Shown here piece by piece: positions 1 to 64,000 of a DNA stretch of 64,000 bases. This stretch comes from Candidatus Aminicenantes bacterium UBA6228. Lineage in GTDB: Bacteria > Acidobacteriota > Aminicenantia > Aminicenantales > Saccharicenantaceae. The notes beneath the pieces were generated by a model. The model worked only from the letters and a program-made list of their open reading frames with translations, did not search any database and was not told the origin of the DNA. The position numbers were made by a program, and so were the translations under genes. The stretch's first letter is position 1; each line of letters starts with the position of its first letter. The stretch covers positions 328,130 through 392,129 of the forward strand of contig DJWO01000014.1 in the NCBI GenBank assembly GCA_002441005.1. The letters run 5' to 3'.

Positions 1-1331
1 CGGAGCGATGAGGGATGATGCAAGGCTTCTGACAGAGACAAACCACCAACCGCCCAGACTCCTCCGCCCCTGACCACGACCACTCTATAATCATGGAGAA
101 GGCTTATCAACCGGTCTTCCTCAAATTTTGGCGGTAGAACCGGAATCACCAGGTACATGAAACTGCCTTCCGCATCAACCGGGATTATTTTTTCGATGGG
201 CGTCTCTTCGCCCGGATAGATGAAATGAGCATGAGCTTCGGCCTCAGGCACATAGGCATGAATCAGGGCCTGAAAATCGCTTTCGGCATAGATTTTTTTG
301 TGAAGCAAAAGCTCAGTGTCATCGCCGGGGGCCTGAACCAGAGGCAGTTTCAGGAGGGGCCCGCCCACCTCGTAGGGCATCGAAGCCTGGGGCGCATATA
401 GCAAATAATCAACACCTCGAACAGACATTGAGCCCGTATGAAATGGCGACAGCCGTGATTCAAACAGGCGATTCCCTGTCTTGCGAAACTCTTTGAGAAT
501 TTCATCTTCCTCAGGAAAATCGCAGCGGTTTTCAATGTCGGGTTCGTAGGGAGCCGGGCGGAAATGGAAATAGGTATCGGGGGCGGCTTTGATTTTGGAG
601 CGTAGTTCTTCTAACTCGGGGGGCTGGCCAACCGGCAGTGGAGCCTCCGGGGGCAGGCTATTTTCTTGCTTTTCTGGTATTTTGAGAGCCTGTCGTTTGG
701 CTCGCGTGCTTCTAATCTGCCTTTCGATGAGCCTGACGATATAGCCGGCATTGTTGGCCAGACAGAGATTAAAAAAAGTTTCTTTAAGTGTCCGGCCCCG
801 GGTCATTGCTCCATGACCGTAAATTATGGTCAGAGGATGGTCGGCCAGGCGAGCCGGGATAGTTTTAGCCATCTCGGGTGAACCGCTTGGCACAGCAAAC
901 CAGTCCACCGGAATTTCCGGGCCCAGGTGATAAAAAGCCAGCGGGTCAACCGGGACAAAGGGCGGTGGCGTTTTTGGAGCGGGCTGGTCGTCAAGGGTAG
1001 CCATAATGAGCTCTTTGACGTGGGCATGCATCGAAGCCTGCGCTCCGGGGAGTGACAGAATTTTCACATGGATATCAGTCTCTGAAGAAGCTTTGTAGTA
1101 GCCAAAATCAGTTTCGCCGGGCGAGAGATAGCAGAGATGGTTGGGCTCGAGGTCGCCCTTTTGAGAGCCGGTGGCGGTGATAACGATCATCTCTTCGCCC
1201 TGAGCATTTTTCCAGCGCCTGGCCATGTTGCCGCTGTGGCTGTCCTGAATGTCATAGAGAAGCGAGGCGCGACCGATAGAATGAAAAAGGCGAAAGATGT
1301 CTTCGCTTGTCTGCCATTTATATGGAGCCAT
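1..1331 (-). CDS. Class II aldolase/adducin family protein with two tandem aldolase-II domains (partial; the 3' end runs off the window)
   Basis: Reading the minus strand from the ATG at 1329-1331 (RBS GGAGGT = complement of 1337-1342) gives an open frame to position 1 with no stop (at least 443 aa). The ORF track only lists ORFs with a stop in the window, so it missed this gene. The N-terminal half has the SGN...SSE(T)D..H and TIIYGHGAMTRG signature of fuculose-phosphate/MtnB-type aldolases. The second half repeats the fold (HAYVPEAEAHAHF ... YRVVVVRGGGVWAVG). The small + and - ORFs at 350-1337 in the track lie inside this gene. Confidence 0.6.
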   Translation of the reverse strand, partial: MAPYKWQTSEDIFRLFHSIGRASLLYDIQDSHSGNMARRWKNAQGEEMIVITATGSQKGDLEPNHLCYLSPGETDFGYYKASSETDIHVKILSLPGAQASMHAHVKELIMATLDDQPAPKTPPPFVPVDPLAFYHLGPEIPVDWFAVPSGSPEMAKTIPARLADHPLTIIYGHGAMTRGRTLKETFFNLCLANNAGYIVRLIERQIRSTRAKRQALKIPEKQENSLPPEAPLPVGQPPELEELRSKIKAAPDTYFHFRPAPYEPDIENRCDFPEEDEILKEFRKTGNRLFESRLSPFHTGSMSVRGVDYLLYAPQASMPYEVGGPLLKLPLVQAPGDDTELLLHKKIYAESDFQALIHAYVPEAEAHAHFIYPGEETPIEKIIPVDAEGSFMYLVIPVLPPKFEEDRLISLLHDYRVVVVRGGGVWAVGGLSLSEALHHPSSL

Positions 1332-1409
1332 GATTAACCTCCGTTTCCTGATGCCTCACCTTTTACCGTCTGTTGCGGCTGCCAGCTATCAGCCATCGGC
1401 CTTCGACTG

Positions 1410-3287
1410 TCAGGCTTTTTTCCGCTCAATTTTCATCTGCTTGAGATATGAGTCGTCTGGCCGGCCATCATCATTCCAGCCTCGAGCCCGGTAATAATCG
1501 CGGCGCATCTGGATCATATTCTCACGGCTGATAGCCCGGGGCTTGCCTTCTGACATTATCGGGATCTCCGAAAAGCGCAAAGGCAGCACGTCCTCTTCTT
1601 CCGGGTTGAGGCCAGCCTTGAGATTAAATAAGCGCTCGAGGGAGGCGATGCGGTTGGCTATTTCTTCGAGGTGAGCCGTCGAAAAATCATAGCCGGTAAT
1701 GCCACTGACAATTCTTGCCCAGGGTTCAATGGCGAAGGAAAAACCGGTGAAGCGGCAAACGCCGAGGCTATCCTGAAGAATGCCGGTATTCTGCATATTG
1801 CGAATGGCAATGGGTGATTGCAAAAGGCTAAAGCGGGGAATCTCTTTGGTGCCGCCAAAAAAGGCCAGCGAGACGGCATAACCGCCGCGAAGGTGACAGG
1901 CACCGGTGGGAGAAGTCATGTAGCCAAGGGCCTGGGCATAAGAGGCCCGCGGGTCATAACCCGGGATTTCCAGCTTTTTGACCTGCATGGCCAGCTCGGG
2001 ATGACCACAAGCAGCCGCCAGGCGGTAGGAACCCTCAGCCAGAAGGGAGCCAATACCTTGCCTATAGGCCGTAAGTTCGACCAGCTTTTCAAGGAGATCG
2101 CCACGGCCAAATCTAATTTCGAGGCCGTCAGTTTGCCTGGGAGTCAGATAGCCTTTCTCATAAAGCTCCATGGCGCAGGCCACTGTTCCGCCAAAAGTGA
2201 CCGTGTCGAGGCCGAGTTCGTTGGCCAGATAGTTAGCTTGAATGATGTAATCGAGGTCATAGATGTCGCAGACCGGGCCCATCAAAACGGTTGTCTCATA
2301 TTCGGGTCCTTCGCCCTGGTGGATCTGGCCGTCAGGCGTCTTGACTGCAGTGTGACGCTGGCAGCCAATCGGACAGAGATAACAGGAGCCTGCTTTTTCC
2401 AGATAGCCGCGGGCAATGGCCTCGCCAGAGATGCGCTCGACTTTATCCTCGTCATGGTTGACATCGAGAAAATTCCGGTGGGGCAACATGTTAATGACAT
2501 TGATAAGAAGAATGAGACCGGCCGTGCCCAGTTCGCGCATCAGCCTTTTGGTAATTGGGGCCTGCTTTAATAGATAAATGGCTTGGTCGACACCGGAGCG
2601 GTAACGGGCTTCATCGGCGATAGTGATTTTTTCGCGGCCACGGACACGAATCCCTTTGAGGTTTTTACTGCCGAAAACAGCGCCAGGGCCGCCGCGGCCA
2701 TAGACCCGGTTTTTATCGTTGGCGACAACAGCATATTTGACGAGATTTTCACCGGCCGGTCCGATGACCAGGGCGCGGTAGAGATTGCCGGGAGTGCTGC
2801 CGGCAGTCAGGATATCGGTTGACTCGGGGACATTTTTCCCCCAGAGATGAGACGCATCCAGGATTTCAATTTTTTCCGGGCTAAGGTCAATAAAAACAGG
2901 GTAGCTGGCCCGGCCGCGGATAATGAGGGCATCGTAACCGGTGGCTTTAAAAGTATGGCCCCAGGTTCCGCCAGAGTTTGAGGTGCCGATGTAACCAGTG
3001 AGAGGCGATTTATAGACCATATGACCACGGCCGGCAGTGGGGGCTTGCGAACCGACGAGCGGCGAGCTGGCGATGACAATGACATTATCGGGGCCGAGGG
3101 GATCGGTGGCGGGATCGATCCGGTCATAAAAAAGTTTGGTGGCCAGACCGCGGCCGCCGAGATAAAGAAGAACATCCTCAGAGGCCAGCGCTTCGATTTT
3201 GATCTGGCCGGTGGTCAGATCTATTTCCAGCACCCGGCCGTGGTATCCAGGAATGGCCATCTTCGTCTTACCTGCCTTACCTTCCAA
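1410..3287 (-). CDS. aor: Aldehyde:ferredoxin oxidoreductase (tungsten/molybdopterin-containing AOR family)
   Basis: 625-aa ORF. Its N-terminal domain (MAIPGYHGRVLEIDLTTGQIK...PLTGYIGTSNSGG) is typical of AOR. A Cys-rich [4Fe-4S] motif (GSCYLCPIGCQRH) and the C-terminal AOR domains are present. The true start may be the second Met (MAIPGY..., about 3260). Confidence 0.88.
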   Translation of the reverse strand: MEGKAGKTKMAIPGYHGRVLEIDLTTGQIKIEALASEDVLLYLGGRGLATKLFYDRIDPATDPLGPDNVIVIASSPLVGSQAPTAGRGHMVYKSPLTGYIGTSNSGGTWGHTFKATGYDALIIRGRASYPVFIDLSPEKIEILDASHLWGKNVPESTDILTAGSTPGNLYRALVIGPAGENLVKYAVVANDKNRVYGRGGPGAVFGSKNLKGIRVRGREKITIADEARYRSGVDQAIYLLKQAPITKRLMRELGTAGLILLINVINMLPHRNFLDVNHDEDKVERISGEAIARGYLEKAGSCYLCPIGCQRHTAVKTPDGQIHQGEGPEYETTVLMGPVCDIYDLDYIIQANYLANELGLDTVTFGGTVACAMELYEKGYLTPRQTDGLEIRFGRGDLLEKLVELTAYRQGIGSLLAEGSYRLAAACGHPELAMQVKKLEIPGYDPRASYAQALGYMTSPTGACHLRGGYAVSLAFFGGTKEIPRFSLLQSPIAIRNMQNTGILQDSLGVCRFTGFSFAIEPWARIVSGITGYDFSTAHLEEIANRIASLERLFNLKAGLNPEEEDVLPLRFSEIPIMSEGKPRAISRENMIQMRRDYYRARGWNDDGRPDDSYLKQMKIERKKA

Positions 3288-3315
3288 ATCTTAGCCCTTT
3301 AAAATATCAGAAACA

Positions 3316-3433
3316 GGGGACACAATCTATATTTCCTATTTTTTTATACAATAAGGGAGCTCGCAGGTAAACAAATAATGAGCCAGTGACCGGTCAAACG
3401 ATCAAATAATTAGGAAATATAGATTGTGTCCCC
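3316..3433. repeat. Pair of perfect 23-bp inverted repeats (GGGGACACAATCTATATTTCCTA at 3316-3338; its reverse complement at 3411-3433) flanking a 72-bp AT-rich segment
   Basis: Direct sequence comparison shows identical arms, and the flanks (aaacag / attt) are also conserved. The same arms recur at 6141-6163 and 6308-6330. The element sits 29 bp upstream of the AOR start codon and 17 bp downstream of the MoaD-like stop. Confidence 0.9.
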
Positions 3434-3450
3434 ATTTATAGAGGCCGGGT

Positions 3451-3735
3451 TTATCCACCGCCCATTAAGGGAAAGATGGTTACTGTCGCTCCATCCTCAA
3501 GCTTGAGCCCGGTCAGGGCATCATGGCTTACTATCGAGCCATTAATCATAATCACCAGATCTTCTCTCACCTGCCCATCTTTAAAGATCTCAGGCCTGGC
3601 CGCAGGTGTTTCTGCTAAGCGGTCAAGAAGTTCTATGAGACCTGGATTCTCATCAAAGACCAGTTCTTTTTCCTTAGCGCCAAATAACTCACGAAAGGGA
3701 GCATAAAACTTAACTTTAATTTTTATCGGTGGCAT
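3451..3735 (-). CDS. MoaD/ThiS-family sulfur-carrier protein
   Basis: 94 aa. It starts with MPPIKIKVKFYAPFRELFG and ends ...TVTIFPLMGGG, a beta-grasp protein with a C-terminal Gly-Gly. It lies next to the pterin-dependent AOR. Confidence 0.75.
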   Translation of the reverse strand: MPPIKIKVKFYAPFRELFGAKEKELVFDENPGLIELLDRLAETPAARPEIFKDGQVREDLVIMINGSIVSHDALTGLKLEDGATVTIFPLMGGG

Positions 3736-3875
3736 ATCCTGACTCCCGTTAACTTTACTTTTTTTTAACCTTACCGATCCACCAGACCCTATCTAATTTA
3801 TTATGCTCTAACCCCGGCTGGCACTGCAAGCAAAGATTACTAAGCTCAAGGGCAAAACTATGACGCTACCCACAC

Positions 3876-4673
3876 TTAGATAACTTTGGGATACATGACA
3901 GCCCCGATCAGAACCAGGATAATGGTGATGGCCGCCAGCACTCCCAGATCAAACCCAATTTGATAGGTGCCTGTTCCACCGACCAGCATCAATTGTCTCA
4001 GGATGTCAACTTCATAGGTCAAGGGATTAAGATGAGAAACGACTTGAAGCCAGGAAGGCATAATGGAAATCGGATAGATGGCGTTACTGGCAAAAAATAG
4101 CGGCATGGTTAAGACCTGTCCCAGGCCCATAAAGCGCTCCCTCGTTTTAACGATGCAGGCAATGATCAGGGAAAAGGTTGAAAAAAGAGCAGAACCAAGA
4201 ACAACGGCCAGAGCTACGCCAAGCAAAGACAGCAGATTGAAGTTCAAATGGACGCCGAGCAAAAGTGCGATGACGACGACAATCAGGCCCTGAGCCAGCC
4301 CTCTTACCCCAGCCGATAAGGCTTTTCCCAGTACCAGAGCCGCCCGCGGCGTTGGACTGACTAAAAACTTATGGACGACCCCCAGATCCTTTTCCCAGAT
4401 GATAGATATTCCATAGAAAATAGCGATGAACAAAACACTCTGAGCCAGAATGCCAGGCGTCATAAAATCAAGGTAAGGCAAATTCCCGGTAGGTATAGCC
4501 CTGACCCGGGTAAAGACCTGGCCGAAGACGAGCAACCACAGGGCAGGTTGAACCGCCCGGGTAAGAAGCTCGGTTGGATCGTGTCGCAGCTTTCTCATTT
4601 CCAGTTCAGCTAAAACTAAGGTTTTATTGCTGAAAGAATAGATTTGTTGGAATAATGATCTGAAAAACTTCAT
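3876..4673 (-). CDS. ABC-2 type transporter permease
   Basis: 265 aa with six predicted TM helices. It is translationally coupled downstream of the ABC ATPase. The topology is ABC-2 family. Confidence 0.7.
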   Translation of the reverse strand: MKFFRSLFQQIYSFSNKTLVLAELEMRKLRHDPTELLTRAVQPALWLLVFGQVFTRVRAIPTGNLPYLDFMTPGILAQSVLFIAIFYGISIIWEKDLGVVHKFLVSPTPRAALVLGKALSAGVRGLAQGLIVVVIALLLGVHLNFNLLSLLGVALAVVLGSALFSTFSLIIACIVKTRERFMGLGQVLTMPLFFASNAIYPISIMPSWLQVVSHLNPLTYEVDILRQLMLVGGTGTYQIGFDLGVLAAITIILVLIGAVMYPKVI

Positions 4674-4742
4674 GTTTTACTCCTGGACTACCGGGCTGCT
4701 ACACTCCTCGGCTCCTGGCTTCTATGATCCTGGCGGGTTTCC

Positions 4743-5543
4743 TCAACCTAAGCGCCGGGCGACGCGCCTCGTTCTGGATATATCTCGAAAGTTTCCGCCA
4801 TTATCCAGCTCGTTCCCGGTATAATGGATAAAAACATCATCAAGCGTCACTTCCTCACCCCGTCCGACTGCTGTTTTTAATTCCTGGGGAGAGCCCAGGG
4901 CAGCCATCTGTCCCAGGTGCATGATAGCTACGCGGCTACAAAGCTCATCTGCTTCATCCATGAGATGAGTGGTCAGAAAAATCGTCGTTCCAAACTGCTG
5001 ACGAAGATTTATGATGTGTTCCCAGACCGTACGCCTTGCCGCCGGGTCGAGCCCGATGGTTGGTTCATCCAGGAAAAGAACGCGCGGGTGGTGGAGCATT
5101 GACTGGGCAATTTCCAGCCGCCGTATCATGCCACCAGAATAGTGCCGAACAAGCTTATCAGCCACTTCCTCCAGACCCATGTAACGCAAAGCCTGTCTGA
5201 CCCGTTCTTCACGTTCCTGACGCGGAACATCATAGAGCCTGGCAAAAATCATTAAATTTTCATAACCGGTCAAAGTGCCGTCAGCCGAAATTAATTGTGG
5301 AACATAACCAATCATTTTTCTCACCCGGGCCGCCTGATGGCGAACGTCAAAACCAGCAACCATCGCCTGGCCAGACGTTGGCGGAAGCAGTGTGGTCAGT
5401 ATTTTTATGGTCGTTGTCTTACCGGCACCATTTGGACCCAGCAATCCAAAAATTTCACCCTCATCAATGGTAAGAGACAGGCGGTTGACAGCCAGGAGCT
5501 CGCCGAAGCGCCTGGTTAAATCTCTTGTTTCAATAATCTTCAT
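4743..5543 (-). CDS. ABC transporter ATP-binding protein
   Basis: Walker A (GPNGAGKTT), the ABC signature (YSGGMIRRLEIAQS) and Walker B (LFLDEPT) are all present. Confidence 0.92.
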   Translation of the reverse strand: MKIIETRDLTRRFGELLAVNRLSLTIDEGEIFGLLGPNGAGKTTTIKILTTLLPPTSGQAMVAGFDVRHQAARVRKMIGYVPQLISADGTLTGYENLMIFARLYDVPRQEREERVRQALRYMGLEEVADKLVRHYSGGMIRRLEIAQSMLHHPRVLFLDEPTIGLDPAARRTVWEHIINLRQQFGTTIFLTTHLMDEADELCSRVAIMHLGQMAALGSPQELKTAVGRGEEVTLDDVFIHYTGNELDNGGNFRDISRTRRVARRLG

Positions 5544-6037
5544 AGCAGTCGTCCTTTTGGTCTCGAATCTCGTTTTTCTTTATGGGATCGATCAGAGGTC
5601 TTCGGAAAGACCAGAGCCTCGAGCAGTAACTCGAAACCCTCATCAATCTTCTGGATTTCTATCGGAGGCAAGTAGTCGAGATGCTCTTGAAGGTTTTTGA
5701 GCGTCGCTTTTTCAGCCAAGGTCAACAGTTTCATGCCCTGGTGGCTCAAATGAAGCTCAATCTGCCGCCTGTCTTCCAGGCCCGATTCCCTGACTATCAA
5801 ACCGCGTCTGACCAGATTATCAACCATTCGGGAAGCCGTGGCCAGGGATAATCCATGGTGAGCAGCCAGAGCTGAGAGCGAGGCCCGCGAGTGGCGACGG
5901 CAAAAAAGAAGTGTGCGAAACTGAGCCAGAGACAGATCTGGCTGGCGGTACTGCCTCATGTTCGACCGGATATAGCCCATCAGTCTGGGTATTCCTTCCA
6001 TAAGCCTGACTGCCAATTCTTCAATCTTATCATCCAT
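5540..6037 (-). CDS. MarR-family transcriptional regulator
   Basis: 165 aa with a winged-helix core (LSLAQFRTLLFCRRH...SLSALAAHHGLSLATASRMVDNLVRRGLIVR). It is the first gene of the marR-ABC-ABC operon and overlaps the ATPase start by 4 bp. Confidence 0.8.
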   Translation of the reverse strand: MDDKIEELAVRLMEGIPRLMGYIRSNMRQYRQPDLSLAQFRTLLFCRRHSRASLSALAAHHGLSLATASRMVDNLVRRGLIVRESGLEDRRQIELHLSHQGMKLLTLAEKATLKNLQEHLDYLPPIEIQKIDEGFELLLEALVFPKTSDRSHKEKRDSRPKGRLL

Positions 6038-6079
6038 TTTATTAGCCTATCTAATTATTAGCTTTTCTAACTATTTTTA

Positions 6080-6108
6080 AGCATAGTCCTGGTCTTGACC
6101 TTTGTCAA
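6080..6108 (-). promoter_or_regulatory. Putative sigma-70 promoter of the marR operon, with an overlapping palindrome TTGACctttGTCAA
   Basis: On the minus strand: TTGACA (complement of 6103-6108), a 17-bp spacer, then TATGCT (complement of 6080-6085). The palindrome TTGAC-N4-GTCAA at 6095-6108 overlaps the -35 box and could be the MarR operator. Confidence 0.45.
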
Positions 6109-6140
6109 CGGCAGAGCAAAAAACCGCCCTTATTTAAACA

Positions 6141-6330
6141 GGGGACACAATCTATATTTCCTAATTATTTTCCTCTTTGAGTAAGGAGGGGAGGACTGCT
6201 AATTGAGTCAGTAAGGGGACGTGGTAAGGGGCCGTTCCTAACCGGCACTTAATTCGACCATATGACCCGGCTCGCCAGGCACAAAATCATTTAGAGGACC
6301 AAGAAAATAGGAAATATAGATTGTGTCCCC
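6141..6330. repeat. Second copy of the 23-bp inverted-repeat pair (arms 6141-6163 and 6308-6330) flanking a 144-bp segment
   Basis: The arms are identical to those at 3316-3433, including the aaacag / attt flanks. The inner sequence is unrelated to that of locus 1. The right arm ends 3 bp before the pilQ stop codon (6334-6336). Confidence 0.9.
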
Positions 6331-6333
6331 ATT

Positions 6334-8502
6334 TTAACGGGCGATGACCAGCATTTCGCCACCCACCAGGTTGACAGCCCGGCCCTGCACTCCGAGGACC
6401 TGAATTGAGGAGATGCCTACTCTGGTCTCGCCTGCCCCCAGGACTTCAAAAACCAGCGTGGCCAGATTGCCGCTATTTACACCTTTAGCCGGATCCGGTG
6501 ACGAAAAGCCTATTACGGCCAGCCCCGAAGAAGCACTTATATCCTGGAGAAAAGAGCCTTTATCACCAAACTGGCTGACCAGGTCCCCTCTCTGAATTTC
6601 TTTAAGTCTCAACACTTTAGAGTCGTAATTAACATTCAGAGACAAAGACGTTATATCCACTGGCGAATTGACGGCTAATCTGACATTTAATGTATAGCCC
6701 ACCGGCACTTCCGACCGCTCGGGTAACAGCGACACTGTTCCCATCTGGGCACCAGCTTCGGCCGCCTCCTCTGCCGGGACTTCCACTCCGGCTTCAACTG
6801 GAGGTATGGTTTCTTCACCGCCGCCAGCAGCCGTCTGCGTTTGCGTCGTAAAGCTTGAGCCGGCATTATCGATCCACAGCGGCTCACTGTCTTCAGCCTT
6901 TAAAGGCATTGTCCTGATAATATGCGGAGTTATGGTCAGGATCACATCAGTCTGGTCAACTGTCCGGTCAGCACTCGAAAAAAGGCTGCCCAGAATAGGG
7001 ATATTTTTCAGGCCAGTCACTCCCTTCAGAGATTTCCGCTCCTCATCCTTGAGTAACCCGGCCAGTAAATTGGTTTCGCCATCCTTGAGTCTGATCACAT
7101 TCTTGACCGACCGGGTAGAAATAATGGGAATATCGGCGATTCCCGTACCACTGATGGCTGTGATTTTGACTTCCATTTCCAGACTGACTTCATTTTCCTG
7201 ATGCAACCTTGGTTTGATATTCACTCCAATGCCAACATCCTGATACTGATAGGAAACCATTGGCTGCTGGCTGATACCGCCGGCAGCAATTGGATTAAAG
7301 GTTGTACTTGGAATTGGTACTTGCTGACCAACCAGATAATTTATTTCCTCGCTGTCAACTCCCCTCAGCCTTGGCTGGGCGATAATTTTTGTATCCGAAT
7401 CAGTCTCTATAAACTGAAGAAGAACCGAAGGCAGGGTTATCTGAAAATTTTCTGATTTGGAAAGATCAAAACCCTCGAGAGGCAGCCAGCCGTCGGTTGG
7501 GATTTCGCTCACCCCACCCGTATATCTGATGGACCCATAGCTCTGGCTGAACTGCGTGCCGATAGTTTGCAGTCTTGTTCTGGAGACTTCCATGATCTCC
7601 AGATCGATAATTACCTCGCCCTTAGGCTTATCCCAGGACTGAAGCAGTTTCTCGGCCAGGGCCACGACCGTTGCCGTGTCTCTGATGGTCAGCGAATTTC
7701 TTGTTTTGTCAACAATAATGCTGGGGCCTTTATACTGAGTCCGCAGGATAGAAGCCAGCTGATTTTGCACGTCCTGGGCATTTATGTTAGAGAGGTAGAT
7801 AGTTTTAATGGCATTGACTTCATATTGATTTCGTTTTTGCGGGTTGTCAGGAATGATGATCGCCGTTCGCTCATCCATCACCCGGTAGAAAGTCCGCCCG
7901 GTCAGGCAGAGTGAGTTAATAGCCTGTTCGACAGTTAGATCAGTCAGATCAATCGAAACAGGCAGATCACGGAACTGCTCGTCAAACAAAAAGTTGATCC
8001 CGCTGAACTTTCCCAGAGCCTGGAAAATCGCCCGCAAAGAAGCATCGGTAAATTTCAGTTTCAGTAATTCGGGCGGGTATTTTAATTTTACTGGAGCTTC
8101 AATCACCACTTCTTTGGGCTTGACTTCAACGGCTGGCTTGATACCGGCCAATTCTTTATACTCAGCCAGAATCATCCTGTTGGTTGGATCATAAAACAGG
8201 GCCTTTTTATATTGATTAAGAGCCTCATCTTTCATTCCTCCCGCCGCCAGGCGCCTGGCCCTTTCAGCCGCATCCAGCGCTGCCACGGCCTTCGTCCGGA
8301 AGAGAGCCAGCCGGTAAACTGACTCTTTAGGATTTTCCAGCATCGCCTGCTCATAGTATTTAATGGCCTCATCATAATTCTTATTGATCTCGGCCTGATA
8401 ACCGAGCTTATAGGACTGGGTAAAAGTAGAACAACCAAGTATATTTATGATTAAGAAGCCAAGAAAAAGCCAGCTGATTTTTCCCGGTCTGATTTTAGTC
8501 AT
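6334..8502 (-). CDS. pilQ: Type IV pilus secretin PilQ (type II/III secretion secretin family) with an N-terminal lipobox-TPR module and a C-terminal cohesin-like domain
   Basis: 722 aa. A lipoprotein signal (LGCS) and TPR-like helices come first. Secretin N-domains and the secretin core follow (...GVTGLKNIPILGSLFS...ILTITPHII). A Gly/Ala/Glu-rich linker then leads to a roughly 135-aa C-terminal beta-sandwich (LSLNVNYDSKVLRL...GNLATLVFEVLGAGETRVGI) that resembles cohesin domains. Confidence 0.8.
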   Translation of the reverse strand: MTKIRPGKISWLFLGFLIINILGCSTFTQSYKLGYQAEINKNYDEAIKYYEQAMLENPKESVYRLALFRTKAVAALDAAERARRLAAGGMKDEALNQYKKALFYDPTNRMILAEYKELAGIKPAVEVKPKEVVIEAPVKLKYPPELLKLKFTDASLRAIFQALGKFSGINFLFDEQFRDLPVSIDLTDLTVEQAINSLCLTGRTFYRVMDERTAIIIPDNPQKRNQYEVNAIKTIYLSNINAQDVQNQLASILRTQYKGPSIIVDKTRNSLTIRDTATVVALAEKLLQSWDKPKGEVIIDLEIMEVSRTRLQTIGTQFSQSYGSIRYTGGVSEIPTDGWLPLEGFDLSKSENFQITLPSVLLQFIETDSDTKIIAQPRLRGVDSEEINYLVGQQVPIPSTTFNPIAAGGISQQPMVSYQYQDVGIGVNIKPRLHQENEVSLEMEVKITAISGTGIADIPIISTRSVKNVIRLKDGETNLLAGLLKDEERKSLKGVTGLKNIPILGSLFSSADRTVDQTDVILTITPHIIRTMPLKAEDSEPLWIDNAGSSFTTQTQTAAGGGEETIPPVEAGVEVPAEEAAEAGAQMGTVSLLPERSEVPVGYTLNVRLAVNSPVDITSLSLNVNYDSKVLRLKEIQRGDLVSQFGDKGSFLQDISASSGLAVIGFSSPDPAKGVNSGNLATLVFEVLGAGETRVGISSIQVLGVQGRAVNLVGGEMLVIAR

Positions 8503-9112
8503 CGGTATTCTCCTTTACCTTAATCTTCCTGGAGTTGCCCTGGCTGTCTTTAATCAATATCTCCCCGGGAGTGATTTTAACCAGTTTGAGACCAGGAATA
8601 ATCTCCTCCCCCTCAGTCAGAGCCAAGGCCTGGCCATCAATCAAAATCAGGGCCAGAGCCTTCTGCCCCGAAAAAATAAGGCCGCTATATATAAAATTTA
8701 GGCTTTCGAGAAGCGAAGTATTTTGTTGTCCGGCCAGAAGCTCATTATCTGATATTTGAAACTCTGGTCTTTCATCCATAATCTCTTCTCCGGCCATCTC
8801 TCCTCCCTCGATGGCCGCTCTGTCCTGGGCAGCATTAAGCGACGAGGGCCGGAAAAGATCTCTTCGGGCCACGGCCAGGTCCGGATTTAATTGAGGTAAT
8901 TGATTTTTTTTCAACAAAGAAGAGACCGGGGGAGAAGAAGCCTTTCCCGCCCGGCCAGGCTCCTGGCTTTCCTGCTCCTGATTTGACTGCCCGGCTAAGA
9001 GCGAACAGGACATTATGATCAGAATGCTCAGATTGATAGAAACCAGTGCTGAAGGCTTAAACGGCCAGCGTCTCACTACCTTGAGCCTGCCACCAACAGC
9101 TTTATTTTTCAT
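8495..9112 (-). CDS. pilP: PilP-like pilus assembly lipoprotein
   Basis: The position between pilO and pilQ fits PilP. The C-terminal region (ALALILIDGQALALTEGEEIIPGLKLVKITPGEILIKD) resembles the PilP fold. The N-terminus is hydrophobic. Confidence 0.45.
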   Translation of the reverse strand: MKNKAVGGRLKVVRRWPFKPSALVSINLSILIIMSCSLLAGQSNQEQESQEPGRAGKASSPPVSSLLKKNQLPQLNPDLAVARRDLFRPSSLNAAQDRAAIEGGEMAGEEIMDERPEFQISDNELLAGQQNTSLLESLNFIYSGLIFSGQKALALILIDGQALALTEGEEIIPGLKLVKITPGEILIKDSQGNSRKIKVKENTDD

Positions 9113-9683
9113 AATAATACCCCGCCACGGTTAGCCTTAAATCAACCAATCCTGACAGGTTATCTATTTTCTGAAAATTGATCTGGTCAAGGAGCCAGAT
9201 TCTCGGCCAGCTCTCCAGTTCATACATAAATTTCTTTAACATGGGGTAAGAAAGGGACAGCCCGAAAGAAGCCGACAGCCGGCGGAATTCCTTTTTTTGA
9301 TCTTCCTCATATTGATAGCTTATAGCCGGCACAGGTCTACCTGCTTTTTGAAAAAGCTGGGTCAAATCCTGACGAAAGGTATCCATTCCTCCCTGTCCGG
9401 CATAAAACCAGGTCTTCTTAATTTCAGCCAGGTCGGTTTGCGTCTCCTGCCAGGATTTCAATTCAGCCAGCGTTTCCTCTGTTCTGACTGCCAGCTTATC
9501 CACTTCCGACTGAAGAGCCAGGGCCTGTTCTCTCAGTCCATCCAGCCTTCTGGCCCAGAAGAAAAGCGTTATGATCAATAAGCCGAACATCACTAAACCG
9601 GTTAGACTAATCCTCTTGAGGAATTTTCTTTCCTTTTCAGTCAACTGTTCACTTAGTTTCGGCATATTGAAAATCCATTTCAA
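9102..9683 (-). CDS. pilO: PilO-like inner-membrane pilus assembly protein
   Basis: 193 aa with a single TM helix followed by a coiled-coil. Gene order is pilM-pilN-pilO-pilP-pilQ. Confidence 0.55.
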   Translation of the reverse strand: MKWIFNMPKLSEQLTEKERKFLKRISLTGLVMFGLLIITLFFWARRLDGLREQALALQSEVDKLAVRTEETLAELKSWQETQTDLAEIKKTWFYAGQGGMDTFRQDLTQLFQKAGRPVPAISYQYEEDQKKEFRRLSASFGLSLSYPMLKKFMYELESWPRIWLLDQINFQKIDNLSGLVDLRLTVAGYYYEK

Positions 9684-10224
9684 CCTGCAATTCCCCGGCT
9701 GCGAAGTCTTCGCTTAAAACCCGTATTTGACTGTATCCACGGCTGGCCAGATTTTTAATGAGCTGGCTCAGATCAGCTCTACTGGCCAGTCCGGCTTTTA
9801 TTCTAAATTCAAAACCAGCTTCATTCCGGCTCGGATTTAAATTGACCAGATAAGCGCCCGCCGGCAAAGCCTGTTCCAGATTATCAAAAAAGATTGTCCA
9901 CGAAAAAGATTTCCTGGCCAGCAAAGTATTGACTTCATCTACAGCTGTTTTCAACTGCTTTTTTAAATTATCCGTTTCCCGGGTTAGCTGATTGTGTTGA
10001 GAAGAGATAACTGACTTTTCATCAGCCAGACGCTGGTAGCTGGTCTCCATTACCCGGTCAAGGGAAAAATTCTTAATATTTAACACTATCAATAGAATCA
10101 ATAAGATCCCGGTCAGCACTCCCCCTCCAACACTCAGAAACCGGAAAGCCCTTAAATTCCGGCGGGGCTGGCTGGCCAGATTAATAATAAGATCCCAGCC
10201 GGCCTGATTTTCTTTAGCCAGCAT
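9649..10224 (-). CDS. pilN: PilN-like pilus assembly protein
   Basis: 191 aa with an N-terminal TM anchor and a coiled-coil. Its start overlaps the pilM stop (10224), which fits the PilM-binding partner. Confidence 0.6.
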   Translation of the reverse strand: MLAKENQAGWDLIINLASQPRRNLRAFRFLSVGGGVLTGILLILLIVLNIKNFSLDRVMETSYQRLADEKSVISSQHNQLTRETDNLKKQLKTAVDEVNTLLARKSFSWTIFFDNLEQALPAGAYLVNLNPSRNEAGFEFRIKAGLASRADLSQLIKNLASRGYSQIRVLSEDFAAGELQVEMDFQYAETK

Positions 10225-11111
10225 TATTGCCCTCCAAGGAGCGGCGCCAACCTGGGATACTCAGGATATAATTCGGCAATTTCAACGCCGGTAGTCTGTT
10301 CAATCGTCCCGATTAAGCTGGTTGTTTCAGGTAAGCCCGATCTGAGAAAAATTACCTGTGGTTTTTTCTTATTTTTACTCTCAATAAACTGAATAGTATT
10401 TTCAACTTCATTAAGAATCTGGCTATCCAGGCCGGCTGCTTCTGGCCAGAGGGGCTTCTGGCGGTAAATAGACAATACCTGGCCGGCTACTCCCACCAGA
10501 CTGAGATAATCATAGTCGGCATCGATCAAAAGATAATCCGCGACTTCTTTCCCATTCAGCAAACTCAGAAGTGAAATAGAAGGAATAGTAACCTTGCCAG
10601 GCTGCAGTTTCTTCTGGCGGAAAATTTCTTCATAATCTCTGACGACAGCCAGCCCGGAACAAACCGCTAAAACTTTCTTCCCGTCTTGTGAATCAAATGT
10701 TTGATAGGAATAGCGAAGACCGGCTAGCGGTTGAGCCAGAGCTTTTTCCAGACGCCACTCAATAAATTTTGTCAAATCATTTCCAGATAACGAGCCATTT
10801 TCCGCTGAAAAAATTAAAGCCCTGGCACTTATTTCCGGCAAAACTATTGAAATTGAATTTCCAGCCGGTTTCAGCTGATTTATAGACTGATCAATAAGCT
10901 CTTCAATTACTGCCGGTTGTTTAATATTCGGTTGTAACCAGTTGGCTTCAATCACCCCTTCTGGCAGGCGAGCCTCGAAATATGATTTTTCACTTCCCCT
11001 GGCAGTGGCTCCAGGCCGGAAGCAGGCAAAAAATGACGGAGAAAGCTGGAAAACAGCCGAGGGGACGGGCGGCTCGAAGAAGAATTTTTGCCAGCGGTTA
11101 AAAATGCTCAT
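10224..11111 (-). CDS. pilM: Type IV pilus assembly protein PilM (actin-like ATPase fold)
   Basis: 295 aa with a PilM/FtsA-like fold. It is the first of the MNOPQ genes. Confidence 0.7.
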   Translation of the reverse strand: MSIFNRWQKFFFEPPVPSAVFQLSPSFFACFRPGATARGSEKSYFEARLPEGVIEANWLQPNIKQPAVIEELIDQSINQLKPAGNSISIVLPEISARALIFSAENGSLSGNDLTKFIEWRLEKALAQPLAGLRYSYQTFDSQDGKKVLAVCSGLAVVRDYEEIFRQKKLQPGKVTIPSISLLSLLNGKEVADYLLIDADYDYLSLVGVAGQVLSIYRQKPLWPEAAGLDSQILNEVENTIQFIESKNKKKPQVIFLRSGLPETTSLIGTIEQTTGVEIAELYPEYPRLAPLLGGQ

Positions 11112-11114
11112 TGG

Positions 11115-12725
11115 CTACTCAACAAAGGTCACCTTATTCAAATCCTTCAGGCTGGTCACGCCGGAGAAAAGCTTCTCCAGCCCTGACTGCCGGATAGGAA
11201 CCATACCTTCTGACTCAGCCAGTTTCCTCACCTCAGACAGAGGTTTTCGAACCAGAATCATTTCCCGGATTTCATCCGAAAGTTCCAGCAATTCAGCAAT
11301 AGCCGTTCTTCCCCGGTATCCAGTCTGGTGGCATTCCGGGCAGCCCCGGGGCTCATAAAAGACCTGGTTTCTGTATTTTTCAGGTGACAGGCCGGAGAGC
11401 TCCAGCGTTAAATCATCATACTGGACAGGAGCCTTGCACTTGGGACATAAGACCCGCACCAGCCGTTGAGCCAGAATGCAATTAAGAGACGAAATAAAGC
11501 TATAGGGATCAACATGCATATGTAGGAACCGGCCAATGACATCAAAAACATTATTGGCGTGAACAGTGGTAAAGACCAGATGCCCGGTCAGGGCTGACTG
11601 GATGGCAATCTGAGCTGTTTCCGGGTCGCGAATTTCGCCCACCATGATTTTGTCCGGGTCATGGCGAAGAATTGATCTTAAGCCACGCTCGAAAGTCAGG
11701 CCTTTCTTCTCATTGACCTGAATCTGAGTGATACCCTCAATTTGATATTCAACCGGATCTTCAATGGTGACAATCTTATCTTCAGGCGATTTGATCTCGG
11801 TTAAAGCTGCATAGAGAGTGGTGGTTTTCCCGCTGCCGGTCGGGCCGGTGACCAGGATCATCCCATAAGGCTGGACGATATACCGCCTGAATTTTCTTAG
11901 AATTTCATCAGAAAAGCCAAGCAAATCAAGCCTCAACTCGGCAAAAGCTTCGGTGATCATTTCCTTATCGAGGATTCTGATGACGGCGTCTTCGCCATAA
12001 ATACAAGGCATAATCGAAACCCGGAAATCAATCGTTTTATCTTTAATTTTGAGCCGGAACCGGCCATCCTGGGGCACCCGCCGCTCGGAAATGTCCAGGT
12101 CAGACATAATTTTTATCCTGGAAATAATCAGCGATTGAAATTGCCGGTCAATAGGTTCCATGGCTTCAGTCAAAACACCATCGATCCTGAATTTTATCCG
12201 GACAACATTCTCTTTCGACTCGATATGAATATCACTAGCCCTTTTTTGAACGGCAGTAAAAATGATGGTATTGACCAGTTTGATGATCGAGCCATCCTGT
12301 TCGGTGAGTTTCTCAATGGTAATAACGTCCTCTTCTTCGCCACTCTCCTTTTCTACCACCTGGTGAATAAAACCCTCAGTTGCTTCTTTGAGGACCTGAG
12401 AAGCCGTCTCGCTGCGCCGCAGGGCTTCCTGTACAGCTCTCAGGCTGGCGGCATAGACCGCCACCTTCCGGCTGAAAAAAGTCTCAATGCTGTCAATGGC
12501 TGCCAGATCGGAGGGATCGGCCATGGCTATTTTTAAGACCCGGCCATCATCCTCCAGAGGCACAAAATTATAGTGATACAAAAAATCAACTGGAAAAGAT
12601 TGAACCAGCTCCCGGTTTAGTTCAAAACTCCCCAGGTCAAGATAATTAACATGATATTTTTCGGCCAGGCGCCTGGCTTCATTTTCTTCGGCCTGAAGCA
12701 ACCCGTCAATGTCGCCTTTGGTCAC
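11115..12725 (-). CDS. pilB: Type IV pilus assembly ATPase PilB (GspE family) with an N-terminal GspE-N domain
   Basis: 536 aa. Walker A (GPTGSGKTT), Asp and His boxes, and a tetracysteine motif (CPKC...CPEC) are present. Confidence 0.92.
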   Translation of the reverse strand: MTKGDIDGLLQAEENEARRLAEKYHVNYLDLGSFELNRELVQSFPVDFLYHYNFVPLEDDGRVLKIAMADPSDLAAIDSIETFFSRKVAVYAASLRAVQEALRRSETASQVLKEATEGFIHQVVEKESGEEEDVITIEKLTEQDGSIIKLVNTIIFTAVQKRASDIHIESKENVVRIKFRIDGVLTEAMEPIDRQFQSLIISRIKIMSDLDISERRVPQDGRFRLKIKDKTIDFRVSIMPCIYGEDAVIRILDKEMITEAFAELRLDLLGFSDEILRKFRRYIVQPYGMILVTGPTGSGKTTTLYAALTEIKSPEDKIVTIEDPVEYQIEGITQIQVNEKKGLTFERGLRSILRHDPDKIMVGEIRDPETAQIAIQSALTGHLVFTTVHANNVFDVIGRFLHMHVDPYSFISSLNCILAQRLVRVLCPKCKAPVQYDDLTLELSGLSPEKYRNQVFYEPRGCPECHQTGYRGRTAIAELLELSDEIREMILVRKPLSEVRKLAESEGMVPIRQSGLEKLFSGVTSLKDLNKVTFVE

Positions 12726-12741
12726 GGCTATCTCCTTTTTG

Positions 12742-13944
12742 TTACCTGGTTATTCTAACGATATTAAAAATTGGCAAATAAATCGAAAGAATCATCACCG
12801 CTGCCACTAGTCCGATAAAAATGATGATCACCGGCTCGATCAGAGAAACCAGCGTTTGTATTTTATCGCGCAAAGCCTGATCATAAAAATCAGCCACTTC
12901 ACTTAACATGCCGGGCAAATTAGCCGAGCTTTCACCAATCCGGATCATATCGGTGGCCAGAGGCGGAAAAATTCCAGCACTGGCCAGAGAATCATAAAGA
13001 CTCTGCCCGCTGGTCAGTTTTTCTGCCACCGTTTCGAGCCTGGAGGAAATATAGCGGTTAGTCACGGCCAGCCTGGCCACATTGACCGAGGGGACCAGAG
13101 TAATGCCGGCTTCCAGCAGCAACCCGAGAGTCCGGCTGTAAAGAGACACAGCTGAATCCTGAACTAAATAACGAGAGTAAGGCAGATGAAGTTTCAGCCG
13201 GTCATTCAAAATCATAAACTCCGGCCGGCGGCGCAAACTAATTATGGCCAGGACGATTACTATCACCAACAGCACCAGCCAGAGCAGGTTTTTCTGCAAA
13301 AAGGTAGCCAGAGAGATTAAGCCCCTGGTTATAGCCGGCAGTTGAGCCCCAAAATCAGCATAAAAAGAAGCAAATCTGGGCAAAACTAAAACGACCAGAA
13401 TGCCAATCAGGATTAGCGAAAATATGATCAGCAGAGTTGGATAGAGAAGTGCTGACCGGACCCTGGTGCGGGTTTGCGTTATGACTTGAGCATATTCGAG
13501 GTAACGCTTGATCGACCCGGGAAGGTTGCCGCTTCTTTCCCCGGCCAGGAGAGAAGCTGTATAAACCTTGGAAAACAGGTGTTCGTAGGGAGAAAAAGCT
13601 TCCGACAGCGTCCGGCCTTTTCTGATTTCCTCCTCCACCTGGCCGACAATTTCCCTCAGGTAGGGATTTTCAATTCTTTTTTCCATCAGTTCCAGGCTCT
13701 TTAGGACCGGATAGCCAGCTTTGAGCATAGCCACCAGTTCCTGATTAAAAAGAATAAACTCCTGCTGCTTGATTTTGCGGCGAGATAAACGAAGGCGGCC
13801 GAGACTTATTTCTTTCCGGATAGACAGGACATAGAGCCCCTCCGCTTCCAGATGTTTACGGCATTCAGCTGGCGAGGCGGCCCTGATTGTTTCCCTGACA
13901 ATTCGCCCCTCAGGAGTTATAAGACGGCAGAAATAACCAGGCAT
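12742..13944 (-). CDS. pilC: Type IV pilus inner-membrane platform protein PilC (GspF family)
   Basis: 400 aa with two GspF repeats and three TM segments. It is the first gene of the operon. Confidence 0.9.
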   Translation of the reverse strand: MPGYFCRLITPEGRIVRETIRAASPAECRKHLEAEGLYVLSIRKEISLGRLRLSRRKIKQQEFILFNQELVAMLKAGYPVLKSLELMEKRIENPYLREIVGQVEEEIRKGRTLSEAFSPYEHLFSKVYTASLLAGERSGNLPGSIKRYLEYAQVITQTRTRVRSALLYPTLLIIFSLILIGILVVLVLPRFASFYADFGAQLPAITRGLISLATFLQKNLLWLVLLVIVIVLAIISLRRRPEFMILNDRLKLHLPYSRYLVQDSAVSLYSRTLGLLLEAGITLVPSVNVARLAVTNRYISSRLETVAEKLTSGQSLYDSLASAGIFPPLATDMIRIGESSANLPGMLSEVADFYDQALRDKIQTLVSLIEPVIIIFIGLVAAVMILSIYLPIFNIVRITR

Positions 13945-13975
13945 TTACCTTCTCAATCTTTGCCTTTCAGTCGTT

Positions 13976-14011
13976 ATCTTAAGATAGCCTGAAGCTATTG
14001 TCAATTGACAA
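13976..14011 (-). promoter_or_regulatory. Putative sigma-70 promoter of the pilC-Q operon, embedded in the perfect palindrome TTGTCAATTGACAA (13998-14011)
   Basis: On the minus strand: TTGACA, a 17-bp spacer, TAAGAT, then about 30 nt to the pilC ATG. The 14-bp palindrome provides TTGACA on both strands. Confidence 0.5.
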
Positions 14012-14174
14012 CTGCCTGGCCAGGGTTTGACCCAAGTGTCCTTCACCGGCCTGAAAAACCTAAGTTAATAAAAAACCATCAGGCTGGTCAGACCCTGTCA
14101 TCAATAGATGTTCACTTAATGACTTAAGGTGGCCAGGAGGATAAGGGTTTCAAAAAATAAATTTTTTAAAAATA

Positions 14175-14210
14175 GTTGACAAATGTCATAAATTGTATTA
14201 TGTTGTCAAC
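14175..14210 (+). promoter_or_regulatory. Promoter/operator of the XRE-family gene: -35 TTGACA (14176-14181) and -10 TATGTT/TATTAT, bracketed by the inverted repeat GTTGACAA (14175-14182) ... TTGTCAAC (14203-14210)
   Basis: Read directly from the sequence. The RBS AGGAAG lies 6 nt before the ATG at 14239. Confidence 0.55.
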
Positions 14211-14238
14211 CAGAAGAGGGTCTTAAAAGGAAGCATGT

Positions 14239-15507
14239 ATGGGAACATCTAACGACAGATCAAAGGTGGATGCGACCTTCCCGTTAAGGTTGAGAGCAGC
14301 CCGTTTGAAGGCCGGCCTTAGTCTCGAGGACCTGGCCTGCAAGCTCGGGGGAATAGTCAGCCGCCAGGCCATTGCCAAGTATGAAAAGGGCCTGGCCGCC
14401 CCATCTCCCGAAGTCCTTGAACACCTCCTCCAGGTCCTCGAGATCCCGGCTCCACCTGAAGAGGTCACTTCTTTAAGTTGTTTCACAGATAATTTTAGAG
14501 CTCGAAATGTTTCTTATAAAAGAAAAAGTAATACTGCCAGGCAAGACCTCAACTTGAAAAAAACCGGGGCTGACAACCAGCTAGCTGAAGACAAAAAGCT
14601 GGAGTGGTTGGAACCGACTCGGGTTTATTTTTGCCTCAATAGACAGGACCTTCAGCCGGCCAACATTCAAAAGGATAAGGAAAAAGAATCATTTATCTTC
14701 CGCTGCGGTTTGAAGCTTAGCTCGAAACAACTTACTGCCCTGAGAGTCCAGATCGCAGAAAAGATGGAAAAATATCTCCGTCTTGAATCGCTGCTTAAGG
14801 CAGAACTTAAGTTCACGGTTGGATTGAGCAATTCTTCCCTTGCCAACCCTGACCAAACTGAACAGGCTGCCGGGGAATTACGCCAGCTCTGGGATCTGGG
14901 AACTGGCCCGGTAGTCAATATTCTAACTTTTCTTGAAGACCGGGGAATAAAAATTTTTAGGTTAGCCGGTCCGGAAGGTTTTGAAAGCTGTTCTGGATTC
15001 TATCTTGACTCACCTTTTATTGCCGTCAATGACAACCTGCCGGTTGACCGGCTAAGATTTAAAACCTCAACTGAGCTGGCTCAGATTTTATTTGGTTTCT
15101 CTGAAGATCCAGCGCAGTCGAAACTCTATAACCGCTGGGCGGCGGCTTTTTTAATGCCGGCCAGGAAGCTCGAAGAATATTTTTTGCCGGCTGGCCGGAA
15201 AATTGCCCTGAGTGAGCTGGCCGAAATAAAATTGCGCTATGGAATTTCTTTGCAGGCCATCATGTACCGGGCTTATGATCTTGGCCTGATAACCGAGCGG
15301 CGGTTAAGAGCCTTTAGAGAATTGCTCAATCAAAAAGGCTGGCTGACTAAAGAACCAGTGGCTTACCGGGGCGAAGAGTTCCCTCAGCGGTTTAAAAGAC
15401 TGATTCATTATGCTATCTCCTCAGAAATTCTTGACCTTAAAACAGCCGCTTCTTTGGCCGAAACTACGCCGGAAGATTTGTGCCAGGAGATTGGAGACAT
15501 TTTTTAA
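14239..15507 (+). CDS. XRE-family HTH protein fused to a degenerate ImmA/IrrE-type (M78-like) metallopeptidase domain that lacks the HExxH motif
   Basis: The N-terminus is a classic HTH_XRE (LRAARLKAGLSLEDLACKLGGIVSRQAIAKYEKG). The C-terminal region has ImmA/IrrE-family hallmarks (YNRWAAAFLMPARKLEEYF; LAEIKLRYGISLQAIMYRAYDLGLI). At the position of the family's Zn-binding HExxH the sequence is STELAQ (...RLRFKTSTELAQILFG...), so both catalytic His residues are absent. Confidence 0.65.
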   Translation: MGTSNDRSKVDATFPLRLRAARLKAGLSLEDLACKLGGIVSRQAIAKYEKGLAAPSPEVLEHLLQVLEIPAPPEEVTSLSCFTDNFRARNVSYKRKSNTARQDLNLKKTGADNQLAEDKKLEWLEPTRVYFCLNRQDLQPANIQKDKEKESFIFRCGLKLSSKQLTALRVQIAEKMEKYLRLESLLKAELKFTVGLSNSSLANPDQTEQAAGELRQLWDLGTGPVVNILTFLEDRGIKIFRLAGPEGFESCSGFYLDSPFIAVNDNLPVDRLRFKTSTELAQILFGFSEDPAQSKLYNRWAAAFLMPARKLEEYFLPAGRKIALSELAEIKLRYGISLQAIMYRAYDLGLITERRLRAFRELLNQKGWLTKEPVAYRGEEFPQRFKRLIHYAISSEILDLKTAASLAETTPEDLCQEIGDIF

Positions 15508-15657
15508 CCGGGCCGGGGCCCTGATTACCCTGGCTGTCAGGTTAGAGGGGAGTTGATGATGGGTTTTATTTTGAACATTCCGCCTTAGCGAAAGAGACAG
15601 GAACAGGGGAAATTGACTTAATTTATCAGGTCTTTTTTTGGAAAGAAGGAGTCTATT

Positions 15658-16734
15658 ATGCCAAAACTTATTGATTCTTATCTTTTAGAAATGGAAATTG
15701 GCCAGCCCCAGACAGCTGGAGAGATAGCCGTTTTTCCACTTAAATCCAGCCGGAATCCTGGTCCTGAGTATATAACTTTAGCCGAGGCCCTGGCCAGCGG
15801 CCAATTAACGGTCACCGAGGTCAGCCACGGTGGATCTGTCCCGGAGTTAAAAGCGGTAAATCAAGGGGGAAAAGCGGTGCTGATGCTGGATGGCGAGGAA
15901 CTGGTTGGGGCCAAACAAAACCGGGTCCTGAATACTACTATCTGGGTGGCGCCAGGAACCAGCCTGGTTATTCCGGTTAGCTGCGTGGAAAGAAACCGCT
16001 GGTCCGGTCTTCATCATCCCGTAGAGAAATCAGACAATGTGATGGTTCATTCCATGCGGCTTAAAAAAGTTCAAAGTGTCAATAAGAACTTAGAAAAAAA
16101 GGCCGGCTTTAAAAGCGATCAGTCTGAAGTCTGGCGGGAACTGGATAGGGCTTGTTACTTACTTAACGTGGATTCACCCACCGCTGCCATGAGAGATATT
16201 TATGAAAGGCGGAAGACTGAACTAGAAAACTACTTAAAGGCTTTCAGGCCCGTTCCCGGCCAGCAAGGCTTGCTGGTTTTTTGGGCTGGAAAACCTCTGG
16301 GCTGTGATTTCATTTCCAGAGAAGAAGCCCTGGCCAGTTTGTTTCAAAAGCTGCTTAAAAGCTACCTGCTCGAAGTCATAATGGTCAGTCAGGATAGAGG
16401 AACCGGAGACCAGGAAGGTAAAAGCCAGAAAGTTAAGGGTCCAGCCAGACAGAAACCAACTGTTCCTGGAATAAAAAAAGCCAGAAACTTCCTGTCCAAA
16501 GCGGCTCAAGCCGAAGAGAAAAGATATAAAGCTACCGGTTCAGGTCAAGCCTGCCGCTATTGCCATCAGGATTTAGCCGGGGCTTCGCTGGAAATAGACA
16601 ATTTTATTCCCCATTTTGTTTTTTTAGCCACCGAAAAAGGTTCGCGGTTCAGAAATTACCGGAATAGAGAAAATTTCTCCGGATTAAGGGACAGGAAAGC
16701 CTTCCTTTCCAGAAGTGGAGATGACCTTAAATAA
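15658..16734 (+). CDS. Uncharacterised protein with an N-terminal conserved domain that I recall as ARPP-1-like (domain of unknown function) and a C-terminal CxxC region
   Basis: 358 aa with a strong RBS (AAGGAG). The N-terminal roughly 115 aa (AVFPL...ITLAEALASGQLTVTEVSHGGSVPELKAVNQGGKAVLMLDGEELVGAKQNRVLNTTIW...VIPVSCVERNRW) carry the signature I associate with the ARPP-1-like family, written here from memory and not database-checked. The C-terminus contains GQACRYCHQD. No signal peptide is seen. Confidence 0.5.
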   Translation: MPKLIDSYLLEMEIGQPQTAGEIAVFPLKSSRNPGPEYITLAEALASGQLTVTEVSHGGSVPELKAVNQGGKAVLMLDGEELVGAKQNRVLNTTIWVAPGTSLVIPVSCVERNRWSGLHHPVEKSDNVMVHSMRLKKVQSVNKNLEKKAGFKSDQSEVWRELDRACYLLNVDSPTAAMRDIYERRKTELENYLKAFRPVPGQQGLLVFWAGKPLGCDFISREEALASLFQKLLKSYLLEVIMVSQDRGTGDQEGKSQKVKGPARQKPTVPGIKKARNFLSKAAQAEEKRYKATGSGQACRYCHQDLAGASLEIDNFIPHFVFLATEKGSRFRNYRNRENFSGLRDRKAFLSRSGDDLK

Positions 16735-17099
16735 GAACCTGAGAGACTGGCCGGATGTAAGCCGAAGCCTGGAAAGGCCGGGCCAATCGGCGAACTTTTC
16801 CTGCCTTGATGGGCCATCGCTTAGATCATTTCCGGCCAATGAACAGGCTCAAATTGCTTATTCTATTTTGTATCTGATCAGCCTCAATCAGTTTTTCTAT
16901 AGCAGCCGGTACCAGTCGAAAAGAAAAATTCACCTGATCAACTGACCTATCCGGGGAAAAAGGTCAGAGTGGAAAAGAGCCGGGTTCAGCCAAAAGTGAG
17001 TTAAAAAGGATAGGGAAACCTGGCAGAGACCTCTTAAAACACCTGGCTTCAGGGAAAGGAGTTGACAAGAGCTGATATTAGTCTTATTTAAATATTGTT

Positions 17100-17405
17100 A
17101 TGAAGGGAAGAAGGCTAAAGGTCACTTCAATTGTGGTTATAGGGTTGCTTTTTATGTTATCAGCCTGGTTAGTTTTTGGCCAGGAGGTGGAAAAACAAGA
17201 AAAGTCAAGCGTGCCGTCCCAAACCACACCCCCCCAAACCCCGCCCCAGGAGGTTCAAAAACCAAAACTTGACTATATGAGCACTTTTTTGTCACGTGAC
17301 ACTACACCTCTTGGCTTGAAGGAAGACCAGGAGATCCGCCAGCTTTTGAAGCAGTCGCGTTCAAAATGGATGGTAAGAGCCGGGGTAAGAAATATCCTGA
17401 ACTAA
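17100..17405 (+). CDS. Small secreted Pro/Thr/Gln-rich protein (hypothetical)
   Basis: 101 aa with a signal peptide/TM helix (IVVIGLLFMLSAWLVFG) and a low-complexity TTPPQTPPQE stretch. A promoter-like TTGACA-17-TATTTA lies at 17062-17090. Confidence 0.4.
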   Translation: MKGRRLKVTSIVVIGLLFMLSAWLVFGQEVEKQEKSSVPSQTTPPQTPPQEVQKPKLDYMSTFLSRDTTPLGLKEDQEIRQLLKQSRSKWMVRAGVRNILN

Positions 17406-17470
17406 ATTTTTTTGGATTCTTGATTCATTTTTTTGGATTTACTATATTATCCTTATAAGACAGCAGGTTC

Positions 17471-20320
17471 ATGAAGAGATCTTCTGGTTTTTATTTTTTC
17501 CTGTTAAGCGTGACTCTCCTGACTGTTCTTGGCTTCATCAATATCTCCCGCAAACTGGCCTGGAAAGAACCATACGACGGAGTTATCTGGGCAGAGGGAT
17601 CGAATGGCCTGATTGCTGAAAAAGTCTCCGAAAACAGCCCGGCCTATCTGTCGGGCATCAAGCCTGGCGATATTCTCTTCTCCATCAATAGCACTCCGAT
17701 CAGGAACCGGATTGAATACGTTAAAATGCTCTGGGTGCTGGATCGCCTGGAACAAAAGGCACTCTATCAGATAGGAAGAGAAGGGACCATCCTGGCTCCT
17801 TCGTTCTATTTAGAAAAAAAGGGAGTCAGCTCAAGCTATGTTTATCTGATGCTGCTCGGATTAACCACTCTGGCCATCAGCCTGATTGTTTTCATCAATT
17901 CCAGAAGGAAATTTTCCAGTCTCTATCTGTTTTTTTACCTGGTTTTGCTATCTCTATATTCATTCTATGTCTTTTCTCCAACTGGCCAGATGGATTCGCT
18001 TGACCAGATATTTTTCTGGCTGGATAAAATAGCCATTATTGCTTTCCCTCCTCTTCTTTTAAATTTCTTCTTTATCTTCCCCCAAAAAAAAGAGATCATT
18101 GCTCATCCCGGGGTTCTGGCCCTGTTCTATCTTCCCGGTTCTATCTTGCTTTTGGCTAATATCTGCCTGGTAGCCGTCTTTCAGTCAAAACTGGGTGACG
18201 CCCAGATACTGAATTACCAGAGAATTCTGGACAAGGGTGAGTTATTTCACCTGGCCACTTATAGCCTTATAGCCCTGTTCATGATCATTTACGATGCCAT
18301 CAGTACCAGGAACCTTTATATCAAAAACCAGCTTAAGTGGATAGCTGGAGGCCTGGGGCTGGGAGCCTTGCCTTTTTCTATCTTTTATATTCTACCTTTC
18401 CTGCGAAATGCCCTGCCGTCATCAGCCGGCCAGCTCAGTGTACTTTTTCAGATTTTTGTGCCGGTCACTCTGGCTTATTCAATTTCCCGTTACCGGTTAA
18501 TGGACTTTGAGGTTCTGGTTAAAAAGGGCTTGACTCTGATTATTTCCTTCACTCTGATCGCCCTGGTCTATTTTCTGGTCAGCTCTCAAACTGAGTTGTT
18601 CTCAGAAAACAGGCTAAATGCCATTTTACTTGGTTTGCTGGCTATCATCCTGGGAGCAACTCTTTTCACTCCTCTATCAGAAATGGTTCAGACTCTGGTT
18701 GACCGGGTAATTTACAGGCGAAGTTATGAATACCGCCGGACTTTGCTGCTTATTTCGAGCCAGCTAAACCGGGAAAGAGATCTTAACCGCCTGGTCAGCT
18801 ATCTGGTTGAAACTATATCGAAGGCGCTTTCCCTGAAAAGCCTGGGGCTTTTTCTGGCGCGAGAAGAGCGGCCAGACGAGTTTTACCTTCTTCGGGCGGC
18901 AGGGGAACCTTATCTGACTTTGCCTGTTGTGCAGTTAAGTCCGGCCGAAAGTCAGGAGCTACAAAAAACGGAGTTTATATCTTTCTTGCCTGGAACTGAA
19001 ACGCCGGCTCTGGCTGGTATTTTTACTTCTCTTAAGGATAAAGGGTTCAATAACTTCTTGCCTCTCAAGCTGGAGAACAGAATAATTGGTTTTCTGGCTC
19101 TCGGGGATAAAATTGACGGTTCTTTTCTTTCGGGTGAAGACCGGGAACTTCTCCGGACAATTTCGCCTTCCGTTACTTTAGCCTTGGAAAATGCCTATCT
19201 CTATAACCAGGAAATTATCCGCTCCCAGGAACTGCAACGTCTTAAAGATTATAGCGATAACATTATCGAGAGCCTGACCGTGGGTGTGGCCGTCATTGAT
19301 GAGAGTGGACTGGTCACCGGCTGGAACCGGGTCCTGGAACAGCAGTTTGGCCTGAGCCGTTCTCAGGCTTTAAACCGCCATCTATCTGAGGTTATTGGTT
19401 TAGAGAACTTCCAGGCTATTTTTCCTCCAGAAACCCAGGCAGAATACCAGCTGCTGAGCGAAATTACTCTGACCACCGCCCCCGGCCAGAAAAAAATCTT
19501 TGATGTGGCCAGAACACCTTTGCTTGATAACCATTTCCGGGCCTATGGGACCATTATCGTTTTTGAAGATATAACTGAGAAAATCGGGCTGCAGCAGCAA
19601 ATGGTGACCTCCGAAAAACTGGCTTCTATTGGCCTGCTCTCGGCCGGCGTCGCTCATGAGATTAACACCCCGCTGACCGGTATTTCCAGCTATGTCCAGA
19701 TACTTCAAAAAAAACTGACTGAAACTAACTATCTTCAGATCCTGAAAAAGATAGAAGATCAAACTGACCGGGTCAGCAAGATAGTCAAAAACCTGCTGAG
19801 CTTTTCCCGCAATCCCGCCGACCTGGCCTTCCACCGGATTGACCTCAAAGAGAGCCTCGAAGAAATTATTTCTCTCATTGACTACCGGCTAAAAAGCTTG
19901 AATATTAACCTTTCCCTGGACTTAAAGCCAGTCATCATTTACGCCCAGAGAGAAAGGCTCCAACAGGTTTTTATTAATATCATTCTTAATGCTCTGGATG
20001 CTATGCCGGGCGGCGGGCAGCTGACCATCCAGACCAGACAGCAGGAAGCCCGGGCCATAATCAAAATAACTGATACCGGCCTGGGCATCAAGCCTGAACA
20101 TTTGCCCAGAATTTTTGACCCATTTTTTACCACCAAAGGAATAGGCAAAGGGACAGGCCTGGGTCTGTCCATCAGCTTTGCCATTGTCAAAGAACACGAA
20201 GGGCAAATCCTGGTAGACAGCCAGGTTGGTCAGGGGACAACTTTTACCATCATTTTGCCGGCCAACCTGTCCGAAAAAAACTTAAGGCCAGCTAATCCAG
20301 GAGGAATTGGTCATGAATGA
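17471..20320 (+). CDS. Sensor histidine kinase: N-terminal TM helix, periplasmic PDZ-like domain, multi-pass membrane module, GAF, PAS, HisKA and HATPase_c
   Basis: 949 aa. PDZ-like segment: GIKPGDILFSINSTPI. At least 8 hydrophobic helices follow. H-box: SAGVAHEINTPL. N, G1 and G2 boxes: NIILNALDAM, DTGLGI, GKGTGLGLSIS. A promoter-like TTGATT-17-TATATT lies at 17420-17448. Confidence 0.85.
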   Translation: MKRSSGFYFFLLSVTLLTVLGFINISRKLAWKEPYDGVIWAEGSNGLIAEKVSENSPAYLSGIKPGDILFSINSTPIRNRIEYVKMLWVLDRLEQKALYQIGREGTILAPSFYLEKKGVSSSYVYLMLLGLTTLAISLIVFINSRRKFSSLYLFFYLVLLSLYSFYVFSPTGQMDSLDQIFFWLDKIAIIAFPPLLLNFFFIFPQKKEIIAHPGVLALFYLPGSILLLANICLVAVFQSKLGDAQILNYQRILDKGELFHLATYSLIALFMIIYDAISTRNLYIKNQLKWIAGGLGLGALPFSIFYILPFLRNALPSSAGQLSVLFQIFVPVTLAYSISRYRLMDFEVLVKKGLTLIISFTLIALVYFLVSSQTELFSENRLNAILLGLLAIILGATLFTPLSEMVQTLVDRVIYRRSYEYRRTLLLISSQLNRERDLNRLVSYLVETISKALSLKSLGLFLAREERPDEFYLLRAAGEPYLTLPVVQLSPAESQELQKTEFISFLPGTETPALAGIFTSLKDKGFNNFLPLKLENRIIGFLALGDKIDGSFLSGEDRELLRTISPSVTLALENAYLYNQEIIRSQELQRLKDYSDNIIESLTVGVAVIDESGLVTGWNRVLEQQFGLSRSQALNRHLSEVIGLENFQAIFPPETQAEYQLLSEITLTTAPGQKKIFDVARTPLLDNHFRAYGTIIVFEDITEKIGLQQQMVTSEKLASIGLLSAGVAHEINTPLTGISSYVQILQKKLTETNYLQILKKIEDQTDRVSKIVKNLLSFSRNPADLAFHRIDLKESLEEIISLIDYRLKSLNINLSLDLKPVIIYAQRERLQQVFINIILNALDAMPGGGQLTIQTRQQEARAIIKITDTGLGIKPEHLPRIFDPFFTTKGIGKGTGLGLSISFAIVKEHEGQILVDSQVGQGTTFTIILPANLSEKNLRPANPGGIGHE

Positions 20321-21698
20321 AAATACTAAAATCACAATTCATGTCATCGACGATGAGCCCATAATTCATGATGTTCTGGGTCAGCTTCTTCAGTCTGAGG
20401 GCTACCAGGTCGAAATTTCTGCTTCCGGAGAAGAAGCCCTGCCCAAGCTTCAGCACCGGAAATTTGATCTGACGCTTCTTGATCTGTTAATGCCAGGCCT
20501 CGATGGCCTGGAGGTCTTAAAGCAGATAAAAAGAATTGACCCGGAGGCCCTGGTGATAATCATCACCGCCTATGCCTCAGTTGAATCAGCTTTAACTGCT
20601 ATGAAAATGGGGGCCTATGATTATATCCAGAAGCCGTTCAAAAATGATGAACTCCTGATGACTATTTCCCGGGCTCTGGAACATCGCCGCTTGCAGCTCG
20701 AAAATATCAGGCTTCAGGATGAACTGAAAAAGAAATTTAGCTTTGAAAATATCATCGGTAAAAGCCGGCCGATGCTAAACGTTTTTGAACTCATTAAGGC
20801 GGCTGCTCCGACCCGCTCGACCCTGCTAATTCAAGGGGAAAGTGGGACAGGGAAAGAGCTGGTAGCCAGAGCTATCCATACCAATTCAGACCGGGCTGGC
20901 CATCCGTTTGTCGTAGTTAACAGCGGATCGCTCCCGCCCGATCTTCTGGAAAGCCATCTTTTTGGTCATGTTAAGGGAGCTTTCACTGGAGCCGTGGTTG
21001 ACAAGAAGGGGCTATTTGAAGCTGCCGACCGCGGAACAATATTCTTTGACGAAATCTCTTCTATCAGCCTTGAAACTCAGGTCAAGTTACTGCGGGTCAT
21101 GCAGGACAGGGAGTTTATGCGCCTGGGCGGGACCAAAACCATCAGAGTTGATGTCAGAATTATTGCCGCCACCAACACTGACCTGGAAGAACTGATCGAA
21201 CAAAAGGCCTTTCGTAAGGATCTTTATTACCGGCTGAATGTCATCAAAATTGAACTGCCTCCGCTCCGGGCCAGAAAAGAAGACATTCCCCTTCTGGTCA
21301 GGCATTTCATAGACATCTATAAACAGGAAAATAATAAGGACATTGAAGGGGTCAGCGAAGAAGTGATGGAAATCCTGATGGATTACGACTGGCCGGGAAA
21401 TGTCCGCGAGCTGGAAAATGTGCTGGAGCGGGCGGTGGTTTTAAGCCGGTCAAAGATAATAACCAGAGAAGCCTTGCCAGCTTTTTTGACTGATGTTAGC
21501 CGGTCGGCTTTCAAGGAACTGGGAGAGGATAGTCTGAATTTAAGACAACGAACCCTTGACTATCAGAAACAGCTTATTTTAACCGCTCTGAAAAAATCAA
21601 ATGGCATTCAGAAACAAGCAGCCAGCCTGCTCGGCTTAAAACCGACCACCCTGAATGAAATGATCAAGCGCCTGAAAATTGATATCGAATCAGCCTGA
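20307..21698 (+). CDS. Sigma-54-dependent response regulator (NtrC family: REC + AAA+ sigma-54 activator + Fis-type HTH)
   Basis: Receiver motifs DLTLLDLLMPGLDG; Walker A GESGTGKE; sigma-54 contact motif GAFTGA; C-terminal HTH. Its start overlaps the histidine kinase stop. Confidence 0.92.
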   Translation: MVMNENTKITIHVIDDEPIIHDVLGQLLQSEGYQVEISASGEEALPKLQHRKFDLTLLDLLMPGLDGLEVLKQIKRIDPEALVIIITAYASVESALTAMKMGAYDYIQKPFKNDELLMTISRALEHRRLQLENIRLQDELKKKFSFENIIGKSRPMLNVFELIKAAAPTRSTLLIQGESGTGKELVARAIHTNSDRAGHPFVVVNSGSLPPDLLESHLFGHVKGAFTGAVVDKKGLFEAADRGTIFFDEISSISLETQVKLLRVMQDREFMRLGGTKTIRVDVRIIAATNTDLEELIEQKAFRKDLYYRLNVIKIELPPLRARKEDIPLLVRHFIDIYKQENNKDIEGVSEEVMEILMDYDWPGNVRELENVLERAVVLSRSKIITREALPAFLTDVSRSAFKELGEDSLNLRQRTLDYQKQLILTALKKSNGIQKQAASLLGLKPTTLNEMIKRLKIDIESA

Positions 21699-21717
21699 AA
21701 AACGGGCGGGACAATAT

Positions 21718-24309
21718 CTATTTTAGTTTGAAATGTCCCGGGATACGGTGACCTGGATTAATTTCAATTACTTTTAGCTGCCCGGGAATCTGGAGCTCAA
21801 AGACCTGTTCCTGATTTTCAATTCTTAGTATTCTAACCAGGCTGTCTTGATCCGTCTTGAGAATAATGACCAGAGGGAAAAGAACCGGTCTTTTGATCTG
21901 CCTGACTGACAGCTCAAGCCTGGTTTGATCATTGTCTTTCGAGATTTTTTTCTTAATTTCAACCTCAGGCAAAGCTTCTGAATCAAACCAGTCATGAAAA
22001 AACTGCCTCAAATCCTGACCGGAAGTCCTCTCCAGAGCCAGGCGAAAATCCGACGTCCGGACAGGCTTAAAAAGATTTTTTTGATAAAAAGTTTTTAAGC
22101 TTTGATAGAAAAGTTCCTCGCCCAGCAGATCTTTGAGCATGAACAGAGCCAGGGCGGCCTTATCATAAACAATCGCCTGATAACCGGTGAAATCAAGGTG
22201 GCTTAATCTCAGGCCGAGAGTTACCGGGCCAAGACCTGATTTTTTGCTTACCCACTTTGATATTTTCTTCTGCATCTCCTCACCGGCTTTTTGACCATAT
22301 TTTTGCTGGAGATAAAGGATGGCTGAAAATTGCGACAGCCCTTCAGTCAGCCAGTTATCGCGATAAGTGCCATAGGTAAGGCCGTGACCCCACCACTGGT
22401 GAGCTATCTCATGGGCCAGATAATAGCCTGGCCAATTGGACAAATCGACCGGATTGTCCGCCCTAACCCTTAACTTACCCGGGCCCTGGCTGTCAGGTTC
22501 TTCGTTCAAAACAACATAGCCAGGAGGGGAGACTCCCCCGCCGGCTGGCCAGAATCTCTGAACGATTGATAGTTGTTCATAAGGGAAATCGCCAAACAAG
22601 TTTTGATAAAATTCAAGAATCTTTCCAGCCTCTTCCAGTAAAGCCCCATTTTTAGCTGGCCCGTCTTTGGCTGCCAAATATTCAAGTCCGACCCGGCCGG
22701 TTATTTTTCGCTCCGGTTTGAAATGTCCTGCTAAAAAACTTAGATATTTTACCGGCCTCCGGCCTTGATAAATATAAACATAACTGCCAGGCCAGGCCTG
22801 GCCTGACCAGTCAGGCTGACCGGTTAACAGCTGTTTGGCCACCAATTGACCAGAAGCCAGGGCATAATAATCATCAGGAACATAAAGTTTCAAATCAAAA
22901 GTAAAATACTTTTCGGTGGCCGGAGCCGGGTACCAGTCTGAGGATGAGGTAAACAAATAACTGTCCCTGATGACCCGGGGCTCAGAATAATACTGACCAA
23001 GTCCTTGAGAAGTTAAAACATCAGTCTGAGGCGGAGGAGGCATAATCTGACCTTCATAAAATATATTGAGATTAACTCTCTGGCCTTTTGATGATTTTTC
23101 GGCCAGATAGACATAAAGGAATTTTCTCAACCGGTCGCGCGTATAATAAAGCTGCCTATTCTGATCATCAATAATCTGTCTGATTTGGAGTTCAGGATTG
23201 AGTCTCAACTGCAGGCCATCCAGTTCATCAATAACTGAAAGTAGCGTCAATCCAGCCCGGGCCGACATCAAATGATTAGCTGGCACATAACTGGCTTCAA
23301 GCTGATAACTTTCAATTTGATATTTTTCTTCAAACCTGACAAACATTCTTTTCAACCCTGGCTCTTCCCTGGCCGGAGAATAGCTGTTCAACAGCCGGTT
23401 CTGCCTTCGATCCAGAAAAATAATTTCTTCCTCAGCAAAAGGAGTATAAACATAGGTAAATTCGCCTTTCCGGCCAGCCTGTATTTCTATGACTGTTTCA
23501 TCCGATTGAGGTAAAAAGGTCAGCAGCTCTCCGGTGATTGAATTCTCAACGGTAAAAGACCTGGGATAATTCCGGGCAAAGATGGAAGCGGCCAGATCAG
23601 TCTCAGCCTGACGCTCTGCAGGCTTTTGAGACCGGGCGACAATCTCATATTTCAAATTAGCCTGAAAGAAACCGGTTGAACCCCGGACATAAAGCGAAGA
23701 TATTTCAGCTTCGAAATAAGGTTTCTTAAATCTTTGCCGGAGTTGATTTTTTTCAATTTCATCTGAAGGTTCAAATTTTACCTGGCCGCGACCGATGATA
23801 ATCAGGGCGGTATTAATTTCTGGCAGGTTATCAAGAAAAACCTGAGCCTGACTGAAGTTAATCGTTAGGTCTTTTTGAGTCAAGCTGAGGTCCTTAACCA
23901 GAAAATTACCTTTCCCCGGAAAGCGCAAGCGATAAAGCCTCGAACTGCTCCGGCTGACTCTTCTGTCAGTAATTATCAGGCCGGAAGCCTCCAGCCGGTA
24001 ACTTATCTGCCAGACCTCAATCAGAGCTGAATAGTCATTCTGAAAAACCACCTGGAAAAAAGCTCTGCTTTGATTACCGGCTTCCGAACTCTGGCCAGCA
24101 AAGAAAATTGAAACCGAATCGAGACCATCTGTTTCGAAATGTTCTATCAAATTTTCTCTTTCCTGCTGGCGAAGTTCAGGACTGAATAGATTTAAATAAT
24201 CTTCAAACTGGCGGTTCTCAAGATAGAGCTTGATTGGTTTAAGATAGGCTGGGAAATCAGGTTGGACTGAAGGGGAACCTGTCTGGAATAAAAAAATCAG
24301 GCTGACCAT
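21718..24309 (-). CDS. M1-family metallopeptidase (aminopeptidase N-like), secreted
   Basis: 863 aa with an N-terminal signal peptide. The gluzincin motif is HEIAHQWWGH, with a downstream WLTEGLSQF (HExxH-X18-E). Confidence 0.8.
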   Translation of the reverse strand: MVSLIFLFQTGSPSVQPDFPAYLKPIKLYLENRQFEDYLNLFSPELRQQERENLIEHFETDGLDSVSIFFAGQSSEAGNQSRAFFQVVFQNDYSALIEVWQISYRLEASGLIITDRRVSRSSSRLYRLRFPGKGNFLVKDLSLTQKDLTINFSQAQVFLDNLPEINTALIIIGRGQVKFEPSDEIEKNQLRQRFKKPYFEAEISSLYVRGSTGFFQANLKYEIVARSQKPAERQAETDLAASIFARNYPRSFTVENSITGELLTFLPQSDETVIEIQAGRKGEFTYVYTPFAEEEIIFLDRRQNRLLNSYSPAREEPGLKRMFVRFEEKYQIESYQLEASYVPANHLMSARAGLTLLSVIDELDGLQLRLNPELQIRQIIDDQNRQLYYTRDRLRKFLYVYLAEKSSKGQRVNLNIFYEGQIMPPPPQTDVLTSQGLGQYYSEPRVIRDSYLFTSSSDWYPAPATEKYFTFDLKLYVPDDYYALASGQLVAKQLLTGQPDWSGQAWPGSYVYIYQGRRPVKYLSFLAGHFKPERKITGRVGLEYLAAKDGPAKNGALLEEAGKILEFYQNLFGDFPYEQLSIVQRFWPAGGGVSPPGYVVLNEEPDSQGPGKLRVRADNPVDLSNWPGYYLAHEIAHQWWGHGLTYGTYRDNWLTEGLSQFSAILYLQQKYGQKAGEEMQKKISKWVSKKSGLGPVTLGLRLSHLDFTGYQAIVYDKAALALFMLKDLLGEELFYQSLKTFYQKNLFKPVRTSDFRLALERTSGQDLRQFFHDWFDSEALPEVEIKKKISKDNDQTRLELSVRQIKRPVLFPLVIILKTDQDSLVRILRIENQEQVFELQIPGQLKVIEINPGHRIPGHFKLK

Positions 24310-24571
24310 TAAACTCAGGGAACCGATAGCTTTTTTTACCCCAATAGGACCTCCTCTATTAATAGTCTAGCTGAGGAAGACCGGTTAACACACTATCCTA
24401 AAAGCAATTTTTATGCCAGTCAGCAGGTAGAAGCGGGATTAATAGAAAATAAAGTTAGAGACCAGCGGGAGTGAACCTGATTTCGAATATTCCCTCTCAG
24501 TCCGGTCAACTGGCCCCGATTAAGATTAGCCAGCCTGAATGATCAAAAACTTTACAAGTGGCAAAAAATGT

Positions 24572-25033
24572 TTACAGGCCAGATTTAGATTTCGATCCTT
24601 CTTTCTCTCTTTTCTCTTTTTTCAGGTATTCTTCCCAGGTGACAAAGCTGTGATAGAAAATAGCATCGCCTTCATCAATGCCCCGGGTAATTTCAGTAAT
24701 ATGAGAAGTCGTGGCCCCGAAGGCTTCGACTGCATAAATGACCGCTTTCTCGGGGTCACTATTGTTGCCACAGGTATAAATATCAAGTGCTCCGTATCTC
24801 ATTTCCGGCCAGGTATGGGTAGAAATATGAGATTCGGAAATCACCACCACGCCGCTTACCCCATTGGGTGGAAATTTGCTGAAAGAAATCGCCCAGACCT
24901 GCGAACCGGCAATTTCAGCTGCCTTGACCAGAATCTGCTGAACCTTTTCGACACTGCCGATTATTTTCGGATCGCAGCCTGAGGCTTCAACAATATAATG
25001 ATGGCCAATGGTGGAATGTAACTCTTTGGTCAT
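24572..25033 (-). CDS. speH: S-adenosylmethionine decarboxylase proenzyme (class 1, pyruvoyl-dependent)
   Basis: It has the self-cleavage motif ISESHISTHTWPE, with good similarity to the short AdoMetDC of Bacillus/Thermotoga. There is a Lys/Ser/Glu-rich C-terminal tail. Promoter: TTGACA-17-ATAATC on the minus strand (25063-25091). Confidence 0.85.
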   Translation of the reverse strand: MTKELHSTIGHHYIVEASGCDPKIIGSVEKVQQILVKAAEIAGSQVWAISFSKFPPNGVSGVVVISESHISTHTWPEMRYGALDIYTCGNNSDPEKAVIYAVEAFGATTSHITEITRGIDEGDAIFYHSFVTWEEYLKKEKREKEGSKSKSGL

Positions 25034-25109
25034 TCAATTCCTCCATCCTGAATTGATACCCTGATTATGGCACATCTGTTTTTCCTGTCAACAATTATCA
25101 CCGGCCGGG

Positions 25110-25550
25110 TTAAAGCGGCAATCTTGGCTCATTTTTGACCACATTCAGAACCAGATGGGTATCAGTCCGGTCGATGTATTTAAGAGAAAGAATCTTTTTG
25201 ATAAATTGATTCAAATCCTCCCGGTCAGCAAAGCAACCGATCAAAACCGAATCCCAGTCACCGGTGACATCAAAAACAGCCATGACCCGCCGGTCCAGGG
25301 CAATTTTTTTTTGCGTTTCCAGTAATTTGCCCTGCGAGATGCGGAGATTGATAACGGCCATCAGGCTAAAACCAAAATGTTCGGGGTTAAGAAGAGGGAT
25401 ATAACCTTTGATCGCCCCGGTTTTTTCCAGCCTTTTAATGGTTTTAATGACGGCTGTAACTGATAAGCCAGTTTCCCTGGCTATTTCCCGGTAGCTCTGC
25501 CTGGCATTCTGGTTAAGACTGCTGACAATTTGAAGCTCGGTCTTATTCAT
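25110..25550 (-). CDS. Lrp/AsnC-family transcriptional regulator
   Basis: 146 aa with an N-terminal HTH (SYREIARETGLSVTAVIKTIKRLEKTGAIKGY) and a C-terminal RAM domain. It is divergent from glnA. Confidence 0.85.
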   Translation of the reverse strand: MNKTELQIVSSLNQNARQSYREIARETGLSVTAVIKTIKRLEKTGAIKGYIPLLNPEHFGFSLMAVINLRISQGKLLETQKKIALDRRVMAVFDVTGDWDSVLIGCFADREDLNQFIKKILSLKYIDRTDTHLVLNVVKNEPRLPL

Positions 25551-25585
25551 TATTTTTCCTCCAGCCTGGGTTCAAACTTCTATAG

Positions 25586-25613
25586 TTGACAAACGTCATT
25601 TTTTATCTAAAAT
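25586..25613 (+). promoter_or_regulatory. Putative sigma-70 promoter of glnA (TTGACA-16-TAAAAT)
   Basis: Read directly from the sequence. The extended -35 (TAGTTGACAAAYGTCAT) is nearly identical to the one at 14173-14189. Confidence 0.5.
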
Positions 25614-25688
25614 AAGTTTAAATGTCTATCATATCATCGCCATTTTTATTACTATTATACTAAAAATCGGACAGAAAGGAAAAGGGGA

Positions 25689-27086
25689 ATGACAGAAAAA
25701 CAAGTTGAGCTCTACGGGCTAACATCTGAACAGGAAGTGCTGGAGGTGATAAATAATCCGGCTCTGAAGATAGAATTTGTCAGAATCATGTTTCCCGACA
25801 TTCTTGGCCGGCCAATGGATTTTTCCATACCCAGCTCTGAATTAGAGCGGGCTTTTTCAGAGGGAAAAGGCTTTGATGGCTCTTCCGTCGAAGGTTTTGT
25901 CCGGATTGAAGAAAGTGACCTGGTCATCGTGCCAGAAGCCAGAACCTTCCGTCTTTTCCCCTGGACATATAGTGGTTTTGACGGTCAGACCAGCTGGAGA
26001 GAAGCCATTATGTTCGGAGATATTTACACACCGGACCATAACCATTATGCCGGGGACAGCCGGTTCAGTCTCAAGAAGATGCTGGCTAAAGCCAGAGAGG
26101 AATTTGGCTTTGAAGATTTTAAATGCGGGCCCGAAATGGAATTTTTTATTTTCCCTGATGATCAGCAGCCTGTCCCAACTGATGCCGGTGAGTATTTCTT
26201 TGCAGGCCGCCACGGCGAGATCAGAAAGGAGATCCAGCTTCTCCTCAAAAAAATGGGCATTGAATCAGAATATGACCACCATGAAGTTGCCCATGGGCAA
26301 CACGAAATTGACCTTCGTTATGATAGCGCCCTGGATATAGCCGATAAAGTCATGATTTTCCGCTATATGGCCAAAAAAGTGGCCAGAATGCACAATCTTT
26401 ACGCCACTTTCATGCCTAAACCAGTCAATGGCCAGAATGGAAGCGGGATGCATATCCATCAATCCCTGTGGCGAAATGGACATAATGCTTTCTTTGATCA
26501 GGACTCAAAATATCATCTCTCAGCTGAAGCCCAGCATTATATTGCAGGTATTATGTTTCATGCCCGGGAAATCTGCCCGGTTTTCAGCCAGTGGGTCAAC
26601 TCCTATAAAAGACTGATTGAGGGCTACGAAGCGCCGGTTTATATAGCCTGGGGGCAGAAGAACCGGTCAGCCTATATTCGGGTGCCTGAATATCAACCGG
26701 GAAAAGAAAAAGCGACCAGAATTGAACTCCGCTCCCCTGACCCCGGTTGTAATGTCTATCTGGCCATGGCGATGATGCTGGCCGCCGGCCTGGATGGCCT
26801 CAAAAATCAAATCCAGCTGCCTTTACCGGTAGAAGAAAACATTTACCAGTTGAGTGCCAGCAAACAGAAGAAAGCAGGTATCCAGGTCCTGCCCAGAAAT
26901 TTACAGGAAGGCCTGAAGCTGGTTGAAAAAAGCCAGCTGGTCAAGGAAACCCTGGGTGAGCATATTTTTGAGAAATTCCTGGCTAATAAGCAGAAGGAAA
27001 TTGATGACTATCAAAAGAACGTTCCAGAAGGATATGACCGGCAAGTCAGCCCTTACGAAATAAAAAGATATCTGCCAATGCTCTGA
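25689..27086 (+). CDS. glnA: Glutamine synthetase, type I
   Basis: 465 aa with GS beta-grasp and catalytic domains. A motif of the form ...MHIHQSLW... is present. Confidence 0.88.
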   Translation: MTEKQVELYGLTSEQEVLEVINNPALKIEFVRIMFPDILGRPMDFSIPSSELERAFSEGKGFDGSSVEGFVRIEESDLVIVPEARTFRLFPWTYSGFDGQTSWREAIMFGDIYTPDHNHYAGDSRFSLKKMLAKAREEFGFEDFKCGPEMEFFIFPDDQQPVPTDAGEYFFAGRHGEIRKEIQLLLKKMGIESEYDHHEVAHGQHEIDLRYDSALDIADKVMIFRYMAKKVARMHNLYATFMPKPVNGQNGSGMHIHQSLWRNGHNAFFDQDSKYHLSAEAQHYIAGIMFHAREICPVFSQWVNSYKRLIEGYEAPVYIAWGQKNRSAYIRVPEYQPGKEKATRIELRSPDPGCNVYLAMAMMLAAGLDGLKNQIQLPLPVEENIYQLSASKQKKAGIQVLPRNLQEGLKLVEKSQLVKETLGEHIFEKFLANKQKEIDDYQKNVPEGYDRQVSPYEIKRYLPML

Positions 27087-27220
27087 GCTATCCACTTACT
27101 GGCTGTAAAATTTCTGGCTTTCGGGCAAAATTTACCGTCCCGGCTGATTCATTCCATAGACTTTGGACCGGCGGTTATGGTATAAGAATAGAAATATAGA
27201 AAGTTAATTAAGAATAAAAA

Positions 27221-27895
27221 ATGATCATCAGTATCGTCAGTTTTGTTATTTTGCTTTTTTGTATCACCATTCACGAGGCTTCCCACGGCTGGGCGGCTAA
27301 TAAACTTGGTGATCCAACCGCCATGGCTGCTGGCCGGGTAACCTTGAACCCGATAGCTCACATCGATCTCTTCGGGACAATTATCCTCCCTTTGCTGCTG
27401 GCTCTATTCCGGGCTCCAGTCTTTGGCTGGGCCAAACCAGTGCCGGTCAACCCCCGCTTTCTCAAAAATCCCAGGCGAGACGGCTTCTGGATTTCGCTGG
27501 CCGGGCCGGCAGCTAATCTCCTGGCCTCAATTGTTTCGTTGCTTTTAATCCTCCTCCTTAAAGTTATTAGCCCGGTTACCACGGCCGCTCTGTATGATTT
27601 TCTAACTTCAAGCGGGAGCCTGCCTCATGGCCTGCAACCGTTGCAGGGCTTGTTAATCATCCTGTTCTATCTGGTTCTGATTAACACTTATCTGGCTGTT
27701 TTTAATCTTATTCCGATCTATCCACTGGATGGTAGCGGCGTTCTGGAAGGCTTACTGCCGGACCGACTGGCTGATCAGTATTCCCGCCTTCAGCCTTTTG
27801 GCTTTTTTATTGTTATCATTCTAATTTCAGTTGGTTTCCTCGACCTGATTATCAGACCTATACAAATCTTTATTCTCGGTTTAATCTTTTTTTAA
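27221..27895 (+). CDS. Site-2 protease (M50) family membrane metalloprotease
   Basis: HExxH lies within a TM helix (ITIHEASHGWAA). The LDG motif is present (IYPLDGSGV). Polytopic membrane protein. Confidence 0.8.
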   Translation: MIISIVSFVILLFCITIHEASHGWAANKLGDPTAMAAGRVTLNPIAHIDLFGTIILPLLLALFRAPVFGWAKPVPVNPRFLKNPRRDGFWISLAGPAANLLASIVSLLLILLLKVISPVTTAALYDFLTSSGSLPHGLQPLQGLLIILFYLVLINTYLAVFNLIPIYPLDGSGVLEGLLPDRLADQYSRLQPFGFFIVIILISVGFLDLIIRPIQIFILGLIFF

Positions 27896-27908
27896 ACGGG
27901 ATGACAGG

Positions 27909-28922
27909 GTGGGGCAGATGAAGAAAAAAATAGTCTTCAGCGGGATGAGGCCGACCGGAGCACTCCATCTCGGCAACTATGTTGGAGCTCTCAGAAACTG
28001 GGTCAGGCTGCAAGACACCCATCATTGCTTTTTTGGTATTGTTCCCTGGCATGCCTTGAGTTCTGAATATCTGAACCCAAAAGTAATAAAGGACTATACT
28101 TTTGAGGTCGCTCTTGACTGGCTGGCAGCTGGCCTGGATCCTCAAAAATCAGTTCTCCTGATCCAATCGGAAGTTAAAGAGCACGCCGAACTTCATCTTC
28201 TGCTGTCAATGATCACACCCCTGCCCTGGCTGGAAAGAGTCCCAACCTTTAAAGAGCAACAACAGGAGCTTCAGGATAGGGATTTGAATACTTATGGTTT
28301 TCTGGGTTATCCCATGTTGCAGACGGCTGATATCATCCTCTACAAAGCCGAGGTCGTCCCGGTCGGAGAAGATCAGGCTTTCCATATTGAGCTGGCCAGA
28401 GAGGTCGTCCGGCGTTTTAACCGTTTTTATGGCGAAGTTTTCCCTGAGCCCCAGATCCTGTTGACCGAAGTGCCAAAATTAGCCGGAACTGACGGGCGGA
28501 AGATGAGTAAATCCTATGGCAATGCTATTTATCTTAAAGATTCTCCCGAAACCATCAAAAAAAAGATTTCGCCGATGGTAACTGATACCAGGAGAAAACG
28601 GCGGACAGATCCAGGTGAACCTGATGATTGCCCGGTTTTTACTCTCCACAAGGCTTTTGTCCCAGAAGCTAAACGCCAGGAATTAGCTGCTGGCTGCCGG
28701 ACAGCTTCTATCGGCTGTCTGGAATGCAAAAAAGTCGTGATCGAAGCTCTGATCAACGACTTTGAAACTTTCAGGCAAAAAAGACATTATTTTAATAAAC
28801 ACCCGGACGAGGTCTGGACTATCTTTGATGAAGGTAGCGCCAGGGCCAGAGAAGTCGCCCGGCAGACGATGGAAGAAGTCAGGCGGGTTCTGGGCCTGGA
28901 TTTTCCAACCGGCCGCCGATAG
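27909..28922 (+). CDS. trpS: Tryptophan--tRNA ligase
   Basis: HIGH-like motif (TGALHLGNYVGAL) and KMSKS (GRKMSKSYGN). A C-terminal Cys cluster is present. Confidence 0.9.
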   Translation: MGQMKKKIVFSGMRPTGALHLGNYVGALRNWVRLQDTHHCFFGIVPWHALSSEYLNPKVIKDYTFEVALDWLAAGLDPQKSVLLIQSEVKEHAELHLLLSMITPLPWLERVPTFKEQQQELQDRDLNTYGFLGYPMLQTADIILYKAEVVPVGEDQAFHIELAREVVRRFNRFYGEVFPEPQILLTEVPKLAGTDGRKMSKSYGNAIYLKDSPETIKKKISPMVTDTRRKRRTDPGEPDDCPVFTLHKAFVPEAKRQELAAGCRTASIGCLECKKVVIEALINDFETFRQKRHYFNKHPDEVWTIFDEGSARAREVARQTMEEVRRVLGLDFPTGRR

Positions 28923-28935
28923 TAAGGAAAAGAGG

Positions 28936-29745
28936 ATGGAGCAAGAAAACAGCGATTGGCCGCTTAGGGCCGAAGAAGTTGAAGACAGCCAGCCAGCAGC
29001 GGGCGATGGTTACCAGGTCAAACTCGAATTTTTTGAAGGTCCGCTGGATCTCTTATTATTTTTAATCCGCAAAAAGAAAATTGATATAAACGATATCCCG
29101 ATGGCAGTCATTACCAGGGATTATCTGGATTACCTGGAAAAGAAGGATCAGATTAACCTTGACCGTGAAGCGGAATTTTTGCTTATTGCCTCCCTGCTGA
29201 TTTATATTAAATCTCAGATGCTTTTGCCCCGCGAACAGGAGGCTTTAGCTGAGGATGATCCCAGGCAGCAGCTGGTTGACCGGTTGCTTGAATTTCAAAA
29301 AATCAAGGTAGCGTCTTCCCTGCTGAGAGAAAAGGAAGAGGTTGAACTCCAGCGCTGGAGAAGGACTTTCCGCCCGCCGCTGGAAAAACCCGATGAGCTG
29401 GAACTGCTGGAGGTTAGCCTGTTCGATCTGGCCGAGACTTTCTTTCTGATCATGAAAAGAAGAGAAAGAGAAAATCTCAGGATAATTAAAGGGAAAGATG
29501 TTTCAGCTGAAGAAAAACTAAAGGAAATAACAGATTACCTGGAAAAAAACGGCTCCATGGATTTTCTTGATTATTTTTCTTCTCAGGACAGCCTGGAAGA
29601 AGCGCTGGTTTCTTTTTTCTGTCTGCTGGAACTGGTCAAGAATCATCTGGTAGTGGCTGTTCAGGAAGAGCTTTTCCAGACGATCAGAGTCTGGTTAAGA
29701 AAAGATAAAACTCATCACCAGCTTCATGGGCCAAGTCATGAATAA
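28936..29745 (+). CDS. scpA: Segregation and condensation protein A
   Basis: ScpA signature FEGPLDLLLFLIRKKKIDINDIP. I prefer the ATG at 28936 (RBS AAGGAAAAGAGG) over the track start at 28762, which overlaps trpS. Confidence 0.85.
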   Translation: MEQENSDWPLRAEEVEDSQPAAGDGYQVKLEFFEGPLDLLLFLIRKKKIDINDIPMAVITRDYLDYLEKKDQINLDREAEFLLIASLLIYIKSQMLLPREQEALAEDDPRQQLVDRLLEFQKIKVASSLLREKEEVELQRWRRTFRPPLEKPDELELLEVSLFDLAETFFLIMKRRERENLRIIKGKDVSAEEKLKEITDYLEKNGSMDFLDYFSSQDSLEEALVSFFCLLELVKNHLVVAVQEELFQTIRVWLRKDKTHHQLHGPSHE

Positions 29746-30286
29746 TCAATTGAAAGCCATTCTGGAAGTCCTCATTTTCCTGTCTCAGGAACCATTAACT
29801 CTGGACAAAATCAAGGAAGTCCTGGGAGAAGTGCCGGAAGAGGAATTACAGGCTGCTCTCCAGGAACTGGAGAGTGCTTTCAGGCAGGAAGGGCATGGAA
29901 TTCAGATTGTTCAGACTGGCGGCGGCTATCTGTTCACCACTAAACCGGAGCATGATCAGTGGGTCAGAAGGTTGTTACAGATAGAAAAGAAAACCAGGCT
30001 ATCAATTGCTGGACTCGAGACCCTGAGTGTTATTGCCTATCATCAGCCGGTGACCCAGGCTGAAGTCTCGGCTATCCGCGGAGTAGATTCGACTTATTCG
30101 ATTAAAAGCCTGCTGCAAAAAAAGTTAATTAAAATCGTTGGCCGGAAAAAAGCTCCAGGCAATCCGCTGGTCTACAGGACCAGTGAAAAGTTCCTGGAAT
30201 ATTTTGGCTTGAACAGCTTGGATGACTTGCCTAAGGAAGAAGAAATCGCTAAAATTTTAGAAGAGGAAAAGAAAACCATTTCTTAG
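29726..30286 (+). CDS. scpB: Segregation and condensation protein B
   Basis: 186 aa with tandem winged-helix domains (ILEVLIFLSQEPLTLDKIKEVL). It overlaps the scpA stop. Confidence 0.85.
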   Translation: MGQVMNNQLKAILEVLIFLSQEPLTLDKIKEVLGEVPEEELQAALQELESAFRQEGHGIQIVQTGGGYLFTTKPEHDQWVRRLLQIEKKTRLSIAGLETLSVIAYHQPVTQAEVSAIRGVDSTYSIKSLLQKKLIKIVGRKKAPGNPLVYRTSEKFLEYFGLNSLDDLPKEEEIAKILEEEKKTIS

Positions 30287-30317
30287 CTCTAAATAAAGAT
30301 ATTACCGGTATTTAGAG

Positions 30318-30346
30318 TTGACAAAGGGTTCTTACTTTTATAGTAT
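30318..30346 (+). promoter_or_regulatory. Putative sigma-70 promoter of ispH (TTGACA-17-TAGTAT)
   Basis: Read directly from the sequence. It is preceded by the inverted repeat CTCTAAATA-N13-TATTTAGAG (30287-30317) at the end of scpB. Confidence 0.4.
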
Positions 30347-30375
30347 TAGAGGCTATTCTTCAGTTATAGTATTCA

Positions 30376-31224
30376 ATGGAAATCATTATCGCCAGAAACA
30401 GCGGTTTTTGTTATGGAGTGAAAAGAGCTTTGCGCCTGACCAGGGAAACTGTCAAGAAAAATCAATCGAGAATTTTTACCTGGGGTGAGCTTATTCATAA
30501 TCCTGAGGTTATTTCTGACCTGGAAAAAAGAGGCATTAAGATTACTACTTCCCTGTCCAGGCTCAAGCCAGGTGATACAGTCATTATCCGCAGCCATGGC
30601 ATTTCACCCGCAGTTTACCGGGCTCTCCAGAAAAAGAAAATAAACGTAGTGGATGCCACCTGCCCCAAAGTCAAAGACATCCAGCAAAAAGTTGAACAGC
30701 TCAGCCGGACCAAAAGTGAAATCATAATAGTCGGCAACCGTCATCATCCTGAGATCCAGGGATTGCTTGGTTACGGTCAACATCAGGCTGTGGTCGTAGA
30801 AAATGAAGAGCAGGCCAGGGCCCTTCCTTTCAAGAAAAAAAGAGCTGTTCTGGCCCAATCTACCCAGGATATGCAGCTTTTCGGGAAAATTGTAGCCATA
30901 TTGACTGAAAAAACCGAAGAACTTTCAGTTTATAACACTATCTGTCAATCAACCAGGGTCCGGCAGGAAGCTACCGCTGAACTGGCCAGCCAGGTTGAAG
31001 CCCTGATTATTGTTGGCGGGAAAAATAGTTCTAATACCAACCGGCTATATGAGATTTCCCGCCGGAAACAGAAAAGGACTTATTTTATTGAATCACCGGA
31101 AGAATTGACTCCCGACATGATTCGGGAAGCAAGAATAATAGGGATCTCAGGAGGGGCTTCCACTCCGCCTGAGGTCATCAGAAAAACTGTTCTGGCTATC
31201 AATAATAGCTGCCAGCAGAATTAA
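30376..31224 (+). CDS. ispH: 4-hydroxy-3-methylbut-2-enyl diphosphate reductase
   Basis: N-terminus MEIIIARNSGFCYGVKRAL with three conserved Cys. Length 282 aa. Confidence 0.9.
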   Translation: MEIIIARNSGFCYGVKRALRLTRETVKKNQSRIFTWGELIHNPEVISDLEKRGIKITTSLSRLKPGDTVIIRSHGISPAVYRALQKKKINVVDATCPKVKDIQQKVEQLSRTKSEIIIVGNRHHPEIQGLLGYGQHQAVVVENEEQARALPFKKKRAVLAQSTQDMQLFGKIVAILTEKTEELSVYNTICQSTRVRQEATAELASQVEALIIVGGKNSSNTNRLYEISRRKQKRTYFIESPEELTPDMIREARIIGISGGASTPPEVIRKTVLAINNSCQQN

Positions 31225-31243
31225 CATCAGGAGAAAGTGACCC

Positions 31244-32986
31244 ATGACTGAGACCAAAAAGAACACCAAAGCCGATGATCAAATGACTGATGAAGATTAT
31301 GAAAGGCTGCTTGATCAGTACCATCTTTCAGATCAGGAGCTAAGTGCCGGAACGGTTGTCAAGGGCCGGGTAGTCAAAAAGACTCCTGGCTATTTACTGC
31401 TGGACATCGGGCATAAAACAGAAGGGGCGATTCCTGTTGAGGACTTCCGCGACCCAAAAGAATTTGAAGACATTAAGGTTGGCAGCGAAATTGAAGCCCT
31501 GCTGGAAAAATCAAGGCCCCAGGATGGTTATTTTCTCCTGTCTAAAAAGAAAGCTGATATTCAACGGGCTCTGGAACACCTCGAAACAGCTTACCGGACT
31601 GGCAACTGGGTGACCGGCAAGGTCATAGCTAAAACCAGGAATGGCTATACGGTTGATGTTGGGCTGCCAGCTTTCTTGCCCCAGGCCCATGCCGATCTAA
31701 GACCGCTCAAAGACCCTGATTCACTTCTTGGCCAGACCCTGAAATTTAAAATCATGAAATATAACCAGAATGATGAAGATGTAGTTTTATCCCGGAAACT
31801 CTTGTTGCAGGACGAAAGGGAAAGAAAAAAACGCCGGGTCTTTAGCCATCTGGTCAAAGGTGAAAAAGTAAAAGGCGTGGTCAGATCATTGACCAGTTTC
31901 GGGGCTTTTATTGATCTGGGTGGAATAGAAGGCTTGCTGCACATCTCAGATATGAGCTGGGGAAAAATCAATCGGCCCTCCGAACTCTTCGAGGTCGGCC
32001 AGGAAGTAGAAGTGGTTGTCCTCGATTTTAATGAGAACGAAGAAAAAATATCCTTAGGCTATAAGCAGCTGACTCCTGATCCCTGGTTGAGTGTTGAACA
32101 AAAATACGGGCCAGGGACCAAAGTGACAGGCAGGGTGGTCAGCCTGACTGATTTTGGGGCTTTTGTTGAGCTGGAAAAGGGAGTGGAAGGACTGGTTCAT
32201 ATTTCTGATCTTACCTGGTCCAAAAAGATGGTCCATCCCAAAAAAGTCTTGGCCGTTGGCCAGCAGGTAACTGTTCAAGTGCTGGAGGTCAATCCTCAAA
32301 CCCATCGGATTTCTCTCGGGCTGAAACAGGCCAGCCCTCACCCGCTTGAGCTTTTTGCTCAAAAGCATAACCCGGGAGCCAGGCTCAAAGGAAAAATTAC
32401 CAGTCTGACCGACTTTGGCGCCTTTGTCCAGGTTGACAAGGATATCGAAGGGCTCGTTCATATCTCTGATATTAGCTGGGAAAAAATAAAACACCCTTCA
32501 GAAAAACTAAAAGCAGGTGAAGAAATTGAAGTTGTGTTACTTAACGTTGATCTCGAAAAACAAAAAGTTTCCCTGGGCCTAAAACAGCTGGAAGGCGATA
32601 TCTGGGAGGACTTTTTCTCCAGGCAAAAGGTTGGAGATCTGGTCAAAGTTAAAATTGTCAGAATTACTGATTTCGGTCTGTTTGCTGAAATAGTTCCTGG
32701 AATTGAAGGTGTGGTCTTTAATTCTGAACTGGATGATAACCGGATTGAAAACGCGGCTGAGACGTTCCAGATCGGTGAGGAAAGAATGGCTAAAATCATT
32801 AAGCTCAATCCTCAGGGTAGAAAGATCAGTTTGAGTTTCCGCCAGGCCCAGCAGGAACAACAAAAGAAAGAATTTCAAAAATATATGGAAGGACAGAGTG
32901 ACCGGTTGACTCTCGGCGATCTGTTAAAAGAGCAGTTCAAGAATCTTTCTACCAAGGATAAACGTAAAAAGGAGGGCGAATCATGA
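31244..32986 (+). CDS. rpsA: 30S ribosomal protein S1
   Basis: 580 aa with repeated S1 domains (GxV.G.V..IT.FGAFV....EGL.HISD ×4-5). Confidence 0.9.
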   Translation: MTETKKNTKADDQMTDEDYERLLDQYHLSDQELSAGTVVKGRVVKKTPGYLLLDIGHKTEGAIPVEDFRDPKEFEDIKVGSEIEALLEKSRPQDGYFLLSKKKADIQRALEHLETAYRTGNWVTGKVIAKTRNGYTVDVGLPAFLPQAHADLRPLKDPDSLLGQTLKFKIMKYNQNDEDVVLSRKLLLQDERERKKRRVFSHLVKGEKVKGVVRSLTSFGAFIDLGGIEGLLHISDMSWGKINRPSELFEVGQEVEVVVLDFNENEEKISLGYKQLTPDPWLSVEQKYGPGTKVTGRVVSLTDFGAFVELEKGVEGLVHISDLTWSKKMVHPKKVLAVGQQVTVQVLEVNPQTHRISLGLKQASPHPLELFAQKHNPGARLKGKITSLTDFGAFVQVDKDIEGLVHISDISWEKIKHPSEKLKAGEEIEVVLLNVDLEKQKVSLGLKQLEGDIWEDFFSRQKVGDLVKVKIVRITDFGLFAEIVPGIEGVVFNSELDDNRIENAAETFQIGEERMAKIIKLNPQGRKISLSFRQAQQEQQKKEFQKYMEGQSDRLTLGDLLKEQFKNLSTKDKRKKEGES

Positions 32987-33267
32987 TTAAAGCCGACCTC
33001 GTTGATTCCGTTGCCCGTGAACTTAATATTTCCAAGCAGGAAGCTGAGTCCGGCGTCAATCTTTTTTTTGACGTTATCAAGGAGGCCATCCTGCAGGGCG
33101 AAGAGATTGAAATCCGCGGTTTTGGCAGTTTCCGTTTCAGGCAGCGGGCTCCCAGAGCCGGTAGAAATCCGAGAACAGGTGAACTGGTTAAAGTCCCACC
33201 GAAAAAAGTCCTGTATTTTAAACCTTCGAAACTTCTAAGGGAAGCTCTGAACCGCCTGAAAAAATAA
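32983..33267 (+). CDS. HU/IHF-family DNA-binding protein
   Basis: 94 aa: ...IRGFGSFRFRQRAPRAGRNPRTGELVKVPPKKVLYFKPSKLL. Confidence 0.85.
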   Translation: MIKADLVDSVARELNISKQEAESGVNLFFDVIKEAILQGEEIEIRGFGSFRFRQRAPRAGRNPRTGELVKVPPKKVLYFKPSKLLREALNRLKK

Positions 33268-33776
33268 TGGTTATGAAATATTGTACAGCCCCCTGGAGAC
33301 AGGCTTATGTCCAAAAGACAATCAAGATGAAGGGTTGCGTCTTCTGTAACGCTCTAAAGCAAAAAGATGACGAGCAAGCCCTGATTCTTTACCGTGGTAA
33401 ATACAATTTTGTTCTGGTTAACCGTTTTCCTTACACCACCGGGCACCTGATGATTGCCCCTTACCGTCATCTGGCCAGTCTGGACAGGGCCCCAGTCGAA
33501 ATTCTGGAAGAAGCCGCCCGGCTGGTGCCGGTGGCACTCCAGATCTTAAAAAAGGCTTACCGGCCCCAGGGCTTTAACCTCGGAATGAATCTCGGCCAGA
33601 GCGCCGGAGCAGGTGTGACCGGGCATTTTCATCTCCATCTCGTTCCTCGCTGGCCGGGGGATTCCAATTTCATGCCGATTATTGGAGAAACCCGGGTCTT
33701 TTGTGAAGATCTGAAGACTGTTTACCATCGTCTGAAACCCTATTTTGCCCGTGAAGAAAAGAAACAGGAGAAATAA
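33267..33776 (+). CDS. HIT-family (histidine triad) nucleotide hydrolase/transferase
   Basis: The HxHxHxx motif is GHFHLHLVPR. Cys is present near the N-terminus. 169 aa. Confidence 0.7.
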   Translation: MVMKYCTAPWRQAYVQKTIKMKGCVFCNALKQKDDEQALILYRGKYNFVLVNRFPYTTGHLMIAPYRHLASLDRAPVEILEEAARLVPVALQILKKAYRPQGFNLGMNLGQSAGAGVTGHFHLHLVPRWPGDSNFMPIIGETRVFCEDLKTVYHRLKPYFAREEKKQEK

Positions 33777-33779
33777 ACC

Positions 33780-35702
33780 ATGCTCAAGACTATGCGCAAT
33801 AATCTAAAATCCCTGAGCCCCATCCTCTGGATTATTATCGCCACTTTTATCATAGCTATTTTTGCTGTCTGGGGAGGTGCCGGACGTCTGGGAGAATCCA
33901 GGCAGGCTAATTTTATAATTCAGGTTGGGAGCCGTGAATTGACTGCTCCGGAATTTGCCCAGATTCTTCAGCAGCGGATTACTGACATGAAAAGCCAGTA
34001 TCCTGACCTCAAAGCTGATCTGATCCGTCAATTAAACCTGCCCCAGCAAATGTTGCAGCAATTAGTTCAACAATATCTTCTGCTTGATATTGCCAGGCAA
34101 ATGGGGCTTAAAGCCAGCGACGAAGAAATCCGGCAGAAGATTGTCTCCTATCCAGTCTTCCAGCGAGAGGGACAATTCGTCGGCTTTAAAGAATACCAGC
34201 AAATTCTTGACTGGAATCATATTGCTGTTGACCGGTTTGAGCAGAGCCTGGCTGAAGAAATTCTCCTGGAAAAAGTCATCAGGCTGCTGACGGCGGGGTG
34301 CGCAGTCAGTGAAAATGAAGTCTGGGAAAATTATAAAAATCAAAACGACAGCGCCAAAATCGAATATCTGGTAGCAACAGTTGACAAAATCCAGTTAGAC
34401 TCCTCTCCGGCTGAAGCTGAGCTCCAGAATTACTTTGATAAGAATAAAGAAAAATACCGGGTAGCCGAAAGGCGCCAGGGCAAATATGTCTTTCTGAAGA
34501 CTGATGACCTGAAAAAAGAGATGACGATTTCAGACGCCGAGATTGAAAAATATTATCAAGATAATATCAATCAGTTCAAAGAACCGGCTAAAATTAAAGT
34601 CAGCCGAATCTATCTACCCTACACCGAGGCTGATAAACAACAAATTCTCAACCAGGGTGAGCAGTTGAAAACCAGGCTCGAGGCCGGTGAAGATTTTGGC
34701 CAGTTAGCCCGGACCTATTCCAAGGATGACAAAGCGAGTAATGGCGGAGATTGGGGCTTTTATGACTGGCAGAATCTGTCGCCCGCCGAGATTCAGGCCG
34801 CTAATCAGCTTGAACCAGGACAACTATCCACGGTAATTGACCTGGGGCAGGCTGTGGCTATCCTTAAAGTGACTGAAAAAATGCCTGAAATTACCAGGTC
34901 GCTGGCCGAAGTCAAAGCCATGATCCAGAATCAGCTTATGGAAGACAAAGCCCGGGACAAGGCTTCACAGCGGATGGACAACCTGGCCAAGGTGGCCAAA
35001 AAAGCCAAAAAGCTTGAGGAAGCAGCCAGAAGAGAGGGGCTGAGCCTGCAGGATACTGGCTGGCTTAAAAATGGTGACCCCCTGCCGGCTGTTGATTCAT
35101 CCGGAGCCGTCAGCCAGGTCCTCTTTGAACTCAAGGAAGGCGAAATCTCATCGCCTGTTTTTACCTATGAAGGCGTGGCTGTAGTTCAATTTACCCAGAA
35201 AGATCCCGAACATCAAGCCAGTCTGGATGAGGTAAAAGATCAGGTTCGTGAGGATTTAATTAAGGAGAAAAAGGTTGAGCTGGCCAAAGCCAAACTCAAT
35301 TCTATCCGCTTTTCTCAAGAAGCTAACTGGGAAGAGCTGACCAACAAAGAAAGTCTGGAATATAAAAGAGTAGAAACCTATAAGCACGGACAGTATCTCA
35401 GCCTGATAGATGAGCCGGCTGAAGTTGAGCGCCTGGTTTTCTCTTTACCGGTCAATCAGGCCAGCGAGCCTACAGCTGTCGGCAATGGTTATGCCGTGGT
35501 CAGAACCCTCGAAAGAAAAGAAGTCTCCAGAGAGGATTTTGAAAAAGTTAAGGGCGAAGAAATGGCCAAAGCTTTGAGCGATGCCCAGGAAATGTTTATT
35601 TACAGCTACCTCCAAAAGGCTATCCAGGAAAGGAAGATCAAGGTAAATTACGATCTCTTCAGTCAAACAGCTGATGAAGTCTTGAACCGCTTTGGCGAGT
35701 AA
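33780..35702 (+). CDS. PpiD/SurA-like periplasmic chaperone with a parvulin-type PPIase domain
   Basis: 640 aa with an N-terminal TM anchor, SurA-N-like helices and a parvulin core (ASNGGDWGFYDWQNLSPAEI). Confidence 0.75.
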   Translation: MLKTMRNNLKSLSPILWIIIATFIIAIFAVWGGAGRLGESRQANFIIQVGSRELTAPEFAQILQQRITDMKSQYPDLKADLIRQLNLPQQMLQQLVQQYLLLDIARQMGLKASDEEIRQKIVSYPVFQREGQFVGFKEYQQILDWNHIAVDRFEQSLAEEILLEKVIRLLTAGCAVSENEVWENYKNQNDSAKIEYLVATVDKIQLDSSPAEAELQNYFDKNKEKYRVAERRQGKYVFLKTDDLKKEMTISDAEIEKYYQDNINQFKEPAKIKVSRIYLPYTEADKQQILNQGEQLKTRLEAGEDFGQLARTYSKDDKASNGGDWGFYDWQNLSPAEIQAANQLEPGQLSTVIDLGQAVAILKVTEKMPEITRSLAEVKAMIQNQLMEDKARDKASQRMDNLAKVAKKAKKLEEAARREGLSLQDTGWLKNGDPLPAVDSSGAVSQVLFELKEGEISSPVFTYEGVAVVQFTQKDPEHQASLDEVKDQVREDLIKEKKVELAKAKLNSIRFSQEANWEELTNKESLEYKRVETYKHGQYLSLIDEPAEVERLVFSLPVNQASEPTAVGNGYAVVRTLERKEVSREDFEKVKGEEMAKALSDAQEMFIYSYLQKAIQERKIKVNYDLFSQTADEVLNRFGE

Positions 35703-35764
35703 AAACTGAAAAGAATCAATTCCATCGGGCAATAGACTGAAAATTTAGCAAAAAAGGAGGGCCA

Positions 35765-37771
35765 ATGGAGCAGAGAAGAGAAACCCTGCCGCCTGAGGCT
35801 TATCGTCAGCTGGCTCCAGGAGAAAAATACCGGCCGCTGGTTCCCCCCGAAAAGATAATTTCTGAAGTTACGACCCGGTCCGTTCTCTGGGGCCTGGTGA
35901 TGGCTCTGCTCTTTACTTTTTCCATGGCCTATCTTGGCCTGAAAGTTGGTACGGTGCCGGAAGCGGCTATTCCTATTGCCATCTTAGCCGTCGGCATTGG
36001 CTACACTTATTCCAGAAAAAATACCATCCTGGAAAATGTCATTATTCAGTCGATTGGAGCAGCTTCCGGGGCCCTGGTGGCCGGAGCTATTTTTACCATT
36101 CCGGCCCTGTTCATCATCGGCTTACCTATTAATATTTTTAAGATTTTCCTGTCGACTTTCCTGGGCGGCTGCCTGGGAATTTTATTCTTGATTCCCCTCC
36201 GGCGTTATTTCTGTGTTGAACAACACGGGAAACTGCCCTTCCCTGAAGCGACCGCTACGACTGAGATTCTGGTCTCGAGCGAGGGCGGTAAAGACCAGGC
36301 TAAGCCTTTGATCCTGGGAGTGGTAGTGGCCAGCCTGTATGAATTTCTGGCCATCGGTGTCAGGCTGTGGAATGAAGTTATAACTTTCCGGTTTATTCCC
36401 TTTATGGACAGGCTGGCTGACAAAACCAGAATGGTTCTGAAGGTAGATGCCCTGTCCGCTTTTCTGGGCTTAGGCTATGTTATTGGCTTCCGTTACAATG
36501 CCATCATCGTCGCCGGGGGCCTGTTGTCTCATTTTGCCTTCATTCCAGTTATCTGGTTTCTTGGCCAGCATTTCCCCCAGGCGATCTATCCTGGCACCAT
36601 TCCTATCGGTCAGATGTCAGAAGTCCAGATCTTTAATACTTATGTCCGGAATATTGGCATCGGAGCCATTTTTATGGCCGGGGTGATCAGCATTATCAAA
36701 TCAATGCCAATTATGGTTAAGTCCTTTTCCTTGGGCTTTAAAGAAATTCTCAAAGGCAGAAAATCAGGAGAAGCCAGTGAACGCCTCAGGACTGACCGTG
36801 ATCTGAAAATGTCAACAATTATCATTGGTCTTGGGCTGACGGCAGTTGCCCTCTTTTTCTACTTTCTCTGGATATCCAATCTAAAATTTGCCCTGATCGG
36901 GGTGATTATTTGCTTTCTACTGTCTTTTCTTTTTACCACCGTGGCAGCTAACGCCATTGCCATTGTCGGGACTAACCCGGTTTCAGGCATGACCCTGATC
37001 ACCATCATCCTGTCCAGCGTGATTTTAATCGGAGCTGGACTATCAGGACCGGAAGGAATGGCCGTAGCCTTGCTCATCGGGGCAGTGGTTTGCACGGCCT
37101 TATCAGTGTCAGGCAGTTTTATTACTGACCTGAAGATTGGCTACTGGATTGGAGCTACTCCCCGCAATCAGGAAAGGTTCAAATTCGCCGGTATTTTGGT
37201 CTCAGCCCTGACCGTCGGGATCGCTATTTTTATTCTGGACCGGGCATTCTCTTTCCAGAGTGGAACCCTGGCCGCCCCCCAGGCTAATCTGATGGCCGCA
37301 GTTATTAAATCCATGATGTCCAGAGAACCGGTCACCTGGCTGCTTTATGGAGTGGGGGTGGCGGTGGCCCTCGTGGCTGAATTATCTGCAATTCCACCAT
37401 TGCCTCTGGCTCTGGGTATGTATTTACCTCTTCATCTGACCACTCCCTTGCTGGTTGGCGGTTTCCTGTCACACCTGGTTAAACATTCGACCAGGGACAA
37501 AGAACTGGCCGAAAGAAGACATAACCGTGGCACTTTAATTTCCTCTGGTTTTATTGCCGGCGGAGCCCTGATGGGCATCGTTCTGGCTGTCCTCAAGCTG
37601 GCAAAACTTGACCACTATGTCAGCCTGGGCATCCCGATGGTGCTGGAAAATGGTAAATGGGTTGATGGCCAGCCAGCCGGCTGGTTTGCCCAGTATGGCG
37701 AGATTATCAGCCTGGTAGTCTTTATTTTGCTGATAGCTTTCGTCTACCGGGAAGCAAAGAAAGAAAAATAA
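35765..37771 (+). CDS. OPT-family oligopeptide transporter
   Basis: 668 aa with about 16 hydrophobic helices. Size and topology fit bacterial OPT transporters. Confidence 0.5.
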   Translation: MEQRRETLPPEAYRQLAPGEKYRPLVPPEKIISEVTTRSVLWGLVMALLFTFSMAYLGLKVGTVPEAAIPIAILAVGIGYTYSRKNTILENVIIQSIGAASGALVAGAIFTIPALFIIGLPINIFKIFLSTFLGGCLGILFLIPLRRYFCVEQHGKLPFPEATATTEILVSSEGGKDQAKPLILGVVVASLYEFLAIGVRLWNEVITFRFIPFMDRLADKTRMVLKVDALSAFLGLGYVIGFRYNAIIVAGGLLSHFAFIPVIWFLGQHFPQAIYPGTIPIGQMSEVQIFNTYVRNIGIGAIFMAGVISIIKSMPIMVKSFSLGFKEILKGRKSGEASERLRTDRDLKMSTIIIGLGLTAVALFFYFLWISNLKFALIGVIICFLLSFLFTTVAANAIAIVGTNPVSGMTLITIILSSVILIGAGLSGPEGMAVALLIGAVVCTALSVSGSFITDLKIGYWIGATPRNQERFKFAGILVSALTVGIAIFILDRAFSFQSGTLAAPQANLMAAVIKSMMSREPVTWLLYGVGVAVALVAELSAIPPLPLALGMYLPLHLTTPLLVGGFLSHLVKHSTRDKELAERRHNRGTLISSGFIAGGALMGIVLAVLKLAKLDHYVSLGIPMVLENGKWVDGQPAGWFAQYGEIISLVVFILLIAFVYREAKKEK

Positions 37772-37792
37772 TTAAGAGAAAGGAAAGTTAAG

Positions 37793-38740
37793 ATGAAAGC
37801 CAATAAACTTTACCAGGCGGCCGAAAGGGCCATTGTCCAATCACTTAAAATAAAGGCTGGAGAAAATTTTTTGCTGGTCACTGACCGGCAAAAAATGGAA
37901 ATAGCTGAAGCTCTGGCTTTTTACGCCAAAAAAACCGGAGCCGAAACAACCACCTACCTGATGACCGAGACCCTGCGGCCAATCACCGGTCCGACTAAAC
38001 TCTTCAAGCTTTTAACCGAAAAAGCTCAGGTCATCGTTTATCTCCTTGACACCAGAATTGAGGAGAAGCCCTTCCGGAGTTTTATGGTCAGCCAGGGGAG
38101 AAAATACGGCCGGATATGTATGATGCCCGGTATTACCAGGGACATGATGGAAAGGCTGGTCAATATTGACTTTACCAAAATGAATGCCTTTACCAATAAA
38201 GTTATCCGGGCCATGAAAGATGCTGACCGGGTAATAATTGAAAATGAAGACGGGACTAACATCAGTTTCAGCGTCAAGGGACGAAGATGGGATAACGATA
38301 ACGGCGATATCAGTCAAAAGGGGCAGCACGGAAATCTGCCTGCCGGCGAAGCTTTTACCTGCCCGGTTGAGAAAACCTTCAGTGGAAAACTGGTTATCAG
38401 CCTGATTGATGATAAAGTTGGCCGCGGTGAAATGGAATTTAAAGAAGGCCGGCTCGTCCGCTATAAAGGCAAAGGAATTGAAGCCATAGTCAAAAATATC
38501 GGCTCGGATCAAACTGGCCTGATGATCGGCGAGTTTGGGATTGGCACCAATCCTGGAGCCCGGATCTGTCCCAATATGCTGGAGGCGGAAAAAGCTTTTG
38601 GAACAGTTCATTTTGCCATTGGCGACTCTTATGGAATCGGCCAGAATAAGAGCCAGCACCACTATGATGCTTTAATAGATAAAGCCACGATTATTGCCAA
38701 AGGCAAATACCTGGCCAAAAATGGGAAATATTTGATCTAA
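37793..38740 (+). CDS. Aminopeptidase, M29 (aminopeptidase T/AmpS-like) family, short form
   Basis: The N-terminus MKANKLYQAAERAIVQSLKIKAGENFLLVTD resembles M29 aminopeptidases. Length 315 aa. Confidence 0.45.
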   Translation: MKANKLYQAAERAIVQSLKIKAGENFLLVTDRQKMEIAEALAFYAKKTGAETTTYLMTETLRPITGPTKLFKLLTEKAQVIVYLLDTRIEEKPFRSFMVSQGRKYGRICMMPGITRDMMERLVNIDFTKMNAFTNKVIRAMKDADRVIIENEDGTNISFSVKGRRWDNDNGDISQKGQHGNLPAGEAFTCPVEKTFSGKLVISLIDDKVGRGEMEFKEGRLVRYKGKGIEAIVKNIGSDQTGLMIGEFGIGTNPGARICPNMLEAEKAFGTVHFAIGDSYGIGQNKSQHHYDALIDKATIIAKGKYLAKNGKYLI

Positions 38741-39048
38741 AAAGTAAATATTTGTTTCCGCCTGTTCTGACCGGTGTCAACGGGTGTTAACCAGGCGGTT
38801 ACTACCGGCTAAGCGCACCCCAACCCAGAGCGATATGTTTTTCTATCATCTTGTTTTTGACTGCCGGAAAGAATGGCCTGCAGTCTGGTGAGAAATTTAT
38901 CGACCTTCTCCGTCCTTTTATATTGATGATCACCATTTATAAACCTCGGTTATTATTTTTTTGCCTGTCTATGATTTCTCTTAATTAGCCGATTGTCTCG
39001 GGCCCGGCCTTTTGGCCCGATTCTTGCTGATTTAGAAGTTGAGAGGAG

Positions 39049-39279
39049 ATGGCCATGAAAAAACTCACTTCGCTAACACTGTCACTTATTTTTATCCTGT
39101 CTATTTTCCTCGTTCTTCCTCCAGCTTCTCAGGCCAGCATTTCTATTGGTAATTGTGACGAGAACTGGCAGAAATGCCGGTCGAGAGCCTTGCAGTCTGA
39201 CGATGGGTTTATCAAGACAACTCTATCTCTGGCTGCCTGCGATCTCGACCATGTCAGGTGCCTGGTGATTTTTAGCTGA
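39049..39279 (+). CDS. Small secreted cysteine-containing protein (family member A)
   Basis: 76 aa with a signal peptide (cleavage about ASQA|S). The mature roughly 47 aa carry 4 Cys. It is a paralogue of the ORF at 44423-44674. Confidence 0.5.
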   Translation: MAMKKLTSLTLSLIFILSIFLVLPPASQASISIGNCDENWQKCRSRALQSDDGFIKTTLSLAACDLDHVRCLVIFS

Positions 39280-39285
39280 AGACAT

Positions 39286-39320
39286 CCAGAGCCCCGGTTG
39301 CCTGACGGCCGGGGCTCTGG
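39286..39320 (+). terminator. Stem-loop (12-bp perfect GC-rich stem CCAGAGCCCCGG / CCGGGGCTCTGG, 11-nt loop) immediately after the small ORF
   Basis: Seen directly in the sequence. There is no clear U-tract, so it is a terminator or RNA-stability hairpin. Confidence 0.45.
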
Positions 39321-39354
39321 CTTATCAAATCAAATAAGATGGGAGGTAAATTCA

Positions 39355-40338
39355 ATGAAAAAATTATCCGGGTTGTTTTTAATGGTGATGTGCCTGTTGA
39401 TGAGCGCAGGCAGGAGCTGGCTGGGGGCTCAAGCCATAACTCACTATACGGCCACGGAATTAGAATTAAAGGAAGCAATTGAACATCCCTTCTTTTACCG
39501 GCCGGTGTCAATGGTTCTCGATGGGCAAGAACTATATTTGCTGGAAAGCGGAGACAACAGAATCCAGGTCTTTAACCTGGATGGCAGGTGGTTGAGGAAT
39601 ATTGGAAGGAAAGGTAATGGTCCGGGAGAATTTGATTCCCCTTCCGGCCTGGATGCCTCCGGCCAGCAAATTTATGTGGCCGATACCTTTAATAGCCGGA
39701 TTCAAATCTTCAATAAAGGCGGTCAGAACACCTCGGCTTTTAAAGTTCTCTTTTTCCCCGATAACCTTGTCTGGCTTAATGACGAAGTCCTGGCTATCTC
39801 TTCTTTAGTCAGAAATTTAGATGGCCCGGAAAAAATGATCTATGGCTATAAGACTGATGGCACCAGGCTGTGGGCCATCGTTGACTCTCAGGCTTCTGGT
39901 GACCGGATTTATGATACTTTCTGTAATCAGATATTCTTAAGGAGAGGGCAGCCTGGTATTTTTTATGTTATCTGGAAGACTAATAAAAAATACATTCTAA
40001 AAATTGACCGGCAAGGGCAGATTTTAAAGAAGATTAATTTGAGTTCAGATTATCCGGTTAAAACTATTAATCTGCCCGGAAAAGAAAAACGAGTCCTGGA
40101 AGGAATCTGCTGGAATGCAGGCTATTTTAATCAGAACTTTTATCTGATCGCCCTGGAAGAGATGGAAAATAAGGATGTGGGACCTGGGAAAAAAGTCCTG
40201 ATCATAAATGAAGAGGGAAAATTAACCGGGATAATTGACTTCCCCCTGGTTATCAAAAAACTGGTGATCAGTGACGATCGAATTTATGCTCTTGATACTG
40301 AAGATGAACTTCATCTTTTCAAGCTTAATCCAAAATGA
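39355..40338 (+). CDS. NHL-repeat six-bladed beta-propeller protein, secreted
   Basis: Signal peptide MKKLSGLFLMVMCLLMSA. NHL repeats: GNGPGEFDSPSGLDASGQQIYVADTFNSRIQIFN. I prefer the ATG at 39355 (RBS GGGAGG) over the track start at 39298. Confidence 0.75.
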   Translation: MKKLSGLFLMVMCLLMSAGRSWLGAQAITHYTATELELKEAIEHPFFYRPVSMVLDGQELYLLESGDNRIQVFNLDGRWLRNIGRKGNGPGEFDSPSGLDASGQQIYVADTFNSRIQIFNKGGQNTSAFKVLFFPDNLVWLNDEVLAISSLVRNLDGPEKMIYGYKTDGTRLWAIVDSQASGDRIYDTFCNQIFLRRGQPGIFYVIWKTNKKYILKIDRQGQILKKINLSSDYPVKTINLPGKEKRVLEGICWNAGYFNQNFYLIALEEMENKDVGPGKKVLIINEEGKLTGIIDFPLVIKKLVISDDRIYALDTEDELHLFKLNPK

Positions 40339-40850
40339 ACTATAAAATAACAGGCTGCTTAATTTTGGGTTTGATCCTGTGCTGGTCAGTAGGTTTACTG
40401 CTATCTCCAGACTTTATTTATGGACAGCAGCTGGTAGCTCAACATCTTTCCCAGCCGACGGCCAGGATCTATTCTTCCCTGGAAGAAGCGATTGGGAATT
40501 CATCTCAACCGGTAGTGCTGGTTTTCTTCTCCTTAGCCTGTTATGTTTGCTGGGATGAGCTATTTGAGATGAAGGAATTTATAGAGAAGTTTTCCCTGCC
40601 GGTGCTGCTGGTAGGAGTTTCCACCGATGAAAGCGAAGAACTAAAAGCCTTTGCTGCCCGCTATTCCTTCCAGTACCCGATTGTCCGGGATGAAGAGAAA
40701 AAACTCTACCGGCAATACCAGGTCAGGCTTGAGCCTGACCGTCTAATCCTGGTCAGAAACCAGGCAGTCTACCGGGATGATAGCCTGCTTGATTATTCGT
40801 TAAGAAGAGAAAAGGTCAAGAATTTTCTTTTTGGACTAATCTCGCCCTGA
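40335..40850 (+). CDS. Thioredoxin-fold thiol-disulfide oxidoreductase (TlpA/redoxin-like), secreted
   Basis: Signal peptide, a CxxC motif (CYVCWDE) and an AhpC/TSA-like fold. It is translationally coupled to the NHL gene. Confidence 0.6.
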   Translation: MNYKITGCLILGLILCWSVGLLLSPDFIYGQQLVAQHLSQPTARIYSSLEEAIGNSSQPVVLVFFSLACYVCWDELFEMKEFIEKFSLPVLLVGVSTDESEELKAFAARYSFQYPIVRDEEKKLYRQYQVRLEPDRLILVRNQAVYRDDSLLDYSLRREKVKNFLFGLISP

Positions 40851-40874
40851 ATTAGACGCTTATTCACTTTTCCA

Positions 40875-41000
40875 TTTGGAAGGTTGGAAACCACTGGACT
40901 GACGGCCCGGGCTGATCAGCTGAATGAGCCTGTTTGAATTTTCCTGGCCGCTGGCCAGAAGATAGCCTGTTTAAGTCCGGTTCAAATTGCCTTATTTAAA
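40875..41000 (+). promoter_or_regulatory. Candidate cobalamin (B12) riboswitch in the 290-nt leader of the TonB-dependent receptor gene
   Basis: GGAAGGTTGGAAACCACTGGACTGACGGCCCGGGCTGA partially matches the cobalamin-riboswitch core (GGGAA...GGTG.AA.TCC...GC.G.CCCGC..CTG). GCCAGAAGATAGCCTG (40953-40968) partially matches the B12 box (GYCMGGAAGACCTGCC). The match is imperfect. Confidence 0.3.
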
Positions 41001-41146
41001 GCCTAATAGCGGTTGATTTTTTCCCCGGGATGTATTATAAAGATTCTTACTCCGAGTCGGCTAAGCTAAAGCCAGCGGCCAGGCTGACCGACCGTCAGGG
41101 TAAAGCCGGAAACGGTTTTGCCTCCCAGTTGGAAAGGAGAATTAAG

Positions 41147-43087
41147 ATGCGCGTCTCAAAAAATTTTCCAGGATTTTTATTGTTCTGCCTCACCTTCTTA
41201 TTATCATTTTCATTGATTACAGTCATTGCCTTGGCTCAGGAAAATACTGATCAGGAAAAGAAGAAGGAAAAAGAAGAGAAACCGGTCAGGATTAAAACCG
41301 AAGAAATTATGGTCACGGCCAGTGCTCCCCAGGAAAAACCTTTAGCCACGGTTTCGACTATTGAACCTCAGACTATCAAGTTGCTTAAAACAAAAAATAT
41401 TTCTGAAGTACTATCATTTGTTCCCGGAACTCATGTTACCGTTGGGGCTAAAGCCGAGTCTCACATTAAGATAAGAGGACTGGATAATGATAAATCGACC
41501 CTCCTGCTTGATGGTATCCCGGTTTACGAGCCTTATTATAACCTTTACGATTTAAAGACCGTGCCCAGCGAGGACATTGAGTCTATTCAGATTACCAAGG
41601 GTTCTTCTTCTATTCTCTATGGAGCCAATACCATGGGTGGAATAGTGGAAGTCCTGACCCGCCGGCCAGAAAAGACTTCTCTCGAGCTAAACTCCAGATT
41701 CAGTCAAAACTCTTCCTTTGATTTTTCGGGAACGGGTTCATACTATAGTCCGAAATTTGCCTTTAAACTGTCAGCTCTTCACAATGAAACTCAGGGTTAT
41801 GATTACCGCCAATCAGGTGCTGATTTATCTCTCCCCAATTCAGATTACAAAAATAATTTTTTCAACGGAAAATTTTATTTTTATCCCAGCCAGAAAAGCG
41901 AAATTCTATTTCAGGCTTCTTATTATGACTCATCTTATGGTATTCCACCGGCCACTGAATATTACTCTCCCCGTTACTGGCGCTTTAAAGATTGGGAGAG
42001 GTCGGTCATTGGCCTGGGTGGGACTTTTCCCCTGTTCAAAACAGGCACCATCAAAATCAGAACTTATTATGTAAAATTTTATAATGTCCTGGATGCTTAT
42101 ACTGATTCAACCATGAGTGCCCTCAACTGGGAATCCATTTATGATAATTACGAAACCGGGGCTTTTATCCTGGGCGCTTTCAGCCTGAGTAAAAATAATG
42201 ATTTACGTTTCAGCCTTAATGGCCGGTATGAACACGTCGAACAACAAGGTTCAGCTACCTCACCCTGGGAATTATATAAGCACCATGTCTATTCGGCCGG
42301 AATAGAGGATGAATGGCGGCTGACTTCCAGATGGACCTTGATTGGCGGCCTGAGCTTTGACTATCTCAAAAAACAGGAAGGCCAGGAAAAAACCTCTGTT
42401 AATCCTATCGCCGGGATAAAATTTAAGCTGACGGAAGAAGCTAACCTTCATTTTTCCTTTTCCCGAAAATCACGTTTCCCCTCGATGCGTTCCCTTTACA
42501 GTACCACCAGCGGTAACCCCGATCTTAAAGACGAAACAGGCACTTCCTTCGAGCTTGGAGCTGACTATTCGGGCTGGTTAACTGGCGGTTTAACCGGTTT
42601 CACCTCTGACTATAAGGATCTGATTTACGTTATTCGCCAGCCTGATGGAACTAAGAAATATATCAACGTCGGGGAAGCCCGGATTAGAGGCTTTGAGACT
42701 TATCTATCCAAGAGCATCAAACATTTTAATTTTCAGGTCAATTACACCTACCTTGATGCTAAAAACCTGACTGATAACCGGCTGCTTGACCTGGTCCCAG
42801 AGTCTGAAGCCAGTTTGCTGGCCAGTTATCTGATGCCGGAAAACTTCAGCCTGACCCTCTGGGTTCTGATGGCTTCCAGGTCAGAAATATTAATCAGTTC
42901 CAGTACGGTTCCCGTGCCGGGCTATACAGTCGCTAACCTTTCCCTGGAAAAATATTTAAGGGGAGGTTCATTGTTCATTAAAGTAGAGAATCTGTTTAAC
43001 AAAGCTTATTACACCGAGCCCGGTTATCCTTCTACCAGCCGGCGGTTTGAAGCCGGATTTACTTTCCGGGTTGGTCCGGCTGATTGA
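41147..43087 (+). CDS. TonB-dependent outer-membrane receptor
   Basis: Signal peptide, plug domain (LDGIPVYEPYY..., IQITKGSSSILYGANTMGGIVEV) and a C-terminal beta-barrel ending in an aromatic residue. The true start is the ATG at 41147 (RBS GGAAAGGAG), not 41030. Confidence 0.85.
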   Translation: MRVSKNFPGFLLFCLTFLLSFSLITVIALAQENTDQEKKKEKEEKPVRIKTEEIMVTASAPQEKPLATVSTIEPQTIKLLKTKNISEVLSFVPGTHVTVGAKAESHIKIRGLDNDKSTLLLDGIPVYEPYYNLYDLKTVPSEDIESIQITKGSSSILYGANTMGGIVEVLTRRPEKTSLELNSRFSQNSSFDFSGTGSYYSPKFAFKLSALHNETQGYDYRQSGADLSLPNSDYKNNFFNGKFYFYPSQKSEILFQASYYDSSYGIPPATEYYSPRYWRFKDWERSVIGLGGTFPLFKTGTIKIRTYYVKFYNVLDAYTDSTMSALNWESIYDNYETGAFILGAFSLSKNNDLRFSLNGRYEHVEQQGSATSPWELYKHHVYSAGIEDEWRLTSRWTLIGGLSFDYLKKQEGQEKTSVNPIAGIKFKLTEEANLHFSFSRKSRFPSMRSLYSTTSGNPDLKDETGTSFELGADYSGWLTGGLTGFTSDYKDLIYVIRQPDGTKKYINVGEARIRGFETYLSKSIKHFNFQVNYTYLDAKNLTDNRLLDLVPESEASLLASYLMPENFSLTLWVLMASRSEILISSSTVPVPGYTVANLSLEKYLRGGSLFIKVENLFNKAYYTEPGYPSTSRRFEAGFTFRVGPAD

Positions 43088-43125
43088 ATCAGTCATCAAG
43101 TCTAAAAAGGCCAAGGAGGAGTTAA

Positions 43126-44172
43126 ATGAAAAAGACTCGAGCTAAGACTAAGATATGGGGCCTGATCGGGCTATTGCTCTTCGGGTTTTATTTCTATAGC
43201 CCGGCAGCCGGTCAGAATAAAAAGCCGGTAGAAAACAATGATTTTTATGATAATGTTCCCCTGACCGGGCTGCCTCTGAACAGTATCGAGATAGCTGGCG
43301 AAGTAGCCTCACCAGGAATGTTTAAGCTCAAAGGGCTGCCTCTGCACCAGGTTATGGTCAGGGAAGCAGTCTTAGAGGGCGGTCAGACCAGGTTTATCGG
43401 GGCTTATGTTTACCAGGGCTATTCGCTGTTTGATATCCTTAAAGACCAGATCCTGGCTAAGAAAAATCAAGAACAATTTAGTTCTCCGATTGACCTGATG
43501 GTCATAGTTGAAAATAAAAAAGGCGAAAAGGTGCTTTTTAGCTGGGGAGAAATATTTTATCCGGCCGTTCTTCACCGTTTAATACTGGCTGTTAAGGTGG
43601 CTCCGATTATTCCCTCTTCGACCGGTGAGACCTGGCCGCTACCCGCCAATCCCAAGCTGGTGGCGGCTAATGATCTTTTCGCCGAACGGAATCTGGACAG
43701 CCCGGTTAGAATCACGGTTAAGTCTTTTGCTGCGCCCATAGCCACAGAAAAAGGTAAAACTCCTTTATATTCACCGGGCATAAATATTTATGTTAAAGGG
43801 GAAGAAAAAGGCAGTCTGGACAAACTGCCTCAGGATCTCACTCCTTTAAATCTGCCAGCTGTCTTTTTCGGGCGCGGCCAGGGCTTCCATGGTGTTAATT
43901 ATTTTCAAGGGGTTCCACTCCGGCTGATACTGGAAAAGTTCACTGGCTCCCAACCCCTGAACTTTAAAACAGCTTATCTGGCCATTATTGGTGATGACGG
44001 TTACCGGGCTATTTATTCAACTTCAGAAATATTTAATAGAAATGATAACCAGGAGACGATTATCTGCGACCGCGGTCAGAAAAATGGCGGCCGTTTTTCT
44101 CTCTTCTCCATAGGTGATTTTTTCTCGGACCGGGCGGTCAAGGCCATAAAAGAAATCTGGCTGGCGGAGTAA
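43126..44172 (+). CDS. Secreted/lipoprotein partner of the TonB-dependent receptor (hypothetical)
   Basis: 348 aa with a signal peptide and RBS AAGGAGG. I recognise no domain. It is co-oriented 38 bp downstream of the receptor. Confidence 0.4.
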   Translation: MKKTRAKTKIWGLIGLLLFGFYFYSPAAGQNKKPVENNDFYDNVPLTGLPLNSIEIAGEVASPGMFKLKGLPLHQVMVREAVLEGGQTRFIGAYVYQGYSLFDILKDQILAKKNQEQFSSPIDLMVIVENKKGEKVLFSWGEIFYPAVLHRLILAVKVAPIIPSSTGETWPLPANPKLVAANDLFAERNLDSPVRITVKSFAAPIATEKGKTPLYSPGINIYVKGEEKGSLDKLPQDLTPLNLPAVFFGRGQGFHGVNYFQGVPLRLILEKFTGSQPLNFKTAYLAIIGDDGYRAIYSTSEIFNRNDNQETIICDRGQKNGGRFSLFSIGDFFSDRAVKAIKEIWLAE

Positions 44173-44422
44173 ATCCCAAGCTCAAGCCACCTTCTACCTG
44201 GTCTTTTCTGGCAGCTAAGGTCAGCTTTTGTTGACGGTTTTTTGGCGCTTGCCAAGATTACTTGACTTACAACTGGCCAGCTGCCAAGGTTATCTGATCT
44301 AAAATCTTCAAGCCTGAAATAAGTTTTCAGGGAAAAAACAGTTTATATTTCTTAAGGCACTCGATTATCGTTCTTCGTCTATCTCCTGGCCCGAAACTTG
44401 CTCCAGATCAGGTTGAAAGGAG

Positions 44423-44674
44423 ATGGAGATGAAAAATAAGAAGAGTTTAGTCGCCATTCTGTTATTAACCCTGGTTATTTCTTTTTTCTGGCTCGAACCA
44501 GCCAGAGGCGAAGCCAGTCTGGCCACTGATCCCTATCGCCAGTTTCTCGAGTCCTGTCTTGCCCGGGCCCTGGCTGCTGACCAGAGCATAATTGCTACGG
44601 CCGTGGCTCTGGCGGCCTGCCAGGCCAGCTATGAGGCCCTTTACCTGGTAAATTATACCTACTGGTGGTTTTAG
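44423..44674 (+). CDS. Small secreted cysteine-containing protein (family member B)
   Basis: 83 aa with a signal peptide. The region CLARALAADQSIIATAVALAACQASYEALYL aligns with CRSRALQSDDGFIKTTLSLAACDLDHVRCL of the ORF at 39049-39279. Confidence 0.5.
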   Translation: MEMKNKKSLVAILLLTLVISFFWLEPARGEASLATDPYRQFLESCLARALAADQSIIATAVALAACQASYEALYLVNYTYWWF

Positions 44675-44686
44675 ATAAGAAGTATT

Positions 44687-47143
44687 TTAAAGTTTTTTCA
44701 GCAGGTAAAGACAATACGGTTCGGCTTGAAAAGTGGCTACCTGATTTTTCAGCTCAAATTGGACTGGATTGGCAGTGGCCGTTTTCTCACCGGTAAAATA
44801 ACTGTTAATCTTACCAAGTTTGACCACTTCCAGACTTTGCCAGTCAGCTGGCAAATGAACCACGGCCGGCCAGGAAGCTCCAGTCGGGTTGACCAGTCTG
44901 ATCCGGCCTTCTCCATCCAGGATCTCCTGCAGGTCGAAATGCTCCACCCGCACTCCCTGTTCAAAAGCCTTTAGATAAGGAATTTCAAACAGATTAGAAA
45001 CAATGACCAGGCCGTCATCATCTTCATAAAACTGTTTCAGGTAAGTATTATAATGACCGCAGAATTCAAATTTGCCGCCAGTTGCCTCTTTCATTTTCTG
45101 ATTAGCTTGAAGCGTATGCCACAGGAGCTGATGGCTGTAATCCAGATAAATTTGTTGGCCGGTGTGTTTGTAACCGGCGACTAAAGCTTCCATAAGCCAG
45201 GGAATGTAAGTTGGAGCCGTGCTGACTGAAGAATCAGTGCCGGTGGTTGGCTCACCAAACTGGCCTGTCCAGTCACCATCCTTTCGGGCCACTCCGCCCT
45301 TGAGCCAGGAGTTTTCTCCTTCAAACTTATCCAGATGAATAAAGGACATCAACATGGCTTCAAGGATCTTAGTGCCGTTTTCCCGCCATTTCTCCTCACC
45401 GGTATAATCGAAAAGCCGGTACAGCTCTTTAGCCGCAAAGGCATAGACATTAACTGACGGCTCTCCGGCATGATCTTCCAGCAGCAAGCCATAATTGTCC
45501 AGGACCTGCAGTTGATTGTTCATGGCCTCGACCGCTCTATCTAAATATTTTTTATCGCCGGTAAAAGCATAGGCATTAAGCATGACATCCAGGCCAAATT
45601 CACAGGCATCAAAAGTATTCAGATCGTCCTTCCAGATGAGTTTGGGCGGCTTAGCCTTCGGATCAACTACGCCCCGCCAGTACCAGCGCCCGCCTTGCTC
45701 ATTCCACATCAAGCCTGAATAGACCTTCTCAAAGTTAAGAAGCAAAGCCGCTTTTAAAGCCGGATCTTCAGTCAAGGGATACTCAGCCAGTAGTGACTCG
45801 ACGTTATAAGGCTGAGACCAGAGAAAACACTGCCGCTGTTTTCCCTCCACGGTTTGATCCATGAAATAACCATAAAAAGGATGGTCAGGCGAGTTCCAGC
45901 GCATTTTCTCCAGATAATAGCGGTTAGCCTTGATGGTGTAGTTCAGCCAGGTCTTATCGCCGGTGGCATAAAACATGGTCATAAAGGCTTTGCCGGTCAT
46001 TTCGTTGTGCCAGTCATTAGTCGGCCATTCATAAGCATGATAAACCCAGCCCTCTTTGGTAATTGTCCTGGAAACATTTTTTACCAGATAGTTTTCCAGT
46101 TCATCCAGATTGACGCGGTCAAAAGTCAGGCCATTCTGTTTTAAATAGCCATCGTAGCGGGAGTAAATGTCCTGATCAGAAAAAGTGGCTACCAGCTTAA
46201 ACCCGGCTTCAGCCTGTGGTTTTATCCTGGCCGCTTTCCAGACAAATAAGCCCTGCTGATGAAGCAGCCACCAGCCGCCGGTAAAATAATTACTTTTTGT
46301 ATCGCGTTTAATTTTCCAGGGAAGCTGACCGGAGGCAGCCAGGCCTTCGCCACTGACGGTAAAAGTAAAATGATCCGTAAATCCCAGAGGCTCTATCTGC
46401 CGGCAGGAGAGAAGCTCTTTTGGCCCGAAGCTGGTATCAATGATCCTGTTGGCCGGCAAGGTCAGTAAATTTATGTAGCTAATTTCCTCCTGGCTGTTAT
46501 TTATCACCTGGTGATCAAAAAATAGCTGGCTTCCCTCTAAACTGATTTCAAGCCGGTGACTCAACCTGCCACCCTTGTCAGCCGACAGGACCAGCACCTG
46601 ACCTTTCCCCTTCTTCTTGGCTACTTCATGCCGTTCAAAATAAACATACCACTTATAAGAGGGGTTAATCTCTGACTCCCTGGCATTCCACATGGACAGA
46701 AAAGCATTATCGGGATAGCTTTCTGGCTGGCCAACCAGACCGATGACATCGTTCGAACTGAGGGTCGGATAGATTTCTTTAGCCTTTTCCCAGCCCAGGT
46801 AGCGATAACAGATTTCGTTCCGGTAGCGGAGCTCTTGCAGATAATAACCGTTCCAGCGCGGATCAAGATCGCGCTTTTCTGGCGGAGTTTCAAAAGGATT
46901 TAAAGCTTCCTGCCCCTGCCAGACATCAACATAATCAAGCCGGAGATAGATCAGGCTGTTAGAAATCTCTAAAACATCTCCAGGTGAATCCTGGCCGTTG
47001 TGATCGTGGTCGTTCCAGACGATATTAACCTGGTCAGTCTTGCTTAGGGGAGACAAAAGCAAGTAAAGCAACAGAGAAATAAAAATCAGGGCCAGAATAA
47101 AAATCAGACTGAACCACAGCCCTCTTTCCTGCTTGATATTCAT
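44687..47143 (-). CDS. Large N-terminally membrane-anchored extracytoplasmic protein, possibly an (alpha/alpha)-toroid polysaccharide lyase/hydrolase-like enzyme (hypothetical)
   Basis: 818 aa with a single N-terminal TM helix. The Trp/Tyr-rich composition is typical of glycan-active toroid folds. The functional call is weak. Confidence 0.3.
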   Translation of the reverse strand: MNIKQERGLWFSLIFILALIFISLLLYLLLSPLSKTDQVNIVWNDHDHNGQDSPGDVLEISNSLIYLRLDYVDVWQGQEALNPFETPPEKRDLDPRWNGYYLQELRYRNEICYRYLGWEKAKEIYPTLSSNDVIGLVGQPESYPDNAFLSMWNARESEINPSYKWYVYFERHEVAKKKGKGQVLVLSADKGGRLSHRLEISLEGSQLFFDHQVINNSQEEISYINLLTLPANRIIDTSFGPKELLSCRQIEPLGFTDHFTFTVSGEGLAASGQLPWKIKRDTKSNYFTGGWWLLHQQGLFVWKAARIKPQAEAGFKLVATFSDQDIYSRYDGYLKQNGLTFDRVNLDELENYLVKNVSRTITKEGWVYHAYEWPTNDWHNEMTGKAFMTMFYATGDKTWLNYTIKANRYYLEKMRWNSPDHPFYGYFMDQTVEGKQRQCFLWSQPYNVESLLAEYPLTEDPALKAALLLNFEKVYSGLMWNEQGGRWYWRGVVDPKAKPPKLIWKDDLNTFDACEFGLDVMLNAYAFTGDKKYLDRAVEAMNNQLQVLDNYGLLLEDHAGEPSVNVYAFAAKELYRLFDYTGEEKWRENGTKILEAMLMSFIHLDKFEGENSWLKGGVARKDGDWTGQFGEPTTGTDSSVSTAPTYIPWLMEALVAGYKHTGQQIYLDYSHQLLWHTLQANQKMKEATGGKFEFCGHYNTYLKQFYEDDDGLVIVSNLFEIPYLKAFEQGVRVEHFDLQEILDGEGRIRLVNPTGASWPAVVHLPADWQSLEVVKLGKINSYFTGEKTATANPVQFELKNQVATFQAEPYCLYLLKKL

Positions 47144-47444
47144 TTAAGCCTCCTCCCGAAAGAGTAAAGATTTATCAGCCCTTTTGATCTTGAAAGACCC
47201 CTCTCAATCCGCTTCAGGCCGCTTTCTCCTTTAGCTGGGGGGGCCGACAGTCGTGGCCTTAGTTCTTTAAGGGAAATATTTAACTCGGGACAGATTCAGT
47301 CTAATTAACTGCCACGGTCAAAGTCAAGGGATATCACTGGCCTCTGGCCCCCAGCTCACAACCGGCTGACTGCCCTCTGGCCAGGATAAAACCAACAGAG
47401 AAGGCTGTTTTTTCTGTATATTTATTTGTCTCTCAATCTTTTTT

Positions 47445-48647
47445 TTAAGCTTTATTCAAGCGCCGCTTGAGAGCTCTGGTCAGAGCCGGGACGACGGTAA
47501 ACAGATCGCCCACAATCCCATAATCGGCAATCTGGAAAATCGGCGCTTCCGGGTCCTTATTGATGGCCACAATGACTTTGCTGGTTCTCATCCCTGCTTG
47601 ATGCTGAATGGCACCGCTGATTCCGCAGGCAAGGTAAAGGTCTGGCCTGACTGTTCTGCCCGTTTGCCCGACCTGATGGGCATAAGAAATCCAGCCGGCA
47701 TCCACGGCGGCGCGGGAAGCCCCAACTGCTCCTCCCAGAACTCCAGCCAGTTCGTGCAAGATGGCAAAACCTTCCGGCCCTTTTAAGCCCCGGCCGCCAG
47801 AAACGATAATCTTGGCATCAGCCAGATTAACCTCGTTCTTTTCAACTATCAGGTCGAGCACTTTGGAGGCTATCCGGCCCTCGGTCAGAACAGCTGGTTC
47901 ACGGATAATTTGCCCGGAGCGTGATTCATCTGGCTGCGGTGTTTCGAAGACATGATGTCTGACCGTCGCCATTTGCGGCCGGTAATCAGGGCATTTAATG
48001 GTGGCCATAATATTTCCACCAAAAGCCGGGCGAATCTGGAGCAACAGATTTGTTTCTTCTTCAATCTCCAGGCCGGTGCAATCAGCGGTCAGTCCGGTTC
48101 TTATATAAGTGGCTACGGCCCCGGCCAGATCCCGTCCGCGGGTACTGGCCCCCAGCAGGAAAATTTCCGGCCGGTATTTCTTAACCAGTTCAACCAGGAT
48201 TCGGGCATAGGGATCGGTGCGGTAGACCTCAAGAGTTGGATCATCCACCAGGAAAACTCTATCTGCTCCATAGGCAATAGCTTGCCTGGCTATTTCCTCT
48301 GCCTGGTAACCGAGGACACAGGCTGTCAGAGATGATCCCCTCTTATCAGCCAGTTTCCGGCCTTCACCCATCATCTCCCAGGAAATCGAGCCAGCCTGGT
48401 GGTTATATTGCTCGACCCAGACCCAGACTCCGCTGTATTCACCGGTTGGAACCTGTTCTTTCTTCTCAGCCTGAGGCAAACTTAAAGCCTCAACCGGACA
48501 CTCCGGTAGACAGGCCCCACAACCTGTGCAGGCTTCACTCACCACTGCTATATTTTCATTATCCAGGCTCAAAGCCCCGAAGGGACAGACCTGAAGACAG
48601 GAACCGCAGCCAGTACAGGTCTCTCTATTTATCTCCAGTAGAGCCAT
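47445..48647 (-). CDS. etfA: Electron transfer flavoprotein alpha subunit with an N-terminal 2x[4Fe-4S] ferredoxin domain (FixB-like)
   Basis: The N-terminus has CTGCGSCLQVCP and CTGCGACLPECP, followed by the ETF-alpha FAD-binding domain. Confidence 0.85.
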   Translation of the reverse strand: MALLEINRETCTGCGSCLQVCPFGALSLDNENIAVVSEACTGCGACLPECPVEALSLPQAEKKEQVPTGEYSGVWVWVEQYNHQAGSISWEMMGEGRKLADKRGSSLTACVLGYQAEEIARQAIAYGADRVFLVDDPTLEVYRTDPYARILVELVKKYRPEIFLLGASTRGRDLAGAVATYIRTGLTADCTGLEIEEETNLLLQIRPAFGGNIMATIKCPDYRPQMATVRHHVFETPQPDESRSGQIIREPAVLTEGRIASKVLDLIVEKNEVNLADAKIIVSGGRGLKGPEGFAILHELAGVLGGAVGASRAAVDAGWISYAHQVGQTGRTVRPDLYLACGISGAIQHQAGMRTSKVIVAINKDPEAPIFQIADYGIVGDLFTVVPALTRALKRRLNKA

Positions 48648-48658
48648 TAGTTTTCTCC

Positions 48659-49459
48659 TCAGATAATAATTTTTTCAGCCAGAAGTTTTTCAGCCAGAAG
48701 CTCAGCCTGTTGTTCAGCCGATTCCCCGGCAATTAGCTCACACTTTCCGGCTCGCGGCGGCGGGGTAGAAATTTTCATCACCCTGGTTGGTGAGCCGTTT
48801 AAACCAATGAGCTCAGGTTCAACTTCTAAATCTTTTGAAGTCCAGACGGGGATCTGGGCCTTCTGAGACCGTCTGATGCCGAGAATCGTCGGGTATCTCG
48901 GCTGGTTAATATCCTTGACGACTGTGATCAGACAGGGCAGAGTAGATTTGACCAGTTCCCGGCCCTCTTCCACCAGTCTTTCTACTTCAACTGTCTTCTG
49001 ATCGAAATCAAGGCTGGCTATCCGGCAGACGTAGGTTAGCTGATTGATTTGAAGCTGAGTGGCAATCCCCGGCCCGGTTTGCCCCGTATCACCATCAATC
49101 GCCTGCCGCCCGCAGAACATCAAATCAAATTCACCAATTTTCTTTATGGCCTTTGATAAAGTATAAGCTGTCGCCCAGGTATCAGCCCCGGCAAACTCCC
49201 GGTCATTTAAAAGGATAGCTTCATCGGCTCCCATAGCAATGGCTTCTTTCAAAGCACTGCTGGCCTGGGCAGGGCCCATGGTGATGACCGTTACCTTACC
49301 GCCAAATTTTTCTCTAATTCGCAAAGCTTCTTCAATGGCATAAGTGTCAAAAGGATTAATAATGCTTGGGACTCCTTCTCTAATAAGAGTCCCTCTTTCA
49401 GGATCAATTTTAACCTCTGTAGTATCCGGAACCTGCTTGATACAGACGATAGCATGCAC
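48659..49459 (-). CDS. etfB: Electron transfer flavoprotein beta subunit (FixA-like)
   Basis: 266 aa starting MHAIVCIKQVPDTTEVKIDPERGTLIREGV, typical of ETF-beta. Confidence 0.88.
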   Translation of the reverse strand: MHAIVCIKQVPDTTEVKIDPERGTLIREGVPSIINPFDTYAIEEALRIREKFGGKVTVITMGPAQASSALKEAIAMGADEAILLNDREFAGADTWATAYTLSKAIKKIGEFDLMFCGRQAIDGDTGQTGPGIATQLQINQLTYVCRIASLDFDQKTVEVERLVEEGRELVKSTLPCLITVVKDINQPRYPTILGIRRSQKAQIPVWTSKDLEVEPELIGLNGSPTRVMKISTPPPRAGKCELIAGESAEQQAELLAEKLLAEKIII

Positions 49460-49940
49460 TTTATTCCTCCGTTTTAAAGTCTTAAAAGTTGCCTGACCGG
49501 CAAAATCATACTCTAGCTTATGTCACTATCGATTAATTTCCCATTTCCAAAAACATAAACTTCCAGCTAGTGGCCAGCTTAAAATTTAAGCCAAAACAAG
49601 TTTAACTGATCAGTGTTAATTAAAAACCAGGCCTCGGCCTGCCCGAGTTCAAAAAATATAATGCAGATTGGAAAATAAGTCAAGATGAGTCTCTTTCAGG
49701 TTAAGATATCGTATCCAGCGATGACCGAAAGGCCTCTGAAGCCAACAGAGCAGTCTTCAAGGGAACTAAGTATCTTCTGCTGAAAATCAGGGGCGCAAGC
49801 CAAGCACGGTCAATTTTATGAATAACATGGGTTGCCTGATACTCTCCAAATATTTGGACATATTCAAATATATGGATTCAATAATTTGAAGATCTTGTTA
49901 AAAGACCTAACCCTTAGCCTGATAAAGGGGAAAATTAAGC

Positions 49941-49956
49941 TGGCACAATTCTTGCT
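49941..49956 (+). promoter_or_regulatory. Sigma-54 (RpoN) promoter TGGCAC-N5-TTGCT
   Basis: The -24/-12 consensus is perfect. It lies 37 bp upstream of the ATG at 49993. An NtrC-type sigma-54 activator is encoded at 20307-21698. Confidence 0.65.
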
Positions 49957-49992
49957 ACTACCATTATAGGGCAAATTTTTAAGGAGGGTTAT

Positions 49993-52851
49993 ATGAGAAA
50001 AGCTTTACTTTGTTTTCTCGCCATGATTTTTTTAGTTTCGTTTGGATTTTCCCAAACTGGACAGGTTGGGACCATCCAGGGCACAGTAGTCGATGAAGCT
50101 AATATGCCTCTTCCTGGTGTGACCGTTACTATCTCGTCTCCGGCTTTGATTATTCCTCAAATGAGCAGAGTTACCAGCACCAACGGTGCCTTCCGTTTCC
50201 CTTCGCTTTCCCCAGGTGAATATGAAGTTAAATTCGAATTGCAGGGTTTCAAGACTGTTATAAGAAAAGGCATTATAGTCACTGCTGGAGCTACTACAAC
50301 GCTGGATATTACTATGCCCATGGCTACTCTCGAAGAAGAAGTCATTGTTGAAGGAGTTTCGCCAGTCATTGACCGGGTAAAGACGACCAAGACAGTGGTA
50401 ATTGATCATATCTTTATAGCTTCTATCCCAGCTGTCAGGACACTTGGTAACTATTTCAATATGACTCCGGGTGTTACCAGTGACACTTCTCATGGAAGTA
50501 GCGTAAGAGACAATACTTATAACATTGATGGTGTTAACACTGCTGACCCTGTTGTTGGCACAGAAGCTCTTTTCTTTAGTGTGGATACTGTCGAGGAAAT
50601 TGGTGTTGAGACTGGCGGTCTGTCAGCAGAATACGGCCAGGTGCAAGGAGCAGTTATAAATGTTGTTAGCAAGTCGGGTGGAAATGAATTTCATGGGGCC
50701 GCGACTATGTATTACAGAGGTGAAGGCTTCCAATCAAATAATACTCGTGGAACTCCATTGGCTGGCCAAAAAAGCGGCTTTAAATACGAGATGGAGCCAG
50801 GAATTAATTTTGGTGGTCCAATTATCAAAGACAAACTCTGGTTTTTCCTGAACGCCAGTTTCTGGAAACAGGAAGCGATTGTTTCTGGGTATCCTTATGA
50901 TAAGCCTGGAAATGAAGTTGGGGTTGACCAGATGAGACCATATCCCTATCTGAAGTTAACCTTTCAGCCCAATCAGGATAACAAGTTGGTGCTGACATAC
51001 AGGTATTCTGACATAATAAGGCACCATCGTGGAGCCAGCAGATATATGACAGAAGACACTACCTGGGAACAGAAGACAGCCACCCATGTTGTGAGCCTTG
51101 ACTACACCAGATTCTTTGGGTCCAATTTCTTTATGGACGTTAAGGGTTTTGCCTATGTATCTCAATTTGACCTCCTGGCGAAAAACGAGAATCCTATGTT
51201 TTATGATGCGCTCACAGGCCGTTACAGCGGAAGTTATGGCTATGATGACCTTAATCCACGGGACAGATATTCAGCCCAGGTTAAAGGGACGCTGTTTTTA
51301 GACAATTTAATGGGAAATCACGAAATCAAGGGTGGAGTCGAATACATGGAAGGTGTTGGAGGCCGGGAGATGGTTTGGAGAAATGATCCTAGAAACCCGT
51401 ATGAAGATTACTATCTATATTTTATTGGGGATTATTTTGGTGGTACTGGGCCTTTATATGGCGAATGGTATGCTCCTTATAATGTTAAAGAAAAGAGCCG
51501 GAATCTTGGAGTATTTTTCCAGGATACCTGGGCTCCCAGCAGGAGACTTACCCTCAACTTGGGACTCAGATATGAAATGATGAAAGGAGTCATTCCTCCG
51601 CAGATGCAAGATGAAGGTGAACAAACGCTTCCTCTCCCCGAGCCCTACAATATTACCTTTAACAGAGCGGTAACTGAGACTATTACCACTTATACCTGGC
51701 ATACTTTTTCTCCTCGGCTTGGCCTCGTTTTTGATCTAACAGGTGACGGGAAAACTACTTTTAAAACAAGCTTTTCCAGATATTATCTTGCCAATCTGAC
51801 TCAGTGGATCAGCCGCGGAAATCCCAACGGTTTTGTTTACTTTGCTGGTTGGCTTTTCGAAAACGAAGAAACAGGGAAATTTGATTATCTAACCGAAGAC
51901 ACCCTTATTGGCTATGGTGCAGCTGGTCCAGAATATGTCCCAAAATATGGCTACAAAGACCACAAATTCAAAACTCCGTATACTGATGAGTTTGTTATAG
52001 GTATTGAAAGGGAAATCGTCAGAGACACCTCTTTTGGAGTCCGCTATATCAGGAAATGGTCCAGAAATAACATCGAAGATGCCAATGCCACCTACCTTGA
52101 TTTGGACACGCTCTTTGCTCAGGGGAAATTAGATGAGACTTGTTGGCTTTATTATGTTCCTGTCGAAGCTTATGACACATATGATGGCTCTACTCAAACA
52201 TTCTATAACCGAACTGAACTTATCCCTGTTGAAGAATGGTACATGATAAATCCTCCTGATGCCAACCGCGATTATGATGGCGTCGAGGTTACTGTGAATA
52301 AAAGATACTCTCACGGCTGGCAGATGCAAGCTTCTTATGTCTACCAGAAGTCAAGAGGTATGATTGCTACTGATTTTAATTCGACCTGGAGTGGTTCAAC
52401 ACTTTACGACAACCCCAATGCTCATATTAATATTTTCGGCAGGTTTCCCGATGAAAGAACTCACCAGATAAAACTTCAGGGGATGGTTCAGTTACCCTGG
52501 GGTGTAACCTTAGGTGGATATGCCAGGTTCCTGTCAGGCAGCAGATATACCAGAGGGATAAGAAGTCAAGATTTGGGGGTTTCGCTGGGGCAGGGTCCAA
52601 CGACAATTTATGCAGAACAGAGAGGTTCAAGACGACTCCCAGAGGTTGCCATACTCGATTTGCGACTTGAAAAGAAATTCCGGATATCTCGGACTTCTCT
52701 CGGTGTGTTTGTCGAGCTATTCAATGTCTTTAATGACAATAAAGCCACCAGCCTTTACACCATTTCCAGTAATCCTGGCATTAAATTTGAAACTGTTCAG
52801 TCCATTATGGATCCCAGAATACTCCGAATTGGTGCCCGCTTTGAATGGTAA
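49993..52851 (+). CDS. TonB-dependent receptor with an N-terminal carboxypeptidase-regulatory-like (CarbopepD_reg) domain
   Basis: 952 aa with a signal peptide. CarbopepD_reg: GTVVDEANMPLPGVTVTI...TNGAFRFPSLSPGEYEVKFELQGF. Plug motifs and a 22-strand-size barrel are present. The terminal residue is aromatic (W). Confidence 0.85.
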   Translation: MRKALLCFLAMIFLVSFGFSQTGQVGTIQGTVVDEANMPLPGVTVTISSPALIIPQMSRVTSTNGAFRFPSLSPGEYEVKFELQGFKTVIRKGIIVTAGATTTLDITMPMATLEEEVIVEGVSPVIDRVKTTKTVVIDHIFIASIPAVRTLGNYFNMTPGVTSDTSHGSSVRDNTYNIDGVNTADPVVGTEALFFSVDTVEEIGVETGGLSAEYGQVQGAVINVVSKSGGNEFHGAATMYYRGEGFQSNNTRGTPLAGQKSGFKYEMEPGINFGGPIIKDKLWFFLNASFWKQEAIVSGYPYDKPGNEVGVDQMRPYPYLKLTFQPNQDNKLVLTYRYSDIIRHHRGASRYMTEDTTWEQKTATHVVSLDYTRFFGSNFFMDVKGFAYVSQFDLLAKNENPMFYDALTGRYSGSYGYDDLNPRDRYSAQVKGTLFLDNLMGNHEIKGGVEYMEGVGGREMVWRNDPRNPYEDYYLYFIGDYFGGTGPLYGEWYAPYNVKEKSRNLGVFFQDTWAPSRRLTLNLGLRYEMMKGVIPPQMQDEGEQTLPLPEPYNITFNRAVTETITTYTWHTFSPRLGLVFDLTGDGKTTFKTSFSRYYLANLTQWISRGNPNGFVYFAGWLFENEETGKFDYLTEDTLIGYGAAGPEYVPKYGYKDHKFKTPYTDEFVIGIEREIVRDTSFGVRYIRKWSRNNIEDANATYLDLDTLFAQGKLDETCWLYYVPVEAYDTYDGSTQTFYNRTELIPVEEWYMINPPDANRDYDGVEVTVNKRYSHGWQMQASYVYQKSRGMIATDFNSTWSGSTLYDNPNAHINIFGRFPDERTHQIKLQGMVQLPWGVTLGGYARFLSGSRYTRGIRSQDLGVSLGQGPTTIYAEQRGSRRLPEVAILDLRLEKKFRISRTSLGVFVELFNVFNDNKATSLYTISSNPGIKFETVQSIMDPRILRIGARFEW

Positions 52852-52871
52852 GCCTTAAAGGCTGAAATGAA

Positions 52872-52918
52872 AAAGAGGGGAGGCGCTTCTTGAAAGTGCC
52901 TCCCCTCTTTTCTCTTTA
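52872..52918 (+). terminator. Rho-independent terminator (stem AAGAGGGGAGGC / GCCTCCCCTCTT, then a T-rich run)
   Basis: Seen directly in the sequence, 20 bp after the receptor stop. Confidence 0.7.
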
Positions 52919-52940
52919 TTATCAAGCCAGGAAGACAGCA

Positions 52941-53792
52941 ATGAAAAAATTAATCCAGCCTGTATTAATAGCTTTTCTTTTATGTCTGTTAATTCTGCCG
53001 GTTGTCTCAAAGGGCAAGCCGAAAAACATCATGCTTCTTTTTGACCTCAAAGATTACAATAAGGAAATAGATAATACTGTTGATCATTTTTTCAATAAGG
53101 TAATCAGCTCAGATGACCAGCTAATAGTTATGACCCCGGCCGGCAAGATGTTCAGCTATTCAAGCAAAACTATTTCTGCCTCACGACAGAAGGTTTCCAG
53201 CGAAATCAAAGATGCCTTGAAGAAGCATACTTCAGTCACCAGCTCCGATTACCAGAATATCTATAACCAGATGATGAGCATTGTAAATGATATCAGAGAC
53301 GGATCTGGTCTGGAGGATACTAAAAATCTAATTGCCGCCTATGAAAATAATCGTAAAGAGCTCAAGATGACCAGAAGAATTAATGAGGCTATGCTTCTGC
53401 AATTTTCTGAAGTTTTCAAAAGGTCTAGGCAGGTTACCGGTGATACCGATAATCAGATTTACCTTTTCTTCCAGGAGGAAATTAGACCCATCCCCGACAA
53501 GAACACCATGAACAACATCAGAGAAAATCCCCAATTATCCTTTGATGCCGCCAGAGTATTCTTTGAAGAAAGAACTGAAGAAGACTTTGATGTGGATAAA
53601 ATTGCCGAAGAATTTAAGAGTGCCGGGGTGACTTTTAATTTTGTCTATATTATTCCCAAGGATTTGCCGACTCAGAGATATCAGTTGGTTGATAACTCTG
53701 GAGATTTTTACAGTGCCATGTCTATTATTGCTGGCAAAACCGGTGGAAAAGTCGTCACTACCACCCAACCGCAGGAAATCTTTAAAGATTGA
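52941..53792 (+). CDS. Secreted hypothetical protein
   Basis: Signal peptide MKKLIQPVLIAFLLCLLILPVVS. I recognise no domain. I prefer the ATG at 52941 over the track start at 52890, which overlaps the terminator. Confidence 0.4.
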   Translation: MKKLIQPVLIAFLLCLLILPVVSKGKPKNIMLLFDLKDYNKEIDNTVDHFFNKVISSDDQLIVMTPAGKMFSYSSKTISASRQKVSSEIKDALKKHTSVTSSDYQNIYNQMMSIVNDIRDGSGLEDTKNLIAAYENNRKELKMTRRINEAMLLQFSEVFKRSRQVTGDTDNQIYLFFQEEIRPIPDKNTMNNIRENPQLSFDAARVFFEERTEEDFDVDKIAEEFKSAGVTFNFVYIIPKDLPTQRYQLVDNSGDFYSAMSIIAGKTGGKVVTTTQPQEIFKD

Positions 53793-53822
53793 TACCTGGT
53801 AAAAAAATATAAAGCTAAACTA

Positions 53823-54791
53823 CTATTTTTCAAACTGCTTTATAATGCTTTTTGCTATCTCTACCTGAGGGTCATCCTCCGGACTTAAGTCAACAAATTT
53901 CTTAAAATAGTTGATAGCTGTCTCCATTTCAGCTTTGTTCAGATAACAGTATCCCAGTTTGAGATATGATTTTGGCCACTTAGGATTAATCTCAATAGCT
54001 ATTTTGTAATAGGTAATCGCTTCATCAATCTTGCCAGAATTAAACAGAATTTCACCTATATTGTAAGGAAGGGCAGGATCAGAGCGGTCTAGACTGATGG
54101 ACATGTCAAAATACTTTCGTGCTTCTTCCAATTTCCCTTGATCCATATATAACTCACCGAGGCTGGCGTAAATTGAAGCCGCCATCTTATTTCCGGTTAA
54201 ATCAGGATATTTTTGGTTCAGCTTTTCCAGGACAAGTTCGAATTCCTTAATAGCTTTATCATATTCCTTCAACCTAACATAGCAATTTCCAATATTAACC
54301 CTGGCCTCATAGAGATCCGGCTGTAGTTCAAGAAATCTCTCGAACATAGCTATTGCTTCTTCATATTCTCCTTGTTCATAGAGGCTGATTCCTTTCTCAT
54401 ACACAGTTCTGGGATCATTTTCATCAAATCCTGTTGTCGCAGTTTTTTTAATCAGTTTGATTTCCTGTTCAGGGTTTTTTATGGCGCTTATCTGAAGCTG
54501 AGGGATTATGGTTGGATCATAGCCTTCTTTGGTGACAGTTATTCTGGCCACGGTTTTCCCGAGGCCAAGAAATGACCAAGCTCCATTTTTGTCGGTTGTA
54601 GTGGTCATGGTCAGATTGTGGACTAAAGATTCGAGAGTAACCGTAGCACCTGCAACCGGGTTGCCGTCCTGGTCCAACACCACCCCGTTTAATCTGGCCT
54701 GACCTCTACCTTCCTGAGCAGACAGCAAAACAGCTGAAAAGGACAGGAGTGGCAATAAGATCAATATTAACAAAACTTCTTTATTTCTCAT
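53823..54791 (-). CDS. Secreted TPR-repeat protein with an N-terminal CarbopepD_reg-like domain
   Basis: Signal peptide. GVVLDQDGNPVAGATVTL...TDKNGAWSF. Then about 5 TPR repeats. Confidence 0.6.
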   Translation of the reverse strand: MRNKEVLLILILLPLLSFSAVLLSAQEGRGQARLNGVVLDQDGNPVAGATVTLESLVHNLTMTTTTDKNGAWSFLGLGKTVARITVTKEGYDPTIIPQLQISAIKNPEQEIKLIKKTATTGFDENDPRTVYEKGISLYEQGEYEEAIAMFERFLELQPDLYEARVNIGNCYVRLKEYDKAIKEFELVLEKLNQKYPDLTGNKMAASIYASLGELYMDQGKLEEARKYFDMSISLDRSDPALPYNIGEILFNSGKIDEAITYYKIAIEINPKWPKSYLKLGYCYLNKAEMETAINYFKKFVDLSPEDDPQVEIAKSIIKQFEK

Positions 54792-55052
54792 TTTTTACTC
54801 CATCCTATTAATATTTTTACACTTTTGCCCATCCTGATACAAGCCTCGGTTTCGGTGAGCCCGAGCTGCTGGCGGCTTGCTATTTATTTATGACTTGTCT
54901 AAAATTTAGATTCATTTAGCCAGAAGCCAGTTGGTTTCCGACCTATGAATCCAGCCTTTCCTCCCGGCCAGCCAACCAGCCAGCAGCCGGAAGAGAAAAG
55001 CATTATAAGACTGAGAAAAAAATCTGGAATAAAAATCACAGGAGGAAAGCAA

Positions 55053-56243
55053 GTGAACGGAAAGAGATACGATTTTGATCAACCGCTTGACAGACGGAAT
55101 ACCTGTTCTCTTAAATGGGATTTTTGTCAGAAGGTGCTCGGAGTACCCGGAGTCATCCCGATGTGGGTAGCCGATATGGATTTTCCGGCCCCGCCGGAAG
55201 TGATAGAAGCCATCCAAAAAAGAGCGGAGCACGGAGTTTATGGTTATCCTTTTGTGCCCGATTCCTTCTGGACTTCAATCATTAACTGGATGAAAAGCCG
55301 CCACCAGTGGGAGATAAAACGTGACTGGTTAACCAGAGCACCTGGTGTTGTGCCTTCTCTCAATATTTGTGTCCAGACTTATACTGCGCCTGGAGATAAA
55401 ATTATTGTTCAGAGCCCGGTTTATTACCCATTTTTTTCAGCCGTCGAAAATAATGGCCGGCGGATTGTGAAAAACCCTCTCATTTATAGAGACAACCGCT
55501 GGCAGATGGATCTTACTGATCTAAAAAGCAAGATAGACGAGCGCACCAGGCTGCTTATCCTGTGCAGTCCGCATAATCCAGTTGGGCGGGTCTGGGACAG
55601 GGACGAACTGGAAGTCCTGGCTGAAATTATATTAGAGAATGACCTGCTTCTTATTTCGGATGAAATCCATGAAGAGCAGGTCTACCGGGGTCATCGGCAT
55701 CTGCCGGTCGCGTCTCTCTCGCCAGAAATCGCTGACCGGACAATTACCCTGACTGCGGCCAGTAAAGCCTTTAACATTGCCGGCCTGACCACCTCCATAG
55801 CTGTTATTCCCAACCGGAAGCTGCTTAACCTTTTTAATATCCAGCTGGAAAACCTGGGGCTGACTACCGGTAACATCTTCGGCCTCACAGCCTTAGAGGT
55901 AGCCTATACTCAGGGTGGTGCCTGGTTAGACCAGCTGGTAGAGTATCTTGAAGGCAATATGGATTTTGCTTCTGGCTTTTTTGCCGAACGCCTGCCGCTA
56001 ATAAAATTTCTAAAGCCTGAAGGCACCTATCTGGCTTTGCTTGATTGCCGGTCACTTGGGCTATCTCAACCAGAACTCAATGGCTTTTTCCTCAAAAAGG
56101 CCCGGGTTTATTTTGATGAAGGCCCGATTTTTGGCGAGGAACTGGTTGGTTTTGAGCGGATGAACTTAGCCTGTCCCCGCCAGCTATTATCTGAAGCCCT
56201 GCAGCGGATAGAAAAAGCTGTAGCTGAGCTTAAAACCAGATAA
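55053..56243 (+). CDS. PLP-dependent C-S lyase/aminotransferase of the MalY/PatB family
   Basis: DFDQPLDRRNTCSLKWDF and MWVADMDFPAPPEV motifs are present. Lys is in the expected TAASKAFN context. I prefer GTG 55053 (RBS GGAGGAAAG) over the track's upstream start. Confidence 0.75.
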   Translation: MNGKRYDFDQPLDRRNTCSLKWDFCQKVLGVPGVIPMWVADMDFPAPPEVIEAIQKRAEHGVYGYPFVPDSFWTSIINWMKSRHQWEIKRDWLTRAPGVVPSLNICVQTYTAPGDKIIVQSPVYYPFFSAVENNGRRIVKNPLIYRDNRWQMDLTDLKSKIDERTRLLILCSPHNPVGRVWDRDELEVLAEIILENDLLLISDEIHEEQVYRGHRHLPVASLSPEIADRTITLTAASKAFNIAGLTTSIAVIPNRKLLNLFNIQLENLGLTTGNIFGLTALEVAYTQGGAWLDQLVEYLEGNMDFASGFFAERLPLIKFLKPEGTYLALLDCRSLGLSQPELNGFFLKKARVYFDEGPIFGEELVGFERMNLACPRQLLSEALQRIEKAVAELKTR

Positions 56244-56260
56244 TCAGCTATAATTGACTT

Positions 56261-57001
56261 ATGAAATTAGCCTATAAAACCACTTCTGATCTCCTCGGCC
56301 GTTCACGCTTTTCAGTTATTCTGGTCAATCCCCAGAATCAGGAAAACATCGGGCTGGTAGCCAGAGCCATGAGCAACACCGGTTTTTCTCAACTGAGAAT
56401 TGCTGGCCTCGAAAAATTTGACCCGGAAGCCTTCCGCCCGGCAGTTCATTCGACTGACATCCTCAGAAAAGCTGCCTTCTATCCCGATCTGGCTGAAGCC
56501 GTAGCTGATCTTAATCTTGTTCTGGCTTCAACTGTCCGCCAGAGAAAAGCTTTCCGGCTGATGACCATTGATGAGGCCGTAGAAAAAATCAAGCTTTTCC
56601 CGCTGAGCATTAAAATCGGGCTGGTTTTCGGAAATGAACGGACAGGCTTAAGTGATGTTGAGCTCAGGCAGGCTAATTTCGTTTATTTTATTCCTCAGGT
56701 TGGCCGGCAGCCTTCATATAACCTGGCCGCAGCCGTTTTGATCACTCTTTACACTCTTTTCCGTCAATCAGCTCCAGAGATGGTGGCCGGGCTGCCGCCG
56801 CCCGTCCGCCATAAAGAACAGGAGGACTGCCTTAAAATCATCCTGTCCAAACTGGAGAAGAATGGCTTCATTCACGAAACCAACCGCCAGCATGCGACTA
56901 ATTTGCTCTATGACCTGTTTGGCCGCCTGACTCTTTCCGAACGGGACAGACGGTTTCTGACAGCTATCTTTAATAAAGGCCTTAAAAACAAGCCAAACTG
57001 A
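56261..57001 (+). CDS. TrmH/SpoU-family RNA 2'-O-methyltransferase
   Basis: SPOUT motifs: VILVNPQNQENIGLVARAM and LVFGNERTGLS. Confidence 0.7.
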   Translation: MKLAYKTTSDLLGRSRFSVILVNPQNQENIGLVARAMSNTGFSQLRIAGLEKFDPEAFRPAVHSTDILRKAAFYPDLAEAVADLNLVLASTVRQRKAFRLMTIDEAVEKIKLFPLSIKIGLVFGNERTGLSDVELRQANFVYFIPQVGRQPSYNLAAAVLITLYTLFRQSAPEMVAGLPPPVRHKEQEDCLKIILSKLEKNGFIHETNRQHATNLLYDLFGRLTLSERDRRFLTAIFNKGLKNKPN

Positions 57002-57075
57002 TTCTGCCCTCAGACTGGATTGAATAAATTTTTACTCTCTTTATAATCTGATGTATTTTATAAGCAGAGGTTGTT

Positions 57076-57474
57076 ATGGATAAAGAAAAAAGATTTGTCC
57101 TGGGCCTGGTCATCATTGCTGTTATCAATCTGTTTGCCGCAGTGATGACCATTTCCTTCTGGTTGGGGCATCTGCTGTCCAACCGCTTTCCCAAGACTCT
57201 GCCTGTCCCCGACAATCTATATAATGCCTTTGCTTTGCCTGACCTTATTCTCGCTGTCTTTTTGATTACAGCTTCATTTGGACTTCTCCGTTTCAAAAAA
57301 ACCGGTTATGTTTTTGCCCTGATTGGCAGTGGAATGTGGCTGTTTGATTCTTTGCTGGTAACTGTCCTGACCGGCTTTTATAAATTCGCGGTCGTTCTGC
57401 CCAGCCTGATATACTGCCTCTGGTCAATTTTTTACTTATGGAAAAAGCGGGAAATTTTTGAGCTCTTTGCCTGA
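57076..57474 (+). CDS. Small integral membrane protein (hypothetical)
   Basis: 132 aa with 4 predicted TM helices. Confidence 0.35.
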   Translation: MDKEKRFVLGLVIIAVINLFAAVMTISFWLGHLLSNRFPKTLPVPDNLYNAFALPDLILAVFLITASFGLLRFKKTGYVFALIGSGMWLFDSLLVTVLTGFYKFAVVLPSLIYCLWSIFYLWKKREIFELFA

Positions 57475-57639
57475 TGCTCAGAGCTAAACTGTTTGTTGAG
57501 CTTGATCAGGCCCTAAAAAAATATTTGCCTTTCCCCGCCAGGATAAAGATAATTTAGGCTATTGCCTGAGGATTTAAGTCAGGTGTCAGTAGTTTCTGGG
57601 CCACCCTGACCAAACCACCTGATGACTGGAAAATGAATA

Positions 57640-59007
57640 ATGGCCGATAGACAGGAAAATCAGACAATCAAAGCCAGCCTTAACACTTTTGATGTCACCA
57701 TGATCGTGGTCAGCCTGGTCATCGGAATTGGTATTTTCCGGACGCCAGCTATGGTGGCAGCTGCCACCAGAACACCTGTTCTTTTTTTCACCGCCTGGCT
57801 GGCTGGAGGCCTCATCACTCTGCTGGGGGCCTTGACTTTCGCTGAAATTGGCTCCCGTTTCCCCCAACCCGGTTCTTATTATCAGGTGGTAGCCAGGAGT
57901 TATGGCTCGCTGCTGGCCTTTCTGCTTAACTGGGCTAATGTTTTTATCATCAATACGGCCAGCGGGGCTGGTGTCGCCTTGATCGGAGCTGAATACATTG
58001 CACCCATCTTTCTTCCAGCTGGAGCCAGAACATCTCAGAATATTATGCTGATTGCCGCCGCCATGATAATTTTGCTGGTGCTATTAAACTATATTGGCCT
58101 AAAGTCAGGAGCCTGGACTCAAAATGTTTTGAGCCTCTCCAAGATTGCCCTGATCGTCATTCTGGCTGCTGCCGGCCTTCTCAGCCGGGCCAGCACGCCG
58201 GCCATCAGGGCAGCCGCTCTGCCCCTTCCAGCCCACTGGTGGTCAGCCCTGGGTCTGGGCTTTATTTCTGTCTTTTTTAGCTATGGCGGCTATCAACAGA
58301 CCATTAACCTGGGGGCTGACCTGAAAAATCCGGCTAAAAATCTCCCCCGGTCGGTGCTGACAGGAATGATCCTGGTTATCAGTTGTTATCTGCTTCTAAA
58401 TGCGGCTTACTGGAGAACCCTCGGGATTCCCGGTATGTCTTCAGCCAAACTGGTGGCGGCCGAGACGGCTGGGGTCGTCTTTGGCCGGCTGGGAGCCAAT
58501 CTGGTCTCGGTAGCTATTTTTCTTTCAGCTCTGGGCTTTTTGAATGCTATTCTGATCCAGCTTCCCCGCACCTATTTAGCTATGGCTGAAGACCGGACCC
58601 TGCCAGCTATCTTCAAAAAGTTCAACCCCAGGACTCAGGTTCAGGAATTCGGGTTAATTTTTCTTGGCGTCTTTATTCTGTTAAGTCTCATTTTTCTTCG
58701 CACCTTTGAAAATATCGTCAATTATGTCATGTTCCTGGACAGCCTGGGCATTGCCGTCGTAGCTTCGACTATCTTTGTCCTGAGAATCAAGGCCAGAAAA
58801 AGCAGCCAGGACTACCAGGGTTTTAAACTGCCTTTTTATCCGGCCCTGCCCGCTGTCTTTATCTTTTTTCTTTTGACCATCACCATCAGTGTACTGATCA
58901 GCCAGCCGCAGTCGGCTCTTCTCGGTACGGCCTTCGTCTGTCTTGGATTTCCACTTTATTTTGTTATGCGCCGGCTGGCTAAAAAGAACAAACCTGAAGA
59001 AAAATAA
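57640..59007 (+). CDS. APC-family amino acid permease
   Basis: 455 aa with 12 TM helices and an APC-like N-terminus (VTMIVVSLVIGIGIFRTP). Confidence 0.75.
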   Translation: MADRQENQTIKASLNTFDVTMIVVSLVIGIGIFRTPAMVAAATRTPVLFFTAWLAGGLITLLGALTFAEIGSRFPQPGSYYQVVARSYGSLLAFLLNWANVFIINTASGAGVALIGAEYIAPIFLPAGARTSQNIMLIAAAMIILLVLLNYIGLKSGAWTQNVLSLSKIALIVILAAAGLLSRASTPAIRAAALPLPAHWWSALGLGFISVFFSYGGYQQTINLGADLKNPAKNLPRSVLTGMILVISCYLLLNAAYWRTLGIPGMSSAKLVAAETAGVVFGRLGANLVSVAIFLSALGFLNAILIQLPRTYLAMAEDRTLPAIFKKFNPRTQVQEFGLIFLGVFILLSLIFLRTFENIVNYVMFLDSLGIAVVASTIFVLRIKARKSSQDYQGFKLPFYPALPAVFIFFLLTITISVLISQPQSALLGTAFVCLGFPLYFVMRRLAKKNKPEEK

Positions 59008-59057
59008 GCAACAGAAGAAAATAAATCTGGTAATTCCTGTTTAAATATTATCGGTGA

Positions 59058-60134
59058 CTATAAAGCAATGCTCAGGCTCAGTCCGAAATATGGATCAAAA
59101 TATTTCTGGCCTTTAAACTCTTTCGTTCTAACCACGGCATAAAAAGTCAGGGCCGCCTGCTCGCTTTGATAGACCAGGCCTGAAGTCAACTGACCATAAA
59201 GATGATGAAGTGACTGGCCAGGACCGGCAGCAAAAGTATTCCCTTCAATTAAGAGATTTCTGGCCAGAGCCTGGCCTGATAGCCGGCAAAAGCCATAGAC
59301 CGAGGTTCTTTTAACTCCAGTCAGAGGCGACTGGCCAAAAAGCGGGGCAGAATGAACTGCCTCGTTTTCCAGCTGAAGATTCAGGCCAAATCTAAAATCA
59401 ATAATAGTTTCAACCGAAGTTCGCAGGTTCCCCAGCTGGCCGCCAACTCCAGCTTTAACTGCCGGACGCCAGCCCCGCCCTGCTTTCTCCGGACCGATCA
59501 GTGTCCAGAAACGATTAAACCAGATATCCACCACCGGCTCATTTTTTAGCTGGTTTCTCCAGCCCTGGGGCTCAGTCCAGCCGTAAGTCTCATGAAGCCA
59601 TTTCTGGGTGGCTCCGGCTAAAGACAGCGGTCCGACCACACCCAGGCCTGCTCCCCAGACCGTCTGCTTTCGCCCCGCATTTCTAACCAGGGTCAGGCCA
59701 GCATAGAGAAGACCGGCATAAGGGCGGTCGTCGCTGATTAACTCTTCCTCAGTCAGATCAGCCGGGGTAAACATGCCTTGAGCTAAGGAGACTATTGCCC
59801 ATCTCTGGCTTAAGTCTTCAGACTTAGAATAATCAAGATTTCCAGTTTTTTTCTGATTTCCCAGAAGCCTGGTGTTGAGCTGATATAAAAACCTGAGCCA
59901 GGCCGATTTAGACTCTCTATTCAGCTGGGGAGAAACCCAGCTAAAAGACAGCCCGTTGCTGTAGCCATCATCCTGATTAAACCAGACATCATTTTCAAGA
60001 TTAAAAACAAAATTGCCCCTGCCTGCTGGCCCGGCCGGGAATTCAGGCGGTTGTCCGGCTAAAAGCAGCCAGGCTGGATAGAAGCTGAAGATGGCAACCA
60101 GAGAAACCAGTTTAAACCGGGGGACACTACGCAT
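59058..60134 (-). CDS. Outer-membrane protein, possibly an LpxR-family lipid A 3'-O-deacylase (DUF2219-like)
   Basis: Signal peptide. NLENDVWFNQDDGYSNGLSFSW resembles the conserved LpxR N-terminal motif. The C-terminal residue is aromatic (L...SIAL). Weak. Confidence 0.35.
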   Translation of the reverse strand: MRSVPRFKLVSLVAIFSFYPAWLLLAGQPPEFPAGPAGRGNFVFNLENDVWFNQDDGYSNGLSFSWVSPQLNRESKSAWLRFLYQLNTRLLGNQKKTGNLDYSKSEDLSQRWAIVSLAQGMFTPADLTEEELISDDRPYAGLLYAGLTLVRNAGRKQTVWGAGLGVVGPLSLAGATQKWLHETYGWTEPQGWRNQLKNEPVVDIWFNRFWTLIGPEKAGRGWRPAVKAGVGGQLGNLRTSVETIIDFRFGLNLQLENEAVHSAPLFGQSPLTGVKRTSVYGFCRLSGQALARNLLIEGNTFAAGPGQSLHHLYGQLTSGLVYQSEQAALTFYAVVRTKEFKGQKYFDPYFGLSLSIAL

Positions 60135-60177
60135 GATCTAAAAGCCAGAGGCTATTTTAAGTTTTTGTAACCGGAAG

Positions 60178-61857
60178 TTAAGTGGCCACTTTCTCCAGTT
60201 TTTTCATAATACTGAACATAAAAGTTGCTGACAGCAAACAGGCCACCACCAGAATTGACCACAGAGCCCATAGAGGTATTTTCATCCACAGCCAGCCAAT
60301 AACTCCCACCAAATAATTACCTATGGCCGTAGCCGCAAACCAGCCGCCCTGCATCAATCCCTTATATTTCGGTGGAGCTACCCGGGAAACAAAAGAAATA
60401 CCCATCGGGCTGAGGAAAAGCTCAGCCACCGTCAGCAAGAAATAAGTGCTGATGAGCCAGTAAACTGAGACCTGATGCTGAGGCGGGGCCACCTGGCCGC
60501 CAAGCTGGGCCGGGCTGGGTAAGTGGAGTGAACCAATGACCAGGATAGAGAAAGCAGCCGCGGTCAGCAGCATTCCATAGCCGATTTTTCTCGGGGCCGA
60601 TGGCTCTTTTCCTTTTTTATTTAAATAGGAAAATAGAGAAATGACCAGCGGAGTCAGGGCCACGATAAAGAACGGGTTAAAATGCTGGAAACGCTGGGGC
60701 TGGAAGGGATTGCTTTCAGGATAGGTCCGGTAGCGAAGATAAGTCAAAATGCCAAAGATCACCAAAGCCAGACCGCCGCCCAGCCGGGCACTTTTGGAGG
60801 CTTTGGGGCGCAGAAGAAAAACCAGCCCGACGATACTTAAAAACAGGGGGACTAAACTCATCAGGTCGAACCAGATATTGGTCACCTTGTCCACATGAGG
60901 AACAGTATAATCACGGGCAAAAAAGGTCATGCTGACCGCTGATTGCTGAAAAGCCATCCAGAAGAAAATGACCACAAAGAAGACCAGGCCCAGAGCCACC
61001 AGTCTTTCTTTGGTTTGAGCCGGAGTCAATTCGGCCACCTGAGATTTCAGTTCGGTTGAAGCTGCTTTTTGCTTCTCCGTTACGTCGGCCTGACGGTAGT
61101 ATTTCCGGAAACCCCAGAAAATCAGCATGGAAACAATCAAGCTGAGGCAGGCCACGCCGAAGCCAAAATGATAGGATTTACTTAGCGTTCCTAAATAATT
61201 TTCAGCAAACTGTTTTAGAGTTTCAAGGGTCACCGCTGGATTTTGAGCTTTAGCCACGTCCAGAAACTGGTTGACCTCAGCCAGTTTGCCTTTTAAAAAA
61301 TCATTGGCTAACTGAGGAATTCTGGCGTCATAAACAAAATTGCCCTGGGCCAAGATCCAGCTGCAACCTTTTTCTGAGGCCGAAGGAGCAAACATCGCCC
61401 CGATATTGATTCCCATATAAAAAATACTAAAGGCCCGGTCGCGGAGCGGACTGTACTTTGGATCATCATAGAGATTGCCGACCAGCGCCTGGAGATTCCC
61501 TTTAAATAGCCCGGTGCCCAGAGCGATAACTGCCAGAGCGGTCAAAACCAGTCCGAAACCAGTTTCAAAGCGGGTCGGAATAGCCAGCAGGAGGTAACCC
61601 AGAAACATGACGATGAGGCCCAGGCTGATGGTCTTCCCGTAGCCAAAGACCCGGTCGGCCAGATAGCCACCGAGTAGCGGGAAAAAATAGACACAGAACA
61701 TAAAAATCCCGTAAATATAACCCGAGGTGGCCGAGCTCAGACCGTACTTGGCCTGCATGAAGAGAACAAAAATACTGACCATAGTATAAAAGCCAAATCG
61801 CTCGCCCATGTTAGCGAAGAAGGCAACAATCAGTCCTTTGGGATGGCCTTTGAACAT
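60178..61857 (-). CDS. POT/PTR2-family di/tripeptide:proton symporter (MFS)
   Basis: 559 aa. The N-terminus GFYTMVSIFVLFM...LGGYLADRVFG is typical of bacterial POT transporters. A central insertion is present. Confidence 0.8.
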   Translation of the reverse strand: MFKGHPKGLIVAFFANMGERFGFYTMVSIFVLFMQAKYGLSSATSGYIYGIFMFCVYFFPLLGGYLADRVFGYGKTISLGLIVMFLGYLLLAIPTRFETGFGLVLTALAVIALGTGLFKGNLQALVGNLYDDPKYSPLRDRAFSIFYMGINIGAMFAPSASEKGCSWILAQGNFVYDARIPQLANDFLKGKLAEVNQFLDVAKAQNPAVTLETLKQFAENYLGTLSKSYHFGFGVACLSLIVSMLIFWGFRKYYRQADVTEKQKAASTELKSQVAELTPAQTKERLVALGLVFFVVIFFWMAFQQSAVSMTFFARDYTVPHVDKVTNIWFDLMSLVPLFLSIVGLVFLLRPKASKSARLGGGLALVIFGILTYLRYRTYPESNPFQPQRFQHFNPFFIVALTPLVISLFSYLNKKGKEPSAPRKIGYGMLLTAAAFSILVIGSLHLPSPAQLGGQVAPPQHQVSVYWLISTYFLLTVAELFLSPMGISFVSRVAPPKYKGLMQGGWFAATAIGNYLVGVIGWLWMKIPLWALWSILVVACLLSATFMFSIMKKLEKVAT

Positions 61858-61906
61858 CTTATTTTTCTCCTTTAGTCAAAGTAAGCCTTGATTATTTATC
61901 ATCGGT

Positions 61907-62671
61907 TTATCTTGATCTTATGATTTCCTGAAATAGTTCATTAACTCTTTTCTCCATAGCCCGGCGGAAATTATCAACAGTCTCGCTGCCCTTGTCAGAG
62001 GAGTAGCTGCTAATAAACATTGGCTGGCCAACCTCCACCCATATTTTCCCGGGCACGCCCAGGGGCAGATGGCTTCCAAAGATAGCCATAGGAGTAACTG
62101 GTACATCCAGTCCTGAGTCCCGATAAAGGTTGTAAGCCATCACCGCTGCCCCATGCCGGAATCTGGGCACATAGGGATTGCGGTCGTTGTCATTGAAATG
62201 GCCATGACCCTGAAGGGCGATGATCACCCGGCCGTGTCTCAAGTAATCCTGGCACTTTTTGACTGCTTCGGCCCGCCCGGTATAGAGATCAACGGGAATC
62301 GTCCCGATTTTGGCAATATTGGTTGAAATGTAACGAACTACAGCCGAAAAAAACGGGGCCAGCAAAAAATGCAAAAACAAACCTGCATCTTTCATGGTGC
62401 GGTGAAGATGTTTCTTAACTAAAAAACTAAACTCTTCCCGGTTGAAAATCATTTTGTTAGCCGTAAAAAATATTGGGCGGGGAACGGTCTTGAACAGCAC
62501 TGCCACATCTTTATAACTGCCCACGTGATTACTGACAATAATATTGGGGCCCCTCAAGACAAAGTTTTCTGCGCCTTTGATTATTAGTTTTTTCGGAGTC
62601 AGAGCCAGGCTGCTCAGGGTTTGAATGATATGGTTGAAAACAACCAGTTCTTCTTCAAAGCTCTTGGGCAT
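61907..62671 (-). CDS. Acyltransferase-like protein (hypothetical; possible lysophospholipid acyltransferase fold)
   Basis: IIVSNHVGSYKD resembles the NHxxxxD acyltransferase motif, but with altered spacing. Weak. Confidence 0.25.
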   Translation of the reverse strand: MPKSFEEELVVFNHIIQTLSSLALTPKKLIIKGAENFVLRGPNIIVSNHVGSYKDVAVLFKTVPRPIFFTANKMIFNREEFSFLVKKHLHRTMKDAGLFLHFLLAPFFSAVVRYISTNIAKIGTIPVDLYTGRAEAVKKCQDYLRHGRVIIALQGHGHFNDNDRNPYVPRFRHGAAVMAYNLYRDSGLDVPVTPMAIFGSHLPLGVPGKIWVEVGQPMFISSYSSDKGSETVDNFRRAMEKRVNELFQEIIRSR

Positions 62672-63094
62672 AGGAATTTAATTTTAACTTAGAACAGGCT
62701 CAAATTCAAAAAAATATTTAAATCTTTTAGGGTGCTAACTGATTCGAGGCTAAATGATTTTAGCCGCATCATCCGCTAAAGAGGACAAGGAAAAAGTGAC
62801 CAATACTCTGCCTCCCGGACTCAAAATTGAATAAATCGCCGGCCTTTTTTATTTCTTCTTGAGCTTTCCCGCTCATTTTTAGTTCCAGATAGGTCTGCCC
62901 TAAGTAATAATGGGCGTCAGCCAGAGTTTTATCCGCTCGTAGGACCGGAAAATTTCTCCATATTCATAGTCGGTGATGAAAGTTCTGGAATTAACGAGGA
63001 GAGATGAAGCCTTAAAATAATCGTGATGAAAACCAAGTTCTTCAGCCCTGGAGGCATAAAAACTGCCCTTGATCCACTGATCGAGATTGCCCAG

Positions 63095-63451
63095 TCACAG
63101 ATCTTTCCTTTCTTTAGCCCACAGCCCGTAAGCCACCGCCAGCCGGCCGTAAGCCTGATAAAAATCTGGTTTCCGGGCAAGGACCTGTTCAAAATATTTT
63201 ATAGCTTCCTTATAGCCAGGAACGGTGAATTTCTCCAGCTCTTCCTGGCCTTGCTGATAGAGATCTTCAGCCATGATTCTGGCTATTTCCCGGGGCAAGG
63301 CTGGTTCAGTCGCCGTGCTTATTTTCTCCTGATGGCAGCTGGCCAGCATTAAGATCGCCGCTATTAGAAAAAGGCTCAAAGTGATAAATTTCCAGGCAGA
63401 AACTAACCGGTTTTTGCCGATTAATTGTGGAAATCGGGACGATGAACTCAT
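63095..63451 (-). CDS. Small secreted TPR-like protein (hypothetical)
   Basis: 118 aa with a signal/TM helix (FITLSLFLIAAILMLASC) and helical repeats. Confidence 0.35.
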   Translation of the reverse strand: MSSSSRFPQLIGKNRLVSAWKFITLSLFLIAAILMLASCHQEKISTATEPALPREIARIMAEDLYQQGQEELEKFTVPGYKEAIKYFEQVLARKPDFYQAYGRLAVAYGLWAKERKDL

Positions 63452-63641
63452 GCTTTCAACCCCGGATAGGCATTATATATTTTTTCAGTTTAGCTTAAAA
63501 CAATGTTTTTTTCTGGCCTTATTACCGACCAGCCCAGTCTGAGCAGCCAGCCCCAGCCGCAGGTATAAATAAACTGTCTTTATTTTCTCACCCGCCGGTA
63601 GCTGGGTTTCATAACTTTATCGGTCCCGGAAACAATCCGGA

Positions 63642-64000
63642 TCAGCTGGTTTTTGTTTCTTCTGTCTTCTCCTTTTGCTCGTCCTCCAGCTTGAAATTGA
63701 CCGTCACTGTAAAAATGCCTTGTTTAGGTTGACCATCAACGATGACCGGTTCAAAGACCCATTGTTTGACCGCCTCAATAGCTGCCCCATCAAGCAAAGG
63801 AATTGACCTCAGAACTCTGACGTCGGCCACCCGGCCATAGATGTCGGTTTGAACCTGAAGGACCACCACCCCCTCAACTCCAGCCTTTTTGGCTTCCTCC
63901 GGGTAAACAGGCTGGACCCTTTTTATCGGCTTGGGTGGTTTGATTTCTCCAACGGCTTTAACGGTACCAGGTGGTATAACCTCAACACCACCTTCCACCC
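63642..64000 (-). CDS. tonB: TonB C-terminal domain protein (partial; the N-terminus lies beyond the window)
   Basis: The C-terminal domain is VQPVYPEEAKKAGVEGVVVLQVQTDIYGRVADVRVLRSIPLLDGAAIEAVKQWVFEP. The ORF-track Met at 63998 is probably internal. Confidence 0.7.
   Translation of the reverse strand, partial: VEGGVEVIPPGTVKAVGEIKPPKPIKRVQPVYPEEAKKAGVEGVVVLQVQTDIYGRVADVRVLRSIPLLDGAAIEAVKQWVFEPVIVDGQPKQGIFTVTVNFKLEDEQKEKTEETKTS

Follow-up and report, generated by a model that had tools for sequence, protein, structure and literature searches.

What kind of element keeps its arms and changes its interior? Between the stop codon of a PilQ-like secretin gene and the promoter of a marR operon, a contig of Candidatus Aminicenantes bacterium UBA6228 carries a pair of inverted 23-nt repeats (6141-6330, here locus 2) whose arms are found again at a second place (3316-3433, locus 1) around a different sequence. 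We analysed both loci in the whole 64,000-nt stretch of DNA (the window), together with loci fetched from related genomes and metagenomes, which carry L numbers below.

Two loci with the same arms and different interiors

The features around the two loci are as follows; every gene of this region lies on the minus strand.

1410-3287, minus: aldehyde:ferredoxin oxidoreductase
3316-3433, no strand: locus 1 doublet, 118 bp, with arms at 3316-3338 (plus) and 3411-3433 (minus) and a 72-nt interior
3451-3735, minus: ThiS-like protein
3876-4673, minus: ABC-2 permease
4743-5543, minus: ABC ATPase
5540-6037, minus: MarR
6080-6108, minus: sigma-70-type promoter (TTGACA-17-TATGCT) of the marR-ABC-ABC-thiS operon, outside the doublet and beyond the left arm
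6118-6129, minus: GGGCGG then UUUUUU on the minus-strand transcript, terminator-like
6141-6163, plus: left arm of locus 2, exact 23-mer GGGGACACAATCTATATTTCCTA, with unit limits at about 6135-6170 (AAACA + arm + ATTATTT)
6164-6307, no strand: interior (spacer) of locus 2, 144 nt
6181-6231, plus: three short GTAAGGRG repeats (6181, 6211 and 6224)
6308-6330, minus: right arm of locus 2, exact 23-mer, inverted
6334-8502, minus: PilQ-like secretin

The exact 23-mer GGGGACACAATCTATATTTCCTA occurs at four sites in the window, namely the four arms, and 100 dinucleotide-preserving shuffles of the window gave no match to it with up to 3 mismatches permitted. A repeat finder extended the arms of locus 2 with their flanks to 33 nt of 91% complementarity (6134-6166 and 6305-6337) and the arms of locus 1 to 30 nt. 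The initial annotation had described the arms and their outer flanks as the same at both loci and the interiors as unrelated, and both statements hold: aaaca precedes GGGG and attt follows CCCC at each locus, and the 144-nt and 72-nt interiors share only 7-nt T-run matches. The 3-nt gap that it gave between the right arm (ending at 6330) and the secretin stop codon (6334-6336) is also correct, and the outer A-run of this arm (AAAAT on the minus strand) overlaps the stop TAA. Its three copies of GTAAGGRGG have to be shortened by one letter, as the 9-mer occurs only once (6181) and the 8-mer GTAAGGRG three times. The triplet is non-random, because the whole window has just 4 matches on both strands; its second copy, GTAAGGGGACGTG, resembles the head of a further repeat family, GGGGACGTGATACTCTGTCCC, from relatives.

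The interior of locus 2 had no match in any other fetched locus and no Rfam family, no coding was found in it, and its predicted fold was not above chance (z 0.09). In the window, Rfam searches (gathering threshold and E<=1) returned only a Moco riboswitch elsewhere and a spurious match to a miRNA precursor that arose from the long hairpin. The marR promoter region is conserved in orthologs, with TATATT as the -10 element in L038 and L039. The secretin itself has an unusual architecture, with an N-terminal TPR, FecR_C, Secretin_N, Secretin and a C-terminal Cohesin domain.

The conserved unit is one asymmetric arm

When all copies were aligned, conservation covered one asymmetric arm of about 36 nt and ended there. 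This unit reads a(A)AAA-[C/A]-[T/A], the invariant 23-mer and [T/A]TTTTtt; its limits were taken from the frequencies at each position among 244 non-redundant copies. The alignment agrees with the proposal that the arms and not the interior are the conserved unit. Among species-representative genomes, 36 loci carried the 21-nt core, all from Aminicenantes/Saccharicenans/Acidobacteriota-type MAGs with a few labelled otherwise, and a metagenome scan gave at least 120 loci, the majority of them in samples of anaerobic digesters and sludge. We counted 358 arm copies in 163 sequences when up to 4 mismatches were permitted. All are intergenic; the one copy that falls in a called gene does so through a crude ORF-call artefact. 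The arm sequence was absent from the literature searched, in which nothing on Aminicenantes repeats was found. It also had no match in viral contigs, and a phage origin is not supported.

The arms have a strict polarity. Neighbouring arms less than 600 nt apart were arranged +- in 91 cases, ++ in 9, -- in 4 and -+ in 1, and the spacers of the doublets range from 40 to 532 nt. About half of the arm copies form such head-outward inverted doublets, and the remainder are singles or short direct arrays, so the suggestion that the arms always come as inverted pairs has to be dropped. The initial annotation had regarded a 23-mer that is mostly unpaired or inside genes as evidence against its reading; with half of the copies unpaired, what we found comes near to this and stops short of it. 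Its placement of the copies at operon boundaries is right for many of them; co-directional, convergent and divergent gaps all contain arms. The density is 0.06 arms per kb in the window (4 per 64 kb) versus 0.5-0.7 per kb on some contigs, and on these nearly every inter-operon gap has an arm copy. In several genomes the copy number is modest, at about 3-12 exact copies per MAG. An arm acting as promoter was considered and rejected, since no sigma-70 or sigma-54 geometry was seen by eye and both orientations are equally frequent in co-directional gaps.

Arms bracket an HUH/Y1 transposase gene in relatives

Targeted Pfam scans of the ORFs between arms identified a gene for a Y1 transposase. In L025 (6081-6743) its product is a Y1_Tnp protein of 220 aa (Pfam E 6e-12), which is identical in L069. 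The only NCBIfam match of the L025 protein is 'REP-associated tyrosine transposase', at 67 bits and thus under the 80-bit cut-off, and its only PDB sequence match is 4ER8, the E. coli TnpA-REP, with which the HUH motif and the catalytic Y align. In fold, the AlphaFold model of a protein 94% identical to it (P0009, pLDDT 88) matched 4ER8 best (E 8e-8, TM 0.72), and the IS608, ISDra2 and IS200 transposases ranked below. The H-x-H motif and the Y are invariant among 9 transposase homologs.

In L025 one arm lies 88 nt upstream of the ATG of the transposase gene and another 9 nt past its stop codon, followed by two inverted arms further on. All ten transposase loci inspected are bracketed by arms with their heads outward, and seven of the ten had been retrieved through the protein and not through the repeat. 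The body of the arm changes from one transposase lineage to the next, and the GGGGAC head is common to most variants:

Lineage A arm: GGGGACACAA[T/A]CTATATTTCCTA
Lineage B arm: GGGGACAC[A/T]CTACATATTTACCTA, on both sides of the gene in L167 and L131
Lineage C arm: GGTGACGCCCTACATGTTTCCTG, with the head GGTGAC
Lineage D arm: GGGGACAGTTC[A/C]CCTATTTACCTA, in L168

The transposase of L163 (94% identical) is flanked by the identical 23-mer; that of L166 (81%) has three flanking arms, each of them with the T11A variant. In L036, GGTGACGCCCTACATGTTTCCTG or a related sequence stands three times upstream of the gene and, inverted, twice downstream of it. C-type arms were seen nowhere but at the C-type gene, and the arms of the transposase locus L175 are GGGGACACAATACTCATTCACCA. 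Y1 homologs are also present on an Elusimicrobia-labelled contig (L172, 1156-1877) and a Deltaproteobacteria-labelled contig (L173, 1058-1884), where they lie inside inverted repeats of 27 nt (perfect) and 31 nt (90% complementary), respectively. Both of these repeats start with GGGGACAC; therefore, the head is conserved across phylum labels.

The initial annotation had taken the arms for sites of a recombinase or a DNA-binding protein. Because the arms bracket the HUH/Y1 gene of relatives and their variants co-vary with its lineage, they are very probably sites of a DNA-processing enzyme, and this is likely to be a single-strand HUH transposase and not a classical site-specific recombinase. 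The lineage-A gene always has the order DUF5916 - RAYT - peptidase M28, at 81-100% identity, and the lineage-B gene sits after a peptidase M24 gene; this conserved synteny points to single-copy transposase genes that are vertically inherited. The arms in the window belong to lineage A only, and no RAYT homolog was found in its 64 kb. A GGGGACAC site at 60120 of the window was considered as a further arm and rejected, as it is not an arm.

Interiors differ and arms turn over

About 68 non-redundant doublets have interiors of 42 families, and most interiors are unique. Interiors that recur at different sites belong to the locus-1 family and to a family of 125-137 nt. The 72-nt interior of locus 1 recurs with 83-94% identity in three or more flank contexts (L104, L111, L106, L044 and L142), and its family has two copies on single contigs. 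Judging from these sequences, locus 1 looks like a replicated 118-bp element. The statement that the pair is not a simple duplicated MITE is thus valid for locus 2, with its unique interior, and fails for locus 1, whose 118-bp element recurs at several sites.

The junction between pilQ and marR differs among relatives. In the ortholog L039 (MarR 87% identical) one degenerate arm follows the stop codon, no second arm is present, and the inner flank of this arm resembles the interior of locus 1. L038 and L093 retain 'TAAAAT GGGG' after the pilQ stop codon, and a second repeat family, GGGGTCGGGCCAGC[C/A]GATTTGCTTTATTATCA, then follows. The position of the right arm after the stop codon is thus kept in all three orthologs, and homology across the junctions is limited to the marR promoter and 5' UTR. 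Since the interior is unique and the ortholog junctions differ, there is no sign that the locus-2 doublet has moved as a unit; it seems to have been assembled in place. The contig of L037 (98% identical) begins and ends within arms.

Pairs of loci with the same flanks have or lack an arm-bearing segment. A single 38-nt unit distinguishes L007 and L114 from L083 and L045, and a 205-nt doublet distinguishes L122 from L145. At another site a single arm (L045 and L103) corresponds to a doublet (L077 and L090). The lineage-A transposase gene with one arm is itself polymorphic (L025 5717-6851, 1133 nt, versus L128 4117-4456, 340 nt): L128 lacks the gene at the syntenic position, and the two loci differ in length by the distance between two direct arms. 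A gene-bearing segment of 1.08 kb together with a doublet is present in L062 (373-1453) and absent in L113 (3161-3359). The boundaries of these polymorphisms are short local direct repeats that involve A/T-runs, with no constant duplication. The L062 segment contains a 196-aa ORF with no Pfam match and two bracketing doublets, and an HNH_2 endonuclease gene adjoins it; this spot may be defence-island-like. In L105 (2187-2561) an arm doublet encloses the C-terminal remnant of a lineage-A-type transposase gene.

A further sign of turnover is found just outside full arms, where 25 of 244 copies have a 'head stutter', compared with 1-2 in controls. It consists of truncated A-run-NN-GGGG(ACAC) copies or of tandem duplications of the flank and arm head, as in these examples:

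L090 4700-4727
L117 6793-6812
L085 11555-11583
L037 2727-2748

The arm of L037 that is orthologous to a locus-1 arm of the window has an 11-nt duplication, ctataaatggg, which is absent in the window. Between the two arms of doublets 5 substitutions were shared versus 73 unshared, a count that is biased by ascertainment through exact matches, and mixed T11/A11 doublets are common.

A probable REPIN-like doublet

Taken together, the observations describe a repeat family of strict polarity and intergenic distribution, with presence/absence polymorphisms and, in relatives, a co-varying association with a transposase. We regard the feature as most likely a small mobile element, non-autonomous and of a kind that is known in general. 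More specifically, the locus at 6141-6330 is probably a REPIN-like doublet of a RAYT-type (HUH/Y1) transposase system of Aminicenantes/Saccharicenans, for which the cognate enzyme in this genome is putative. The doublet would consist of two inverted, dispersed extragenic repeats of about 36 nt with their GGGG heads outward. By analogy with E. coli TnpA-REP and the IS200/IS605 enzymes, a transposase encoded elsewhere in the genome would recognise the arms on single-stranded DNA, and it would cut and rejoin near the conserved head, a cleavage position that we infer from TnpA-REP and IS608. Such cutting and rejoining, again by analogy, would spread, exchange and delete arms with no target-site duplication, as is expected for Y1 enzymes. 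The basic unit would be the single arm, and doublets would form or decay locally, which would explain the unique interior of locus 2. Identical arms around an unrelated interior are therefore an expected property of a REPIN-type element and not a puzzle.

It is also conceivable, though we think it rather unlikely, that the family follows HUH/Y1 repeat dynamics distinct from those of REPINs. Here the non-palindromic arm of about 36 nt would be the unit and its head (A-run-NN-GGGG) the cleavage or target site, lineage-specific bodies would be swapped or appended, and the host would have co-opted arms as 3'-end elements that abut stop codons. A head that serves as target would explain why there are orphan and stuttered heads, why different repeat families follow one post-pilQ head among strains, and why GGGGAC(AC) is common to several transposase lineages and three phylum labels.

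Alternative explanations and a predicted role at the pilQ 3' end

It is unlikely that the arms are purely host-selected regulatory elements, either protein-binding sites or bidirectional terminator/3'-UTR elements, that have never been mobilised and whose association with a transposase is incidental. One point in favour of this explanation is the position of the arms relative to genes: the outer (GGGG) end lies -2 to +6 nt from a stop codon of the same strand in 55 of 264 non-redundant copies (21%), and the inner end does so in 1 of 264. A spacing of 4-5 nt is the most frequent, and therefore the final A(s) of the stop codon start the A-run of the arm; the abutment may reflect a target preference or selection. 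In E. coli, REPs within 15 nt of a stop codon reportedly influence translation (Liang et al. 2015). The conserved position after the pilQ stop codon across species, the identity of the 23-mer across species, and the layout of the doublet (A-run, GC-rich stem base and U-run), which resembles bidirectional intrinsic terminators, also fit a host element. Against it, single arms in co-directional gaps are sense in 25 cases and antisense in 22, and copies occur in divergent promoter regions as well. Single arms of four lineages are not palindromic, and their predicted folds, at 0 to -2.6 kcal/mol, do not surpass those of shuffles; no compensatory changes between the arms of doublets were seen in a test that shares the exact-match bias. 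Presence/absence polymorphisms exist, and the arm bodies follow the lineage of the transposase that they flank, down to the restriction of C-type arms to their own gene.

Host function may well coexist with mobility, by analogy with the E. coli REPs, which have a host function alongside their mobility. In the pilQ transcript the doublet has a predicted fold of -85.5 kcal/mol (z -7.5) with a 23-bp stem, or 33 bp with the flanks; the values for the locus-1 doublet are -48.3 kcal/mol and z -6.9. GGGCGGU (6129-6123) can pair with AUCGCCC in the last pilQ codons (6345-6339), which lengthens the stem, and U6 follows directly. The stem base is GGGGACAC/GUGUCCCC plus this outer stem, then U6, and the marR promoter is about 10 nt past the U-run. 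A scan for consensus terminators found no canonical terminator after pilQ or thiS; the doublet is not called because its loop is far larger than those of canonical terminators. From this predicted structure it is plausible that the doublet terminates or stabilises the pilQ message shortly before the marR promoter is reached. Such a role is not needed to explain the family, because arms are also found in divergent promoter regions.

A classical MITE, that is, a deletion derivative of a DDE-type IS that moves by cut-and-paste with the arms as terminal inverted repeats of 23-33 bp, is very unlikely. It would fit the head-outward polarity (91:1), the locus-1-type element with the same interior at several sites, and the assemblies that break at arms (L037). 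However, among 68 non-redundant doublets compared with shuffled flank pairs there was no excess of 3-9-bp target-site duplications at offsets of up to 12 nt. All-against-all clustering of the ORFs between and near arms gave housekeeping families only, with no DDE transposase or recurrent recombinase; the sole transposase between arms is the HUH/Y1 protein. The 42 interiors among about 68 doublets, and the solo arms that make up half of the copies, are also at odds with this origin.

Even less probable are site-specific recombination sites, similar to integron attC or to Xer/dif modules, around exchangeable modules such as marR-ABC-ABC-thiS. Doublets are indeed often separated by 2-3 kb with one to four genes between them, as at 3316 and 6141 in the window, and L062 and L113 differ by a gene-bearing segment of 1.08 kb plus one doublet. 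But no integrase or tyrosine recombinase recurs near the arms, single arms are common, and the arms have neither the GTTRRRY core of attC nor a dif-like dyad. The bracketed genes form ordinary housekeeping operons that may point either way, divergent promoter regions included, and exchange between repeats, whether homologous or HUH-mediated, explains the polymorphisms equally well.

A signal similar to DNA uptake sequences, which in Neisseria stand as inverted pairs 3' of genes, is brought to mind by an inverted pair at the 3' end of a gene for a type IV pilus secretin, and is hardly credible given a length of 23-36 nt, far longer than known uptake sequences, an exclusively intergenic location, a low and very uneven density (0.06 per kb here and up to 0.7 per kb elsewhere), and the spread of arms over unrelated loci, because of which the adjacency to pilQ is incidental.

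Comparison with known mobile repeats

The probable assignment to a REPIN/RAYT-like system rests on several likenesses to E. coli TnpA-REP with its BIMEs and to the REPINs of Pseudomonas fluorescens. As in these systems, the Aminicenantes arms are extragenic, occur as inverted doublets and as singlets, and are conserved around a variable spacer; the HUH/Y1 gene is bracketed by its cognate repeats and looks single-copy and vertically inherited, and each lineage has its own repeat type. Target duplications are lacking, and the closest solved structure of the enzyme is 4ER8. REPINs are described as conserved flanking REPs around a highly variable spacer, which by definition is <130 nt, and they have been linked only to RAYT groups 2 and 3 (bioRxiv 10.1101/2021.07.10.451892). 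Work on these groups has dealt chiefly with Gammaproteobacteria.

The differences are also clear. The Aminicenantes arm is a 23-nt non-palindromic sequence, unlike the palindrome of about 14 bp in REPs, and the spacers reach 532 nt and are often above 130 nt. The REP classes of E. coli and Pseudomonas have a conserved GTAG tetranucleotide at the 5' end; in its place the Aminicenantes arms have the head A-run-NN-GGGGAC (GGTGAC in lineage C). The transposase reaches 67 bits against the 80-bit NCBIfam RayT cut-off and has a C-terminal extension of about 70 aa. Arms directly next to stop codons are frequent, and truncated 'head' copies have built up outside arms. The same doublet at several sites, as expected of REPINs that replicate as a unit, was seen for the locus-1 family and not for locus 2.

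The IS200/IS605 elements and their miniature derivatives (PATEs) share the HUH/Y1 fold with H-x-H and Y, the lack of target-site duplication, and a short conserved sequence kept at the element boundary. The ends of IS200/IS605, however, are asymmetric subterminal hairpins and not a 23-nt inverted repeat, and these elements are multi-copy, whereas the Aminicenantes genes look single-copy and syntenic; in sequence and fold the Aminicenantes transposase is nearer to TnpA-REP than to IS608 or ISDra2. Bacterial MITEs such as Correia/NEMIS, ERIC and RUP are likewise small, non-coding and intergenic, have terminal inverted repeats, often lie at gene ends, and, like the Aminicenantes doublet, can form a long hairpin in transcripts. 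Unlike them, the Aminicenantes family has no target-site duplication and no DDE parent, and it has diverse interiors and many solo arms. Integron attC sites resemble the doublets as imperfect inverted repeats between genes with conserved ends and a variable centre, but the Aminicenantes loci have no R/L core sites, integrase or cassette array, and the bracketed genes, unlike integron cassettes, are ordinary operons with their own promoters in both orientations.

The REPIN-RAYT association is the main example of long-lived, vertically inherited mobile repeats in bacteria and has been characterised almost only in Gammaproteobacteria. The family described here would extend it to the uncultured Aminicenantes, a phylum with no prior description of it, and related arms are present in Elusimicrobia- and Deltaproteobacteria-labelled contigs. 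These arms lack the palindrome that is thought to be the recognition element, and the enzyme may instead read the GGGGAC head or the hairpin of the doublet. In practice, the arms break short-read assemblies (L037) and mark points of rearrangement and deletion; therefore, they should be masked or modelled when Aminicenantes MAGs are binned and compared.

Other repeats and regulatory sequences near the arms

Two more repeats were seen beside the arms. The second dispersed repeat, in full GGGGTCGGGCCAGC[C/A]GATTT(T)G(C/T)TTTATTATCA, has the same 'A-run + GGGG' head and head stutters of its own. It is found at:

L093 3883-3925
L038 2406-2440
L062 130-175
L113 3380-3420
L122 4460-4492
L145 about 4600

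The other is a short hairpin, GGGGACGTGATACTCTGTCCC(C) then a T-run, which often adjoins arms (L013 at about 2235-2260, and the outer flanks in L035, L064, L066, L067 and L085). Its head, GGGGACGTG, is also present inside the interior of locus 2, at 6215-6223.

The interior of locus 1 (3339-3410, minus) contains a possible promoter, TTTACC-17-TATAAA, directed toward the oxidoreductase gene. A promoter enclosed by a doublet is also found in L009, L010, L027 and L033, where the second arm lies in the 5' UTR right before the ribosome-binding site. Elsewhere in the window (41038-41155, plus) there is a Moco/tungsten cofactor riboswitch (RF01055, 66.8 bits), and the same window encodes the tungsten-type aldehyde:ferredoxin oxidoreductase (1410-3287, minus), which is preceded by the ThiS-like gene.

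Follow-up and report, generated by a model that had tools for sequence, protein, structure and literature searches.

A secretin subfamily of the Acidobacteriota with an N-terminal TPR domain and a C-terminally tethered cohesin-fold domain

Secretin targeting and assembly and the recognition of type II cargo are known mainly from Proteobacteria, where separate pilotins bind a helical S-domain of the secretin. The Acidobacteriota are among the most abundant bacteria of soils and sediments and, to our knowledge, their envelope machines are essentially unstudied. Nearly all secretins need a pilotin, the known exception being the liposecretin HxcQ (PMC12475490). In HxcQ of Pseudomonas aeruginosa the secretin bears its own lipoprotein signal, and a linker separates this signal from N0 (Viarre et al. 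2009, cited in PMC12475490). TPR-repeat lipoproteins that act on the outer-membrane secretin are PilF, PilW and Tgl in T4aP systems and TadD in Tad systems (PMC10653833, PMC10499894).

We identified a 722-aa protein encoded by ORF 6334-8502 (-) in a 64-kb window (the whole stretch of DNA that was analysed). From N- to C-terminus it consists of a lipobox signal peptide, a TPR domain, N0, N1, a secretin core, an acidic linker and a cohesin (Table 1). An earlier sequence-only reading had described it as a tripartite secretin. All of the strings that this reading relied on were recovered in the ORF (the lipobox "...NILGCS", "LSLNVNYDSKVLRL", "GNLATLVFEVLGAGETRVGI" and the Gly/Ala/Glu linker), and Pfam, AF2 and Foldseek bear out the folds it proposed: TPR helices behind a lipobox at the N-terminus, the secretin core, and a cohesin fold at the C-terminus, reached through a flexible linker. 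It had omitted N0 and N1, both of which are present by Pfam and AF2 and bring the number of parts above three; the TPR domain replaces the AMIN domains alone, and N0 and N1 are kept. The layout of an outer-membrane secretin with a TPR front, predicted to be lipid-anchored, and a cohesin-fold module tethered to its tail is genuine.

Table 1. Positions in the window of the domains of the secretin and of the neighbouring genes.
Feature	Position	Strand	Residues and description	Evidence
Signal peptide and lipobox	8431..8502	-	1-24, ...NILG-C24	Read from sequence
Small TPR-like helical domain	8146..8418	-	29-119, five helices	Pfam TPR_2, TPR_1 and TPR_11 matches
Linker 1	8056..8145	-	120-149, low confidence, variable	pLDDT about 52-55 (AF2)
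N0 domain	7822..8055	-	150-227	Pfam FecR_C (STN/N0-like) match at 148-216
N1 domain (Secretin_N)	7627..7812	-	231-292	Pfam PF03958, AF2 model
Secretin core including conserved "PLW" tail	6874..7617	-	296-543	Pfam PF00263, phmmer, Foldseek
Linker 2	6745..6870	-	545-586, about 42 aa, disordered, Gly/Ala/Glu/Pro-rich	pLDDT 27-43 (AF2)
Cohesin-fold C-terminal domain	6337..6741	-	588-722	Pfam PF00963, AF2, Foldseek
PilP-like ORF	8495..9112	-	205 aa	Gene order and sequence pattern only
PilO/GspM-like ORF	9102..9683	-	193 aa	Weak T2SSM_b match; weak NCBIfam GspM match, E 1e-4, below cut-off
PilN-like ORF	9649..10224	-	191 aa, one TM segment and coiled coil	Position only; conserved in related locus L003
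PilM-like ORF	10224..11111	-	295 aa	Position only; conserved in related locus L003
PilB/GspE-type assembly ATPase	11115..12725	-	MshEN N-domain	Pfam T2SSE 445.7 bits, MshEN 67 bits
PilC/GspF platform protein	12742..13944	-	First gene of the operon	Pfam T2SSF twice
PDZ-GAF-PAS histidine kinase and sigma-54 response regulator	17471..21698	+	PilS/PilR-like pair	Pfam

The N0, N1 and secretin domains are of the kind found in PilQ/GspD-type channels. Secretin_N (PF03958) matched residues 233-294 with 41.6 bits (cut-off 28.2), and Secretin (PF00263) matched residues 365-530 with 114.5 bits (cut-off 27.5), covering profile positions 2-169 of 169. In the AF2 model N0 follows a beta-alpha-beta-beta-alpha-beta-beta pattern, and the alignment to PilQ begins at residue 146 of the protein. 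P541, L542 and W543 are conserved in alignment A1. Searches of the PDB with phmmer matched 21 secretin chains, including GspD and PilQ cryo-EM chains. The full-length AF2 model, whose pTM of 0.40 gives no usable inter-domain geometry, found PilQ (6w6m) as its best Foldseek match, with GspD (5zdh) also among the top matches. The best NCBIfam match of the secretin is GspD (TIGR02517), at 147.5 bits versus a cut-off of 351.35, and PilQ (TIGR02515) scores 109.5 versus 284.35; both scores fall below the cut-offs, which points to a distinct subfamily. In the phmmer matches to PDB structures the secretin match stops at query residue 531, which aligns to residue 587 of the 646-aa ETEC GspD (5zdh) and to residue 588 of the 650-aa V. 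cholerae GspD (5wq8). The C-terminal remainder of these two GspD chains is the S-domain. The match to PilQ (4av2) reaches within 7 residues of the chain end.

The C-terminal domain has the nine-stranded beta-sandwich (jelly-roll) of cohesins by AF2 and Foldseek. Cohesin PF00963 matched residues 597-700 with 46.8 bits (cut-off 24.1, E 4e-12), and the isolated C-terminal 148 aa scored 49.9 bits against the same profile. An AF2 model of these 148 aa is all-beta (mean pLDDT 92.5, pTM 0.84), and cohesins account for 50/50 of the Foldseek matches listed against the PDB, with TM-scores of 0.65 to 0.79; the structures matched include 2xdh (top match, E 1.7e-11), 6kgf, 4dh2 and 1aoh. The domain borders in the full-length AF2 model (residues 588-722, nt 6337-6741) fit the place where the sequence-only reading had put the cohesin. 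A GspD-type helical S-domain was considered for the C-terminus and rejected: after the secretin core the AF2 model has only a 4-residue helix (536-539), then the disordered linker and the beta-sandwich. Profile search and structure prediction thus both return a cohesin fold and no ordinary S-domain.

The cohesin is kept in all lineages: members of the Aminicenantes-type group share 47% identity in this domain, and the figure between classes is 25%. These values, which suggest selection on the domain, are similar to those of TPR, N0 and N1 and well above those of linker 2, the least conserved segment of the protein (25% within the Aminicenantes-type group, 12% between classes). Linker 2 is acidic and 31-51 aa long in the Aminicenantes type, and Pro/Ala-rich and 61-133 aa long in the Terriglobia type. 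The cohesin positions that are conserved across the phylum are mostly Gly or hydrophobic and therefore look structural; no conserved polar binding patch is evident among these positions.

At the N-terminus, Cys24 is predicted to be lipidated. C24 is invariant in alignment A1. In 119/119 full-length Aminicenantes-type homologues a [G/A/S]-Cys stands where the h-region ends, no further in than residue 45; this is the signal expected of a liposecretin, although positions -2 and -4 are non-canonical. The lipobox Cys is found in 0/119 Terriglobia-type proteins. The predicted lipid anchor is lineage-specific, confined to some lineages. Because the Terriglobia type lacks the lipobox, the lipid-anchor part does not generalise, and the TPR domain cannot act as a "fused pilotin" throughout the family. 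The TPR domain comprises only about 2.5 repeats. TPR_2 matched residues 31-59 with 28.2 bits (Pfam cut-off 27), and the AF2 model has helices at 29-39, 43-56, 61-87, 91-104 and 109-119 with a pLDDT of about 90. A phmmer search of the TPR domain against the PDB returned generic or designed TPR proteins only, with no specific similarity to a pilotin. Linker 1, which follows, has an identity of 41% within the Aminicenantes-type group. A separate TPR gene at one related locus (L001) was considered as a natural split, which would have favoured a pilotin origin, and was set aside as a 1-nt frameshift relative to the fused relatives.

The same layout was found in thousands of database proteins and in at least 584 stretches of GTDB species genomes (Aminicenantes, Bryobacterales, Solibacter, Terriglobia and Acidoferrales); the search for related loci was built on an alignment of five sequences (A4). 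The arrangement is not rare: it defines a secretin subfamily spread across the Acidobacteriota, and TPR and cohesin always occur together on one chain across the phylum. The sequence-only reading had been aware of no description of the arrangement. This stands insofar as no paper describing a secretin-cohesin fusion was found in full-text literature searches, the survey of non-cellulosomal cohesins lying outside their coverage; it does not stand for the databases, where this phylum-wide family is already annotated automatically by NCBI as "cohesin domain-containing protein".

A type IV filament operon ends with the secretin gene; before it come, in order, the genes for a platform protein and a PilB/GspE ATPase and then four small ORFs resembling PilM, PilN, PilO and PilP. 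A promoter-like site lies beside the platform protein gene at 14004-13976 (-). In NCBIfam the ATPase scores 548 bits for PilB and 539 bits for GspE, both below the cut-offs, and the platform protein scores 280 bits for GspF and 263 bits for PilC. Pfam and NCBIfam gave no match for the PilP-like and PilM-like ORFs and no significant family match for the PilN-like ORF. The PilP-like ORF shares 8 nt with the start of the secretin gene, may carry a lipobox (IIMS-C), and has a homologue at the same position in the related locus L003. L003 contains the same operon with the same PilS/PilR-like pair directly adjoining, a synteny that suggests a regulatory link of the pair to the operon. No pilin gene emerged when the window was scanned by regex for GFTLIE-type prepilin motifs. 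At Terriglobia-type loci, two GspG-like prepilin genes come after the secretin gene in 75-76 of about 80 cases.

The explanation that we favour, with about an even chance of being right as a whole, is that the protein is a type IV filament secretin with a lipidated TPR head and a periplasmic cohesin crown that docks a partner. It would serve an Aminicenantes ("Candidatus Saccharicenans") bacterium as outer-membrane secretin, in a machine that is either a type IV pilus or akin to type II secretion. The lipidated TPR head would anchor each subunit to the inner leaflet of the outer membrane and would act in cis in the manner of the TPR lipoprotein pilotins (PilF/PilW/Tgl/TadD) and of the lipid anchor of the liposecretin HxcQ. 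Tether and cohesin would begin exactly at the start of the GspD S-domain, and because the linker starts there, the cohesin should lie next to the barrel on the periplasmic side rather than at the exposed mouth of the channel. A periplasmic location is likewise what the homologous structures suggest, and the alignment to GspD structures, which puts the linker at the periplasmic S-domain position, speaks against the earlier idea of docking at the outer-membrane channel. In a ring of roughly 12-15 subunits the cohesins would form a periplasmic crown around the exterior of the barrel. This crown would be a protein-docking module, for which the candidate partners are an accessory or pilotin-like protein, a neighbouring subunit or TPR domain, and cargo. 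That the cohesin ring is a dedicated station recruiting a dockerin-like or tagged partner (a pilotin substitute, an accessory ring or secretion cargo) we consider unlikely.

A rival model along the lines of the sequence-only reading has the cohesin displayed at or outside the outer-membrane channel, where it would capture dockerin-tagged proteins such as secreted enzymes and form a cellulosome-like platform. The domain is truly homologous to cohesins, among its nearest solved structures are type I and type II cohesins that bind dockerins as well as the non-cellulosomal cohesin of A. fulgidus, and the Pro/Ala-rich tethers of the Terriglobia type, of up to 133 aa, resemble scaffoldin linkers. 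However, the C-terminus of the secretin core is periplasmic in the solved GspD and PilQ complexes, and the tether starts at the S-domain position. Docking of dockerin-tagged partners is also unsupported by the searches: no dockerin-like calcium loops or Ca-loop pairs were found in the 64-kb window, no dockerin-like modules were found within 10 kb of 83 related loci (1.4 Mb), and Dockerin_1 is absent from the Pfam matches to the scanned window ORFs. No glycoside hydrolase cluster appeared among the Pfam matches to the window ORFs scanned, which left out a few at the right end. With one cohesin per chain and no dockerins nearby, the protein does not look like a cellulosome-type scaffoldin. The nearest non-secretin relatives of the cohesin are multi-cohesin proteins of other phyla (e.g. 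Desantisbacteria and Clostridia); these were considered as evidence for a cohesin-dockerin system in this organism and, belonging to other phyla, provide none. We regard capture of dockerin-tagged proteins at the channel as quite improbable.

A structural role without a dedicated dockerin-type ligand is a possibility of some weight, though a doubtful one: the cohesin may clamp the ring through the TPR head or a neighbouring subunit, or may space the secretin or anchor it to the cell wall. It agrees with the constant pairing of TPR and cohesin on one chain across the phylum, with the mainly structural nature of the conserved cohesin positions and with the lack of dockerins near related loci, and cohesins reportedly occur without dockerins in many organisms. 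A disordered, poorly conserved tether of 31-133 residues would nevertheless be an odd design for a fixed clamp, and AF2 gives no confident packing between the domains (pTM 0.40). In a T2SS-like machine the periplasmic cohesin could also act as a receptor, bringing folded cargo, or else pilins or pseudopilins, to the vestibule of the secretin. The two GspG-like prepilin genes at Terriglobia-type loci and the rank of GspD as best NCBIfam match fit such a receptor, but we judge it very improbable, since all family scores lie under the cut-offs, the protein has N0 and one N1 only, as in PilQ, no recognisably tagged protein turned up as candidate cargo, and the cohesin would sit outside the barrel rather than in the vestibule. 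An artefact, in which a chimeric contig or read-through joined a secretin gene to a separate cohesin gene, is effectively refuted: more than 100 independent assemblies carry the same uninterrupted architecture, with 50-100% identity, and a distant second clade has it too. Nothing specific speaks for it, as the frameshift at L001 splits the TPR off and fuses nothing.

The best reading is therefore a distinct secretin subfamily with a predicted built-in periplasmic protein-docking module. A TPR head in place of AMIN, combined with a tethered cohesin at the S-domain position, suggests a different solution to secretin assembly. If the docking station is real, it would be a modular "plug-in" for secretin assembly or substrate selection, conserved across the phylum and not known from the type II secretion and type IV pilus systems that have been studied. 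The cohesin domain is small and expected to be soluble, and could serve as bait for its partner. If the cohesin turns out to have no partner, the correction of the annotation stays useful: these "cohesin domain-containing proteins" are secretins, not parts of cellulosomes.

Among described systems, PilQ (V. cholerae 6W6M, P. aeruginosa 6VE2, N. meningitidis 4AV2) shares with this protein the N0 domain, a single N1 and the secretin core, and the gene likewise ends a pilM/N/O/P-like string. It differs from PilQ in having a lipobox and TPR head instead of AMIN domains, and in its C-terminal tether and cohesin, whereas PilQ stops right after the core. GspD (ETEC GspD-AspS 5ZDH, PulD-PulS 6HCG) also has an extra C-terminal module at the pilotin-binding S-domain position, but there the module is a helix-turn-helix S-domain, whereas here a disordered tether carries a beta-sandwich cohesin of 135 aa; GspD moreover has N1-N3 where this protein has one N1 domain.

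With HxcQ the protein shares an N-terminal lipoprotein signal on the secretin itself and a linker before N0, the lipidation being predicted here, and this signal suggests self-piloting without a separate pilotin. We know of no TPR domain and no cohesin in HxcQ. TPR repeats on a lipoprotein that acts on the secretin are also what PilF, PilW, Tgl and TadD provide, but these are separate polypeptides with more repeats, unlike the about 2.5 repeats fused in cis here; compared with these TPR lipoprotein pilotins, the Terriglobia-type relatives keep the TPR and lack the lipobox. Like the non-cellulosomal cohesins of Archaeoglobus fulgidus (2XDH) and C. perfringens (2JH2), the domain is a single cohesin on a host protein unrelated to cellulose degradation; unlike them, its host is the outer-membrane secretin of a diderm bacterium.

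The minus-strand ORF at 6334-8502 encodes a 722-aa secretin of the PilQ/GspD type, part of a type IV filament machine, with a TPR domain at its head and a cohesin at its tail. All sequence strings cited in the sequence-only reading were found in this ORF ('...NILGCS', the Gly/Ala/Glu linker, LSLNVNYDSKVLRL and GNLATLVFEVLGAGETRVGI). That reading described a tripartite secretin; Pfam and a full-length model (mean pLDDT 75.8, pTM 0.40) recovered its TPR, core and cohesin parts, but it had overlooked the N0 and N1 domains. The Pfam domain placement is far beyond chance. NCBIfam scores are 147.5 for GspD and 109.5 for PilQ, both far under the curated cut-offs, and the protein represents a separate secretin subfamily.

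Features of the secretin-cohesin protein and of its gene neighbourhoods
Feature	Position	Strand	Basis or remark
PilC/GspF platform protein	12742-13944	minus	first operon gene
PilB/GspE ATPase with MshEN domain	11115-12725	minus	
Four small ORFs		minus	PilM, PilN, PilO, PilP positions in operon
TPR_2	residues 31-59		Pfam, 28.2 bits
FecR_C match, N0-like	residues 148-216		Pfam
Secretin_N	residues 233-294		Pfam, 41.6 bits
Secretin	residues 365-530		Pfam, 114.5 bits
Cohesin PF00963	residues 597-700		Pfam, 46.8 bits (gathering score 24.1), E 4e-12
Signal-peptide helix, then Cys24	residues 6-23		full-length model
TPR-like, five helices	residues 29-119		full-length model, pLDDT about 90
First linker, low confidence	residues 120-149		full-length model
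N0	residues 150-227		full-length model
N1	residues 231-292		full-length model
Secretin core, then short conserved 'PLW' segment	residues 296-530 (core)		full-length model
Second linker, disordered	residues 545-586		full-length model, pLDDT 27-43
Cohesin	residues 588-722		full-length model
Two GspG-like prepilin genes	L002 (related locus) 4364-5213		equivalent position in about 75 other loci (L004-L083)

We modelled the C-terminal 148 residues with AlphaFold2 from an 86-sequence alignment and obtained an all-beta domain with a mean pLDDT of 92.5. When this model was compared with the PDB by Foldseek, cohesins made up 50/50 of the matches listed (TM-scores 0.65 to 0.79), the first being 2xdh (E 1.7e-11), the Archaeoglobus fulgidus cohesin, which is non-cellulosomal, and the next being cellulosomal cohesins of types I and II. 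Because the matches listed are all cohesins, the domain has the cohesin fold originally proposed and not that of an S-domain or another common fold. Cohesin positions conserved across Acidobacteriota are mostly structural.

The phmmer secretin alignment stops at query residue 531. Its counterparts are residue 587 in ETEC GspD (646 aa) and residue 588 in V. cholerae GspD (650 aa); in both chains, everything beyond is the pilotin-binding S-domain. In PilQ, the phmmer match extends to within 7 residues of the chain end. As the secretin match ends where the GspD S-domain begins, the tether and cohesin appear to take its place. Solved GspD-pilotin complexes have the S-domain in the periplasm, outside the barrel and beneath the outer membrane, and on that basis we expect 12-15 tethered cohesins to form a periplasmic crown that would serve as a protein-docking module.

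The sequence-only reading had dockerin-tagged partners docking on the cohesin at the outer-membrane channel. Taken as a surface-exposed, cellulosome-like platform, this is quite improbable, being at odds with secretin topology and with the absence of nearby dockerins: no dockerin-like calcium-binding loop was seen anywhere in the 64-kb window, nor did 1.4 Mb of sequence surrounding 83 related loci yield any dockerin-like motif. The closest multi-cohesin proteins belong to other phyla. A purely structural clamp or spacer is plausible, though ill-matched to the long disordered tether, and in the Terriglobia loci the cohesin is possibly a receptor of cargo or pseudopilins. There the gene lies outside any pilMNOP-like string; a divergent smpB flanks it in Terriglobia and Bryobacterales, and the two small GspG-like prepilin genes come after it in 75-76 of about 80 loci. 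The gene context of the family thus varies between classes.

A whole-protein search in which 8000 candidates were scored yielded 1674 relatives, the best 120 of which are nearly all 700-725 aa with identical Pfam architecture, under names including 'cohesin domain-containing protein [Candidatus Saccharicenans sp.]', 'Candidatus Aminicenantes' and JGI 'general secretion pathway protein D'. With the cohesin domain as sole query, an exhaustive search gave 480 cluster representatives; custom domain HMMs identified about 25 of the top 150 as secretin-cohesin proteins or fragments of them, including a distant second group whose members are 760-910 aa long. A profile of this group matched 5556 proteins (source names Candidatus Solibacter, Acidoferrales and Acidobacteria), and a scan of GTDB species genomes gave at least 584 confirmed stretches, the best 80 from Bryobacterales, Solibacter, Terriglobia, Acidobacteriaceae and Acidoferrum. 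In the best 120 of both the whole-protein and second-group profile searches, Secretin is present in all and TPR in all but a few, and proteins without a Pfam cohesin match show unchanged length. The many independent assemblies with the fusion exclude an assembly artefact. Identity between the Aminicenantes-type and Terriglobia-type clades is similar over every folded domain (TPR 28%, N0 27%, N1 26%, secretin 31%, cohesin 25%) and far lower in the linkers (12-13%), a pattern arguing that the whole architecture is old and vertically inherited and that the cohesin domain is under purifying selection.

The lipobox Cys occurs in 119/119 Aminicenantes-type and 0/119 Terriglobia-type sequences. The second linker also differs: it is acidic and 31-51 aa long in the Aminicenantes type, Pro/Ala-rich and 61-133 aa long in the Terriglobia type. 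In the Aminicenantes lineage, the predicted lipobox would have Cys24 acylated and the protein carried to the outer membrane. The precedent for a liposecretin that pilots itself is HxcQ (PMC12475490), and PilQ and RcpA usually have TPR lipoproteins as their pilotins, namely PilF/PilW/Tgl and TadD (PMC12475490; see also PMC10653833, PMC10499894); by this reasoning the TPR head may act like a pilotin in cis. Since Terriglobia retain the TPR without the lipid, the TPR would also have to have an additional, lipid-independent role. In related locus L001, the TPR part stands as its own 168-aa ORF (9525-10060), which overlaps the secretin-cohesin gene; the DNA reveals a 1-nt frameshift relative to fused relatives, and the split is a sequencing error or pseudogene rather than natural. 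About 45 kb from the secretin, a separate gene (53823-54791, minus) encodes a 322-aa protein with a CarboxypepD_reg-like beta-sandwich and several strong TPR repeats.

The secretin-cohesin gene is the final gene of a minus-strand operon with a promoter-like site upstream of its first gene. The PilO-position ORF has a weak GspM match. The PilP-position ORF (8495-9112, minus) overlaps the secretin start by 8 nt and is recognised by no Pfam or NCBIfam model; its possible lipobox (…IIMS-C), long low-complexity region and C-terminal segment, beta-rich by eye, presumably resemble the layout of PilP lipoproteins. No pilin gene was found anywhere in the 64-kb window, where Pfam matches of ORFs are over most of its length chiefly to housekeeping functions, several ORFs having none. 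Near the operon are genes for a PDZ-GAF-PAS histidine kinase and a sigma-54 response regulator. Between the operon and these PilS/R-like genes, at 14239-16734 (plus), are an HTH_3 plus Peptidase_M78 (ImmA/IrrE-like) protein and, after it, an ARPP-1 family protein (PF20208, 288 bits); since in the related genome L003 the two-component genes directly adjoin the operon, with one 77-aa ORF between, the pair has the look of an insertion, a module of the conflict or defence type. On the other side, a MarR regulator, ABC transporter ATPase and permease (3876-6037, minus) separate the secretin from ThiS/aldehyde-ferredoxin-oxidoreductase genes; L003 has an NTPase_1 gene there, so this set is a local gene replacement. 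Adjoining TonB-dependent receptor-like genes (41030-43087 and 49993-52851) are an 818-aa ORF (44687-47143, minus) with no Pfam match at E <= 1e-3 and ORFs of 348 aa (43126-44172, plus) and 300 aa (52890-53792, plus) with none at 1e-4.

The components, secretin, TPR, lipobox and cohesin, are all of known kinds, and databases already auto-annotate the domains of these proteins. Literature searches found no paper describing the fusion; the survey of Peer et al. 2009 might list one. The architecture is found across Acidobacteriota, a major, poorly studied phylum, and the protein gives a means of testing how secretins are assembled there. When the whole model was searched with Foldseek, PilQ (6w6m) ranked first, GspD structures second and cohesins third; compared with classical PilQ, the TPR head replaces only the AMIN domains.

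Follow-up and report, generated by a model that had tools for sequence, protein, structure and literature searches.

A 422-aa regulator that combines an XRE-type helix-turn-helix (HTH) domain with an M78 fold (gene A) and a 358-aa protein of the ARPP-1 family (gene B) form a real and conserved genetic linkage in the window, the whole 64-kb stretch of DNA analysed here. An earlier note on this DNA had proposed a previously undescribed regulatory/effector system; the XRE-M78/ARPP-1 linkage stands, whereas its parts were already known, gene A as a member of the RmrA/COG2856-Xre family and gene B as an ARPP (PMC9503650). On balance, we favour the reading that the cassette is a self-contained, self-repressed and doubly gated regulator-payload unit, from which ARPP-1 would be released on stress or infection. 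Its elements, with positions in the window and the basis of each assignment, are the following.

14175–14210, + strand: promoter with operator-like inverted repeat (sequence; repeat kept across related loci)
14226–14233, + strand: Shine-Dalgarno (SD) sequence of gene A, aaaggaag, with the ATG 5 nt further on (sequence inspection)
14239–15507, + strand: gene A, 422-aa XRE-HTH/M78-fold regulator of the RmrA/COG2856-Xre type (ORF and profile matches)
14290–14448, + strand: XRE-type HTH DNA-binding domain, aa 18–70 (Pfam HTH_3, E 1e-12)
14449–14688, + strand: linker, aa 71–150, variable and predicted disordered (pLDDT <50 for aa 70–150; unalignable and length-variable among homologues)
14935–15273, + strand: M78/ImmA-IrrE-like domain, aa 233–345, followed by a C-terminal helical domain to aa 422 (Pfam Peptidase_M78 and fold match)
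15070–15084, + strand: metal site T278-E-L-A-Q282, degenerate relative to HExxH: the Glu is kept and the two His ligands are lost (alignments)
15545–15588, + strand: leader micro-ORF MMGFILNIPP*, with SD gaggggag at 15545–15552, ATG at 15556 and TAG at 15588 (conserved in A-B spacers)
15615–15639, + strand: weak hairpin gactt...aggtc, about −2 kcal/mol, then T7 (15633–15639), directly 5' of the gene B SD (per-locus fold)
15646–15651, + strand: SD of gene B, aaggag, with the ATG 6 nt further on (sequence inspection)
15658–16734, + strand: gene B, 358-aa ARPP-1 family protein (ORF and Pfam PF20208)
15889–16002, + strand: invariant ARPP-1 core D78-G-E-E..G-A-K-Q87-N-R..N-T-T, P106-V-S-C109-V-E..R-W115 (invariant alignment columns)

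Both ORFs lie where the earlier note had placed them, and the strong ribosome-binding site that it had claimed for each gene was found. The Peptidase_M78 profile of Pfam matches aa 233–345 of gene A (E 6.2e-10, 39.4 bits against a cut-off of 22), and the fold matches comprise CapP, IrrE/PprI, DdrO and PrpR. Nearly full-length matches to 14 RmrA models of PADLOC were obtained (best E 6.8e-40, coverage aa 152–397), while the match to NCBIfam NF052239, the spr1629 family repressor/antitoxin equivalog, remained below its cut-off (E 7e-21; 74.7 bits against 335). Gene A thus has the N-terminal XRE HTH of RmrA/COG2856-Xre regulators and, by both profile and fold, their C-terminal M78 domain, but TELAQ stands where these regulators have HExxH. 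Within the Saccharicenans clade the metal site reads (T/A/S)ELA(Q/H), and HELGH or HELAH is retained in sister-clade Aminicenantota orthologues and in distant relatives of the toxin-antitoxin (TA) type, which bears out the suggestion that the protease is catalytically dead. Judged from these alignments, the protease-dead state is limited to the Saccharicenans lineage, the sister Aminicenantota orthologues keeping HELGH.

Gene B matches the Pfam family PF20208 (ARPP-1) over aa 12–321 (15691–16620; E 1.5e-85, 287.6 bits against a cut-off of 27) and covers positions 2–295 of the 297 in the profile, in agreement with the ARPP-1-like identity that had been assigned to it; every motif string quoted in the earlier note was also located. 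The search points to no characterised enzyme; assignment to one was the outcome that the same note had named as counting against its proposal. In an alignment of 22 sequences, C109, Q87, N88, R89, E111, R114 and W115 show no variation, and gene B has them all, a conserved Cys and Gln being the signature of the ARPP family (PMC9503650). The fold ascribed to the family is a duplicated core of four-stranded beta-meanders, with a beta-barrel insert that bears these conserved residues. The AF2 model has a pLDDT of 84 and a pTM of 0.83, and the C-terminal tail (aa 328–358) is variable and predicted to be disordered; no solved structural relative of ARPP-1 was found. A CxxC region had been reported at the end of the protein, but C300-R-Y-C303 is not conserved, most homologues having S-Y-R-Y-A there. 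A zinc-ribbon-like end was rejected, since neither Cys is conserved and the tail is disordered, and the alignment marks the motif as lineage-specific noise. Searches of gene B gave no PADLOC match, RmrT models included (E up to 1), no PHROGs match and no detectable DNA-binding or repair domain. A phage origin was also rejected, as there was no PHROG match and a pattern scan of IMG/VR confirmed none.

Of 80 genome loci retrieved, 24 carry gene A and gene B together, and so do further metagenome contigs. Throughout the ARPP-1 subclade nearest the window (37–87% identity to gene B), the two genes are adjacent and co-directional, 116–373 nt apart, in 24 of 24 genome loci; in the window the gap is 150 nt and contains the micro-ORF. 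The pair, promoter inverted repeat included, is found in 24 species-level Aminicenantota-type genomes, with unrelated flanks of at least four kinds (pilus/kinase; phage capsid-portal/glycosyltransferase; SelB-SSF/RecR; Tricorn/Fer4_5/TldD). In three Actinomycetota metagenome-assembled genomes (MAGs), a divergent XRE-M78 gene lies directly upstream of ARPP-1. These neighbours were missed by the first phmmer census and detected by a Pfam scan of neighbouring genes together with a profile search, so that the co-occurrence figures are lower bounds. Recurrence in 24 genomes and at least four contexts, together with the Actinomycetota pairs, shows that the linkage is real; the earlier note had made its proposal depend on such co-occurrence.

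The flanks in the window are those that had been described: a type IV pilus pair of the PilB/PilC type on one side, and a PDZ-PAS histidine kinase with a sigma-54 response regulator on the other (Pfam labels taken from an orthologous locus). An analogy had also been drawn with the switches of mobile elements and defence islands; no defence-island or mobile-element context was found around the cassette in the 64-kb window. Nor does the window contain, elsewhere, an ARG, a WYL homologue, a further copy of A or B, or a second XRE or M78 gene. The flanks of the cassette are constant in the Saccharicenans-type loci examined, and no defence island surrounds it; this setting suits a housekeeping stress response no less well than it does an immune system.

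ARPP-1 is present without gene A in 53 other loci; its partners outside the cassette are WYL regulators, ARG, Macro and nucleases. A WYL-WCX transcription factor was found in 16 of the 53, lying within about 510 nt of ARPP-1 in 12 cases (directly upstream in 10) and 0.6–4 kb off in the rest; an ADP-ribosylglycohydrolase was found in 14. No ARG or WYL homologue was detected in the gene-A-containing loci examined, which sets them apart from ARG-centred ARPP systems, where an ARG and/or a phosphatase of the rhodanese type shares the polypeptide or the neighbourhood. The alternation of XRE-M78 and WYL regulators beside ARPP-1 supports a view of the two classes as interchangeable alarm modules. The family counts 6747 representatives in a 50%-identity library, from bacteria and archaea, and some members are fused to ARG, Macro or DSP-phosphatase domains. 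These fusions agree with the ADP-ribose context of PMC9503650, the 2022 computational study that named ARPP and predicted it to be a cysteine enzyme in ADP-ribose-centred conflict systems.

A palindromic promoter/operator had been claimed upstream of gene A, and the arms GTTGACAA (14175–14182) and TTGTCAAC (14203–14210) indeed overlap a sigma-70-like promoter, TTGACA-17-TATGTT, with the −35 element TTGACA at 14176–14181 and the −10 element TATGTT at 14199–14204; an inner 5-2-5 palindrome, TGACAAATGTCA, lies at 14177–14188. Searched over the 64 kb, TTGACA-N18-24-TGTCAA has a single occurrence, where 0.01 would be expected. Allowing up to two arm mismatches, TTGACAA-N19-21-TTGTCAA, with a spacer that varies, occupies the same position in 30 of the 30 related loci with upstream DNA, a conservation not fully separable from that of the promoter, given that the −35 hexamer forms the left arm and that the right arm directly adjoins the −10. 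A gene A regulon was considered and rejected: the full repeat is found nowhere else in the window, even with two mismatches, and the half-motif TTGACAAAnGTCA recurs at two unrelated window promoters, those of glnA and marR, at a frequency equal to chance.

The cassette had been described as a two-gene module; the pair holds, but between the genes lies a micro-ORF of 10–14 codons that had been missed; 25 of the 27 distinct A-B spacers contain it. Its frame is preserved across 9-nt indels. In the Saccharicenans clade, where it ends in K/N-I-P-P-stop, the variable columns at codon positions 1, 2 and 3 of these four final codons and the stop number 0, 1 and 5. The sister clade has a fixed 10-codon version, MMGRFExGxx*, whose Gly codons vary synonymously only, and the micro-ORF stands out as conserved islands in the DNA alignment. 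By these signs the 150-nt gap carries a conserved and apparently translated micro-ORF, new here.

Many relatives have a hairpin and a T-run after the micro-ORF. Among the 13 sister-clade loci, 8 have a strong hairpin, rich in GC, with its 5' end at −12 to +5 nt relative to the stop codon of the micro-ORF; a T-run comes next, 33–38 nt ahead of the ARPP-1 start. RNAalifold predicted no pairs for this post-leader hairpin, its variable interiors failing to align, and the hairpins were judged from per-locus folds instead. The hairpin and T7 of the window may be an attenuator or terminator, much weaker than in the relatives, and the complete A-B spacer of the window shows no more folding stability than shuffled sequences (z +0.63). 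Taken together, the micro-ORF and the hairpin/T-run of many relatives look like a second, attenuator-like layer of control. No Rfam family was detected in the A-B spacer, the only match in the region being a sub-threshold DUF3085 on the opposite strand (E 0.99). Pairing of the leader end with the gene B SD was also considered and is attractive in two loci, L014 (eight perfect pairs, ATACCTCC/GGAGGTAT) and L016, yet of the 12 clade members only 2 reach significance; masking of the gene B ribosome-binding site by an anti-SD in the leader end was dropped as a general mechanism, as it did no better than shuffles in the 10 others, the window among them.

We infer from the domain family of gene A and the conserved operator-like repeat that the gene represses itself: it would act as a dimer-type XRE repressor on the inverted repeat over its own −35/−10, and the A-leader-B transcript would be kept low. 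The M78-fold domain would be the signal-receiving part, potentially an active Zn-peptidase in the sister lineages. Having lost both His ligands, the Saccharicenans M78 must work without catalysis, presumably through binding of a ligand or a protein partner, or as the target of some other factor. A second gate on gene B would consist of the apparently translated 10-codon leader, ending in Ile-Pro-Pro-stop, and the hairpin and T-run before the ribosome-binding site; ribosome dwell at the leader end may then decide whether gene B is produced, through an attenuation that is structurally weak in the window. The payload, ARPP-1 with its intact Cys/Gln core, is predicted from fusions and neighbourhoods elsewhere to be an enzyme whose substrates are of the ADP-ribose type or contain other sugars, and would be released only upon a signal of stress or infection.

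The alternative that survives best is a type II toxin-antitoxin system similar to Rosmer, possible though unlikely, in which ARPP-1 would be a toxin of a new RmrT type that gene A neutralises by direct binding while repressing the operon, with activation by loss or sequestration of A, e.g. during phage infection. It would explain the PADLOC RmrA and spr1629 matches, and retention of a dead M78 domain makes sense if this is a toxin-binding surface. Moreover, distant relatives of gene A, P0375 (30% identity) and P0377 (29%), form tight pairs with a DUF3368 protein, a domain included in the PIN-like classification (PMC5499597), and a PemK toxin, and the RmrA/COG2856-Xre family, RipAB among its pairs, combines with many different and unrelated toxins or effectors (PMC2701414; PMC10440598). 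These classical pairs are, however, tight or overlapping, with gaps of −11 to +15 nt in the DUF3368 and PemK cases, whereas the genes of the cassette are spaced as given above, with a leader ORF and hairpins in between, and their divergent arrangement in Actinomycetota is atypical for the stoichiometric coupling of such systems. Gene B matches neither RmrT nor any other PADLOC model, most sampled ARPP-1 loci have no antitoxin-like neighbour, which argues against intrinsic toxicity, and the Saccharicenans-type loci examined are constant rather than patchy in their flanks.

A more elaborate proposal, which we also regard as unlikely, is a guarded effector module in which a toxic or immune ARPP-1 payload of an RmrA-type regulator would need two independent alarms at once: the XRE-M78 repressor is inactivated, and ribosomes stall on the Pro-Pro-stop leader, which would serve as a translation-state sensor. 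If true, it would offer the first functional handle on ARPP-1 and would make M78 pseudo-proteases non-catalytic sensors in such modules.

Rather improbable, in our judgement, is a LexA-independent housekeeping unit for DNA damage or oxidative stress with the logic of IrrE/DdrO or PafBC/DriD, where ARPP-1 would repair or shield lesions, its conserved Cys acting, as in SRAP, on sugar moieties of damaged nucleic acid. PafBC and DriD are WYL-class regulators of SOS-independent damage responses. The constant chromosomal position and flanks of the Saccharicenans-type loci examined, away from any mobile or defence context, are in line with this idea, as are IrrE/PprI and DdrO among the fold neighbours of gene A. 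Both regulator classes found beside ARPP-1, XRE-M78 and WYL, are known to serve SOS-independent damage responses, IrrE/DdrO being the established XRE-M78 example (PMC6868357), and ARPP has been paired with HIRAN, which binds DNA 3' ends, and likened to SRAP (PMC9503650). However, the domain searches of gene B detected nothing of a DNA-binding or repair type, fusions of family members to ARG, Macro and phosphatase domains indicate ADP-ribose rather than DNA, and an operator confined within 64 kb to the cassette's own promoter gives no sign of a regulon.

Very improbable is a metabolite-sensing factor comparable to PrpR/RamB, with a non-proteolytic M78-like ligand-binding domain beside the XRE HTH, set over an ordinary metabolic enzyme: sister-clade orthologues of the same cassette have an intact HExxH, none of the four flank types examined contains metabolic genes, and ARPP-1 is accompanied elsewhere by WYL regulators, ARG, Macro and nucleases. 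Chance adjacency of two unrelated neighbours behind a generic strong promoter, for which the consensus −35 hexamer in the arm and the recurrence of TTGACAAAnGTCA might speak, is effectively refuted by the neighbourhood census, as the pairing is kept down to 37% identity, in four flanking contexts and a second phylum, with A and B identities declining in parallel across loci.

Read as a self-repressed, doubly gated regulator-payload unit, the cassette is the simplest genetic setting found here for a very large family with an invariant Cys/Gln core: a single dedicated repressor, operator, leader peptide and payload, without accessory enzymes. This makes the role of ARPP-1 and the timing of its production experimentally tractable. 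Orthologous cassettes with an intact or a dead M78 also provide a natural comparison that bears on signal sensing by XRE-M78 regulators, including those of the Rosmer, CapH/CapP and IrrE types.

Several known systems share part of this architecture. Short leader-peptide attenuators include the ermC and cat leaders, tnaC and the leaders of ARE-ABCF genes, and Pro-Pro-stop is a context of slow termination. The putative leader of the cassette resembles them in being a 10–14-codon ORF with its own SD directly upstream of gene B, with a conserved C-terminus ending in Pro-Pro-stop, and, in many relatives, in the hairpin/T-run that starts at or near the leader stop. It differs in that no alternative-structure switch is demonstrable, the window structure is weak and SD sequestration is not general; the sister-clade MMGRFExGxx* has no Pro-Pro, and there is no Rfam match. 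CapH/CapP of CBASS (with CapW as an alternative WYL regulator), ImmR/ImmA of ICEBs1 and DdrO/IrrE of Deinococcus are two-protein systems whose repressor is cut by a separate, active protease; in gene A the two parts are fused and the protease site is dead in the Saccharicenans lineage, so that no cleavage can be inferred. PrpR/RamB likewise joins an XRE HTH to an M78-like, non-proteolytic sensor, but the metabolic operon context is absent here and the sister orthologues are HExxH-positive. Closer are Rosmer (RmrT/RmrA; pneumococcal RipAB, spr1630/spr1629) and the COG2856-Xre fusions (Makarova et al. 2009), with XRE HTH and ImmA/M78 in one polypeptide and a variable partner gene adjoining. Unlike in these, the partner is an ARPP-1 protein rather than an RmrT, the zinc site of gene A is lost, its score lies far under the spr1629 equivalog cut-off, and a leader micro-ORF separates A from B, leaving no translational coupling. 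On the payload side, the ARPP neighbourhoods of Iyer, Burroughs, Anantharaman and Aravind 2022 (PMC9503650) have the same ARPP-1 domain with its invariant Cys/Gln core, in two-gene arrangements with HIRAN, a WYL transcription factor or a deacetylase and in ARG-centred systems; both neighbourhood types, WYL and ARG, were recovered here, as were the fusions to ARG, Macro and phosphatase domains. The XRE-M78/ARPP-1 pairing is not in that paper, in which the terms ImmA, M78 and IrrE are absent and XRE occurs in a reference title only. Its WYL-ARPP pair is matched by the cassette in being two genes with a dedicated transcription factor, whereas here ARG, Macro and phosphatase are absent nearby, the regulator is of the XRE-M78 class and a leader micro-ORF is added.

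The cassette comprises a regulator gene with an XRE helix-turn-helix (HTH) and an M78 domain of the ImmA/IrrE fold (gene A), a leader region and a gene for an ARPP-1 protein (gene B), both open reading frames being exactly as the earlier note had described them. Each is preceded by a good Shine-Dalgarno (SD) sequence. The two genes are transcribed divergently from a type IV pilus pair of the PilC/PilB type; on their 3' side come a small ORF of 101 aa, a histidine kinase (PDZ-PAS) and a sigma-54 response regulator. Pfam labels for these flanks were transferred from an orthologous locus. Its nearest relatives mark the window as coming from a Candidatus Saccharicenans-like member of the Aminicenantota. 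The features of the cassette are as follows.

14175-14182 and 14203-14210: perfect 8-nt inverted repeat GTTGACAA/TTGTCAAC, overlapping the gene A promoter
14176-14204: sigma-70-like promoter TTGACA-17-TATGTT, 5' of gene A
14239-15507, + strand: gene A, 422 aa
15556 (ATG) to 15588 (TAG): micro-ORF MMGFILNIPP* in the A-B spacer, with its own SD, gaggggag, at 15545-15552
15615-15632: weak hairpin (about -2 kcal/mol), followed by T7 at 15633-15639
15658-16734, + strand: gene B, 358 aa

The 101-aa ORF (17100-17405) is hydrophobic at its N-terminus and contains a stretch rich in Pro and Gln, gave no Pfam match and is kept 3' of the cassette and 5' of the histidine kinase in eight Saccharicenans-type loci. 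It probably belongs with the two-component system, not with the cassette.

Gene B is a full-length ARPP-1 (PF20208, E 1.5e-85) with all invariant residues of the family (D78-G-E-E, Q87-N-R, P106-V-S-C109-V-E and R114-W). At a threshold of E <=1e-3, the family comprises 6747 clusters at 50% identity, and its members elsewhere are fused to ADP-ribosylglycohydrolase (ARG), Macro, DSP-phosphatase, receiver-MORN and aspartyl-protease domains. ARPP was defined by Iyer, Burroughs, Anantharaman and Aravind in 2022 as an ARG- and rhodanese-phosphatase-associated protein with an invariant Cys and Gln, and was predicted to act as an enzyme on ADP-ribose, at its ribose moieties, perhaps via SRAP-like covalent chemistry (PMC9503650). 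The contexts reported are systems centred on ARG and pairs of two genes in which the partner is HIRAN, a WYL transcription factor or a deacetylase; this paper, the sole ARPP-defining one found among open-access texts and preprints, makes no mention of an XRE/M78 partner.

ARPP-1 loci numbered at least 593 in a pattern-based scan that took one genome per species; the analysis covered the 80 most similar. Throughout the nearest subclade (37-87% identity to gene B; Aminicenantes/Saccharicenans MAGs where named), a gene A orthologue lies immediately upstream of ARPP-1, co-directional and 116-373 nt away (24/24 loci). At least four unrelated flanking contexts were found for the pair: pilus/kinase; a phage capsid-portal with a glycosyltransferase on the opposite side; a SelB-like/SSF transporter, RecR lying a few kb off; and Tricorn protease/Fer4_5/TldD. 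When the search was reversed and started from gene A, the close homologues belonged to the same cassette. The remaining 56 loci include 16 with a WYL-WCX regulator and 14 with an ARG; XRE-M78 alternates with WYL regulators beside ARPP-1. A Pfam neighbour scan and a profile search also placed a divergent XRE-M78 gene directly upstream of ARPP-1 in three Actinomycetota/Thermoleophilia MAGs.

L077: XRE-M78 gene at 2011-5760, - strand; ARPP-1 at 5866-7062, + strand
L079: XRE-M78 gene at 1559-3067, - strand; ARPP-1 at 2873-4327, + strand
L080: XRE-M78 gene at 2439-4100, - strand; ARPP-1 at 4293-5501, + strand

Two of these XRE-M78 genes read HEFAH and one HAFAH, the catalytic Glu being lost in the latter. 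The XRE-M78/ARPP-1 association is conserved and is seen again, differently arranged, in a second phylum. Given the subclade census, the four flanks and the Actinomycetota loci, the linkage on which the earlier note had made its proposal of an undescribed two-gene regulatory/effector module depend therefore holds. The intergenic regions of L077 and L080 have conserved blocks in common.

Other genes were seen near some cassettes. In L007 (1-5858; CP054675.1, a 2.4-Mb record), the cassette adjoins phage-like genes (portal, S78 protease-capsid fusion and Amidase_2) with no terminase in between, and these may be a prophage remnant. At a distance of a few kb from the cassette, some sister-clade genomes encode a helicase of PIF1 type with a fused WYL domain (L090/L091 1-1625; L093 1-736), adjoined in L090/L091 by a HicB antitoxin gene.

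The XRE HTH (aa 18-70) and Peptidase_M78 (aa 233-345) domains of gene A both score above Pfam cut-offs. Residues 152-397 match the PADLOC profiles of RmrA, the Rosmer antitoxin (best E 6.8e-40), and the full length is matched by phrog_2439, a phage transcriptional-regulator family; the spr1629 repressor/antitoxin model also matches, yet far below its cut-off. In the AlphaFold model (pLDDT 76), the HTH and the C-terminal two-thirds are folded, and the linker (aa 70-150), which is variable, is disordered. By profile and by fold, gene A is of the COG2856-Xre/RmrA class; it lacks HExxH, and no recognisable partner of the RmrT (Rosmer toxin) type is present at this locus. The HExxH position reads (T/A/S)-E-L-A-(Q/H) in the window and in all Saccharicenans-type orthologues. 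In the gene A of the window this is a dead metal site, at which zinc binding is unlikely, judging from the residues present, because both His are lost. The earlier note's call of a pseudo-protease is thus borne out for the window and the Saccharicenans lineage, but not as a general trait, since HELGH/HELAH is retained in the sister clade (GC-rich and also Aminicenantota; L027 is one HELGH-type orthologue) and in distant gene A relatives.

The inverted repeat at the gene A promoter stands out from the background: TTGACA-N18-24-TGTCAA was found once in the 64-kb window against 0.01 expected. With up to two arm mismatches tolerated, TTGACAA-N19-21-TTGTCAA was present at the same place in 30/30 related loci having upstream DNA, while its spacer sequence drifts. 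Since the left arm coincides with the -35 hexamer and the right arm lies directly against the -10, promoter conservation adds to this signal. The window holds no second copy of the full repeat, even at two mismatches, and therefore shows no sign of a local regulon. The shorter motif TTGACAAAnGTCA recurs at the glnA promoter and at a marR promoter, at chance frequency for the window. There, TTGACAAACGTCA (25586-25598) lies in the promoter region of the glutamine synthetase gene (25689-27086) and TTGACAAAGGTCA (6096-6108) in that of the MarR-family gene (5540-6037); both look like the left half of the cassette operator, and, because their count is at chance level, they are probably a generic extended -35 context of this organism.

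The micro-ORF in the A-B spacer had been overlooked by the earlier note. An equivalent was found in 25 of 27 distinct spacers, and conservation of the micro-ORF was recorded among the spacers of L001-L027, L034, L042 and L087; L007 and L051 are the only cassettes without one. In the Saccharicenans clade, it has 10-14 codons, its lengths differing by multiples of three nucleotides, and reads MMG...(K/N/R)-I-P-P-stop; over the last four codons and the stop, codon positions 1, 2 and 3 vary in 0, 1 and 5 columns, respectively (ATT/ATA/ATC, CCG/CCA/CCT, CCT/CCG/CCA and TAG/TAA). In the sister clade, it always has 10 codons (MMGRFExGxx*), with Gly3 encoded by three and Gly8 by four synonymous codons. 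The SD-ATGATGGG and ATTCCGCCTTAG blocks form conserved islands of the spacer DNA alignment. The codon-position pattern, synonymous Gly codons, frame-keeping indels and conserved islands are strong comparative evidence that the micro-ORF is translated and its peptide ends constrained, and comparison of sequences establishes it as a leader ORF. Two C-terminal prolines directly ahead of a stop codon make termination slow, and leaders of this type, of 6-20 codons, gate erm, cat, tnaA and ARE-ABCF genes. In two Saccharicenans relatives (L004 5629-5870 and L011 4024-4260), about 200 extra nt, A-rich (poly-purine), are inserted 3' of the gene A stop, ahead of the micro-ORF.

In the sister clade, a long GC-rich hairpin begins -12 to +5 nt from the micro-ORF stop and is followed by a T-run 33-38 nt 5' of the ARPP-1 start (8/13 loci under a strict criterion). 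The hairpin interiors are not conserved, but the stems show compensatory base changes (CCTTAGCG/CGCTAAGG in L025; CTAGCTGCGG/CCGCAGCTGG in L087). Taken whole, the A-B spacer of the window is no more stably folded than shuffled sequences. The variable hairpins could not be aligned into an RNAalifold consensus, and no Rfam family matched the spacer. Attenuation is thus a reasonable but unproven reading, weakest in this window. Pairing of the leader with the gene B SD was considered and rejected as a general mechanism, as it held in only 2/12 loci. In L014 (5867-5994), the codons for Ile-Pro-Pro (ATA CCT CCA) match the ARPP-1 SD region (GGAGGTAT) with perfect complementarity across 8 nt, and both sequences depart from the consensus of the clade; the leader may here have an SD-masking form peculiar to this lineage. 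Another GC-rich hairpin directly follows the gene A stop in the window (15508-15545) and in the first 20-25 nt of the L010, L012, L013, L014 and L034 spacers. Its sequences differ around the same stem (GCCGGGG..CUCCGGC, CCGGGU..GCCCGG, UUCCGGG..CCCGGGA), with no T-run after it; in L015 it is visible by eye only, the computed fold pairing a different segment. This hairpin could serve RNA processing or stability or act as a partial terminator.

The sequence comparisons establish the anatomy, the family assignments, the dead metal site, and the conservation of the pairing, the repeat and the leader ORF. Beyond these, we infer that gene A would repress its own promoter via the inverted repeat and that its M78-fold domain would receive the signal for induction, in this lineage without catalysis. 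How ribosomes behave on the leader would additionally gate read-through or translation into gene B, the putative payload, which may be an enzyme for which ADP-ribose-type or other sugar-containing compounds are substrates. The type of regulator (RmrA), its alternation with WYL and the fusions linked to ADP-ribose favour a payload used in conflict or stress; the biological role may be immunity, toxin-antitoxin-like growth arrest or a housekeeping damage response. Flanks that are kept across the Saccharicenans-type loci examined, and the lack of defence or mobile genes near the cassette, speak against a typical shuffled defence island. Against a simple stoichiometric toxin-antitoxin pair stand the long, regulated A-B spacer, the divergent layout in Actinomycetota and the large number of ARPP-1 genes that have no antitoxin-like neighbour.

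The cassette offers a minimal, experimentally tractable entry to the very large, uncharacterised ARPP-1 family, and its orthologues provide a natural comparison of active and dead M78 domains. It is not a categorically new system. At CBASS operons, CapH/CapP and CapW serve as alternative regulators, a choice of which the alternation of XRE-M78 and WYL at ARPP-1 is reminiscent. Gene A works like the COG2856-Xre/RmrA class, and two of its relatives (P0375 and P0377, 30 and 29% identical) are tightly paired with DUF3368 and PemK-toxin partners, the classical picture of COG2856-Xre antitoxins (PMC2701414; NetFlax/Rosmer, PMC10440598; RipAB). Neither the XRE-M78 and ARPP-1 pairing nor the leader micro-ORF is described in PMC9503650, within the open-access texts and preprints searched. 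The locus differs from the ARG-centred systems published there in missing their defining ARG/phosphatase, although gene B itself is a bona fide ARPP-1.
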